The position numbers were made by a program, and so were the translations under genes. Of a DNA stretch of 64,000 bases, positions 1 to 64,000 are shown piece by piece. Source of the DNA: Torpedo marmorata (taxonomy: Eukaryota); NCBI GenBank assembly GCA_977017645.1, contig OZ360235.1:92628001-92692000 (forward strand), in the 5' to 3' direction. Within the stretch, counting starts at the first letter, position 1, and every line of letters starts with the position of its first letter. The notes under the pieces are model-generated. The model did no database searches and was not told the origin of the DNA. It saw only the letters and a list, made by a program, of their open reading frames with translations.

Positions 1-95
1 TTTTGGGCAAACCAGAGGGAGTTTTTCACCAAAATGATGATCTTCCAGCAGTTCTGGATGTCTGTCTCTGCATATGCTTCCCTTCTGTCACATGG
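1..95 (-). mobile_element. Tx1/L1-clade LINE ORF2 C-terminal remnant (cut by window edge)
   Basis: Minus-strand translation ...AETDIQNCWKIIILVKNSLWFAQ resembles the Tx1-type ORF2 C-terminal motif (ETxINCCWxxIxxVKxxLWxAR). Confidence 0.45.
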
Positions 96-240
96 CTGAC
101 AATTTACACTCAATAACCAGCAATGTTAGCTACTTTAACAGAGTGGTCACATATCCATTAATCATTATGCAATCTGGTGACAATCCATCTCTCAATCCAC
201 CAAGTAGGAAATTGGAAATAAAACCAGAAAAGTTTAAAAA

Positions 241-357
241 TAAAGGTAAAGGTTCCATTATTGTCACGTAATACTACATTTAGAATGTAACATACATGAA
301 ATTCTTTTTAATTTTTGTCTACCGTAAGGCAGACAGAGGGTCGCTATTTTGTCCAGC
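241..357 (-). mobile_element. 3' tail of a Rex1-type non-LTR/SINE-like element
   Basis: TAAAGGTAAAGGTTCCATTATTGTCACGTAATA, i.e. minus-strand ...GTGACAATAATGGAACCTTTACCTTTA; same tail recurs at 63957-64000. Confidence 0.55.
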
Positions 358-359
358 AA

Positions 360-1030
360 TAGAATTCAAGAAGATTCAAGAATCAATTTATTGTCATAGT
401 AATAAGACAGTGTCATATTCCATGAAATTTCTTTTTGCCTGCTGCAAGGCAGACAGATTCGCCACCGGCAGAAATTGCCTAAGCGCCTCTAACATTCCTT
501 ACAGTCAGAGAAAGAGAAGCAAAAGAGAGTCCCCCCAAGAGTCACCGAGTGTCCGTAGATTCGCCTCCAGCGCTTCTGCAGCCACACAGAGTCCAGTCCA
601 AACCATGGCAACCCGAGCTCCCAATCCGAACCTCCGACACGGTGAGGGCGCCCTCGGCGCCCCCTCGCATCCCGGTTCCGATACCTCCAGCCATTTCGAG
701 CCAGCCTCCAGCAGTCCGCAGCCCGGCGTGAGTCCCCCGACAGCAGTCTCCAGCAGCCCACAGCCTCTGCAGGTTCTTTGCCCCGAGTCGCCAGCAGCCC
801 GCCGCATGCACTGGTCCTTCAGCCTCAGAGCCCCTCACCGGTCAGTCACCGTCCCGTGGGTCATCTCCTCCGCTTCTGCTTCTCAGATGGGGGGTGATCT
901 TCCCGTCCTCTGGTGCCCTGCTCCAGTCCTTCGCTTCCCCGGAGTCTGCAGCCCCTCGTGGCTGCTGCCGGTTAAAAGGCGCTGCCATCTTGGGCGCAGA
1001 CCCCGTGGTCGCGGGATCTTAAATAAAATC
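360..1030 (-). mobile_element. Non-autonomous GC-rich retroelement with Rex1-like 3' end (3' part; 5' part at 2276-2400)
   Basis: Minus strand ends ATGACAATAAA + (TTGAATC)-type repeats; collinear with the + strand copy at ~40835-41530. Confidence 0.7.
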
Positions 1031-1032
1031 AC

Positions 1033-2275
1033 AGAAGATGTGACAAAGAGGGTGGACTTGGGAGAGCCAGTGGATGTGGTGTATTTGGACTTCCAGAAGG
1101 CCTTTGATAAGGTCCCGCACGGGAGACTAGTGGGCAAGATCAGGGAGCATGGTATTGAAGGTAAGGTGCTGACATGGATAGGAAATTGGTTAAGAAATAG
1201 GAAACAAAGGGTTGGGGTAAGCGGGTCTTTTTCAGGATGGCAGGATGTGACGAGTGGAGTGCCGCAGAGATCGGTGTTGGGTCCTCAGTTGTTTGTCATT
1301 TATGTAAATGATTTGGATGATGGGATTATTAATAACATGAGCAAATTTGCAGATGACACTAAACTGGGTGGCGGTGTAAAGTGTGAAGAGGATGTCAGGA
1401 AAATGCAGAGGGACTTGGACAGGTTGGGGGAGTGGGCTGAAGAATGGAAGATGAAGTTCAATGTGAGCAAATGTGAGGTTATCCATTTTGGGGGCAGTAA
1501 TAGGAAAGCTGAGTATTATTTAAATGGAGACAAGCTAGGGAGTGGGGAAGTGCAAATGGATCTGGGTGTACTTGTTCACCGGTCACTGAAGGCTAACATG
1601 CAGGTTCAGAAAGCTGTGAAGAAGGCAAATGGCATGTTGGCTTTCATAAAGAGGGGATTGGAGTATAGGAGCAGAGACGCCCTTCTGCAGATGTACAGGG
1701 CCCTGGTGAGACCCCACCTGGAGTATTGCGTCCAGTTCTGGTCTCCAAATTTGAGGAAGGACATACTAGCTATAGAGGGTGTGCAGCGCAGATTTACAAG
1801 GTGAGTTCCAGGGATGGCAGGGTTGACATATGCTGAAAGGTTAGAAAAACTGGACTTATATCCGATGGAGTTTAGAAGGATGAGGGGGGACATGATTGAG
1901 GTATACAAAATTATCAAGGGGATAGACAGGGTGAAGTCAGATTACTTGTTCCCAATGATGGGAGAGACGAGGACTAGAGGGCATAGTTTAAGAATACAGG
2001 GAAGGCCCTTTAGGACGGAGATGAGGAAAACATTTTTTACCCAGAGAAGTGTGAATCTGTGGAATGCTCTGCCACAGAGGGTGGTAGAGGCAGATTCACT
2101 GATTATGTTCAAAAGAGAGTTAGATAAGACTCTAGTGGGCAGAGGAGTTAAGGGTTATGGGGATAAGGCTGGAAAGGGGTACTGATAGTAGTGATCAGCC
2201 ATGATCTGTAAAATGGCGGTGCTGGCTCGACGGGCCGAAGGGCCTACTCCAGCTCCTATTGTCTATTGTCTATTG
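1033..2275 (+). mobile_element. 5'-truncated CR1 (HER1-like) LINE: RT domain and 3' UTR, single nonsense codon
   Basis: VDVVYLDFQKAFDKVPH, SGVPQRSVLGP, SKFADDTK, LVRPHLEYCVQFWSP; in-frame TGA at 1802-1804, ORF 1814-2185 continues in the same frame; (TCTATTG)n tail at ~2255-2275. Confidence 0.95.
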
Positions 2276-2400
2276 AGCGGAACCGACGGCAGTCAACTGG
2301 GCGGCTGGACCCCGCGGGATCTCCGTATCTCCGCTCCCAGCGGGTCTGCACCAGCGGCAGCGCTGCCGCTACAGCGGCTCCGGCAGCGCCGCCACAGAAT
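2276..2400 (-). mobile_element. 5' part of the non-autonomous element interrupted by the CR1
   Basis: Reverse complement GCGCTGCCGCTGGTGCAGACCCGC...CCCGCGGGGTCCAGCCGCCCAGTTGACTGCC matches 40865-40940. Confidence 0.75.
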
Positions 2401-2535
2401 ACTCAAGATGAAGCAGAATGCAAATAGTGCGGAGGATGGAGAGAACCTAACCCTAACACAAGAGATAAAAACTTGCTCAGCCAATGGGTGAGAACTTTAC
2501 TGAAAGAGTTCATGCAGAAATATTATTAATTTTAA

Positions 2536-2745
2536 TGATATAGCAGGGTAGAAGGCCCTTCTGGCACCTGAAACCTCTGCTGCCCAATTAGCCTACTAAC
2601 CCCGTACACTTTGGAGGGTGGGAGGAAACTGGAGCAACCGGAAAAAAAATCCACGCAGGTCACAGGAGGAACGTACAAACTCTGCAGACAGTGGTGGATT
2701 CGAACACCGGTCCCTGGCGCTGTAATACGATAATAATGCTGCCTT
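2536..2745 (-). mobile_element. HE1-like tRNA-derived V-SINE
   Basis: B-box GTTCGAATCC and V-domain (GAGTTTGTACGTT...GCTCCAGTTTCCTCCCAC) on minus strand; CR1-like tail. Confidence 0.8.
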
Positions 2746-3254
2746 GATTTAAAAAGTTTCAGGATGTAGAGCCAGCAGTGAAGGAACAGTCCTGATAGCA
2801 AGCAGGGATAACGGGTAAGGCCAAGAGGATGCGCCCACATGCCTGTCACCCGTGTCCTGGGTTTGGAAAGCACTGGTGGCGAGGGGGACTTTGCAGAGGA
2901 CAGCACGGAAGCCTGGTGTGGGGGGGGGGGGGGGGGGTGGGGGGGAAGTAGTGGAAGGAGGGAGGGAAAGTTTGCAGGAGTGCTTGGCCAATGATCCGTT
3001 CCAGCAAAAAGAGTCCCGACACCTGGCAGCTTTCAAACTGGGTGACATGCTCATTTGCAAAACAATCACTTCGTTGGAGATGATGCTCTGAATGGCCAGT
3101 TATATGCTACATGGAGCGTTTAACTTTATTCTGGTGATACACACAAAGATTTACTGGCACTGTTACCAAGCAACTGACAGGTATGTGCAAAGATAGGAAA
3201 GGAGGCTTTTGGTAAAGGAAGAGTTTAATATCTTTCAGCAAATAACAGCATCAA

Positions 3255-3390
3255 AAATGGTTTGATGAAGGGTTCAGCTCTGAAACGTCGACCATTCTTT
3301 CTCCTTCATTGATGCTGCTCGACCCACTGAGTTCCTCCAGCAGATTGATTTTTGTTCCAGAATGCAATGCCTGCTGTCTCCCTGTCTCCA
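3255..3390 (+). mobile_element. Penelope terminal-repeat remnant with hammerhead-like motif
   Basis: TTGATGAAGGGTTCAGCTCTGAAACGTC followed by GATGCTGC...CTGAGTTCCTCCAGCA, as in the other Penelope ends. Confidence 0.7.
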
Positions 3391-3399
3391 TTTAACTTC

Positions 3400-3665
3400 T
3401 GCAGTCCCTCAGGGTCTCCTTGATACACTAATCATAGATCGCTCCAACACCACAAAGAACTGTCTGCACTATTGCAAGTCGCTTTTTTGCATGAGGATTA
3501 CTATGAATATTTATTATCTGTCTTATGCATTTATTGTCTCTTTAATATAATTTAATTATTTTACTATTATAGTTTTCTTTACAAGTACCTGTTCAGCTGC
3601 AGCAAGTAGGAATTCCGGAGCATCTATACATTGTACTATGTGTATGACAATAAACTCTATCATTA
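3400..3665 (+). mobile_element. Rex1/Babar 3' UTR remnant
   Basis: Ends ATGACAATAAAC; homologous to the 3' ends at ~47230-47460 and ~50690-50930. Confidence 0.6.
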
Positions 3666-3818
3666 ATTTCTATGTCAGGAATTTCCAAAAGCAAATGGAT
3701 TTACAAGTGGAAAACACTGGTGCAATTTTAAGTAAGCCTGTGTGTTGACAAATATCTTGTTAATTACCAGAACTGCCAATTTCCAAATACAATTCATAAT
3801 GCTCCTGATACTTTAATC

Positions 3819-4618
3819 TCAGATTTCAGATTTATTGTCAGAGTACATACATGACATCACATACAACCCTGAGATTCTTTTCTCTGCAGGCGGGGCAGAA
3901 CCATCACTTATTGGCAGTGCAAAAAAAAAAAATGAATACAGCGTATACAAGAACTGCAAACAGACAACAAATGTAAACAAACTGATTGTGAAACACAGAG
4001 AATAAAACAAACAATAAAGTGCACAAGAGTCCTTAAATGAGTCCCTGATTGAGTTTGTTGTTGAGGAGTCTGATGGTGGAGGGGTAGCAGCTGTTCCTGA
4101 ACCTGGTGGTGTGAGTCTTGTGGCACTTATACCTCTTTCCTGATCGTAGCAGCGAGAACAGAGCGTGTGCTGGGTGATGTGGATCCTTGATGATTGCTGC
4201 TGCTCTCCGATGGCAGCATTCCCTGTAGATGTTCTCGATAGTGGGGAGGGTTTTGCCTGTGATGTCCTGGGCTGTGTCCACTACCTTTTGCAGGGCTTTA
4301 CACTCAGGGGTATTGGTGTCCCCATACCAGACCGTGGTTCAGCAATTTTCCGGGGTTTCTGATGTCATACCAAACCTCTGCAAACTCCTGAGGAAGTAGA
4401 GGCGCTGACGTGCTTTCTTCACAATGACATTCATGTGTTGGATCCAGGAAAGATCCTCCGAGATAGTGACTACCAAGAATTTAAATTTGCTCACCCTTTC
4501 CACCTCTGATCCCCCAATAATCACTGGATTGTATACCTCTGGCTTTCCTTTCCTGAAGTCAACAATCAGCTCCTTAGTTTTGGTGACATTGAGTGCGAGG
4601 TTGTTGTTGGTGCACAAA
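3819..4618 (-). mobile_element. 5'-truncated Rex1/Babar LINE (RT C-terminus/DUF1891 region and 3' UTR)
   Basis: NNNLALNVTKTKELIVDFRK, FKFL..ISEDLSW, KKARQRLYFLR, IIKDPHHPAHALFSLL.SG.RY; tail GACAATAAATCTGAAATCTGA. Confidence 0.9.
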
Positions 4619-4629
4619 GACATCTGTGA

Positions 4630-4765
4630 CTAAGAGCCGATAAAGGGCCTTGACTCGAAACGTTGGCTGACCAACTCTCTGCGCTGATGCTGCCTGACCC
4701 AGAGTCCCCCCAAATTCTCTTTGTTCCCTCACGATTCCAGCATCTGCAGTGCCTGTGTTTTTCTT
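4630..4765 (+). mobile_element. Degenerate Penelope terminal repeat
   Basis: GATAAAGGGCCTTGACTCGAAACGTTG...GATGCTGCCTGACC...TTCCAGCATCTGCAG. Confidence 0.55.
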
Positions 4766-5704
4766 GCATACAATTGGAACAACAAGCAGTAATTTAACCT
4801 GGGAGTTGTCACGCACAAGTGGCTGGAGAACTGTTCTTGCATTGCCCAAGACCAATTTATTTTTGTATGGCTTGATGCCACTTTGTTTAAAGAACATCTG
4901 CAAACATCAGCTCCAGACAAGTTTGACTTAAACATCCCAGAAAGTAATCCAAGCTGTAAGAATTTAAATTTTTTTTTTTAAATAACTCTCCGCATGGACA
5001 TTTAATTGACAGATGCAGCAAATATTTCTCTCCTCCAAAGGGCAGGGATATCCACAAGCTCCTAAGCAGCTCTACTTTGGACCATAGAATCTCACTTCAC
5101 ACAAAAGGTAGGACAAATACATCAGCTCTTTCTAAACAGTCCTGCAGAGTTTCAGTTCACTATCCATAGAAAAAAATAGGAGCAGAAGTCATCCATTCAG
5201 CCCTTCGAGCTTGTTCCACCATCCAATCGTTGCACCTCCTGTTTTCCGAATTGCTCACCTATCAGATAATAATCTGTCTTCCTCCTATTGCCACCAAATC
5301 CTCTAGAGATCATTGGAAAAATTGTGATTAGGAGTTGTGTTGTACTCTATCGACAGCTCACGACTCCTTCCATTGGCTGACAGACAGATGCAAATTACTT
5401 GAGGAGAGTTTATTGTCATATATAAAAGAACAAAGTATAGATGCACTGAAATTCCTTCTTGCTGCAGTCCCACAAGTACATAAAGCACATTAAAAAGTAC
5501 AAATTAAATTACCACAAGAGAAAATGAGAAACATTAAACAGCAAGTAAAAACTTCCATGCTTTCTTTTAAGAGGTAAAACACGAAAATCTGTAGACACCG
5601 TAGTTGAAGTAAAAACACAAAATGCTGGAGAAACTCAGCAGGTCAAACAGTGTCCTTTATATAGCAAAGGTAAAAATACATAACCGACGTTTCGGGCTTG
5701 AGCC

Positions 5705-7774
5705 CATGAGCGTATGGGGACTCTTTGGTTAAGGGGGGCAGAGGGGTTGATTTGCCTGAAATTTTACACAGATAAAAACACAGTACCAATTTCTAATAAA
5801 AAGTATTTTTATCAATCAACGATTCACAGTTAGCACAAATCACACAACATGCAACTTAAAATAAATATTGTTTTCTGCCTTTCTTAGCAGCAGAAATATC
5901 AATTATTTGGTCAAAGGCGCAATTTAAATGCAAGTTATTGCTATACAAACTGCATGCCATCACATTCTGCGAAGTTAAAGCACTCATTTTACAAAATAAA
6001 ATCCACTTAAGGAATCTCCAAACAACGCTCACATCCAGGAAGTCACAAGACAGTACTATCCAAATCTCATACCTACCCTGATCATGGATTGATGCAGAAT
6101 TAAAACAGTTTAACGTCTGTGATCGATCTCCCCATGAAAACGGCTCATGGAAAGAAAAAAAAATAAAGTAGGAAATCCAAATCTGTTCCTGATCACATGT
6201 CAGCACTGTACCGAAGTGAAACTTAGAAATGCAAGTGTGGCCGGAAGGGCCGGCGATACAGCACGAACTGGACGATTTGAAAAAAAGGTTTTCAAAAAGT
6301 TAAACAGCCCCGAGCCGTTAGGTTTGAGACGCCCCCTTTTGTGGTCACATTGGTTTCTCTCCCAGTTATTTAAAAAGCGCCATCGGGCAGATTCTTCCCG
6401 CCATGGCAATGTTCCGAGGATAGGATGTTACGACTTTCCAGAGTTGCAATGTTAGATTGTTGCGACTTCGCAACCTCCTTGCTCCTAAACCTTTGCTACC
6501 AATGTCTTTTCCCTCGACGTTGCAAAGGTCTAGTCAGTGGTTTCATTTGTTCTCATTAAAGACCCAATCACTTTTACGTTTCCAACCACCGACAGATTCC
6601 TCTCACTTTTTTGTTTGTCCAAAAGAAGCCACAATGGTGCCTTGTACAGTTATGACAAGCACTTTTCGCATGTTTTGTGAGCCGGTTTGTCTGTTTCCAG
6701 TTTTCAAAAGTAAAAGTGTTACCATGCATGAACACTTTACAAGGGTAACACGAAGCTTGACATTTGTCAATGTCATAGGTAAGCCAAGGATAAAGTTTAA
6801 ACCATTCACTCTTGAAATCTCTCAAACTAGACTCCTTACCAAATTTCTTTGGTTTATATCGTGTCAAAATTGGCTGATTTCGTCCAGTTTCAGTGATATT
6901 GTCCTGCGGAGCCAGTGGAGATTCATGGGTCACATTCACTTCATCGTCATTTTCGTCACTGGAAATATTTTCAGGCTCTGCAGAGACTCGAGGTTTTTTT
7001 TGCGATATCCTGATAGTCACTGTCAACAAAGCTGTTCTTGGCGATAGTTTGGGAAGTTGTGTGGGTTATAGATATATCACCTTTATCATTATCACTCCCT
7101 TCTTCTTTATCTGAAAGAATTGGCACTGAATGTTTTTCAAAAAAAGCAGTCAGTGTCTGTTGCGATTTTTTGGGCACTGGTGTGTAAAAGTCAGAGTCTG
7201 ACTGGCATGAACAGTCCTAACGTGTTTTTCTTTGTAATCAGAGTCTATTTGCTTGCCGCATTCTGCACATTTGATGCGTTGACGATAAAACCGTTTGCGT
7301 GGTTTTTTCCATGATGAGATTTGGTGTACATAATATGGATTTGGTGTCCGACAAGAACAGAACACGCACTGGGGAGAGCGACCCGTATAGCGCTGATCGA
7401 TGTTACTATAAATAGATTTCAGAGTGAGCGTGTTCGGCTTTCCATCCCTGGAAGTGGTACAAACATTGTTACATTTCAGCTGGCTAGGTGTGACCGACTC
7501 CCGATTTCCAAACCCGAACAAACTTGACAGTTAACTCGGAGAAATAAGAGCGTTGGGTTAATTCCTGTACTCCTGAAAAAATTTAATGGGGACAAATTTA
7601 AGAAGGTTGTTTATCAAGAATTTTGGTTGACTATTAGCCGGCAATTAATTTGCTTATCTTTTTGCTTTCTCTGTCCGATTTTTTTTCTTCTTGCTTTGCC
7701 CGAATTTTCCCCACTGTTTTGTCCAAATTTGGGAGGGCAGTTGACCCCCCCACACCCCGAGTCGCACGCCCTTG
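5705..7774 (-). mobile_element. Non-autonomous hAT DNA transposon (internally deleted; TTF-type zinc-finger/ZMYM1-like transposase remnant)
   Basis: 8-bp TSD CTTGAGCC at 5697-5704 and 7775-7782; imperfect TIRs CATGAGCGTA / CAAGGGCGTG; frameshifted N-terminus with RDFKSEWFKLYPWLTY...SCYPC...NWK...KHAKSACH; C-terminal DQIIDISAAKKGRK at ~5856-5920. Confidence 0.9.
6650..7330 (-). pseudogene. hAT transposase N-terminal pseudogene fragment (CxxC..H..H finger, acidic linker, TTF zinc finger)
   Basis: Overlapping frameshifted ORFs 7150-7521, 6971-7177 and 6574-7029; no DDE catalytic core visible. Confidence 0.8.
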
Positions 7775-8331
7775 CTTGAGCCCTTCATCAAGGTATGGAA
7801 AAATGTCGGCAGGCGCCCGAACAAAAGAGTTGGGGGGAGGGGTGGTTGTAAAGGCAGGAGGTGATCGGTGGAGAAGGGAGGGAGGGGACAGCAGCAATTA
7901 AGGGGAGGAGGGAGGGGGAAGGGAGGGAGGAGAACTGGAAAGGGGGAGGGGGAAGAGGAGAGCAGGTTAGCAGAAACCGGAAAAGTCAATGTTAATGCCA
8001 TCTGGCTGGAGAATGCCCAGATGGAAAATCAGGTGTTGTTCCTCCAATTTGCGGGTGGTCTTGGTGGGATAGTACATAAGGCCATTGTCAGACATGTGAG
8101 TATGGGAGTGTGACACACAACTGAAATGGTTGGCTACTGGGAGGTCTCTGTCACTGGTGCAGATGGAGCGAAGGTGCCCAGCGAAGCAATCTCCCAATCT
8201 GGGCCTAGTCTCTCTGATGTAGAGAAGGCCTGTGGAGGTAGCAGACCTTTGGTAGAATGAGTGCTTCCTATCTTCTCATTACTACCTTCAAAGTTACCTT
8301 CAGCACTTCCCTCCTCTTGTATTTCCTTTAG

Positions 8332-8545
8332 CCATACAGCACGGCAACAGGCCCTTCCGGCCCACAGGCCTCTGCCCCCAAATACACCAATTAACCTACA
8401 ACCCCGTACGGTTTTTTTTGAAGGAGGAAACCGAAGCCCCTGGGGAAAACCCACGCAGACATGGGGAGAACGTACAAACTCCTTACGGACAGCACTGGAT
8501 TCAAACCCCAGTTGCTGGTGCTGTACAGTGTTGCACTAACCGTTC
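8332..8545 (-). mobile_element. HE1-like V-SINE
   Basis: Minus strand GGGTTTGAATCC B-box; GTAAGGAGTTTGTACGTTCTCCCC V-domain. Confidence 0.85.
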
Positions 8546-8644
8546 TGCATTTACTGCTGCCTTGATAAAAACTGGCATTCAACTCTAATACATCAGCAAA
8601 AGTGACATCTTTCTTACTGGGTCACTTGCATTGCTGACAATCCA

Positions 8645-8947
8645 TTTTTCCCAAAAAATAAACTTTATTCACAATAAATTATTGAGAAAATAAAACCGTT
8701 CAGTCTTTTCACATCAGTGTCATATCCATACATTTCCATCAATGTACGTTGTTACATTTGTTCTCTATTTAGCACCATTGCCACCACTGTGACACCTTGT
8801 CATTATTCCCCCCCCCCCCTTTGTTGTTTGAGGGGACTTTCCCTCCATCTCAGCCCCTCAGCGTCCTTCAGCACGTACTCCTGTAGCCTGGAATGTGCCA
8901 GTCGGCAGTATGCCCTCACCGACATCTGTGTGCTGAAAGACAGCAAT
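8645..8947 (-). mobile_element. Tx1/L1-clade LINE 3' end
   Basis: Minus-strand translation MSVRAYCRLAHSRLQEYVLKDA; 3' UTR ending GTGAATAAAGTTTATTTTTTGGGAAAAA. Confidence 0.7.
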
Positions 8948-8949
8948 AT

Positions 8950-9290
8950 TAACTTCGTTTCCATTAACCCTTCCCCCACCCTCTTTCCCTGTCTCTCTAT
9001 CTCCTCACTCCCTTCCTCCTATCAGAGAGCTACCCTTCTAAGCCATTTCCCCTATCATTTCTCAGCCTCTTCATCTTCTACCCTCCCACCTGTATCCACC
9101 TATTATTTCTTGTGTTCCTCCCCCACCTTTTTATTCAGACATCTACCTGTTTTTCCAGATTTCTGACAAAGGGTCCAGGCCCGAAACATTGATTGCCTTG
9201 CAGTGCATGCTGTGTGACCTGCTGAGTTTCTCCAGCATGTTTATTTATTGTACTCAATCCCAGCATCTGCAGATTTTCTTGTTTAACTGA
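8950..9290 (+). mobile_element. Penelope 3' end / terminal repeat
   Basis: Pyrimidine-rich tract, then CTGACAAAGGGTCCAGGCCCGAAACATTG and CTGCTGAGTTTCTCCAGCA...CAGCATCTGCAGA. Confidence 0.7.
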
Positions 9291-9624
9291 TTGGCTCATC
9301 TCTTTTCAGGGCAACCCCCAAGTAGCCAGTTGCCTGTCCCTTTAATTCTACCTTCCCCTTTTGCCTCTTTACATTCCCCCCCCCCCCCACCAAAGTCCAA
9401 CGGAAGCTTAAGGAACAGAACGTCGTCTTCTGAGAAGGCACGTCAAGTCAGGTCAGAGAATTCAACAACCTCTGATAAATCAGCCGTTCCAGCTTTTAAT
9501 CAGATGATCCAGTTCTGACAAAGGCCATCAGCCTGAAACGCGAGATTTCTCTCTCTCCGCGGATGCTGCCCAACGCATTGAGTATTTCAAGCATCCCCCT
9601 ATCTCAGATTTCCAGTAGCTCCAG

Positions 9625-11885
9625 TGGCAGACCTCTCGGTGGGGCAGCATTTTGGAGAGAGTGACCACAACTCCCTTAGCTTCAACATAGCTATGGAAAA
9701 GGATACAAACAGTCAAACTGGGAAAGTGCTTAACTGGGGAAGGTCTAATTATGAAGGGATGAGGCAGGAACTAGTGAGAATAACTTGGAAACAGATGTTT
9801 AAGGGTGAAAGCACAGAAGTAATGTGGAGGAAGTTTAGGGACCACTTGTGCAGGGTTCAGGATAGGTTTGTCCCACTGGAATAAGGAAATGATGGTAGGA
9901 AAAGGGAACCGTGGCTGAGGAAACAGGTCAGGCAACAAGTCAAGAGGAAGAAGGAAGCAGGAAACAGGAAGGGCTCATGAGAAGTATATGGTCGCCAGGA
10001 AGGAGCTTTAGAAAAGACTTAGGAGAGCTCGAAGGGGGCATGAGAAGGCCTTGGCATGTAGAATTAAGGAGAACCCCAAGGCATTTTATGCGTATGTGAA
10101 GATCAGAAGGATGACGAGAATGAAGGTGGGGCCGCTAAAGGATAAGGGGGCAACATGTGCCTGGAGGCAGAGGAGGTTGGGGAGGTCCTAAATGAATACT
10201 TTGCGTCAGTATTCACAAGAGAAAAGGACCTTGATCACGGTGAAGTCGAAATTGAACAGGCCTGTGTGCTGGACAATGTGTAGGTTAAGGAAGTGGAAGT
10301 GTTGGATCTTCTTAAAAACATCAAGATTGCTAAGTCCCCGGGGCTGGACGCGATGTACCCCAGGCTGCTGTGGGAAGTGAGAGAAGAGATAGCTGGGGCA
10401 GTAGCTATGATCTTTGAATCCTCTTTGGCCACAGGGGAGGTGCCGGAGGATTGGAGAATGGCAAATGTAGTCCCCTTGTTTAAAAAAGGTACTAGGGAGA
10501 ATCCTGGGGATTATAGACCGGTGAGTCTTACGTCAGTGGTGTGCAAACTAATGGAGAGGATTCTTAAGGATAGGATCTATGAGCATTTGGAGAAGTACAG
10601 TCTACTCAAGGATAGTCAGCATGGCTTTGTGAAGGGAAGGTCGTGCCTCACGAGTCTAATTGAGTTTTTTGAGGAGGTAACAAAATAAATTGATGAGGGT
10701 AGGGCGGTAGATGTGGTCTACATGGATTTTAGCAAGGCATTTGACAAGGTCCCCCACGAGAGACTCATCCAGAAAGTCATGAGGCACTGGATCAGTGGAA
10801 CCTTGGCTGTGTGGATAAAAATTGGCTTGTAGGGAGAAAGCAGAGAGTAATAGTGGAAGGAAAGTATTCTGCCTGGAGGTCAGTGACTAGTGGAGTGCCA
10901 CAAGGATCTGTTCTGGGACCCCTGCTCTTTGTGATTTTATAAATGACCTGGATGGAGAGGCGGAAGGATGGGTCAGTAAATTTGCAGATGACACGAAGGT
11001 TGGAGGAGTTGTGGATGGAGCTGAAGGTTGTCGAAGGTTACAAGAGGATATAGTCAGGATGCAGAGTTGGGCAGAAAAGTGGCAGATGGAGTTCAATCCG
11101 GGTAAGTGTGAGGTGATGCATTTTGAAAGGACAAACGAGAAGGCTGAGTACAGGGTTAATGGTCGGTTACTTAAGAGTGTGGATGAACAGAGGGACCTTG
11201 GGGTCCAAATCCATACATCCCTCAAGGTCGCCGCACAGGTTGATAGGATAGTTAAGAAGGCCTATGGGATGCTGGGATTCATTAATAGGGGGATTGAGTT
11301 CAGGAGTAGAGAGGTCATGTTACAACTCTACAAATCTCTGGTGAGACCACACTTAGAGTATTGTGTTCAGTTCTGGTCACCTCATTATAGGAAGGATGTG
11401 GAAGCTATGGAGAGGGTGCAGAGGAGATTTATCAGGATGTTTCCTGGATTGGGAAACAAGTCTTATGAGGCAAGTTTAGCAGAGCTGGGACTTTTCTCTT
11501 TGGAGCGTAGAAGGATGAGAGGAGACTTGATAGAGGTTTACAAGATTATGAGAGGCATAGATAGGGTGGACAGCCAGCACCTGTTTCCCAGGGCAGGATC
11601 AGCAAACACCAGAGGACATGTGTACAAAGTGAAGGGAGGGAAGTTTAGGGGAGACATCAGTGGCATGTTTTTTTTAATATAAAGAGTTGTGGGTGCCTGG
11701 AATGGTGGTGGAAGCTGAAACATTGGAGGCATTTAAGAGACTCTTAGACAGACATATGGATGAAATAAAAATAGAGGGTTATGGGTTAGGGAGGGTTTAG
11801 TACTTTTTTTAAGGAAGGAATATATGGGTCGGCACAACATCGAGGGCCGAAGGGCCTGTACTGTGCTGTATTGTTCTATGTTTTG
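9625..11885 (+). mobile_element. CR1 LINE, 5'-truncated, degenerate ORF2 (APE C-terminus to RT) and 3' UTR
   Basis: GESDHNSLSF, KSPGLDAMYPRLL, VPEDWRMANVVPLFKKG, QHGFVKGRSCLT, KFADDTK, LVRPHLEYCVQFWSP; several stops and frameshifts; TTCTATG tail. Confidence 0.95.
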
Positions 11886-12799
11886 TATCTCATGGTTCTG
11901 GCATGCCAATCTCACTCATCTACCCTCACTCACACCTCCTCCGGATCCGGACAGATCAGCAGGCATGAACAGTTTATTTCCCACCATAATCAGACTCCTG
12001 AATGAAGCTCATAATAGCAAAATTATGTTGCGTTTGCTCTGTACAAACTGACCTCTCTGTAACTATGCACATTTGTTGTGTTCTATTTGCACTATGTTCA
12101 AGTTGTTGACTGGCCTGCCCCTGAAACAAACTGTCACCGCATGCAATGTATATGTGACAATAAACAAAGTAAAACCTTCAGCAATCCTCACCCACCCACA
12201 CAATCTTGCATTATTTACCTCTTGGTCTCCACACCATCACAGATATCTGCTTTCTCCACTCCTCTGTAGTTTAAAACAGGTTTAATTTATAACTTTGTGC
12301 AGTTACGGTTAAGGGTCATTATCCTGAAATTTTCACTCTCGAGATGCTGGCTGACCTGCTGAGTATTTCCAGCATTTATTTTTGCAGGAGGTTTAGTCCT
12401 GGATCACTGCATGTTTCACCAAACTCAACATTGAATCAAGTCTAGATTTACAACCAACAATGCTGCAGGATCATTCATGAAACATTCCCTGAAGGGAGTC
12501 AAGGATGAGCAATAAATGCTGGCCTTGTCACCAATACCCTGATTCCTCAGATGAATTAAAAGAAATCCATCAGAACCATTTGGCCTGCTGCAATGGTGTT
12601 GGTTGATGGAACAACCTCACCTAATCCCACTTTCAGGGTTCAGTCATAGCTCTGCAGGTCACAGTACTTCATATAAACCCAGGACCTCCCTCCCACATTA
12701 CTACCTAATGTGGCAAAAGCTCCAGACCTTCTACCATCTCCCCTTCAATCCTTCTGCCAATTACTTTAAATCGCTGTCCTCTGGTTTTTGACCCTTCAT

Positions 12800-13590
12800 T
12801 AGAACATAGAACATTCCAGCACAGTACAGGCCCTTTGGCCCACAATGTTGTGCCTACCTAAGCAAACTGACTCCATAGCAACCTAATCTTCCCTACCTTC
12901 CACCTGTAACCCTCTACTTTTCTTACATCAATGTGCCTGCCCAAGAATGTCCCTATCGTACCAGCCTCCACCACCACCACTGACAATGCGTTCCAGACAC
13001 CCACCAATCTCTGTGTAATTAAGATCACCTTTGCCTTCTCTCCTAAACATTCCTCCACTCACCTTAAACAGATGTCCTCTGGCATTTGCTATTGTTGTGC
13101 CAGGGAAAATGTGCTGGCTGTCCACCCTATCCAAACCCCTCAATCTTATACACCTCGATCAAATCACCATCAAGCCACTTTCTCTTGACCCCTCAACTTT
13201 ATGCACCCAATTAAATCTCCTGACAGTCTCCTCTGTTGCTATGAAAGCAAGCTCTCCCTGTCTAATCTTTCTCCACAGTTCATGAAACTTCTTCACAAAT
13301 CTCTGCACCCTCTCCAAAGCCACAACATCTTACCGATGATGTGTGGTGACCAGAAGCACACACAGTACTTTAGATGTGGCTGAATAGTTCAAGCACAATC
13401 TCCCCACTCTCATATTCAATGTCTCAGCTAATATAGAAAGCATCCTGCGTATATTTTTAACATCTGTCCTGCTACCTTAGGGATGTGTGGACATTACTCT
13501 ACATCCTTTTATTTGTTGTACATTGCCTTGCGGCACCCCGGCTCCCAAATGCCGTACATGGTACAACTGGATAGAAACTCCATTTGCCAC
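12800..13590 (-). mobile_element. Degenerate CR1 3' fragments
   Basis: AGAACATAGAACA tail; MRGLDRVDSQHIFPG...ARGH; older RT C-terminal remnants to ~13590. Confidence 0.75.
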
Positions 13591-14309
13591 TGACTAGACT
13601 GTTCATACCTTCCTGCAGCCCAAAGCTTTCCTCCTGTAAAACCACCCATTTTGTTTTGCAGCATCTGCCCTCGAACACAAGCCATAATCCTTTCCCAAGA
13701 AAGAGAAGGAATTCCTTCGAAGACCAGAGGTCATTGTGAAATTCAATCCCTTCAGTGCAGAATCCCTGTAAACTGTTCTCACAATATTGACCTTCAGAAA
13801 TGCCTTGCAAACACGCAGGAAATGCACAGCAGGCTTGTGATTTACAAAGGGATTAAATCCAAAACATTAATCTGCAGCTATTTCAGGTAGCCACTAACTT
13901 GAACACTGCAAACTCCACCATCAGATTAAAGATTTTACTCTGGATCTTTGCAGTCCTTTACTAAATAGTCATCTTAGTTAATATTTTCCATATGTCAATG
14001 TTTAGAAAAACACATTTTTATTGCAAAAAAACTTGGGATCGTTCCCAGTGCTGAGTCTTTGTGCTGTGTTAAAACAATCTCAGTCAGGGAGAAAGCCTGG
14101 TGTTGAGTGGATTTATTGGACGGGTTTTCTTGGAAATGAAACTGGGCCCTGGCTTGTGCAAGCCAGAGTACTTGTTCATTTTTGATGAGCCTCCCTGTCT
14201 CGACCTTTTCCAATGTGCACCCGCACTCTTATTGTGTAACAGACACAGAGAAACAGATGCAGTAAGACCCTTCAGCCAGAGTCAACGCCAACCATTAAGT
14301 ACTCATTTG

Positions 14310-14545
14310 GAACATGAGCAGAGAACAGTACAGGCCCTTTGGCCCACAATGTTGTGATAACCGATACAAACCTACTCCACTATCAATCTAACCCTTCTCT
14401 TCCTCACAGCCCATAACCCTCTGCTTTTCTGAAGTCCATGTGCCGATGTCAGATTCTTTTGAATGTCCCAATTGTACCAGCCTCCAATACCACTCCCAGC
14501 AATGCATTCCAGGCACCCACCACTCGAGTAAAAAACCTACCGAGG
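14310..14545 (-). mobile_element. Short CR1 3' fragment abutting the minisatellite
   Basis: FFTRVVGAWNALLGVVLEAGTIGTFKR; 3' UTR homologous to 11680-11880. Confidence 0.85.
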
Positions 14546-14546
14546 G

Positions 14547-17500
14547 CATTTGTTGAGCCCTCCCCCCATGGAACATTTGTTGACCCTCCCCCCCATGCAA
14601 CATTTGTTGACCCCTCCCCCCCATGGAACATTTATTGACCCCTCCCCCCCATGCAACATTTATTAACGCCACCCCCATGCAACATTTGTTGACCCCTCCC
14701 CCCCATGGAACATTTATTGACCCCTCCCCCCCATGCAACATTTATTAACGCCACCCCCATGGAACATTTGTTGACCCCTCCCCCCAAGGAACATTTGTTG
14801 ACGCCTCCCACCCACGGAATATTTGTTGACCCTCCCCCCCCATGGAACATTTGTTGACCCCTCCCCCCACGGAACATTTGTTGACCCCTCCCCCACAGAA
14901 CATTTGTTGAACCCTCCCCCACGGAACATTTGTTGACCCCTCCCCCACGGAACATTTGTTGACCCCTCCCCCCACGGAACATTTGTTGACCCCTCCCCCC
15001 CATGGAACATTTGTTGACCCCTCCCCCACGGAACATTTGTTGAACCCTCCCCCACGGAACATATGTTGAACCCTTCCCCATGGAACATTTGTTGACCCCT
15101 CCCCCCATGGAACATTTGTTGACCCCTCCCCCCATGGAACATTTGTTGACCCCTCCCCCCATGGAACATTTGTTGACCCCTTCCCCATGGAACATTTGTT
15201 GACCCCTCCCCCACGGAACATTTGTTGACCCCTCCCCCACGGAACATTTGTTGAACCCTCCCCCCCATGGAACATTTATTGACCCCTCCCCCAATGGAAC
15301 ATTTATTGACCCCATGGAACATTTGTTGACCTCTCCCTCCCCATGGAATATTTATTGACCCCCCATGGAACTTTTGTTGACCCTCCCCACCCCCATGGAA
15401 TATTCATTGACCCCTCCCCCCATGGAACATTTATTGACCCTTCCCCACCATGTAACATTTATTGAACCCTCCCCCCATGGAATATTTGTTGACACTCTCT
15501 CCCCCCCATGGAACATTTGTTGACCCCTCCCCCCCCATGGAACATTGGTTGACGCCCACCTCCCCCCCCCATGGAACATTGGTTGACGCCCACCTCCCCC
15601 CCCATGGAACATTGGTTGACGCCCACCTCCCCCCCAAAGGAACATTGGTTGACGCCCTCCCCCCACCATGGAACATTGGTTGACGCCCACCTCCCCCCCA
15701 TGGAACATTGATTGACACCCTTCCTCCCCCATGGAACATTTGTTGACCCCTCCCCCATGGAACATTTGTTGACCCCTCCCCCCATGGAACATTTGTTGAC
15801 CCCTCCCCCCATGGAACATTTGTTGACCCCTCCCCCATGGAACATTTGTTGACCCCTCCCCCCCAAGGAACATTTGTTGACCCCTCCCCCCATGGAACAT
15901 TTGTTGACCCTCCCCCCATGGAACATTTGTTGACCCCTCCCCCCCATGGAACATTTGTTGACCCCTCCCCCCATGGAACATTTGTTGACCCCTCCCCCCA
16001 TGGAACATTTGTTGACCCCTCCCCCCCATGGAACATTTGTTGACCCCTCCCCCACGGAACATTTGTTGACCCCTCCCCCACGGAACATTTGTTGAACCCT
16101 CCCCCACGGAACATTTGTTGTCCCCTCCCCCCATGGAACATTTGTTGACCCCTCCCCCCCATAGAACATTTGTTGACCCCTCCCCCCCATGGAACATTTG
16201 TTGACCCCTCCCCCCATAGAACATTTGTTTACCCCTCCCCCCCATGGAACATTTGTTTACCCCTCCCCCCCCATGGAACATTTGTTGACCCCTCCCCCCA
16301 TGGAACATTTGTTGACCCCCACCACAGAACATTTGTTGACCCCTCCCCCCATGGATCATTTGTTGACCCCTCCCCCCATGGAACATTTGTTGACCCCTCC
16401 CCCCATGGAACATTTGTTGACCCCTCCCCCCATGGATCATTTGTTGACCCCTCCCCCCCCATGGAACATTTGTTGACCCCTCCCCCATGGAACATTTGTT
16501 GACCCCTCCCCCCATGGAACATTTGTTGACCCTCCCCACCATGTAACATTTATTGAACCCTCCCCCCCATGGAACATTTGTTGACCCCCCCATTGAACAT
16601 TTGTTGACCCCCCCATTGAACATTTGTTGACCCCCCCATTGAACATTTGTTGACTCCCTCCATGGAACATTTGTTGACCTCTCCCTCCCCATGGAATATT
16701 TATTGACCCCCCATGGAACTTTTGTTGACCCTCCCCACCCCCACGGAAAATTTATTGACCCCCTCCCCCCATGGAATATTTATTGACCCCTCCTCCCCAT
16801 GGAATATTTATTGACCCCCTCCTCCCCATGGAATATTCATTGACCCCTCCCCCATGGAACATTTATTGACCCTTCCCCACCATGTAATATTTATTGAACC
16901 CTCCCCCCCATGGAATATTTGTTGACACTCTCTCCCCCCCATGGAACATTTGTTCACCCCTCCCCCATGGAACATTTGTTGACCCCTCCCCCATGGAACA
17001 TTTGTTGACCCTTCCCCCCCATGGAACACTTGTTGACCCCTCCCCCCATGGAACATTTGTTGACCCCTCCCCCCACCATGGAACATTGGTTGACCCCCAC
17101 CCCCCCCCATGGAACATTGGTTGACGCCCACCTCCCCCCCCATGGAACATTGGTTGACGCCCTCCCCCCAAAGGAACATTGGTTGACGCCCTCCCCCCAC
17201 CATGGAACATTGGTTGACCTCCACCCACCCCAAGGAACATTGGTTGACCCCCACCCACCCCATGGAACATTGGTTGACGCCCACCTCCCCCATGGAACAT
17301 TGGTTGACACCCTCCCCCCCCATGGAACATTTGCTGACCCCTCCCCCATGGAACATTTGTTGACCCCTCCCCCCATGGAACATTTGCTGACCCTCCCCAT
17401 GGAACATTTGTTGACCCCTCCCCCCCCATGGAACATTTGCTGACGCTCCACCAATTGGAACATTTGTTGACCCCTCCCCCATGGAACATTTGATGACCCC

Positions 17501-20500
17501 TCCCCCCATGGAACATTTGTTGACCCCTCCCCCCCATGGAACATTTGTTGACCCCTCCCCCCCATGGAACATTTGTTGACCCCTCCCCCATGGAATATTC
17601 ATTGACCCCTCCCCCCATGGAACATTTATTAACCCCTCCCCCAATGGAACATTTATTGACCCTTCCCCACCATGTAACATTTGTTGACCCCTCCCCCCAT
17701 GGAACATTTGTTGACCCCTCCCCCCAAGGAACATTTGTTGACCCCTCCCCCCAAGGAACACTTGTTGATCCCTCCCCCATGGAACATTTGTTGACCCCTC
17801 CCCCCCAAGGAACATTGGTTAACGCCCTCCCCCCACCATGGAACATTGGTTGAACCCCACCCCCCCATGGAACATTCGTTGACGCCAACCTCCCCCCCCA
17901 TGGAACATAGGTTGATGCCCTCCCCCCCAAGGAACATTGGTTGACACCCTCCCCCCACCATGGAACATTGGTTGACCCCCACCCCCCCATGGAACATTGG
18001 ATGACGCCCACCTCCCCCATGGAACATTGGTTGACACCCTCCCCCCCCATGGAACATTGGTTGACACCCTCCCTCCCCATGGAACATTGGTTGACACCCT
18101 CCCCCCCCATGGTACATTGGTTGACACCCTCCCCCCCATGGAACATTGGTTGACCCTACCCCCCCATGGAACATTGGTTGATGCCCACCCCCCCCATGGA
18201 ACATTGGTTGACACCCTCCCCCCCATGGTACATTGGTTGACACCCTCCCTCCATGGAACATTTGTTGACCCCTCCCACCATGCAACATTTGTTGACCCCT
18301 CAAACCACGCAACATTTGTTGACCCCTCACCCCACGGAACATTTGTTGACCCTTCCCCCCCATGGAACATTTGTTGACCCTCTCTCCCCCCCCATGGAAC
18401 ATTTGTTGACCCCTCCCCCCCATGGAACATTTGTTGAACCTCTCCCCCCCACATGGAACATTTGTTGACCCCCTCCTCCCCCCATGCAACATTTGTTGAC
18501 CCTTCCCCCAATGGAACATTGGTTGACACCTCCCCCCCATGGAACATTTGCTGACCCTCCCCATGGAACATTTGTTGACCCTCCACCCCATGGAACATTT
18601 GTTGACCCCTCCCCCATGGAAGATTTGTTGACCCCTCCCCCATGTAACATTTGTTGACCCCTCCCCCCCATGGAACATTTGCTGACCCCTCACCCCATGG
18701 AACATTTGTTGACCCCTCACCCCATGGAACATTTGTTGACCCCTCCCCCCATGGAACATTTGTTGACCCTTACCCCCATGGAACATTTGTTGACCCCTCC
18801 CCCCATGGAACATTTGTTGACCCCTCCCCCATGGAACATTTGTTGACCCCTCCCCACATGGAACATTTGTTGACCCCTCCCCCATGGAACATTTGTTGAC
18901 CCTTCCCCCCCATGGAACATTTGTTGACCCCTCCACCATGGAACATTTGTTGACCCCTCCCCCCATGGAACATTTGTTGACCCCTCCCCCATGGAACATT
19001 TGTTGACCCTTCCCCCCCATGGAACATTTGTTGACCCCTCCCCCCAAGGAGCATTTGTTGACCCCTCACCCCATGGAACATTTATTGACCCCCCCCATGG
19101 AACATTTGTTGACCCGTCCCCCCATGGAACATTTGTTGACCCCTCCCCCAAGGAACATTTGTTGACCCCTCCCCCCCATGGAACATTTGTTGACCCGTCC
19201 CCCCATGGAACATTTGTTGACCCCTCCTCCCCATGGAACATTTGTTGACCCCTCCCCCCCATGGAACATTTGTTGACCTCTCCCTCCCCATGGAATATTT
19301 ATTGACCCCCCCATGGAACTTTTGTTGACCCTCCCCACCCCCACGGAAAATTTATTGACCCCTCCCCCCATGGAATATTTATTGACCCCCTCCTCCCCAT
19401 GGAATATTCGTTGACCCCTCCCCCCATGGAATATTCGTTGACCCCTACCCCCAATGGAACATTTATTGACCCTTCCCCACCATGTAACATTTATTGAACC
19501 CTCCCCCCCATGGAACATTTGTTGCCCCTCCCCCATGGAACATTTGTTGCCCTTCCCCCCCATGGAACATTGGTTGACCCCCTCTCCCCCATGGAACATT
19601 GGTTGACCCCCCCCACCATGGAACATTGGTTGACCCCCTCTCCCCCACGGAACATTTGTTGACCCCCCCATGGAACATATATTGACCCGCCCCACCCCCA
19701 TGGAATATTTATTGAACCGTCCCCTCATGGAACATTTAGTGACCCCTCCCCCATGGAACATTTGTTGACCCGAACCCCCATGGAACATTTGTTTACCCCT
19801 CCCCCCCATGGAACATTTGTTTACCCCTCCCCCCCATGGAACATTTGTTGACGCCTCCCCCCCATGGAACATTTGTTGACCCCTCCCCCATGGAACATTT
19901 GTTGACCCCTCCCCCATGGAACATTTGTTTACCCCTCCCCCCATGGAACACTTGTTGACCCCCCATGGAACATTTGTTTACCACTCCCCCCATGGAACAT
20001 TTGTTGACCCCTCCCCCCCATGGAACATTTATTGACCCCTCCCCCATGGAACATTTGTTGACCCGAACCCCCATAGAACATTTGTTTACCCCTCCCCCCC
20101 ATGGAACACTTGTTGACCCCCCCATGGAACATTTGTTTACCCCTCCCCCCCATGGAACATTTGTTTACCCCTCCCCCCATGGAACATTTGTTGACGCCTC
20201 CCCCCCATGGAACATTTGTTGACCCCTCCCCATGGAACATTTGTTGACCCCTCCCCCATGGAACATTTGTTGACCCTCCCCCATGGAACATTTGTTGACC
20301 CTCCCCCATGGAACATTTGTTGACCCGAACCCCCATGGAACATTTGTTGACCCCTCCCCCCATGGAACATTTGTGGACCCCTCCCCCCCATGGAACATTT
20401 ATTGACCCCTCCCCCATGGAACATTTGTTGACCCCTCCCCCCATGGAACATTTGTTTACCCCTCCCCCCCATGGAACATTTGTTTACCCCTCCCCCCATG

Positions 20501-23500
20501 GAACATTTGTTGACGCCTCCCACCCACGGAATATTTGTTGATGCCTCCCACCCACGGAATATTTGTTGACCCTCCCCCCCATGGCACATTTGTTGACCCC
20601 TCCCCCCCATGGAACATTTGTTGACCCCTCCCCCCCAATTCAACATTTGTTGACCCCTCCCCCCATGGAACATTTGCTGACCCTCCCACCATGGAATATT
20701 TGCTACCCCTCCCCCATGGAACATTTGCTGACCCTCCCCCCACGGAACATTTGTTGACCTCTCCCCCACGGAACATTTGTTGACCCCTCCCCCCCATGGA
20801 ACATTTGTTGACCCCTCCCCCATGGAAAATTTTTGACCCCTCCCCCATGGAACATTTGTTGACCCCTCCCCCCATGGAACATTTGTTGACCCCTCCCCCC
20901 CATGGAACATTTGTTGACCCCTCCCCCATGGAACATTTGTTGACCCCTCCCCCATGGAACATTTGTTGAACCCTCCCCCCATGAAACATTTGTTGACCCC
21001 TCCCCCCATGGAACATTTGTTGACCCCTCCCCCCATGGAACATTTGTTGACCCCTCCCCCCATGGAACATTTGTTCAACCCTCCCCCCATGGAACATTTG
21101 TTGACCCCTCCCCCCATGGAACATTTGTTGACCCCTCCCCCATTGAACATTTGTTGATCCTCCCCCCATTGAACATTTGTTGACCCTCCCCCCATTGAAC
21201 ATTTGTTGACCCTCCCCCCATGGAACATTTGTTGACCCTCCCCCCATGGAACATTTGTTGACCCTCCCCCCATGGAACATTTGTTGACCCTCCCCCCATG
21301 GAACATTTGTTGACCCACCCCCCATGGAACATTTGTTGACCCTCCCCCCATGGAACATTTGTTGACCCTCCCCCCATGGAACATTTGTTGACCCCTCCCC
21401 CCCATGGAACATTTGTTTATCCCTCCCCCCATGGAACATTTGTTGACCCCTCCCCATTGAACATTTGTTGACCCTCCCCCCATGGAACATTTGTTGACCC
21501 TCCCCCCATGGAACATTTGTTGACCCTCCCCCCATGGAACATTTGTTGACCCTCCCCCCATGGAACATTTGTTGACCCCTCCCCCCCATGGAACATTTGT
21601 TGACCCCTCCCCCCCATGGAACATTTGTTGACCCCTCCCCCCCATAGAACATTTGTTGACCCCTCCCTCCCCATGGAATATTTATTGACCCCCATGGAAC
21701 ATTTGTTGACCCCTCCCCCCCATGGAACATTTGTTGACCCCTCCCCCCATGGATCATTAGTTGACCCCTCCCTCCCCATGGAATATTTATTGACCCCCAT
21801 GGAACATTTGTTGACCCCTCCCCCATGGAACATTTGTTGACCCCTCCCCCCATGGAACATTTGTTGACCCCTCCCCCCATGGATCATTTGTTGACCCCTC
21901 ACCCCATGGAACATTTGTTGACCTCTCCCTCCCCATGGAATATTTATTGACCCCCCATGGAATATTTATTGACCCCTCCCCATGGAATATTTATTGACCC
22001 CCATGGAACTTTTGTTGACCCTCCCCACCCCCACGGAAAATTTATTGACCCCTCCCCCCCATGGAATATTTATTGACCCCTCCCCCCATGGAACATTTGT
22101 TGACCCCTCCCCCCATGGAACATTTGTTGACCCCTCCCCCCATGGAACATTTGTTCAACCCTCCCCCCATGGAACATTTGTTGACCCCTCCCCCCATGGA
22201 ACATTTGTTGACCCCTCCCCCATTGAACATTTGTTGATCCTCCCCCCATTGAACATTTGTTGACCCTCCCCCCATGGAACATTTGTTGACCCTCCCCCCA
22301 TGGAACATTTGTTGACCCTCCCCCCATGGAACATTTGTTGACCCTCCCCCCATGGAACATTTGTTGACCCCTCCCCCCATGGAACATTTGTTGACCCCTC
22401 CCCCGTGGAACATTTGTTGACCCCTCCCCCCCCATAGAACATTTGTTGACCCCTCCCCCCATGGAATATTTGTTGACCCCTCCCCCCATGGATCATTTGT
22501 TGACCCTCCCCCCCATGGAACATTTGTTGACCCCTCCCCCCATGGAACATTTGTTGACCCCTCCCCCCATGGATCATTTGTTGACCCCTCCCCCCATGGA
22601 TCATTAGTTGACCCCTCCCTCCCCATGGAATATTTATTGACCCCCATGGAACATTTGTTGACCCCTCCCCCATGGAACATTTGTTGACCCCTCCCCCCAT
22701 GGAACATTTGTTGACCCCTCCCCCCATGGATCATTTGTTGACCCCTCACCCCATGGAACATTTGTTGACCTCTCCCTCCCCATGGAATATTTATTGACCC
22801 CTCCCCATGGAATATTTATTGACCCCAATGGAACTTTTGTTGACCCTCCCCACCCCCACGGAAAATTTATTGACCCCTCCCCCCCATGGAATATTTATTG
22901 ACCCCTCCTCCCCATGGAATATTCGTTGACCCCTCCCCCATGGAACATTTATTGACCCCTCCCCCAATGGAACATTTATTGACCCTTCCCCACCATGTAA
23001 CATTTATTGAACCCTCCCCCCCATGAACATTTGTTGACCCCCCCATTGAACATTTGTTGACTCCCCCCATGGAACATTTGTTGACCCCTCCCTCCATGGA
23101 ACATTTGTTGACCCCATGGAACATTTGGTGACCTCTCCCTCCCCATGGAATATTTATTGACCCCCCATGGAACTTTTGTTGACCCTCCCCACCCCCACGG
23201 AAAATTTATTGACCCCCTCCCCCCATGGAATATTTATTGACCCCCTCCTCCCCATGGAATATTCATTGACCCCTCCCCCCATGGAACATTTATTGACCCT
23301 TCCCCACCATGTAACATTTATTGAACCCTCCCCCCATGGAATATTTGTTGACACTCTCTCCCCCCCATGGAACATTTGTTGACCCCTCCCCCCATGGAAC
23401 ATTTGTTGACCCCTCCCCCCATGGAACATTTGTTGACCCCTCCCCCCATGGAACATTTGTTGACCCTTCCCCCCCATGGAACATTTGTTGACCCCTCTCC

Positions 23501-26500
23501 CCACCATGGAACATTGGTTGACCCCCACCCCCCCCATGGAACATTGGTTGACGCCCACCTCCCCCCCCATGGAACATTGGTTGACGCCCTCCCCCCAAAG
23601 GAACATTGGTTGACGCCCTCCCCCCACCATGGAACATTGGTTAACCTCCACCCACCCCAAGGAACATTGGTTGACCCCCACCCACCCCATGGAACATTGG
23701 TTGACGCCCACCTCCCCCATGGAACATTGGTTAACCTCCACCCACCCCATGGAACATTGGTTGACGCCCACCCCCCCCATGGAACATTGGTTGACGCCCA
23801 CCCCCCCCATGGAACATTGATTGACACCCTCCCTCCCCCATGGAACATTTGTTGACCCCTCACCCCATGGAACATTGGTTGACGCCCACCCCCCCCATGG
23901 AACATTGGTTGACGCCCACCCCCCCATGAAACATTGATTGACACCCTCCCTCCCCCATGGAACATTTGTTGACCCCTCCCCCCATGGAACATTTGTTGAC
24001 CCCTCCCCCCATGGAACATTAGTTGACCCCTCCCCCCCATGGAACATTTGTTGACCCCTCCCCCCATGGAACATTTGTTGACCCCTCCCCCCATGGAACA
24101 TTTGTTGGCCCTCTCCCCCCCATGGAACATTTGTTGACCCCTCCCCCATGGAACATTTGTTGACCCCTCCCCCAATGGAACATTGGTTGACACCTCCCCC
24201 CCCCATGGAACATTTGTTGACCCCTCCCCCCATGGATCATTTGTTGACCCCTCCCCCCATGGAACATTTGTTGGCCCTCTCCCCCCCATGGAACATTTGT
24301 TGACCCCTCCCCCCATGGAACATTTGTTGACCCCTCCCCCAATGGAACATTGGTTGACACCTCCCCCCCCCATGGAACATTTGCTGACCCCTCCCCCATG
24401 GAACATTTGTTGACCCCTCCCCCCATGGAACATTTGCTGACCCTCCCCATGGAACATTTGTTGACCCCTCCCCCCCCATGGAACATTTGTTGACCCCTCC
24501 CCCCATGGAACATTTATTGACCCTTCCCCACCATGTAACATTTGTTGACCCCTCCCCCCATGGATCATTTGTTGACCCCTCCCCCCATGGATCATTAGTT
24601 GACCCCTCCCTCCCCATGGAATATTTATTGACCCCCATGGAACATTTGTTGACCCCTCCCCCATGGAACATTTGTTGACCCCTCCCCCCATGGAACATTT
24701 GTTGACCCCTCCCCCCATGGATCATTTGTTGACCCCTCACCCCATGGAACATTTGTTGACCTCTCCCTCCCCATGGAATATTTATTGACCCCTCCCCATG
24801 GAATATTTATTGACCCCAATGGAACTTTTGTTGACCCTCCCCACCCCCACGGAAAATTTATTGACCCCTCCCCCCCATGGAATATTTATTGACCCCTCCT
24901 CCCCATGGAATATTCGTTGACCCCTCCCCCCATGGAACATTTATTGACCCCTCCCCCAATGGAACATTTATTGACCCTTCCCCACCATGTAACATTTATT
25001 GAACCCTCCCCCCCATGAACATTTGTTGACCCCCCCATTGAACATTTGTTGACTCCCCCCATGGAACATTTGTTGACCCCTCCCTCCATGGAACATTTGT
25101 TGACCCCATGGAACATTTGGTGACCTCTCCCTCCCCATGGAATATTTATTGACCCCCCATGGAACTTTTGTTGACCCTCCCCACCCCCACGGAAAATTTA
25201 TTGACCCCCTCCCCCCATGGAATATTTATTGACCCCCTCCTCCCCATGGAATATTCATTGACCCCTCCCCCCATGGAACATTTATTGACCCTTCCCCACC
25301 ATGTAACATTTATTGAACCCTCCCCCCATGGAATATTTGTTGACACTCTCTCCCCCCCATGGAACATTTGTTGACCCCTCCCCCCATGGAACATTTGTTG
25401 ACCCCTCCCCCCATGGAACATTTGTTGACCCCTCCCCCCATGGAACATTTGTTGACCCTTCCCCCCCATGGAACATTTGTTGACCCCTCTCCCCACCATG
25501 GAACATTGGTTGACCCCCACCCCCCCCATGGAACATTGGTTGACGCCCACCTCCCCCCCCATGGAACATTGGTTGACGCCCACCCCCCAAAGGAACATTG
25601 GTTGACGCCCTCCCCCCACCATGGAACATTGGTTAACCTCCACCCACCCCAAGGAACATTGGTTGACCCCCACCCACCCCATGGAACATTGGTTGACGCC
25701 CACCTCCCCCATGGAACATTGGTTAACCTCCACCCACCCCATGGAACATTGGTTGACGCCCACCCCCCCCATGGAACATTGGTTGACGCCCACCCCCCCC
25801 ATGGAACATTGATTGACACCCTCCCTCCCCCATGGAACATTTGTTGACCCCTCACCCCATGGAACATTGGTTGACGCCCACCCCCCCCATGGAACATTGG
25901 TTGACGCCCACCCCCCCCATGAAACATTGATTGACACCCTCCCTCCCCCATGGAACATTTGTTGACCCCTCCCCCCATGGAACATTTGTTGACCCCTCCC
26001 CCCATGGAACATTAGTTGACCCCTCCCCCCCATGGAACATTTGTTGACCCCTCCCCCCATGGAACATTTGTTGACCCCTCCCCCCATGGAACATTTGTTG
26101 GCCCTCTCCCCCCCATGGAACATTTGTTGACCCCTCCCCCATGGAACATTTGTTGACCCCTCCCCCAATGGAACATTGGTTGACACCTCCCCCCCCCATG
26201 GAACATTTGTTGACCCCTCCCCCCATGGATCATTTGTTGACCCCTCCCCCCATGGAACATTTGTTGGCCCTCTCCCCCCCATGGAACATTTGTTGACCCC
26301 TCCCCCCATGGAACATTTGTTGACCCCTCCCCCAATGGAACATTGGTTGACACCTCCCCCCCCCATGGAACATTTGCTGACCCCTCCCCCATGGAACATT
26401 TGTTGACCCCTCCCCCCATGGAACATTTGCTGACCCTCCCCATGGAACATTTGTTGACCCCTCCCCCCCCATGGAACATTTGTTGACCCCTCCCCCCATG

Positions 26501-29500
26501 GAACATTTATTGACCCTTCCCCACCATGTAACATTTATTGAACCCTCCCCCCATGGAATATTTGTTGACACTCTCTCCCCCCCATGGAACATTTGTTGAC
26601 CCCTCCCCCACGGAACATTTGTTGACCCCTCTCCCCACCATGGAACATTGGTTGACCCCCACCCCCCCCATGGAACATTGGTTGACGCCCACCTCCCCCC
26701 CCAAAGGAACATTGGTTGACGCCCTCCCCCCACCATGGAACATTGGTTGACCCCCACCCACCCCATGGAACATTGGTTGACGCCCACCTCCCCCATGGAA
26801 CATTGGTTGACACCCTCCCCCCCCATGGAACATTGGTTGACCTCCCCCCACCATGGAACATTGGTTGACCCCCACCCACCCCATGGAACATTGGTTGACA
26901 CCCTCCCCCCCCCATGGAACATTGGTTGACGCCCACCCACCCCCATGGAACATTGGTTGACGCCCACCCCCCCCATGGAACATTGGTTGACGCCCACCCC
27001 CCCCATGGAACATTGATTGACACCCTCCCTCCCCCATGGAACATTTGTTGACCCCTCCCCCCATGGAACATTTGTTGACCCCTCCCCCCATGGAACATTT
27101 GTTGACCCCTCCCCCCATGGAACATTTGTTGACCCCTCCCCCCATGGAACATTTGTTGGCCCTCTCCCACCCATGGAACATTTGTTGACCCCTCCCCCCA
27201 TGGAACATTTGTTGGCCCTCTCCCCCCCATGGAACATTTGTTGACCCCTCCCCCCCATGGAACATTTGTTGACCCCTCCCCCCATGGAACATTTGTTGAC
27301 CCCTCCCCCATGGAACAGTTGTTGACCCCTCCCCCATGGAACATTTGATGACCCCTCCCCCCATGGAACATTTGTTGACCCCTCCCCCCATGGAACATTT
27401 GTTGACCCCTCCCCCCCATGGAACATTTGTTGACCCCTCCCCCCCATGGAACATTTGTTGATCCTCCCCCCATGGAACATTTGTTGACCCCTCCCCATGG
27501 AACAGTTGTTGACCCCTCCCCCATGGAACATTTGTTGACCCCTCCCCCCCATGGAACATTTGTTGACCCCTCCCCCATGGAATATTAATTGACCCCTCCC
27601 CCAATGGAACATTTATTGACCCTTCCCCACCATGTAACATTTGTTGACCCCTCCCCCCCAATTGAACATTTGTTGACCCCTCCCACCATGGAATATTTGC
27701 TACCCCTCCCCCATGGAACATTTGTTGACCCCTCCCCCCACGGAACATTTGTTGACCCCTCCCCCACGGAACATTTGTTGACCCCTCCCCCCCCATGGAA
27801 CATTTGTTGACCCTCTTCCCCCCCCATGGAACATATGTTGACCCCTCCCCCCACGGAACATTTGTTGAACCCTCCCCCCCCATGGAACATTTGTTGACCC
27901 TCTTCCCCCCCCATGGAACATATGTTGACCCCTCCCCCCACGGAACATTTGTTGACCCCTCCCCCACGGAACATTTGTTGACCCCTCCCCCCCCATGGAA
28001 CATTTGTTGACCCTCTTCCCCCCATGGAACATATGTTGACCCCTCCCCCCACGGAACATTTGTTGACCCCTCCCCCCCCATGGAACATTTGTTGACCCTC
28101 TTCCCCCCCCATGGAACATATGTTGACCCCTCCCCCCACGGAACATTTGTTGAACCCTCCCCCACGGAACATTTGTTGACCCCTCCCCCCACGGAACATT
28201 TGTTGACCCCTCCCCCCACGGAACATTTGTTGACCCCTCCCCCCACGGAACATTTGTTGACCCCTCCCCCCATGGAACATTTGTTGACCCCTCCCCCATG
28301 GAACATTTGTTGACCCCTCCCCCATGGAACATTTGTTGACCCCTCCCCCCATGGAACATTTGTTGACCTCCCCCCATAGAACATTTGTTGACCCCTCCCC
28401 CCCATGGAACATTTGTTGACCCCTCCCCCCATGGAACATTTGTTGACCCCTCCCCCCATAGAACATTTGTTGACCCCTCCCCCATGGAACATTTGTTGAC
28501 CCGAACCCCCCATGGAACATTTGTTGACCCGAACCCCCCATGGAACATTTGTTGACCCCTCCCCCCCATTGAACATTTGTTGACGCCCTCCCCCAAAGGA
28601 ACATTGGTTGACCCCCACCCACCCCATGGAACATTGGTTGACGCCCACATCCCCCATGGAACATTGGTTGACGCCCTCCCCCCCCATGGAACATTGGTTG
28701 ACGCCCACCCCCCCATGGAACATTGGTTGACGCCCACCCCCCCCATGGAACATTGGTTGACGCCCACCCCCCCATGGAACATTGATTGACACCCTCCCTC
28801 CCCCATGGAACATTTGTTGACCCCTCCCCCCCATGGAACATTTGTTGACCCCTCCCCCCCATGGAACATTTGTTGACCCCTCCCCCCCATGGAACATTTG
28901 TTGACCCCTCCCCCCATGGAACATTTGTTGACCCCTCCCCCCATGGAACATTTGTTGACCCCTCCCCCCCATGGAACATTTGTTGACCCCTCCCCCCCAT
29001 GGAACATTTGTTGACCCCCTCCTCCCCCCATGGAACATTTGTTGACCCTTCCCCCAATGGAACATTGGTTGACACCTCCCCCCCCATGGAACATTTGCTG
29101 ACCCCTCCCCCATGGAACATTTGTTGACCCCTCCCCCCATGGAACATTTGCTGACCCCTCCTCCCCCATGGAACATTTGCTGACCCTCCACCAATTGGAA
29201 CATTTGTTGACCCCTCCCCCATGGAACATTTGATGACCCCTCCCCCCATGGAACATTTGTTGACCCCTCCCCCCCATGGAACATATGTTGACCCCTCCCC
29301 CCCATGGAACATTTGTTGACCCCTCCCCCATGGAATATTCATTGACCTCTCCCCCCATGGAACATTTATTGACCCCTCCCCCCATGGAACATTTATTGAC
29401 CCTTCCCCACCATGTAACATTTGTTGACCCCTCCCCCCATGGAACATTTGTTGACCCCTCCCCCCAAGGAACATTTGTTGACCCCTCCCCCCAAGGAACA

Positions 29501-32500
29501 CTTGTTGATCCCTCCCCCATGGAACATTTGTTGACCCCTCCCCCCCAAGGAACATTGGTTAACGCCCTCCCCCCACCATGGAACATTGGTTGACCCCCAC
29601 CCCCCCCATGGAACATTGGTTGACGCCCACCTCCCCCCCCCATGGAACATAGGTTGATGCCCTCCCCCCCAAGGAACATTGGTTGACACCCTCCCACCAC
29701 CATGGAACATTGGTTGACCCCCACCCCCCCATGGAACATTGGATGACGCCCACCTCCCCCATGGAACATTGGTTGACACCCTCCCCACCATGGAACATTG
29801 GTTGACACCCTCCCTCCCCATGGAACATTGGTTGACACCCTCCCCCCCCATGGTACATTGGTTGACACCCTCCCCCCCATGGAACATTGGTTGACCCTAC
29901 CCCCCCATGGAACATTGGTTGATGCCCACCCCCCCCATGGAACATTGGTTGACACCCTCCCCCCCCATGGTACATTGGTTGACACCCTCCCCCCATGGAA
30001 CATTTGTTGACCCCTCCCACCATGCAACATTTGTTGACCCCTCAAACCACGCAACATTTGTTGACCCCTCACCCCACGGAACATTTGTTGACCCTTCCCC
30101 CCCATGGAACATTTGTTGACCCTCTCTCCCCCCCCCATGGAACATTTGTTGACCCTCTCTCCCCCCCATGGAACATTTGTTGACCCTCTCTCCCCCCCAT
30201 GGAACATTTGTTGACCCCTCCCCCCATGGAACATTTGTTGAACCTCTCCCCCCCACATGGAACATTTGTTGACCCCCTCCTCCCCCCATGGAACATTTGT
30301 TGACCCTTCCCCCAATGGAACATTGGTTGACACCTCCCCCCCCATGGAACATTTGCTGACCCTCCCCATGGAACATTTGTTGACCCTCCACCCCATGGAA
30401 CATTTGTTGACCCCTCCCACCATACAACATTTGTTGACCCCTCAAACCACGCAACATTTGTTGACCCCTCCCCCCATGGAACATTTGTTGACCCCTCACC
30501 CCAAGGAACATTTGTTGACCCCTCCCCCATGGAAGATTTGTTGACCCCTCCCCCATGTAACATTTGTTGACCCCTCCCCCCATGGAACATTTGCTGACCC
30601 CTCACCCCATGGAAAATTTGTTGACCCCTCCCCCCATGGAACATTTGTTGACCCCTCCCCCATGGAACATTTGTTGACCCTTACCCCCATGGAACATTTG
30701 TTGACCCCTCCCCCATGGAACATTTGTTGACCCCTCCCCCATGGAACATTTGTTGACCCCTCCCCACATGGAACATTTGTTGACCCCTCCCCCATGGAAC
30801 ATTTGTTGACCCTTCCCCCCCCATGGAACATTTGTTGACCCCTCCCCCATGGAACATTTGTTGACCCCTCCCCCCATGGAACATTTGTTGACCCCTCCCC
30901 CATGGAACATTTGTTGACCCTTCCCCCCCATGGAACGTTTGTTGACCCCTCCCCCCAAGGAGCATGTGTTGACCCCTCACCCCATGGAACATTTGTTGAC
31001 CCCTCCCCCCATGGAACATTTGTTGACCCGTCCCCCCATGGAACATTTGTTGACCCCTCCTCCCCATGGAACATTTGTTGACCCCTCCCCCCCATGGAAC
31101 ATTTGTTGACCTCTCCCTCCCCATGGAATATTTATTGACCCCCCATGGAACTTTTGTTGACCCTCCCCACCCCCACGGAAAATTTATTGACCCCCTCCCC
31201 CATGGAATATTTATTGACCCCCTCCTCCCCATGGAATATTCGTTGACCCCTCCCCCCATGGAATATTCGTTGACCCCTACCCACCATGTAACATTTATTG
31301 AACCCTCCCCCCCATGGAACATTTGTTGCCCCTCCCCCATGGAACATTTGTTGCCCCTCCGCCCCATGGAACATTGGTTGACCCCCTCTCCCCCATGGAA
31401 CATTGGTTGACCCCCCCCACCATGGAACATTGGTTGACCCCCTCTCCCCCACGGAACATTTGTTGACCCCCCCATGGAACATATATTGACCCGCCCCACC
31501 CCCATGGAATATTTATTGAACCGTCCCCCCATGGAATATTTAGTGACCCCTCCCCCATGGAACATTTGTTGACCCGAACCCCCATGGAACATTTGTTGAC
31601 CCCTCCCCCCATGGAACATTTGTGGACCCCTCCCCCCCATGGAACATTTATTGACCCCTCCCCCCTGGAACATTTGTTGACCCGAACCCCCATGGAACAT
31701 TTGTTTACCCCTCCCCCCATGGAACACTTGTTGACCCCCCCATGGAACATTTGTTTACCCCTCCCCCCATGGAACATTTGTTTACCCCTCCCCCCCATGG
31801 AACATTTGTTGACCCCTCCCCCCATGGAACATTTGTTGACCCCTCCCCCCATGGAACATTTGTGGACCCCTCCCCCCATGGAACATTTATTGACCCCTCC
31901 CCCCTGGAACATTTGTTGACCCGAACCCCCATGGAACATTTGTTTACCCCTCCCCCCATGGAACACTTGTTGACCCCCCCATGGAACATTTGTTTACCCC
32001 TCCCCCCATGGAACATTTGTTTACCCCTCCCCCCCATGGAACATTTGTTGACGCCTCCCCCCCATGGAACATTTGTTGACCCCTCCCCCATGGAACATTT
32101 GTTGACCCCTCCCCCATGGAACATTTGTTTACCCCTCCCCCCATGGAACATTTGTTTACCCCTCCCCCCCATGGAACATTTGTTTACCCCTCCCCCCCAT
32201 GGAACATTTGTTGACCCTCCCCCATGGAACATTTGTTGACCCGAACCCCCATGGAACATTTGTTGACCCCTCCCCCCATGGAACATTTGTTGACCCCTCC
32301 CCCCATGGAACATTTGTGGACCCCTCCCCCCATGGAACATTTATTGACCCCTCCCCCATGGAACATTTGTTTACCCCTCCCCCCCATGGAACACTTGTTG
32401 ACCCCCCCATGGAACATTTGTTTACCCCTCCCCGTCATGGAACATTTGTTTACCCCTCCCCCCATGGAACATTTGTTGACGCCTCCCCCCCATGGAACAT

Positions 32501-35500
32501 TTGTTGACCCCTCCCCCATGGAACATTTGTTGACCCCTCCCCCATGGAACATTTGTTGACCCTCCCCCATGGAACATTTGATGACCCGAACCCCCATGGA
32601 ACATTTGTGGACCCCTCCCCCCCATGGAACATTTGTTGACCCCTCCCCCCATGGAACAGTTATTGACCCCTCCCCCATGGAACATTTGTTGACCCCTCCC
32701 CCCATGGATCATTTGTTTACCCCTCCCCCCCATGGAACATTTGTTTACCCCACCCCCCCATGGAACATTTGTTGACGCCTCCCACCCACGGAATATTTGT
32801 TGACCCTCCCCCCCCATGGCACATTTGTTGACCCCTCCCCCCCTGGAACATTTGTTGACCCCTCCCCCCCTGGAACATTTGTTGACCCCTCCCCCCCAAT
32901 TGAACATTTGTTGACCCCTCCCCCCATGGAACATTTGCTGACCCCTCCCCCCATGGAACATTTGTTGACCCCTCCCCCATGGAACATTTGTTGACCCCTC
33001 CCCCATGGAACATTTGTTGACCCCTCCCCCATGGAACATTTGTTGACCCCTCCCCCCATGGAACATTTGTTGACCCCTCCCCCCATGGAACATTTGTTGA
33101 CCCCTCCCCCCATGGAACATTTGTTGACCCCTCCCCCATGGAACATTTGTTGACCCCTCCCCCCATGGAACATTTGTTGACCCCTCCCCCCATGGAACAT
33201 TTGTTGACCCCTCCCCCCCATGGAACATTTGTTGACCCCATGGAACATTTGTTGACCTCTCCCTCCCCATGGAATATTTATTGACCCCCCCATGGAACTT
33301 TTGTTGACCCTCCCCACCCCCACGGAAAATTTATTGACCCCTCCCCCCCATGGAATATTTATTGACCCCTCCTCCCCATGGAATATTTGTTGACCCCTCC
33401 CCCCATGGAACATTTATTGATCCCTCCCCCCATGGAACATTTATCGACCCTTCCCCACCATATAACATTTATTGAACCCTCCCCCCCATGGAACATTTGT
33501 TGACCCCCCCCCATTGAACATTTGTTGACCCCCCCATTGAACATTTGTTGACTCCCCCCATGGAACATTTGTTGACCCCTCACCCCATGGAACATTTGTT
33601 GACCTCTCCCTCCCCATGGAATATTTATTGACCCCCCATGGAACTTTTGTTGACCCTCCCCACCCCCACGGAAAATTTATTGACCCCCTCCCCCCATGGA
33701 ATATTTATTGACCCCCTCCTCCCCATGGAATATTCATTGACCCCTCCCCCCCATGGAACATTTATTGACCCTTCCCCACCATGTAACATTTATTGAACCC
33801 TCCCCCCCATGGATCATTTGTTGATCCCTCCCCCATGGAATATTTGTTGACACTCTCCCCCCCATTGAACATTTGATGACCCCTCCCCCCATGGAACATT
33901 TGTTGACCCGAACCCCCATGGAACATTTGTTGACCCCTCACCCCATGGAACATTTGTTGACCCTTCCCCCCCATGGAACACTTGTTGACCCCTCCCCCCA
34001 TGGAACATTTGTTGACCCGAACCCCCATGGAACATTTGTTGACCCCTCCCCCCATGGAACATTTGTTGACCCCTCCCCCCATGGAACATTTGTTGACCCC
34101 TCCCCCCCAAGGAACATTTGTTGACCCCTCCCCCCCAAGGAACATTGGTTGACTCCCTCCCCCCACCATGGAACATTGGTTGACCCCCACCCCCCCATGG
34201 AACATTGGTTGACGCCCACCTCCCCCCCCATGGAACATTGGTTGACGCCCTCCCCCCAAAGGAACATTGGTTGACGCCCTCCCCCCACCATGGAACATTG
34301 GTTGACCTCCACCCACCCCAAGGAACATTGGTTGACCCCCACCCACCCCATGGAACATTGGTTGACGCCCACCTCCCCCATGGAACATTGGTTGACACCC
34401 TCCCCCCCCATGGAACATTGGTTGACCCTACCCCCCCCATGGAACATTGGTTGACCCCCACCCCACCATGGAACATTGGTTGACGCCCACCCCCCCATGG
34501 AACATTGGTTGACGCCCACCCCCCCCATGGAACATTGATTGACACCCTCCCTCCCCCATGGAACATTTGTTGACCCCTCCCCCCCATGGAACATTTGTTG
34601 ACCCCTCCCCCAACGAACATTTGTTGACTCCTCCCCCCATGGAACATTTGTTGACCCCTCCCCCCATGGAACATTTGTTGACCCCTCCCCCCCATGGAAC
34701 ATTTGTTGACCGCTCCCCCCCATGGAACATTTATTGACCCCTCCCACCTTGCAACATTTATTGACCCCTCCCCCCACGCAACATTTGTTGACCCCTCCAC
34801 CCCATGGAACATTTGTTGGCCCTCTCCCCCCCCATGGAACATTTGTTGACCCCCTCCTCCCCCCATGGAACATTTGTTGACCCTTCCCCCAATGGAACAT
34901 TGGTTGACCCCTCCCCCATGGAACATTTGCTGACCCTCTTCCCTCCCCCCCATGGAACATTTGCTGACCCTCCACCCATTGGAACATTTGTTGACCCCTC
35001 CCCCATGGAACATTTGTTGACCCCTCCCCCCAATGGAACATTTGTTGACCCCTCCCCCATGGAACATTTGTTGACCCCTCCCCCCCATGGAACATTTGTT
35101 GACCCCTCCCCCCCATGGAACATTTGTTGACCCCTCCCCCCCATGGAACATTTGTTGACCCCTCCCCCATGGAATATTCGTTGACTCCTCCCCCATGGAA
35201 CATTTGTTGACCCCTCCCCCCAAGGAACACTTGTTGATCCCTCCCCCATGGAACATTTGTTGACCCCTCCCCCCCATGGAACATAGATTGACGCCCTCCC
35301 CCCAAGGAACATTGGTTGACACCCTCCCCCCACCATGGAACATTGGTTGACCCCCACCCCCCCATGGAACATTGGATGACGCCCACCTCCCCCATGGAAC
35401 ATTGGTTGACACCCTCCCCCCCCCATGGAACATTGGTTGACTCCCTCCCCCCCCATGGAACATTGGTTGACCCTACCCCCCCCATGGAACATTGGTTGAC

Positions 35501-38500
35501 CCCCACCCCCCCATGGAACATTGGTTGACTCCCACCCCCCCATGGAACATTGGTTGACGCCCACCCCCCCCATGGAACATTGGTTGACACCCTCCCCCCC
35601 ATGGTACATTGGTTGACACCCTCCCCCCCCATGGAACATTTGTTGACCCCTCCCACCATGCAACATTTGTTGACCCCTCACCCCACGGAACATTTGTTGA
35701 CACCTCTCCCCCCCATGGAACATTTGTTGACCCTTCCCCCAATGGAACATTGGTTGACACCTCCCCCCCATGGAAGATTTGTTGACCCCTCCCCATGTAA
35801 CATTTGTTGACCCCTCCCCCCCATGGAACATTTGTTGACCCCTCCCCCCATGGAACATTTGCTGACCCCTCCCCCATGGAAAATTTGTTGACCCCTCCCC
35901 CATGGAACATTTGTTGACCCCTCCCCCATGGAACATTTGTTGACCCCTCCCCCATGGAACATTTGTTGACCCCTCCCCCATGGAACATTTGTTGACCCTT
36001 CCCCCCATGGAACATTTGTTGACCCCTCACCCCATGGAACATTTGTTGACCCCTCCCCCATGGAACATTTGTTGACCCTCCCCCCATGGAACATTTGTTG
36101 ACCCCTCCCCCCATGGAACATTTGTTGACCCCTCACCCCATGGAACATTTGTTGACCACTCCCCCCATGGAACATTTGTTGAACCGTCCCCCCATGGAAC
36201 ATTTGTTGACCCGTCCCCCCCCATAGAACATTTGTTGACCCCTACCCCATGGAACATTTGTTGACCCCTCCCCCATGGAACATTTGTTGACCCGACCCCC
36301 CCCCCATAGAACATTTGTTGACCCCTCCCCCATGGAACATTTGTTGACCCATCCCCCCCATGGAACATTTGTTGACCCGTCCCCCCCCATAGAACATTTG
36401 TTGACCCGTCCCCCCATGGAACATTTGTTGACCCCTCCTCCCCATGGAACATTTGATGACCCCTCCCCCCCATGGAACATTTGTTGACCTCTCCCTCCCC
36501 ATGGAATATTTATTGACCCCCTCATGGAACTTTTGTTGACCCTCCCCACCCCCACGGAAAATTTATTGACCCCTCCCCCCATGGAATATTTATTGACCCC
36601 CTCCTCCCCATGGAATATTCGTTGACCCCTACCCCCAATGGAATATAAGTTGACCCCTACCCCCAATGGAACATTTATTGACCCTTCCCCACCATGTAAA
36701 ATTTATTGAACCCTCCCCCCCATGGAACATTTGTTGCCCCTCCCCCCCCATGGAACATTGGTTGACCCCCTCTCCCCCACGGAACATTTGTTGACCCCCC
36801 CATGGAACATAAATTGACCCGCCCCACCCCCATGGAATATTTATTGAACCGTCCCCCCCATGGAATATTTAGTGACCCCTCCCCATGGAACATTTGTTGA
36901 CCCCTCCCCCCATGGAACATTTGTGGACCCCTCCCCCCATGGAACATTTGTTGACCCTTCCCCCCATGGAACATTTGTTGACCCTTCCCCCCATGGAACA
37001 TTTGTTGACCCATCCCCCCCATGGAACATTTGTTGACCCCTCCCCCCCATGGAACATTTGTTGACCCCTCCCCCCCATGGAACATTTGTTGACCCCTCCC
37101 CCCCATGGAACATTTGTTGACCCCTCCCCCCAAGGAACACTTGTTGATCCCTCCCCCATGGAATATTTGTTGACCCCTCCCCCCATTGAACATTTGTTGA
37201 CCCTCCCCCCCATGGAACATTGGTTGACACAACCCCCCCCATGGAACATTGGTTGACACAACCCCCCCCATGGAACATTGGTTGACACCTCCCCCCCCCA
37301 TGGAACATTGGTTGACGCCCTCCCCCCCCATGGAACATTGGTTGTCATCTCCCCCCCATGGAACATTGATTGACGCCCTCCCCCTCCCCATGGAACATTG
37401 GTTGAGACCTCCCCCCCATGGAACATTGGTTGACCCCTCCCCCCCCATGGAACATTGGTTGACGCCCTCCCCCCCCCATGGAACATTGGTTGACATCTCC
37501 CCCCCATGGAACATTGATTGACGCCCTCCCCCCCATGGAACATTGGTTGACCCTTCCCCCCCATGGAACATTTGTTGACCCTTCCCCCCCATGGAACATT
37601 TGTTGACCCCTCCCCCCATGGAACATTTGTTGACCCTCCCCCCATGGAACATTTATTGACCCCCCATGGAACATTTGTTGACCCTCCCCACAGAATATTT
37701 GTTGACCCTCCCCCCCATGGAACATTTGTTGACCCTCCCCACCCCCATGGAATATTTATTGACCCCTCCCCCCATGGAACATTTGTTGACCCCTCCCCCC
37801 ATGGAACTTTTGTTGACCCCTCCCCCCATGGAACATTTATTGACCCCCCATGGAATATTTGTTGACCCCTCCCCCATTGAACATTTGTTGACCCTCCCCA
37901 CCCCCATGAAATATTTATTGACCCCTCCCCCATGGAACATTTGTTGACCCCCTCCTCCCATGGAACATTTGTTGACCCCTCCCCCCATGGAACATTTGTT
38001 GACCCCTCCCCCATGGAACATTTGTTGACCCTTACCCCCATGGAACATTTGTTGACCCCTCCCCCATGGAACATTTGTTGACCCCTCCCCCATGGAACAT
38101 TTGTTGACCCCTCCCCACATGGAACATTGGTTGACCCCTCCCCCATGGAACATTTGTTGACCCTTCCCCCCCATGGAACATTTGTTGACCCCTCCCCCAT
38201 GGAACATTTGTTGACCCCTCCCCCCATGGAACATTTGTTGACCCCTCCCCCATGGAACATTTGTTGACCCTTCCCCCCCATGGAACATTTGTTGACCCCT
38301 CCCCCATGGAACATGTGTTGACCCCTCCCCCCAAGGAGCATGTGTTGACCCCTCACCCCCATGGAACATTTGTTGACCCCTCCCCCCCATGGAACATTTG
38401 TTGACCCGTCCCCCCATGGAACATTTGTTGACCCCTCCCCCCAAGGAACATTTGTTGACCCGTCCCCCCCATAGAACATTTGTTGACCCGTCCCCCCATG

Positions 38501-40010
38501 GAACATTTGTTGACCCCTCCTCCCCATGGAACATTTGTTGACCCCTCACCCCCATGGAACATTTGTTGACCTCTCCCTCCCCATGGAATATTTATTGACC
38601 CCCCCATGGAACTTTTGTTGACCCTCCCCCCCATGGAACATTTGTTGACCCCTCCCCCCCATGGAACATTTGTTGACCCCTCCCCCCAAGGAACACTTGT
38701 TGATCCCTCCCCCATGGAATATTTGTTGACCCCTCCCCCCATTGAACATTTGTTGACCCTCCCCCCCCATGGAACATTGGTTGACACAACCCCCCCCATG
38801 GAACATTGGTTGAGACCTCCCCCCCATGGAACATTGGTTGACACCTCCCCCCCCCATGGAACATTGGTTGACGCCCTCCCCCCCCATGGAACATTGGTTG
38901 ACATCTCCCCCCCATGGAACATTGATTGACGCCCTCCCCCTCCCCTTGGAACATTGGTTGAGACCTCCCCCCCATGGAACATTGGTTGACCCCTCCCCCC
39001 CCATGGAACATTGGTTGACGCCCTCCCCCCCCATGGAACATTGGTTGACATCTCCCCCCCATGGAACATTGATTGACCCAACCCCCCATGGAACAGTTAT
39101 TGACCCCTCCCCCCATGGAACATTTGTTGACCCTTCCCCCCCATGGAACATTTGTTGACCCTTCCCCCCCATGGAACATTTGTTGACCCCTCCCCCCATG
39201 GAACATTTGTTGACCCCTCCCCCCATGGAACATTTGTTGACCCTCCCCCCATGGAACATTTATTGACCCCCCATGGAACATTTGTTGACCCTCCCCACAG
39301 AATATTTGTTGACCCTCCCCCCCATGGAACATTTGTTGACCCTCCCCACCCCCATGGAATATTTATTGACCCCTCCCCCCATGGAACATTTGTTGACCCC
39401 TCCCCCCATGGAACTTTTGTTGACCCCTCCCCCCATGGAACATTTATTGACCCCCCATGGAATATTTGTTGACCCCTCCACCCATTGAACATTTGTTGAC
39501 CCTCCCCACCCCCATGAAATATTTATTGACCCCTCCCCCATGGAACATTTGTTGACCCCCTCCTCCCATGGAACATTTGTTGACCCCTCCCCCCATGGAA
39601 CATTTGTTGACCCTCCCCACCCCCATGGAACATTTGTTGACCCTCCCCCCCCATGGAACATTTGTTGACCCTCCCCCCATTGAACATTTGTTGACCCCTC
39701 CCCATGGAACATTTGTTGACCCTCCCCACCCCCATGGAAAATTTGTTGACCCTCCCCCCATGGAACATTTGTTGACCCTCCCCCCCATGGAACATTTGTT
39801 GACCCTCCCCCCCCATGGAACATTTGTTGACCCTCTCCCCCCATGGAACATTTGTTGACCCTCCCCCCCCATGGAACATTTGTTGACCCTCTCCCCCCAT
39901 GGAACATTTGTTGACCTTCCCCCGCCTCCCCATGGAACATTTGTTGACCCCTCCCCCCCATTTAACATTTGTTGACCCCTCCCCCATTGAACATTTGTTG
40001 ACCCCCCCCC
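14547..40010. repeat. Giant minisatellite, ~25.5 kb, unit ~24-30 bp, consensus CATGGAACATTTGTTGACCCCTCCCCC(C); roughly 900-950 units by length
   Basis: Uninterrupted tandem array, C-rich + strand and G-rich - strand; variant units (TTGGTTGACGCCCAC, TTTATTGAC, TTTGTTTAC) occur in blocks. Confidence 0.99.
22546..26535. repeat. Near-identical ~1.99-kb tandem duplication inside the array
   Basis: Identical or near-identical ORF translations offset by 1991-1993 bp (22634/24625, 23167/25159, 23367/25359, 24019/26012, 24183/26176). Confidence 0.92.
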
Positions 40011-40834
40011 TCCTTCCACTTCCATTCTCCAGGAAGTGTTATTGCATTTCCATTTTGTTTCCCATTCAGAGCGACAGGCTGTTGAAACCTGTGGCCCATC
40101 TGTACCAATCATCTGTGGGCAAGAAGCAAAAGTTTAAATGAAGATTAAAAAAACCCCAAACTGCCAGAGGAACATAATGGGTCGAGCAGCAACTGTGGAG
40201 GCAGAGGAATAGTCGACAGTTTGGGTCGAGACTGGAAATTGGATTCCTGGTGCAGGGTCTTGACCCGATGTGTCCCTGTGGTCTATGTACAAAAACTAAA
40301 TGCAGTCCAAATCCATCAACTGAGCCATTTTCTCAAAAGAATAACAAACAAGGCAGTGATTATTTTAACTCCCAGATGGGTTGAGAGTGGGAGGGGAAAG
40401 CCATTATGTAACATTTCAAGGTTCTAATTGTGACTATAATTATTAGATGCAAAACAATCAAATTAAAAGAGTTGTGCCATTATCGCAGCCCCAAACTGCC
40501 CAGCCCATTACCAAGACATTGGTGTCCACAACATGTAAAGCAAATTCTGCAAATTCCAGATTTCCACAGAGAAAAGGGGCTTGGCTCGGAAAAATCAGGA
40601 TGTCGATTTTTTTTTTCAGGGTCCACACTACCCAGGCCAGAAACTACTCCAGGACCACCAAAAGATCATTTTTCTTGCACTACTTACCACTGTGAATATT
40701 TATCCACTCCTTCATATTCATTACCTTTTTTTGTCTTGGCATATTGCAGTAATTCAATTTATACCAACCACAATAGTGTACCTTGTGGATCAGTTTAGCT
40801 ACAAGGAAGAATGCTTGTGCATCTACGCGTTAAT

Positions 40835-41530
40835 GATGGTGGTGCTACTGGAGCTGCTATAATGCCAGCGCTGCCGTTGGTGCAGACCCGCAGAGACTCA
40901 GTGCTCCCGCGGGGTCCAACCTCCCAGTCCGACTGCCATCAGCTCTGTGCAGGCTTTAACCAGCCTGTAAATGGAGCCGACAATGGTTTTTGAAAATCCC
41001 GCAACCGCGGGGTCTGGTGCCTTTAATCGGCAGCAACCACGAGGGGATGCAGACTCCAGGAAAGCAGAGGACTGGCGCAGGGCACCAGTAAACAGGGAGA
41101 CCACCCCCCCCCCCGTCTGAGAAGGAGAAGCAGAGGAGATGACCCACTAGTGACCACGACGGCAGACCGGTGAGGGGTTCTGCGACTGAAGAAACACACA
41201 GGCAGTGCGCTGTTGGCGACTCAAAGCGAGGAAACCGCGCAGGCTGCGGGCCGCTGGGATTCAAACCGGGCTGCGGACTGCTGAAGACTGGCTGAAGAGG
41301 TACTAGGTATTGGAACCGGGATGCGAGAGGGTGCCGAGGGCACTGAAGGTTTCCTGATTGTGTCGGAGATTCAGATCTGGAGTTTGGTCTGCTGATGGTT
41401 TGGACTGAAGTCTGTGTGGCTGCAGGAGCACTGTGATTCTGAGGGGTTTCTCCCGATGGCGAATCTGACTAAAGCAAATTCCGTGTAATAATGCACTGCG
41501 TTTATCACACGACAATAAAAGAACCTTGGC
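40835..41530 (+). mobile_element. Uninterrupted copy of the non-autonomous GC-rich Rex1-tailed element
   Basis: Collinear with reverse complement of 360-1030 plus 2276-2400; ends CACGACAATAAAAGAACCTTG. Confidence 0.75.
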
Positions 41531-41704
41531 ATTGTACTCATGTATATAAAAATAAACTCTCATCTCAGCTAAGAATTGGCAAAAGCCAAAGGGCTCCAGG
41601 ACCCTGAACAGCGCTCCCCCCTTGTTCAACACTGAGGGGTCATCTCAGGTCATGCTCGGACAGATCCGTTGGACAGGCCTTGCACGAGACTTCCGAAGAG
41701 ACGC

Positions 41705-42285
41705 TCAAAGTTCAGTTATTGTCAGAGGACATACATGACATCACATACACCCCAAAATCTTTTCCTGCAGGCCAGGCAGAATTACTACTTATCGTTGGTG
41801 CAAAAAACAAACTTCACTCAAGATACGTATACAAAAGAGAAATGTAAACAAGGCGGCAGTGTAAACAAACTGCAATACAGAAAATAAATATTCAGTAATA
41901 AATAATGTGCAAAGCAAGAGTCCTTAAATGAGCCTCTGATTGAGTCTGATGGTTGAGGGGTAGCAAACATTCCTGAACCTGGTGGTACGAGTCCTGTGGC
42001 ACCTGGACCACCTTCCTGATAGCAGCAGCGAGAACAGAGCATGCCCTGGGTGGTGTGGATCCTTGATTGCTGCTGCTCTCCAACGCCAGCATTCCATGTA
42101 GATTTTCTCGATGGTGGGGAGAGTTTTGCCTGTGATGAACTGGGCTGTGTCCACTGCATCTTGCAGGGCTTTCCGCTCAGAGGCATTGGTGCCCCCAGAC
42201 CATGCTGTGATGCAGCCGGTCAGCACACTTTCCACTACACATCTGTAGAAGTTTGCCAACATTTGCGATGTCATACCCCTTTCCT
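41705..42285 (-). mobile_element. Rex1/Babar LINE 3' fragment
   Basis: LANFYRCVVESVLTGCITAW, IKDPHHPGHALFSLL.SG; tail GACAATAACTGAAC. Confidence 0.9.
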
Positions 42286-42825
42286 GATGGCAGCAGTGAG
42301 ATCAGATGGTGTGGGAGGAGAAAATGGTTCAAAAGGTGCCCTCCAGGCCTCTGAATGAGTGGAACACCCCATCAGTGCACAGGAACCTGGCACTGTTGAT
42401 GTTACAGACCAGGAAGGAGTGGGGACACGGTCATTCAGAATGCCTCTGCAGGGTCCTACTGACCAGCAGTCCTGCAGATTAGGGCTGGTGTGGCTTTTTA
42501 CACTGATCTCCTCCAGGCTTGGAGGTGAATGGGCTCTGACGAAGTGTTGGATCAGGGCTGGGTTCACTACTGAACCACAGGCTGTGCAACTATGGAGGTC
42601 ACAAGAGCGCCGGAAACATCGGAGGTGTCAGGATCCAAGGACACCTGACGTCTCTGAGGGGACTCTCGTTTGCTTCTCGTTTTAAAAATGTTGGCAGATT
42701 AGTCGGAGACTCTGCCTGCCTTAAGAGGGCAACAAGGAGGAGATCTTTGTGTAGTTTATGTGCATAACCATCATGGATTCTTGAATCTTGGATCTGTGGC
42801 CCAAGGCAGGCACTAAGATACCCTT

Positions 42826-43070
42826 GGGCAGCACGGTTAGCGTAGCAGGTAGTGCAACGCTATAGCGCTAGCAACTGGGATTCGAATACGCCACTGTCTA
42901 AGGAGTTTGTATATTCTCCCTGTGTCCATGTGGGTTTTCTCCAGGTGTTCCGGTTTCTCCCACATTCCAAACATGTATGGGGTTAGTAGGTTAATTATTC
43001 TCATGGGTGCATTTCGATGGCTTGGCTTGTGGGTCGGAAGGGTCTGTTATCGTGCTGTATCTCACAATTA
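42826..43070 (+). mobile_element. HE1-like V-SINE
   Basis: GGGCAGCACGGTTAGCGTAGC head, GATTCGAAT B-box-like motif, V-domain. Confidence 0.8.
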
Positions 43071-43740
43071 AATGCAGAGAAGATTTACAAGGATGTTGCT
43101 GGGACTGGAGAACTTGAACATTATTTATTATTAAGTATTTATTTTACTGTGTTGCACACTTTGTTTCCATTTCTCTACTTTGTATATGCATCTTTTCTGG
43201 AGTCCAGTTTTTTGCACTACCAATAAGTAGACATTCTGTCTGGCCTGCAGGAAACAGAATTTCAGGGTTGTATGTACTCTGACAATAAATCTGAACTTTC
43301 AACTGAGTTCCAGGGAAAGGTTAAACAAGTTAGGACTTTATTCCCTGGAGCATCAGAGAAAGAGGGGAGATTTGATAGAGGTATACAAAATTATGAGGGG
43401 GATAGATAGAGTAAATGCAAGCAGGCTTTTTCCATTGAGCTTGGGTGAGACAAGAACTGGAGGACATGGGTTAAGGGTGAAAGGTGAAATGTTTAGCGGG
43501 AACATTAGGGGGAACTTCGTCATGCGTCACGTGGTGAGAGTGTGGAATGAACTGCCAGCTGTAATGGTGAATGTGGGCTAGATTTCAAAATTTGAGAAAA
43601 ATGTGAATGGGACAAGGAAGGGAGAGATATGGAAGACTATGGTTTGGGTGCAGGTCAATGGGACTATTCAGAATAATAGTTTGGCACAGAAGATGGGCAG
43701 AAGGGCTTGTTTCTGTGCTGTAGTGTTCGATGGTTCTAAT
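43071..43740 (+). mobile_element. CR1 3' fragment interrupted by a Rex1 3' tail (~43115-43300)
   Basis: QRRFTRML...; GDLIEVYKIMRGIDRV; insert ends GACAATAAATCTGAAC with a short AACT duplication. Confidence 0.75.
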
Positions 43741-44494
43741 TCCCGCTGGTGTAGCCGCAAGCCTTGGATGTACACTAGGGAGCAGGGGTGAGTGCAGCTC
43801 AGAGGACCATGGACACTGACCAGGTTTGAGAATCTCAAATCCATTCATTTGATGCCGCTACTAGCCCAGTGTTGACAGCAGAAGCAGCCGACCAAACCAT
43901 CAACCCTGGCCCGGGGTAGAGGACCAGAGGCAGCTGAAACTGTAGGCTCCTCTTAGACCCCAGACACGCCAGAACTCCGAGAATGTGCGGGATAAGTCAT
44001 CCATGAGCCCAAGGGAACGTTTGAGACTGGAGGGCTGGCAATACACACCCAGCAGGACACAGGAAAGGGTAGGGGAGCTGGCTGGATTCAACAACACAGA
44101 CACAATAAGCACAGGAGCCAAAATACGCAACCTCAAGAGATGCTCGAAATATGTAAACACTGCAACTTATCTCTAAGTTCCGAGATAGCAGGTTTTGAAG
44201 CGATCATGAGCCAATAATTATCACAAAGTAGAGATCTTTAAAAAGGCATCTATCTGCGCCTGAGATGGTGACAGAAAGTTGAAAGGAATCCAGGCAATGA
44301 TGGGGAAAAGAAATCTCATGCTTCATGTCTTTGATGTTAGTTCCGTGAAAGCCACTCATGGTGGGGCAGGGGGGGGGGGGTGTGATTTGGGAAGGTGGGG
44401 GGGGGCACAATTGGCCTTGGAATTTACCTACAACACCAGTCTCCCGGGCACAGTCATACAGTATCACCACCTTTTCTCAGCTGCAAGAAGAACA

Positions 44495-44690
44495 TCAATA
44501 AGATGAAATACAGAAACAAGCTGGAGAAACTCAGCAGGTCAGGCAGTGTGCATGGGTAGTAAAGGGTAACCAATGTTTCGTCAGGTATAGGTAAAAACAG
44601 GCAGGTACCTGAATAACAGGCACCGGGGGAACTGAGAGAAAGGATTTTGTGGAATGAGGTGTAGTCGAAGTACATGTGGGAGTTTGTAGG
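44495..44690 (-). mobile_element. Penelope terminal-repeat remnant
   Basis: GCTGGAGAAACTCAGCAGGTC; collapsed hammerhead core CTGACGAAACATT on minus strand. Confidence 0.65.
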
Positions 44691-45074
44691 TTTATAGGAA
44701 TTGAATTTGATCTAAGCCTCTGCAGACTTTCTTGTTTATGTCAGTAATTTGGAAGGGGTGCAGAGGAGATGCACGAGGGACTAGGGTGCTCGAGTTATTG
44801 GGAGAGGAGAGGTTGGTTGTGTCTTTACTTCCTAGAGGGGCTTGGATGCAGATAGGGTAGACGATTCTAGAATTAGAGTGCATAGGTTGTAGGGGAGAGA
44901 TTAAAGATGGACCCGAAGGGTAACCTTTCGCCGAGGGGCTCCATCGATGGTAGGAAACTGCCAGAGGAAGGTGAGTTGGGTCAGTGGGTTCAGTAGGTGG
45001 GAAACGTCAGGTACGAGGGACTGGGAGGGCGTTAGAATGCTACAAAAGCCCATGTCTCAGCGAGACGCCCACAA

Positions 45075-46185
45075 ACAGCATGGGCCATTCCTGCATCTCT
45101 GACCCTCTCCACACTCCATGGTCTACCAGTCAGCTGAGGGTCCAGCAAAATGTGTCCCACATCCTCCTTGCCAGGACCATCAACTCAGCCCTCACCCGCA
45201 TCTCCTCCATTTCCCGCTCATCTGCCCTGGCCCCCTCTGCCCCCAGATGCAACAAACACAGGATTCCCTTTGTCCTCACCTACCACCCCACCAGCCTCCA
45301 AATCCAACACATTATCCTCCATAATTTCCACCACCTCCAACATGATCCTACCACCAGACACATCGTCCCCTCTCCGCCTTTCATAGGGACTCCTCTCTCC
45401 GTGACTCCCTCGTCCACGCATCCCTTCTCATTAATCGCCCCCTTGGCACCTTCCCCTGCGGCCGCAAGAGGTGCCACATATGCGCCCACACCTCCTCTCT
45501 CACCACCATTCGGGGCCCCAAACAGTTCTTCCAAGTGAAGCAACATTTCACTTGTGTATCTGCAGGTGTCTTCCACTGCATCCGAAGCTCCAGTTGTGCC
45601 CTTCTCTACATTGGAGAGGCTGGGCGCAGACTGGGAGATCGCTTCGCTGAGCATCTCCACTCTATCCACATCAGTGACAGGGATCTCCCAGTGTCCAACC
45701 TTTTCAATTCTGCACCCCACTCCCATGCTGACATGTCTGTCCATGGCCTCATGTACTATCAAACCAAGACCACCCGTAAATTGGAGGAGCAACACCTAAT
45801 ATTCTCTCTGGCACTCTCCAACCGGATGGCATTAACATAGACTTCTCTGATTTCTGCTAGCCTTCTCCCCGTTCTCCCTCCCTTCCATTCCCTCTGTCTT
45901 TCCTCCAGCTCTCCACCCCTTACCTCTTTATTCACAGAGCCATCCCCCTCCCCCTGCTTGCTGGTGTGCCCTGCCTCCCTTATCCATCTTGAACCTCCTG
46001 CCTGTGGGACCGTGCTTCACTCCTGCCCTTCCCCCACCCCATCATTTTGTTCAGGCACTTGCCTACATTTTGTCATACCTTGATGAAGGCCTCAAGACCG
46101 AAACGTTTGTTATGTATCTTTATCTTTGGTAGATAAAGTACATTGTTTGACCTGTTGAGTTTCTCCAGCGTTGTGTTGTTACTTC
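45075..46185 (+). mobile_element. Penelope-like element 3' portion: RT C-terminus/linker, GIY-YIG endonuclease, terminal repeat
   Basis: RIPFVLTYHPTSLQIQHII; CIRSSSCALLYIGEAGRRLGDRFAEH; RKLEEQHLIF; hammerhead-like motif at 46074-46114. Confidence 0.9.
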
Positions 46186-46581
46186 AATCATGACTCATGA
46201 CAGAGTGAATGCCTGCTCCAGGGGAAGAGGTTTCCACAACCATTGGCAGCTTAGCCCAGCCCAGCCTGCTGTAACCCTCCCAATTGGGTGGGGGTTGCAG
46301 GGTACCATTGCCTCCATCTTCTGCCCATCTCCTCCCATGGTGGTCCCCGGCCACCTCGACCTGCCTGATGAAAGCTTCCCTGATTTGAGAGCAGTCTTCC
46401 TCATCTTTGCTCCTCCTTTCTACCACGCCTGTGTTGCTGACGCTCGGTGCCATGGGCCGTTGCCTTCAGGTTAATGGACAGAGTGGTCAGAAACTGCATC
46501 CCACGCAACCAGTCCCACCAGGCCTCTTGTAGTGGTTGCTCCGGGTTTAAACCACCCCCAGTATCCGATTGGAGTTCCAGT

Positions 46582-46800
46582 AAGCACGGTTAGCATAGGG
46601 GTTTTAGCACAATGCTATCACAGCGCCAGCGATCCGGGTTTATATCCACAGCTGTCAGAAAGGAGTTTGTACATTCTTCTCGTGACCACGTGGGTCTCCT
46701 CCAGGAGCTCCAGTTTCCTCCCATGTTCCAAAGATGTACGGGGTCAGCAAGTTAATTGGTCACATGGATGTATTTGGGCATCACAGGCTCATGGCCAAAG
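46582..46800 (+). mobile_element. HE1-like V-SINE
   Basis: GCACGGTTAGCATAG head; AAGGAGTTTGTACATTCT...GCTCCAGTTTCCTCCCA. Confidence 0.75.
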
Positions 46801-46994
46801 CAATTACACTTAAATCGTCACCAGAGAAAATGTTTACAGCAACAAGCGACCTGATAATCACAAGAACCATTTACACTGTTTTCACAATGTCGCTGAAAAC
46901 AGTAATTAGAGAAAATGTTCACATGCCCTCATTAGCACACAGCAGCAAGCAGAATTATTTATAGGGAATTAAGAACGCCAGCAAAAAATAGCAA

Positions 46995-47470
46995 AGGAAG
47001 TGTTCACATAATCAGCAGCACGAAGAACATAGCCAGGTCCATCACAGGCTCTGACCTCCATCCATTGAATGCATCTATGCAAGGCACTGCCGCAAGATGA
47101 CAGCCAATATCACAAAAGGACCAACCACCCTGGTCACAACCTGTTCTCACTGCTACCTTGGGCAGAAGGTACAGAAGCCTGAAGACCAGCACCTTCAGGT
47201 TCAAGAACAGTTTCTTTCCAGCAGCTATCAGGCTCTTGTACCTTCCCTTGTTAATCAGGGACTGCCCTGACACACAAAGGACCGCCTGCACTATTGCTGC
47301 CACTTTTGTTTGCACTAGGACTACTGTGAATATTTATTATCGATCTTATGCATTTATTGTCTATTTGTCAATCAATTGGTTTACTATTATAGCTATTCTT
47401 TACAAAGTACCTGTTCAGCTGTAGCAATTATGAATTCTGGTGCATATATACATTGTATAATGATTCTATT
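46995..47470 (+). mobile_element. Rex1/Babar 3' fragment
   Basis: GRRYRSLKTSTFRFKNSFFPAAIRLL and 3' UTR. Confidence 0.8.
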
Positions 47471-48087
47471 GTCATACACATTGTACAATGCTTTCAACAT
47501 CACTAATATGTACCAATGAGATGGGATGTTCGATGTCAGTACAGTTTGGAAATATTCACACTATAACTAGCAGTATTGGAACATAGCAACAAGTGAATAT
47601 TGTTAGTTCAACATCAAAAAGGCATGGCAACCAGTCAATACTTTCCAATTTTCAATGGACAAACAAACAGGTCAGATCCGAGCATGCAGAAGAAATCATC
47701 CTGGGGTTATCATCGCTGAAACATCAGAATCAGAGGAAAGAATCAGCGTTCAAGAGCAATTGGAGGAAATCTTTGTGTCTTCAATATCAGCAGTGCAGAG
47801 GGAGTAAGTATTCACAGGATAATTTATCAGCAATAAACAACGATGTTTATACTAGGTTTAACCCAAAGGGGACCTTCCCAATGTGTTCACAAACACCAGT
47901 GAAGACATTCATAGAGAATAGCATCACTAACACATTATTTACAGCATTACTCATACAGGGCACTTAATTGGAACTTGCAAATTTTAATTCAAATTGCGCC
48001 AGCTCTCGGCATCCATGCGAAATGGTTGCAGCATGTGCAGATCATCACTAAACTAATGGAACCTGTTGATGTCATTATAACTTTACC

Positions 48088-48310
48088 ACACAGTTAGCAT
48101 AGCGGTTAGCACAACACTGTTGCAGCACCAGCGACCCGGGTTCGAATCCGGTGCTATCTGTAAGGAGTTTGCACATTCTCCCCGTGTCTCCATGGGTTTC
48201 CTCCCACCCTTCAAAATGTACAGGGGATGTAGGTTAATTGGGGTATTTGAGCTGCATGGGCTCGTGGGCTGGAAGGGCCTGTTACCGTGCTGCATGTTGA
48301 AAAAAAATAC
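48088..48310 (+). mobile_element. HE1-like V-SINE
   Basis: GGGTTCGAATCC B-box, V-domain, A-rich end. Confidence 0.85.
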
Positions 48311-48544
48311 ATAGCACCAGAGGAACTGCTCATTCCAATTTGGCTTGCATATCCATTTCAGGAGGTAGTATTATACAGTTAATCCAACAGAAAACATGGC
48401 AAACTGGAGAAAACATCTGGACTGCAATCACTTGCACAGAGCAATCAGTGGAATCAACTATCTCGAGGCAATTAGGTGAACAGTTCCTCCTTTGTTTGCA
48501 TCTAACATATATTTTTGATATGGGGAAGTGTACACATTCAACGT

Positions 48545-49170
48545 GGACAAGACAAAGCAAATGATTGTGACTTCAGGAGGATGAAGGTCAAGCACTCTCC
48601 ACTACACCCCAATGGCTCAGTCATGGAGAGAGTGGAGAACAGAACGTTTCTTGATGTGCATACAAATAAAGGACAACGTATCCTGGACCCACAGCACCTC
48701 CACATTAATCAGAAAGGCGTAGCAGTGCCTACACTTCCTAAGGAGTAGGAGTAGGGCAAAGCTACCGGCCCCCATCTTGACAACATTTTACAGGAGCACA
48801 ATTGAGAGTGTCCTGTCTGGCTGCATCATTGTGTGGGACGGTAGCTACAAAGCATCGGCCCAGAAGTCAATACAGAGGGTCATCAAAATGACTGAGAATA
48901 TCACTAGGGTCTCCCTTTCCTCTATTGATGACATTTACCGGGAGCATTACTTAAATAGGGCTCAAAGAATGACTGAGTACCTTTTCCATCCAGCACACAG
49001 GATCTGTGACCCACTACTATCAAGGAGGTGATACAGAAGCATCAAAATTAGGACTGCCAGGAAATAGTTTCTTCCTGCAGGCTGTGAGATTGATGAACAG
49101 TATCCTGTAACCGAGTAAATAATTCCAAAATATTTATATTTATTTTAAATCATATCTTTATATGTGATAA
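48545..49170 (+). mobile_element. Degenerate Rex1/Babar fragment
   Basis: TTFYRSTIESVLSGCIIVW...QRVIK. Confidence 0.8.
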
Positions 49171-49589
49171 TTGTAAAGGGCAACCAAAATCTGTTCAGAG
49201 TTTAAGAAAGTCAGGTTTGCAATGCATGAAGACAATCGTGATTGGGATTAAACACTATGAAGTTCCTGGATTTAGTGGCCTATAACATGGGGATTCTGAG
49301 ACACGTCTCCAAAGCCACTGCCTCCATTGGTTTTAACTCTCAATGGCTGAGAAAATGCTCCTCTTGGATTGAGAGGCGTCATTCAGGAAAGTATGCAGAA
49401 AGGTAAAGGGGAGTGGGCACGAGATTGCCTGATGTTGTTGAAGAGGCTGTGGTACAGGGAACATAGAAAACTGAAATAGAGTTAAGAAGAATTAAAATGG
49501 AATGACTAATGTGTGAGAGCATTTTGAACCTCAGTCAGCTTGTGAAATAGTGAATTTACACAAGGAGTTCATTTAAAAATAGATTCTTT

Positions 49590-49800
49590 TTTTAGAGATA
49601 CACACAATAACAGGGCTTTCCGGCCCATGAGCCTGTGCCGCCCAAATACACCCATGTGACCAAATTAACCCAGTGCGTCTTTGGAACGTGGGAGGGAACT
49701 AGAGCCCTCTGAGGAAACCCACATGGACAACATAAACTCCTGACAGACAGCACCAGATTCTAACCCGGGTTGCTGGTGCTGCGATAGCAACGCTAACTGT
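49590..49800 (-). mobile_element. HE1-like V-SINE
   Basis: Minus-strand GGGTTAGAATC and V-domain remnant. Confidence 0.7.
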
Positions 49801-50369
49801 TCAATAAAGTGCCATCCCAGATTCTGACTGGGTGATATTTTAATATGGATCATGGAATGAATAAATTGAATTCCCAAAGCAGGCCATGATGCAACGAGCC
49901 AGTATACTTTCCACAGTGAAACCAAGCAGAGAATGGGAATAACAGTGCCATTTTAAGGGATGGCAGTATGTAATCACAGAGAGATTCTGGTCTCCTCCCC
50001 CAATCACCAGCCCAACCCTTCCCCCACAGACCCCTTCCCTACCTCTCTGTCACCTGCCCAAATTCCCACCCGAGCTTGGGCTGCTGTCTGCACGTGCACG
50101 ATTTCCCACGTTCCGGTCTCTGGCTTCTCACTAGCTCCTGATCCCATCATTCCGTCCGCCCAGAAGACCCCATTCCCCAGGCACACCCCACACTCACACC
50201 TACCCACCTTGCTCATGGCGCAGTCTCTAGCTTACACACAGATCTCTTCTGCATCCATAGACCTGAAGCAAGCCATCCTTAACCCCAGGTCATGCCCGAG
50301 GAGGAAACGACAAGTGTGGTCTGGATCTGGGTGGGATTTGTTCTCCGAGCTGACAGATTGGCGCTAACA

Positions 50370-50940
50370 AGTCTGAGGAAATTTGGCATGTCATCAAATA
50401 TTCTATCAATTTTCTACAGGTGCACTATGGAAAGTATACAGCCTGATTTGGTAATTTAAGTGCCCAGGAACACAGAAGGCTCCAGAAAGTAGCAAGCATC
50501 ACAGGCTCTGACCTCCCATCCACTGCAGACATCGATGTGTGGCACTACCTCATGGAGGCAGCCAACATCATAAAGGACCTCCATCACCCTGGTCACAACC
50601 TTTTCTCACTGCTACCTTTGGGCAAAAGGTTCAGAAGCCTGAAGACCAGCACCTCTTGGTTCTAATTTATTTTCAACAGCTATCAGGCTCTTGAACCTCC
50701 CCTTCTTACACTAATCAGGGACTGCTCCCACACCACAACAGGACTGTCTGCCCTATAGCTGTCACTTTTTTTTTGCACTAAGGAAACAGTGAATATTAAT
50801 TATCCATCTTGTTTTATTTGTCTCTTTTTGATTTATATACACTATTGTTGTCTTTTTAAAAGTACCAGTTCAGCTGCAGCAAGTAAGAATTTCAGAATAT
50901 ATATAGTACAATGAATATGACAATAAACTCGTCATCATTT
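50370..50940 (+). mobile_element. Degenerate Rex1/Babar 3' fragment
   Basis: CATCACCCTGGTCACAACCTTTTCTCACTGCTACC; ends ATGACAATAAAC. Confidence 0.75.
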
Positions 50941-51519
50941 TGTAGAAGAGGAAAAGGCAGAAAAGGTGGGAAAGAAGAAAGGAAGCCAACAGCATTTATT
51001 CTTTAGGGAATAACAATAACTGCCCATTCACTAGCCATAAAGCATTTCATCTGAAGGGATTGCTGCAAATTGGAATTACACGACAGGCAGGAGGGAGCAG
51101 CTTGCACTCACTTCTGAAGCACACAAGAAACAGTAGTTATGGCTTAAGGAGGATGACAATGACTACTCTGGAATCTAAAGGCCACCTCAGCTACTACTGT
51201 TACAAAAATTAATATAATGGTAGGTTGCAAAAGGGTTGTCCCAACATTGTGCTGAGGGATTGTATTGGTCTATAAATGACCCAGGCTGTATTTTAATTCA
51301 GAGATACAGCACGAGAACAGGCCAGAACGTGAGAGGAAACCAGAGGATCCAGAGGAAACCCATGCGGAAATGGAGATTGTACAAACTTACAGACAGCGCC
51401 AGATTCAAACCTGTGTCGCTGGTGCTGTAATAGCGTTGAGCTTACTGATCGGCTAATAGTGCCACCAATAACCTTGCTGCAAATGACCAAGCACACTCCT
51501 TCTCTGTATGCAAGTGGAA

Positions 51520-52110
51520 TGTTCAATGCGAGTTTATTGTCATACACAGAAATACAATGTACAAATGCACTGAAATTCCTGCTTGCTGCTGCCACACAGG
51601 GACACAAGACACACTCACTGCAACTGTAAAAATTTAAATAACCACAAACGCAAGACAGAAAAGGATAAAGGATAGATAAATATTCACAGTTGCAGTTAAT
51701 GCAAGAGAAAAAAGGTGACATTTCATCAGTGCAGACAGATCTTTGGTCCCAGAGTAGTTTGTGGTTAAGAGGTTCTCGAGCTGGAGAACTGTTGGATTAA
51801 AACTACTCTTGAACCTGGAGGTGCTGGTCTTCAGGTACCCGAAGGTAGCAGTGAGAAGAGGTTGTGCCCAGGGTGATGGGAGTCCTTAATGATGTTGGCT
51901 GCCTTCTTGAGGCAGCTCCTCACATCGATGTCTGCAATGGATGGGAGGTCAGTGCCAGTGACAGACCTGACTAGGTTTGCCACTTTCTGCAGCTTTGTGT
52001 TCCTGGCCACTCAACTTTCCAAACCAGACAATGATTCAGTCAATATACTTTCCACAGTACACCTGTAAAGGTTCAACCTCCTCCAACTTCCTAGAAAGTA
52101 GAGATGTTGG
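51520..52110 (-). mobile_element. Degenerate Rex1/Babar 3' fragment (preceded by a V-SINE remnant at ~51295-51460)
   Basis: TTTATTGTCAT tail on + strand; reverse-complement homology to the other Rex1 copies. Confidence 0.7.
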
Positions 52111-52819
52111 TGAGGTGCCTTCACAAAATATTACAGCAAATGTTTTAAACCTTCAGAAGATTGTGCTGGGGGTGGGTAAAATGGTGCAATATTCAACCCA
52201 GCACCGCCAACTTTCAAACCTGATAACAGCACACAATATTTGTTTGATTTAATTGTGGTTCACGTTTCTGGGAAGTGGTTGGGAGATTATCTTCAGTGCA
52301 AGTTTTTTTTCTCTCTTAAACAGGAAGAGCCTTGCGAACTTAGCAAGCAAGCCCTGAACAATCCCTTTGAAATTAGTTTATCAAAGAGATCACACAATGC
52401 AGCATCAACTGAGGTGTTGTGTCCCAGGCAAACACTCCAGCTTTGTTATCTGCTTGCCTTATTGTGAATGCTCTATGTTGGACAGAGCATCTCCTCTGAA
52501 GCATTGTCAGCTACACACCTGTAAGCAGTAAATCAATTCTGTTTACTCCCAATAGCCCACTCGAAAGAGGCTGTACTTTTAAAGGGCCATGCACCTTGGC
52601 AAAGAAATCCAATGGACAAAAGGAAAATCATCCACATCCCAGGCTGCAGGAGGACGTGCAGAGGGATGTGCTGAGGTTTGGCGCAGCCAACATAATAAGA
52701 GCTTTGTGGGGAAGGACCACAATCTGGAGTTCATCTGCTACTGGGCATTGAAGGGCTGAGATTGGTGGGGTAGCCCCTCAAACAACAGAGAGGGTGGGGA
52801 GGGGGGAGTAACCCTGGGA

Positions 52820-53200
52820 GAGGGGCACATTAGACGTGCCCACACCCCCTACCTCACCACCATTCTGGGCCCCAAATAGTCCTTCTAAGTGAAGCAACAC
52901 TTCACTTGTGAATCTGCAGGGATCATCTACTGCATCCGGTGCTCCTGTTGTGGTCTCCTCTACATCGGAGAGACTGGGAGATCGCTTTGTTGAACACTTT
53001 GGCTCTGTCCACCGCAATAGTGGTGATCTCCCTGTGGCCACCCAGTTCAATTCCCCGCCCCATTCCTTTGTCGACACGTCTGTCCATCGTCTCATGCACT
53101 GCCAGACTGAGACCACCTGCAAATTGGAGGAACAACAACTCATATTCTGTCTGGGCACCCTCCAACCGGATGGCATTAATATCAACTTCTCCTGTTTCTG
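52820..53200 (+). mobile_element. Penelope GIY-YIG fragment
   Basis: RLGDRFVEH...DLPVATQFNS...KLEEQQLIFCLGTLQPDGININFS. Confidence 0.85.
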
Positions 53201-54439
53201 TTGCCCCCCCCCAATATGAAGGAGCTGCCTGCTGCAAGTGTATTTTATGTTGGCAGTGAATTTTAGGGACTGGATCACCAAGAGACATCCAGGTGTGCCC
53301 AGCAATCATAAATTAATATTCATATTACCATATGAATGAACTCTAGGAGATCGGCTTTTGCAAACCGGCAATCTCATGTGCCATTTTCATTTGCCATTAA
53401 TGAGTTAAACTGAAAAGCCAGAATATAGCTCAAATCAAATCACCATGCTATCCAGCGAGAGGCAAAAAGAAATGCCTGCACTTGAAAAAAGTGTGAGAAT
53501 TACTTAAAATTTGAGGACTTGATTGAGTGCTACATATAGTTGTTCCTTGCGGCTGAGTGGGATCAGGCGTGGATCTCCCATGCTGATCCGTCTCTCAGCA
53601 ACATTCTGGGCACCCTTTTTTCAAGACTAACCCACCGTGCTGCTTGAAATGTGGGGTTTGAGGTGACACTGTAAAGAGGTGAGTAGCTATGAAAACCTTG
53701 GCATGTCTGCTCGATATTGCTGGGAGATTGCGGACCACCGGCGGGTGGCTTACTCTCTCCGAGGCAAGGCACTGGGCCCCAGCCAATATGTGTGTGTGGC
53801 CAGCAGCCAACGTACTGCACCACAAAGCAAATATTGTGCTCAGAGTGAACTGCACAGTGGATGATGTGGCCAATAAAACTCTTGCCTCAGTGTGTCAGAC
53901 AAAGAGCCGTTGCTTGGTGCTGCTGATGCAGCAGTCAGACAAGGGGTCATCATGAAGGGAAATAAACTTGCAGGGTTATTAAAAGCTGCTGTGATCCAAC
54001 AGCTGATGACATGAGCCATGGGACAGGATTATCTGCCAGAGACACAGCCAATTGTGTCGAACTCCTCCATTCTACACAATCCTTCTCTTAACCTTTCCAC
54101 GGGTTAACATCAGTGACAGCTGGCAGGGTCGTCCCTGCCATGTGCCAATCCCTGCCATGTCAGGGACCTTTCAAGAGGACTGGAGAAAAAAAAAATCATT
54201 TGCCATCAAGAGCTGGGACCCAGCCAGTTACAGTGGGGAAGGGTGTCTGCTGACACTGCCACCCCATTGATCATTCCCGTCTCGAAAACAAGCACAAAAT
54301 ATTCAAAAATAATACACATAAACACATGGCTAATTAACAAGCAGACTTTCAGCTCGCTGAGAGTAACATTTCAATCCAGGATGTACAACGGCATTGTTCA
54401 GAATGGTTTCAAACGGGTGAGTGTTTTTGTAAAAAAATG

Positions 54440-54660
54440 TTTTAACGATACAGAAGGCCCTTCTGGCCCATGAAACCCATGCTGTTCAATTACACCCAAT
54501 TAACCTACAAACCCCGTACGTTTTGGAGGGTGGAAGGAAACGAGCACCCAGAGAAAACCCATGGGGAGAACGTACAAACTCCTTACAGATAGCGCCGGAT
54601 TAGAACCCAGGTCGCTGGCACTCCTACAGTGTTGTGTTAACCACTATGCTGACCGTGCCG
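54440..54660 (-). mobile_element. HE1-like V-SINE
   Basis: Minus-strand CGGCACGGTCAGCATAG head, GGTTCTAATCC, V-domain. Confidence 0.8.
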
Positions 54661-55514
54661 TAAGGGTCAATGAAAATGGGAGTGGAGTGTGCATGCTTTA
54701 GTTCCCTTCCTGTGAGCAGTATCGTGCATTTGCTTACAATAAGCTTTATTTGCTAATGCGGTAGTATTAACCAATGCCTTCAGAGAACCAGATGAGAATA
54801 GAGGTTGACCTGGCTGACACCTGCACTGCCTGTGAGGCCAGGATGTTCAGAACAGCAGACAAACTGCTGTGGGTGTGGGCCACTCCTGGTGTTCGCACGT
54901 CACAGCAGGGAGGAGGATTGTTGGCGTCCCCTCCGCCATAAGATGTCACATGCACGCATGGTTTGTGTCGAGACTGGAATGCATCTGACCAAACACGTTA
55001 CTGGCTGCCTGGCACCAATAAGCAAGCTGTCTGAGGTGTCAGACAAGCAGTTGGGGGAATGGGGCGATTTGCCATCCCACACCTTCTTCCCCTGCTCTTG
55101 AGAACATCCGAGCACCATCAAAGGTTAAAGCACGAGAACATCTTTGGTTTCCCTGTGTGTTGATCTGATCCAGTCTGGAATGCAAGCACTGTATCAGTTC
55201 CCGAGGCAGCACTTGTAGTTATCTCTGACAATACCTGTCAGCTGAGTCTCTCAATCCGGTCAGAAATATCAGGATATTGTAAAGATCATTTTGCAATATT
55301 GCTTCTGTCGTGGTTTTTTTCTTTATATATAAAGTGAGAGGAATTCCTTTGATGGAAATACTAAAGTAGTAGTATGAAACCTACACACCCAGGTCAGGGG
55401 GAGAATGGGACAAGACACAGCAACAACCCTACTTCAGCAGCGCTGCCACGAAACGCAGACTACAACCCTTCTGCAGTACAAACGCTGCGATTCAGATGGT
55501 TGGGGTGGGTTTCT

Positions 55515-56118
55515 TGGATTCTGCACATGGGTGTCAACATCTCCGAGGATCTGTCCTGGAGCCTCCATGTCGATACAATCACTAAGAAAGCTCGCCAGCG
55601 GCTATACTTTGAGGTGTGAGGAGATTTGGTGTGCCACCGAAGACTCTCAAAAACTTATACAGGTGTATTGTGGAGAGCATTCTGGCTGGTTGTTTCACTG
55701 TCTGGTATGGAGGCGCCAACGCTCAGGACAAGAAAAATCTCCAGACGGTTGTTAACTCGGCCTGCGACATCATGGGCACCAGACTTCACTCCATCGAGGA
55801 CATCTACAAGAGGTGGTACCTTAAGAAAGCAGCCTCTATCCTCAAGAACCCCCACCACCCAGGCCATGCCCTCTTCACTCTGCTACCATCGGGAAAAAGG
55901 TACAGGAGCCTGTAGACGAGCACTCAACGGCACAAGGACAGCTTCTTCCCCGCTGCCATCAGATTCCTGAATAATCAATGAACCAAAGACACTTTGACTT
56001 TCCGTGCACTATTTTTATTTATTTTTTGTAAGGTGGTTTATATGAAATTTTGCACAGTGATGCTGCCGCAAAACAACGGATTTCGTGACTCGTTCATGAC
56101 AATGAATTCTGATTCTGA
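55515..56118 (+). mobile_element. Rex1/Babar 3' fragment
   Basis: GVNISEDLSW, KKARQRLYF, YRCIVESILAGC, HHPGHALFTLLPSGKRYRS; tail (ATTCTG)n. Confidence 0.9.
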
Positions 56119-56459
56119 CATGGTGCTCTCATCTCTAAAGTAGACTGAAGGAAAAAGGCTGAGAGATAGAATCATTTACAGCTTGCTCAGACCCTAAAAT
56201 AGAAAGCAAGAAACCTACAACAGACCCTCCCAAAAAAGCCCTCACTTCTTTGAATAATGATGTCACTTTACAAAACACAGGGATCTGATAACAAATGTCA
56301 GCAGAAGAAAGTTGGTAGTCCTTGCCAAAGTCTGATACCTTCTTATGTACCGGCACATGGTGCCCGAGTGCAACGTTGATGGAGTGTGGACTTTTGCTGA
56401 TTAAAGTGCTCATTTAAAATATTTGCTTGTCTAATTTGCTTTTGGATTTTCTTAACCTT

Positions 56460-57640
56460 AAGAGTCAGTTCCACAGAAGGGAAACAGGCCCTTCAGCTCA
56501 ATGTGTCTGTGCTGACAAAACCAGACCCATTTACCTGTGTTTGACCCTTATCCCTCTATACCTTACCCATCCACATACCTGTTCAAATGCCTTTGGAACA
56601 TAACAACCCCCTTTATATTGGTGTCTTCTAGATTTCGACTCTCCAACCCTGGGGAAAAAGGCCGAGACCATTCACCTTATGATTTTGTAAACTTCTCTGA
56701 AGTTCCCCCCACCCCCTCCCCATACTCCTCAGCCTTGTACACTTCAGAGAGAAAAAAAAGTCTATTCAGCCTCTCCTTGAATTATAAGGAATATTCTCAT
56801 GACTCTTCCCTGCACGCTTTCCAGCTTAATGACATATTTCCTACAGCTGGGCAAAACCAGAACTGAGCACATGACTCCAAGTGCAGTCTGACCAACATCG
56901 TGTACAATCATACGGTGATTTCCCTGCTCCTGTACTCAGTGCCCTGACTGATGAAGACATGCATGCTAAGCACCTTCTTTACCAACCGCGTTCCCACATT
57001 CATGGAACTCTGTCCCTGGGTTACAACACTCTCCATTCACACTGGAAGTCCTGGCCTGGTTTAACCCACTAATTACAACATTCTTAGTGGGCAGCACGGT
57101 CGACGTAGCGGATAGTCCATCGCTGTTAAGCGCCAGTGATCGGGACCGCTGTTCGAATCCCGCGCTGTAAGGAGTTTGTACGTTCTCCGTGTCTGCGTGG
57201 GCTTTCCATGTGGGCTCTGGTTTCCTCCCACCGTTCCAAAAACTTACCAGGGGTTGTAGGTTAATTGGGTGTAATTGGGCGGCACAGGCTCGTGGGCCGA
57301 AATGGCCTGTTACCGTGCTGTATGTCTAAAAAGAACTAAAGAGCAAGACCTCATGCATGTCTGAGTTAAATTCCATTCTTAGTCCCACTTTCATCTAGAT
57401 CCTGTTGTAATCTTCAATAATCTCCTTCACCACCAATTTTGGTGTCATCTACAAACTTACTAACTACATTGTCATCCAATCATAAATGCAGATGACAAAC
57501 AACAGTGGACCCAGCACCGATCCCTGCAGCACAGCACTGGTCACAGGCCTCCAATCTGAACAACCCTCCACTACCACCCTCTAACTCCTACACCCAACCC
57601 AATCCTGCATCCAATTGGCTAGCTCACCCTGGGTCCCAGA
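56460..57640 (-). mobile_element. Old degenerate CR1 RT fragment with a nested V-SINE
   Basis: Reverse complement of GATCGGTGCTGGGTCCACTGTTGTTTGTC and TTTGTAGATGACACCAAA (FxDDTK) at ~57430-57530. Confidence 0.7.
57089..57332 (+). mobile_element. HE1-like V-SINE, near full length
   Basis: GGGCAGCACGG head, GTTCGAATCCC B-box, V-domain, CR1-derived tail GGCCTGTTACCGTGCTGTATGTCT. Confidence 0.9.
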
Positions 57641-57647
57641 AGAGAGG

Positions 57648-57810
57648 AGTAAAACACGAAAGTCTGCAGACACTGTGGTTGAAGTAAAAACACAATGCTG
57701 GAGAAACTCAGCCGGTCAGACAGTGTACTTTATGTAGCAAAGATACATAACCAATGTTTCAGGCTTGAGCCCTTCATCAAGGAATGACAAAATGTAGGCA
57801 GGCAGCCTGA
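57648..57810 (-). mobile_element. Penelope terminal repeat with hammerhead-like motif (empty-site counterpart of 5575-7800)
   Basis: Near-identical to 5575-5704 plus 7783-7815 without the hAT insert. Confidence 0.85.
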
Positions 57811-57879
57811 GTCCCATGTGATTTGACCTTCCAGACCAACCTTGCTGCTACTTGCAATTGAAAACTACAACCACACAGT

Positions 57880-58200
57880 GGCACTGGAGTCTCTGCCACT
57901 GCCTCACAGCCCCAGATTCAATCCTGACCTCTGGTGCTGTCTGTGTGGAGTTTGCACGTTTTCCCTGTGACGGCGAGAGTTTCCCCTGGGTGCTCCGCTT
58001 TCCGCTCACACCCCAAGACAAGGTGGTAGGTTAACTGGTGACTGAAGGGTACTCTCTGGTGCATGTTAATGGCAGGAAGAAACATGTGTGTGGGCATGTG
58101 TGACAGAACAAGTTGCAAGGGTAGAGGGGAAGAAGAGGGGTGGAAATATGACGGCTTTCCTGGGAGCCCACTGGATTTGATGGGCTGAAAGGAGTCTAGT
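57880..58200 (+). mobile_element. Older V-SINE
   Basis: GTGTGGAGTTTGCACGTTTTCCCTGTGAC...GGGTGCTCCGCTTTCC V-domain. Confidence 0.65.
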
Positions 58201-59934
58201 CTTGCAATAAGTAAATGGTGAATGTTGCCCATCAGTCTCCCAGTTGAAGTAACCAGGTAGAACTAATTAAATGAAGTTACTGTTCCCGGATTCAGAAACC
58301 GGTGACATGTATCAGAGCATTGAGACTTTGGTGATACAGCAGCTCGGTATAAAAGGAATACCTTGATCAGTGGGTTCATCTCAGAGTGAGTCAGATAGAA
58401 TCTGGTTTGTCAGGCTGATATGTTCTCCATCTTCAAGGGGCTTGCTCTAAACCACAATACACTGTGTAGTTTCAACCAAAATTGGCATCTGAACTAGATA
58501 ACCACACAAAATCATAATATAAACAGATAATTAATTCAGAATAAAGTTATCAACCAAATTAAATTAGATATGGCAGGACAGGATGCTTCATGTTTGGAAG
58601 AGAGAAGAATTGAAGACATTAGACATACAGCACAGTAACAGGCCATTTCAGCCCACGAGTCCGTGGCGTCCAATTTACACCGCATTAAAGGCGCTGAAAA
58701 GGCGTTGCGCTAACCGCTACATGAAGTGGTCAATTAGGGGATAAAATGGGTTGAGAGGAAAGGATCGGAGCTTGGAAAGTCAAGATCGAATCAGCCAAGA
58801 TACTGCAGAGAGCAGAGAAGTTTGGTAGCTGTTTTATACAGACAAATAATAATTCAGAGTACAGAATAAATCAGGAAGTAGTGGGTGGATGAGATGAAGA
58901 TCAAACTGTACTGATGGGATCTTCATTTACTTCGAGACTGCACCAACTGCTGATCATAGTATAGAGGAGAAATTCACCAGAGTGTGTTGCCAAGGAACCA
59001 ATTGGGGAACAAACCATTTCAGATCTGGCATTGTTCATTAAGAGTTAATTAATCAGCTTGAAAGTAACCTTCAAGGAAGAGTGAGCACAATACGATAGAA
59101 TTTTACATCAACATTCTCAGTGATTTATTAAAAATTTCCAGAGCAGTCCCTGCAGAGTGTAGAAGCAGCATCTTTTAAGATAAAGGAGAGAGAAAGCAGG
59201 GAACTATGGTATCACATCAATAGGAAAAACACTGGAATGCACCATTAAGGGAGTGATCACTTGGCAATTAAATTAATTGCAGGATGTAGACTTTTGAAAG
59301 AAGCCTATGTTTGACACACCAGTTCAGAGTCTGAGATTGTAACTACAGAATAGATGAGGGGGAACCAGTGGATGTGGTGTATTCGGACATTCCAAAAGGC
59401 CTTCAATCAGTTGCCACACAAGAGGCCAAATAAATTGGGAGGATATGTACTGACGAGAATTATTTAAAACAGAATGGGAATAAAATGTGTTGCTTTCAAA
59501 AGGGTCTGCAGATGAGCAGGGATCAGTGCTGGGGACCCAGTTGTTTATAATTGGCATCCAGAATTGAAATATATTTAATATATCCAAAGTGAATAAAGCA
59601 GAGCATTTATACAGTACAGGCCCTTCAGCCCATGATGTTGTGCTGAACTCTGTAAAAATACTCCACATCAATCTACTCCTTTCCTACCCCACACCCATAA
59701 CCCTCTATTTTTCTTGCATTCATGTGCCTGTCTAAGAGTCTTTTGAATGTCCCTATTGTACCAGCCTCCATCACCACCCCCGGCAATGAATTCCAGGGCA
59801 CCCACCACTGAATAAAAATCTAAAAATGAACAGGAAAGTTCAGCAAGTGATGAAGAATGCAACTGCTGTGCAAGGATTGGAGCACCAGAGAAAATTCTAG
59901 ACGGAGAAACACAAATAGGGTTTTGATAAAGGAG

Positions 59935-60663
59935 TGAGATAGATCAACTAGTTGAATGGTGTCTCAACAACAACCCTGCACTCAATGTTAGCAAAACTAA
60001 GGAACTGATTGTGGACTTCAGCAAGGGGGAACCAGGAGAACACAAACCAGGTCTCATCGAGGAGTCAGATAGGGTAAGAAACTTAAAATTCCTGGGTGTC
60101 AACATCTCTGAAGATCTATCCTGGGGCCTTCGTGTTGACCAGTGGTTGTACTTTGTGAGGAGTTTGAGGAGATTTGGTATGTCACCAAAGACTCTTGCAA
60201 ATTTCTACAGGTGTACCATGGAGAGCATTCTGACTGGTTGTACGGAGGTGCCAATGCACAGGACAGGAAAAGGCTACAAAGAGTCATGAACTCGGCCAGC
60301 GCCATCATGAGCATTAATCTTCACTCCATTAAGGACGTCTACAAGAGGCGGTGTCTCAAGAAAGCAGCCTCTATCATCAAGGACCCTCACCACCCAGGTC
60401 ATGCCCTCTTCTCACTGCTACCATCAGGAAGGAGGTACAGGAGCCTGAAGACGAACACCCAGTGGCACAGAAACAGCTTCATGCCCTCCATCATTGGATT
60501 TCTGAACGGCCAATGAACCACAGACACTACCTCGCTTTCTCTTCTTTTACACCAATTTATATATTTTTTAAAAATGAAATTTCTAGCTATTTTTGCACCT
60601 GTGATGCTGCTGCAAAACAACAAATTTCGTGACACATGTTCATGACAATAAATTCTGATTCTG
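59935..60663 (+). mobile_element. Rex1/Babar fragment inserted in a Penelope terminal repeat
   Basis: NNLALN..KTKELIVDF-like region, FLGVNISEDLSW, IIKDPHHPGHALFSLLPSGRRYRS; tail (ATTCTG)n followed by CCCGAAACGTTGAC. Confidence 0.85.
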
Positions 60664-60876
60664 TAAGAGTCCCAACCCGAAACGTTGACTGACCATTTCT
60701 ACCCATGGATGCTGCTGACTCGCTGACTGCCTCCAGCTTCTTGCTTGCTCTGGATTATCAGGGCCCTGGTCAGGCAGAACCAGAAAAAGCAGGATTGCCT
60801 ATTACTTTCCATAAATGTTGCATGACCTGCTGAGTCCCTCCAGTGTTATTTTTATATAGAAGTATTGTTCTAGTTT

Positions 60877-61120
60877 GGGCAGCACGGTTAGCACAACGCT
60901 GTTACAGCGGCAGAGATCAGGACCGGGGTTCGAATCCCGCGCTGTCTGTAAGGAGTTTGTACGTTCTCCCCGTGTCTGCGTGGGTTTTCCCCAGGGGCTC
61001 TGCTTTCCTCCCACCGTTCAAAAACATACCGGGGGTTGTAGGTTAATTAGGTGTAATTGGGCAGCACAGGCTCTTGGGCCTGTTACCGTGCTGCATGTCT
61101 AAAGTTAAATTTAAAAAAAG
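60877..61120 (+). mobile_element. HE1-like V-SINE, near full length
   Basis: GGGGTTCGAATCCC B-box, well-preserved V-domain, A-rich end. Confidence 0.9.
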
Positions 61121-62654
61121 AGTTCTCCAGTATCTGCAGACTTCTTGCTTAATCTCCAGGAACATCATGTACAGGTCTGGTCTCTCAACCTCAGTATGGG
61201 TTAACTTGCTCAAGAGTGGAGAGGATGTAATGGAGATTTCCCAGAAGTCAACTCCTGGGATGGCAGATTGTTTTCGGAGCAGACAGATGCAATTGGGCCT
61301 ACATTTTAAGAGGTGATTCCACTGAAACCTCAGAATATCCTTACAGGGCTCGACAGGGGCAATGCAGGAAGGAGGTTGCTCCTGGCTGGCTTGTCTAAAT
61401 TCAAGGGGGTGAGAGGGAGAAAAAGGTGGGGGGGGGGGGGTGGGGGGTGGGCATAGTTCATCCAAGATTCTTTCCCCAGGAGGCCAAGTTTCAAAAAGAT
61501 CAATGGATTTTTAGATTCTAGGAGTCAAGGAGATGTGATGATAGGACAAAAGGTGGGAGAGACGAGGCGGAGATGCAAGGCTGAAGTGGTCTCCTCTGCC
61601 TTGTGTTTCTTATACCCATGATGACCTGAATGTGAACAATGCGCCCTCAGCAGGTTCCCCTACCCTGTATCCTGTTTCCCCCCCCCCCCCCCCACCATGC
61701 ACGCAGCAGGGCTGCAGCCTGTGCCTACATTCTGACCAGCAGGTTCTTTCATTGCCGCATTCAAAGCCAAGCTCCAGGATAAACCTTTTGCTATGTTGAT
61801 GTTACCACCAAGAAAGCACACAGAGACTACTTTCTCAGAAGCCCGAGGAACCTTTGCACCTCCCACAGTTCTCTCACCAACTTTTAGAGAAGCACCACAG
61901 AAAAGTATCCGGTCCCAATGCATCACTGCAAAGGATGGGAACGGCTCCGCCCGAGACCGTGAGAAGCTGCAGAGAGTTGTGAATGTGGCTCAGACCATCA
62001 CACCCACCAGTCCTCTCCCCTCTGACTCATTCTTTACCTCCTGCCACCTCAGGAAAGGTGCAGATATAAGTGACCCATCCCACCTCGGTCACACTTTCTT
62101 CTCCCCATCTGACAGAAGATACATGAGTCAGTGGGACTAGCGGAATGATGTTTCGGCACAGACTGGAAGGGCCGAATGGCCTGTTTTCTGTGCTGTAGTG
62201 TTCTATGGTTCTACAGATTCAGATTTATTGTCAGCGTACATACATGCAACCCCGAGATTCTTTTTCCTGCGGGCGAGGCAGAATTACCACTTATTCGTAG
62301 TGCAAAACTGTACACCTATAAACAATTTCTTAAATGGACCCTTCACTGGCATGGTTTTAACTGTATTTCTCTATACCCTGCACTATGTTTTTCTACTTTC
62401 TCCACACCCTGCACTATTTGCCTTATTGTAACACTCCACCACACACTGTGCATTTGTTATTATTGGGCAACCTGCTGTACGAGTTAACTTTCCTGGATAG
62501 AATGCAAACTAAGCTTTTCACTCCATCTTTCTACACATGACAATAAACAATTTCAAGAACTGATCCAGGAAATGTCATGCCAAAACATGCACAAATGTCT
62601 CCACTTCCCCCCAAGCTCAGAAACCCCTCAGCTGAGGAAGCAAATTATAAATTC

Positions 62655-62945
62655 TGGTCAGTCTTCCAGTGGTGGAAATGTGGCAGCCAAATAATACACA
62701 ACCACGTCCCAAACACAATCCTTCATCAGGTGATGTTTGCTAAGAGAAATATTGGTCAAATAACCAGGGAAAGCCACCTGCTCTTCTACAAATAGTGCTG
62801 GGAGATCTTTGACAGGTGAGCTAACGTCCCTTTAGTTTCACATCTGAACAAAAGGGTTAATAACAGAGTGCAGCAGTGCCTCAGAACTTCGCTGGACTTT
62901 CACCATAAGTGTCCTCAAGGCTCTGGGACAGCACTTGAAGGTACT
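62655..62945 (-). mobile_element. Ancient DeuSINE (SacSINE1/AmnSINE1-like) Deu-domain remnant
   Basis: Minus strand CTGAGGCACTGCTGCACT...AAAGATCTCCCAGCACTATTTGTAGAAGAGCAGG...CCAATATTT...TTGGCTGCCACATTTCC resembles the Deu-domain consensus as I recall it. Confidence 0.7.
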
Positions 62946-63023
62946 TCAGGGACAAAAGAGTGGTGCTGTTCTGAAATGCCAATTTGAAAAGTTGGTGTGT
63001 GAACCCGGACCAATGTTTAATTC

Positions 63024-63950
63024 TTTTTTTTGAATATTTTATTTGGTTTTTTTAAAAGTCAAACATATTATCAATAACAAAAATAATACATCAAATATAA
63101 TATTCGTCTGTTGACTATTATACTAAAAAACAACAACAAAACTATAAACAAAGGAAAACCCACCCACCCAATTCCCCCCAAAATGAAAGAAAAGAGAGGA
63201 ATAGTATAAAAGGTTGAAATAGAAAAGGAAAGAAGACGTTGGAGATCGTCGTCCACCCCGCAGGCTTAAATTACTTGGCATACTCGGATTTCTGAAGAGG
63301 AAGTGGACATAGGTCCTGGAGGCAATGGGGGGGGGGCCTTGTTATAGATTTACAGCCATGTGTTGTAAATATGGAGTCCAAATCTTTAAAAATATATCGT
63401 ATCTATTTCTAAGATTATAGGTAATCTTCTCAAGGGGAACACAGCTGTACATTTCCTCATTCCATCTTGTCATACCTAGATGGGAATCAGACTTCCATGT
63501 GACTGCTATACATTTCCTGACCACCGCCAATGCGATCTCCACAAATTTTATTTGAAACTTTGACAGCCTCATCTTAGGCCAGAGATATTGCCCAATAGAA
63601 ATAATTCTGGGCGTTGTGGGAACTGAATTTCTGTAATTTGTTCTAAGAGTTTCCCTAAGTCTGTCCAGAAAGGTTTTACTTTGGGGCATGATCAGGTTAA
63701 ATGTAAAAACGTTCCTATTTCTTTGCCGCATCTAAAACATTTATCTGATATTTCTGATTTAAATTTATTCAATTTTTGCGGCGTGAGATACAACTGGTGC
63801 AAAAAATGGTATTGCAGCAGTCTGTATCTCACATTTATTGTGTTTTGACATAAGTCGGACCAGTTTTGTTCATTGATTATTATATCCAAGTCTGACTCCC
63901 ATCTCTGTCTAGATCTATGTAGCCCCTGTTTAGGGGTTCCTTTTTGTAGT
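63024..63950 (-). mobile_element. L1-clade LINE 3' end (ORF2 C-terminal zinc knuckle, 3' UTR, poly-A)
   Basis: RYRLLQYHFLHQLYLTPQKL...CFRCGKEIGTFLH; RKCIAVTWKS; LEKITY...FLKIWTPY; AATAAA and A-tail at ~63024-63045. Confidence 0.9.
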
Positions 63951-64000
63951 AAAAGATAGGTAAAGGTAAAAGATAAAGGTTCCATTATTGTCACGTAATA

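What the first reader, a model, noticed from the sequence alone, without database searches (positions are those of the whole stretch)
14547..40010. 25-kb strand-asymmetric minisatellite with dense G-quadruplex/i-motif potential
Seen: nearly every unit has two G-runs on the minus strand (GGGGG(G)-A-GGGG), so any two neighbouring units supply four G-tracts. This gives several hundred potential G4s in tandem and i-motifs on the + strand. No TE interrupts the array although the flanks are saturated with TEs, implying recent or ongoing expansion. It is very long for a minisatellite with such a short unit. Established: G4-forming minisatellites are unstable and impede replication forks. Inference: fragile site, recombination or R-loop platform, or a lineage-specific satellite; no function is demonstrated.
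Basis: partly seen in the sequence, partly recalled or inferred. Interest (0 to 1): 0.7.

Follow-up and report, generated by a model that had tools for sequence, protein, structure and literature searches.

The report
Long G-rich minisatellite at ray Prickle1
A 27-letter DNA unit is repeated about 925 times at one single place in a ray genome, likely inside the long first intron of the Prickle1 gene; it is predicted to be able to fold into four-stranded DNA, but longer repeat arrays without that ability lie nearby, so it is most likely an ordinary repeat.

Summary
The array is real: 14547-40010, 27-bp unit, about 925 copies, no insertion, found at this locus only (569 of 569 genome matches at up to 2 mismatches). 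It shows nested block duplications, 0.1-2.6% diverged. It lies 6 Mb from the end of a 98.7-Mb scaffold of a ray, 102 kb upstream of the first coding exon of Prickle1 and probably inside a ~198-kb first intron, G-rich strand sense. G4 potential is plausible in vitro: pairs of units give loops of 1, ~16, 1 nt. But only 1 canonical motif exists, and 44 of ~924 units carry three tracts with 1-nt loops; the yeast papers tie G4-driven instability to short loops. Length, skew and lack of insertions are ordinary here: 3 of 4 other arrays followed out ran 34, >=44 and >=90 kb with little G4 signal. Not tested: folding, allele variation, transcription. One 2-kb duplication could be an assembly artefact. 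Verdict: new member of a known kind (GC-rich distal minisatellite), probably neutral. The scan has noted similar arrays before, in this genome, a shark and a primate (unchecked notes).

The parts
14547..40010 (.). Single-locus minisatellite, 27-bp unit (range 20-34), about 925 copies, C-rich on +, G6-A-G4 on -; 304 distinct unit variants
   Evidence: single locus
22546..26528 (.). Near-perfect 1.99-kb tandem block duplication (72 units); 1 substitution and 2 single-C length differences; very recent duplication or assembly artefact
17295..20260 (.). 3-kb block repeated 11.77 kb downstream (29060-32118), 2.0% substitutions
29060..32118 (.). Second copy of the 3-kb block
37080..39597 (.). 0.9-kb block duplicated at 1.56 kb distance (37080-37989 and 38636-39597), 0.9% substitutions
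14310..14541 (-). Old high-copy retroelement fragment (CR1-LINE-like 3' end; the label is recalled) that breaks off 5 bp before the array; 80-86% alike to the 39 other copies scored
40011..40753 (.). Mostly unique right flank; also present in run X1 as one 741-base contig with 23 other letters and 25 gap positions

Best explanation
This is a single-locus GC-rich minisatellite near a chromosome end of a ray, built of variant 27-bp units and nested block duplications, likely grown without selection and likely lying in the first intron of a long Prickle1 transcript. Shown: unit, size, single locus, internal duplications of 0.3-3 kb at 0.1-2.6% divergence, variable C-run lengths, position between the Prickle1 coding exons and a distal CpG island. 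Inferred mechanism: C-run slippage makes unit variants; misaligned repair (unequal sister exchange or strand-invasion copying) then duplicates blocks of 10-110 units, which keeps the array young enough to hold no insertion. The strand skew follows from head-to-tail copies of a non-palindromic unit. Two neighbouring units probably can fold a 1-16-1-loop G4 as naked DNA, but this is likely a by-product and not the driver of growth.
For: Single locus: 339 of 339, 498 of 499 and 569 of 569 genome matches to three unit patterns lie in the window; the one outside match is a lone copy. Block duplications of graded age. Same behaviour without G4: of 4 sampled arrays followed out, 3 exceed this one as single TRF calls, 34.3 kb (32-bp base unit, G4Hunter -0.31), >=43.8 kb (33 bp, 0.37), >=90 kb (19 bp, 0.04); the fourth was 6.7 kb. 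6 of 22 10-kb samples from the last 10 Mb of this scaffold hold an array >=1 kb, against 1 of 60 on other scaffolds, and all six are skewed by 0.30 or more. G-tracts are not visibly protected: 422 of 924 units have 2 or more non-C letters in the C block where the consensus has 1, and 106 of 921 have a single C-run. No coding signal: unit lengths are out of frame in 518 of 924 units and the longest ORF has no Pfam match. [quoted passage not shown]
Against: The array has the highest G4Hunter score among the arrays compared (1.15). 44 units have three G-tracts with 1-nt loops and 178 places have a run of >=7 G followed by one base and >=3 G; non-canonical short-loop G4s of this sort drive CEB1 instability (PMC5491262 passages), so a G4 contribution is not excluded. 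C-run positions show fewer substitutions than the spacer (0.031 against 0.050 per site), though alignment in homopolymers biases this low. Neutrality is inferred, not measured. The intronic position rests on one of 8 N-terminal extensions tested.
Confidence: 0.78

Rival explanations
1. G4 or i-motif folding stalls forks in this array and is the main cause of its growth, making it a fragile site (CEB1-like).
For: 432 relaxed G4 motifs, mean G4Hunter 1.15; 44 three-tract 1-nt-loop motifs and 178 long-run motifs; one long loop is tolerated in vitro; rearrangement rate of CEB1 rises with motif number (PMC3486850 passage).
Against: 1 canonical motif only; 0 G6-N-G3-N-G3 motifs; central loop 16 nt in 339 of 467. 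Only short-loop G4s caused instability in yeast. Longer arrays with low G4 scores exist on the same scaffold.
Confidence: 0.1
2. The array is a length-variable regulatory element of Prickle1: transcribed as G-rich intron RNA from the distal promoter, it forms R-loops or RNA G4s, or acts as a dense cluster of factor sites, and so tunes the long isoform.
For: Prickle1 is on the minus strand. The N-terminal extension of Mobula Prickle1 isoform X1 has its best match in 250 kb, both strands, in the distal CpG island, minus strand, ending at a GT donor (0 of 500 shuffles within the two islands, 2 of 40 over the whole region). The G-rich strand would be sense. The array holds 535 TGTTGAC and 414 CCCCTCCCC words, which resemble forkhead and Sp/KLF sites (recalled).
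Against: 70-75 kb from either CpG island. Orientation is a one-in-two chance. 7 of 8 extensions tested gave no match in either island. CEB1 instability was not R-loop dependent in yeast (PMC7063842 passages). No sign of conservation. Short motifs in a repeat unit are multiplied automatically.
Confidence: 0.06
3. A large part of the length is an assembly over-expansion.
For: The 1.99-kb tandem duplication differs by only 1 substitution and 2 single-C indels, which is at the level of read error or of two haplotypes. No reads spanning the array could be examined.
Against: All other duplicated blocks differ by 0.3-2.6% substitutions, there are 304 distinct unit variants and no N in the region. At most about 2 of 25.5 kb is in doubt on this evidence.
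Confidence: 0.04
4. The unit was born from the LINE fragment that breaks off at the left edge of the array.
For: The element's similarity ends 5 bp before the first unit. The first 53 bases of the right flank align in order with the element's continuation at 35 of 53 columns (42 of 2000 shuffles as good).
Against: Unit against continuation: 801 of 2000 shuffles score as well. A profile of 29 copies finds neither the unit nor the right flank, while it finds a control copy at E 4e-43. 66% is below the 80-86% of the left fragment. This concerns origin only and is compatible with the best explanation.
Confidence: 0.15

Closest known systems
Human GC-rich subtelomeric minisatellites CEB1 (39 nt), CEB25 (52 nt), HRAS1 (28 nt) (PMC3486850, passages and section 16)
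   Same: Short GC-rich unit, head-to-tail, single locus, strand-skewed, distal position, G-tracts; CEB25 is intronic. A G-sextet followed by A and a further G-tract resembles part of the CEB1 motif (PMC5491262 passages).
   Different: The consensus unit has only two G-tracts, so a three-tier G4 needs two units and a ~16-nt loop; the CEB1 determinant (three triplets with 1-nt loops next to a sextet) occurs 0 times. The array is 25 kb and 6 Mb from the scaffold end, against 0.4-1.4 Mb from the telomere for those three.
G4 sequences with one long central loop (Guedin et al. 2010, PMC2995061, abstract and section 12)
   Same: Two 1-nt loops and one long loop; such sequences folded stably in K+.
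   Different: That work used short oligonucleotides with three-G tracts and mostly thymine loops; here loops are A and a mixed 16-mer, in duplex chromosomal DNA. Nothing was measured here.
Simple tandem repeat-rich distal regions of shark and ray chromosomes (PMC10620051 and bioRxiv 10.1101/2025.06.08.657570, passages)
   Same: Enrichment of tandem repeats and GC toward chromosome ends; reproduced in this genome's sample.
   Different: The passages seen quantify repeat content and describe no single array; this locus was not found described in searches (listings only).

Membership tests
Single-locus GC-rich minisatellite (VNTR) | Head-to-tail unit of 10-100 bp | tested here: met
   27 bp, 925.7 copies
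Single-locus GC-rich minisatellite (VNTR) | One locus in the genome | tested here: met
   569 of 569 matches at up to 2 mismatches lie in the window; 498 of 499 for a 19-mer
Single-locus GC-rich minisatellite (VNTR) | Interspersed variant units | tested here: met
   304 distinct units among 921
Single-locus GC-rich minisatellite (VNTR) | GC above 50% and distal position | tested here: met
   GC 0.53-0.57; 6 Mb from the end of a 98.7-Mb scaffold; no telomere repeat seen in the last 300 bases, so the true distance may be larger
Single-locus GC-rich minisatellite (VNTR) | Length varies between alleles | not testable with these tools
   Only one other run was listed and it is held as short contigs
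G4-dependent unstable minisatellite (CEB1 / short-loop CEB25 type) | G4 motif within a single unit | tested here: not met
   765 of 921 units have two tracts, 49 have three or four; 1 canonical motif
G4-dependent unstable minisatellite (CEB1 / short-loop CEB25 type) | All loops short (<=3 nt); three triplets with 1-nt loops plus sextet | tested here: not met
   Central loop 15-23 nt, mode 16; 0 G6-N-G3-N-G3; 44 three-tract 1-nt-loop motifs in ~924 units; rule from PMC5491262
G4-dependent unstable minisatellite (CEB1 / short-loop CEB25 type) | K+-dependent folding in vitro | not testable with these tools
   Needs CD and melting; folding programs gave no usable answer
G4-dependent unstable minisatellite (CEB1 / short-loop CEB25 type) | Instability that depends on G-tracts, helicase loss or G4 ligand | not testable with these tools
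   Needs a yeast or cell assay
Satellite DNA family (multi-locus or very large block) | Several loci or blocks of hundreds of kb | tested here: not met
   One 25.5-kb locus
Satellite DNA family (multi-locus or very large block) | Regular higher-order repeat | tested here: not met
   Irregular duplications at offsets 0.85, 1.56, 1.99, 6.4, 11.8 and 16.9 kb
Transposon-derived minisatellite | Unit matches the flanking element and the element resumes after the array | tested here: inconclusive
   Unit match not above chance (801 of 2000); right flank weak (42 of 2000); profile of 29 copies finds neither

The most novel reading that the evidence does not exclude
A 25-kb G-rich array, transcribed sense inside the ~198-kb first intron of Prickle1, forms a switch-region-like R-loop/G4 block in nascent RNA, and its allele length tunes output from the distal promoter of this planar-cell-polarity gene in rays.
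Probability: 0.05. Interest if true: 0.6.

Novelty: new member of a known kind. Interest (0 to 1): 0.15.

Why it matters
As read here it matters little: it is one of many multi-kb distal arrays of this genome, useful at most as a single-locus marker or as a natural test of whether long-loop, two-unit G4s affect repeat stability, with neighbouring non-G4 arrays of similar size as controls. It would matter more if length variation in a Prickle1 intron changed expression of that gene.

Tried and rejected
Sequencing runs: 1 run listed (X1, DNA, contigs, share 0.06); no RNA holder listed. Laid on the right junction, X1 gives depth 9.4 on the unique flank and mean depth 1.6-10 on the three bins of repeat, with no record bridging the junction. 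The tool filters records and contigs drop variants, so this neither sizes the array in X1 nor shows it is shorter; it shows only that the flank and some unit-like sequence exist there. Its 1.4-3% difference in unique flank pieces suggests a relative, not a test of this assembly. Coding reading: the long minus-strand ORFs come from a stop-poor unit; rejected. Rfam: 0 matches at gathering score in the window. Hairpin: two units fold no better than shuffles (z +1.18; 176 of 200 shuffles as good). ViennaRNA with G4 option returned no G4; its model limits loop length (recalled), so this is uninformative. LINE origin: shuffle control gave no score for the observed or any shuffled sequence and is void; only the direct profile search there is used. 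Other genes between Prickle1 and the distal island: 450 of 654 candidate frames were scanned with Pfam; 3 of 450 had a hit at E<=0.001, two PET exons above cut-off and one KxDL below it; 204 shorter frames and frames in repeats were not scanned. A match that I first saw by eye between a skate transcript's N-terminus (P0166) and the distal island did not survive testing (252 of 500 shuffles); donor-anchored scans without stops found nothing. PDB search with the PET exon: 0 hits. The primary paper on loop length (Piazza 2015) was not held; its result is taken from the summaries in PMC5491262 and PMC7063842. No paper on PRICKLE1 promoters came up (listing only). No supplements were read.

Full report
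Observation. TRF reports one array at 14547-40010, period 27, 925.7 copies, 86% matches. It is C-rich on the plus strand (skew about -0.45, GC about 0.54). Parsing gave 921 units of 304 kinds, mostly 26-31 bp, none with an insertion; 814 of 921 have two or more C-runs, and the commonest unit reads G6-A-G4 plus a 16-nt spacer on the minus strand.

G4 potential. With loops up to 7 or 12 nt there is 1 motif in the array; with loops up to 20 nt there are 432. Mean G4Hunter is 1.15. A three-tier G4 from consensus units needs two units, with loops 1, n, 1; n is 16 in 339 of 467 cases. Guedin et al. found that one long loop is tolerated beside two very short ones (PMC2995061, abstract and section 12), so folding of naked DNA is likely. 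In yeast, however, only short-loop G4s destabilised CEB25 variants, and CEB1 needed three G-triplets with 1-nt loops (PMC5491262, passages). Here 44 of about 924 units have three tracts with 1-nt loops, none has the CEB1-like sextet arrangement, and 178 places have a run of 7 or more G before the second tract. So the step from 'G4-capable' to 'G4-unstable' is not supported for the bulk of the array and stays open for a minority of units. i-motif formation was not tested.

Copy number in the genome. Three unit patterns were searched in the 6.2-Gb assembly: 339 of 339, 498 of 499 and 569 of 569 matches lie in this window. The single outside match is a lone copy in unrelated sequence. It is one locus, not a satellite family.

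How it grew. A unit-level self-alignment shows nested duplications: 72 units in tandem at 0.1% substitutions, about 108 units 11.8 kb apart at 2.0%, 33 units 1.56 kb apart at 0.9%, and several 0.3-1.3-kb blocks at 0.3-2.6%. Units differ from the consensus by 4.6% substitutions on average plus C-run length changes. This pattern is what block duplication plus homopolymer slippage gives; the mechanism is inferred. The youngest duplication differs by one substitution and two single-C indels and could be an assembly artefact; the others cannot be.

Absence of transposons. The flanks are at least 65% repeat over 238.5 kb. Segments with a copy at 90% identity or more number 46, so 4.9 would be expected in 25.5 kb (P of none 0.007); at 97% or more there are 7, so 0.75 expected (P 0.47) (identities come from about 1.3 Mb of fetched sequence and are lower bounds, and a few segments are tandem repeats). 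The array is thus younger than most flanking elements, which fits its internal divergence; ongoing growth is not shown.

Is it unusual here? I sampled 100 stretches of 10 kb at regularly spaced positions of my choosing. 8.1% of the sample is tandem repeat of period 10-100; 9 of 100 stretches hold an array of 1 kb or more and 5 of 100 are filled; 6 of 22 from the last 10 Mb of this scaffold against 1 of 60 on other scaffolds. Four arrays were followed out: 6.7 kb, 34.3 kb, at least 43.8 kb and at least 90 kb, each a single TRF call, with G4Hunter 0.38, -0.31, 0.37 and 0.04 and skew 0.24-0.39. Length, skew and lack of insertions therefore need no G4. Against this, the present array has the highest G4Hunter score of those compared. 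Human GC-rich and G4-bearing minisatellites also cluster at chromosome ends (PMC3486850 section 16), and tandem repeats rise toward chromosome ends in a stingray.

Gene context. The window is C48:92,628,001-92,692,000 of a 98.7-Mb scaffold. Pfam on 450 of 654 candidate frames in the low-copy parts of 264 kb found two PET-domain exons on the minus strand, 88 and 100 kb left of the window. The first is Prickle1: 98% to an electric-ray protein, 96% to Mobula and shark, 93% to skate, so the animal is most likely a ray. Low-repeat CpG islands lie at -61 to -60 kb and at +109.5 to +110.2 kb in window coordinates; a third, partly repetitive bin lies at +93.5 kb. The N-terminal extension of Mobula Prickle1 isoform X1 has its best match in 250 kb, both strands, in the distal island, on the minus strand, ending at a GT donor (0 of 500 shuffles in the two islands; 2 of 40 over the whole region); the other 7 of 8 extensions tested gave no such match. 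I put about two chances in three on the array lying in a ~198-kb first intron, 70-75 kb from either island, with the G-rich strand sense. That is the orientation expected to favour R-loops (recalled), but it is a one-in-two chance and no transcript evidence is in hand.

Origin. An old retroelement fragment, 80-86% like its best copies, stops 5 bp before the first unit. The unit matches the element's continuation no better than chance (801 of 2000 shuffles); the right flank matches it weakly (35 of 53 columns, 42 of 2000); a profile of 29 copies finds neither. Origin is unresolved.

Other genomes. One run (X1) holds the right flank at about 97% and a little unit-like sequence; it cannot size the array.

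Comparison and verdict. It meets four of five tests for a single-locus GC-rich minisatellite (allelic variation untestable), fails the sequence tests for the CEB1-type unstable class and for a satellite family, and works most likely as a neutral, duplication-grown array. No description of this locus was seen in the listings of searches. Earlier notes of this scan report similar arrays; they are unchecked and not counted as evidence. New member of a known kind; interest 0.15.

Noticed in passing
L082 (C48:51.00-51.01 Mb) and L083 (C48:56.00-56.01 Mb): Both 10-kb samples are filled by the same 10-bp repeat that contains the telomere hexamer, G-rich on + at 51 Mb and C-rich on + at 56 Mb. This head-to-head layout in mid-scaffold may mark a centromeric block or an old end-to-end fusion.
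   Followed up: no
L012:8179 to L013:4705 (window coordinates -81821 to -75295): A second 27-bp minisatellite without G-tracts (179 units, 93-95% matches) is split twice by the same ~850-bp element at what looks like the same position of the unit; possibly one insertion copied with the array.
   Followed up: partly
L011:301-417 and L012:2003-2137, minus strand: First two coding exons of Prickle1.
   Followed up: yes
L025:5500-6250 and L014:8750-10000: Two CpG islands with minus-strand GT donors, candidate alternative first exons of Prickle1; the distal one has two CCAAT boxes and a match to a Mobula isoform.
   Followed up: partly
L090 and L110 (C48:98.0 and 98.6 Mb); L111, L180-L183 (from 98.306 Mb): Large subterminal arrays: the same 52-bp repeat fills samples 0.6 Mb apart, with a 33-bp array of at least 43.8 kb between them.
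   Followed up: partly
L184-L191 with L136 (C11:259.96-260.05 Mb): A 19-bp array of at least 90 kb as one TRF call.
   Followed up: partly
L091, last 300 bases (end of C48): The scaffold ends in a G-rich ~39-bp minisatellite, not in telomere repeat.
   Followed up: no
window 1034-2275 and L023:4525-5766: Two retroelement (RVT_1) copies 87 kb apart are 98% or more alike, the youngest pair in the region.
   Followed up: no
window 14547-40010: CpG is depleted in the array (165 sites, observed/expected 0.11), so it is a poor substrate for CpG methylation.
   Followed up: no
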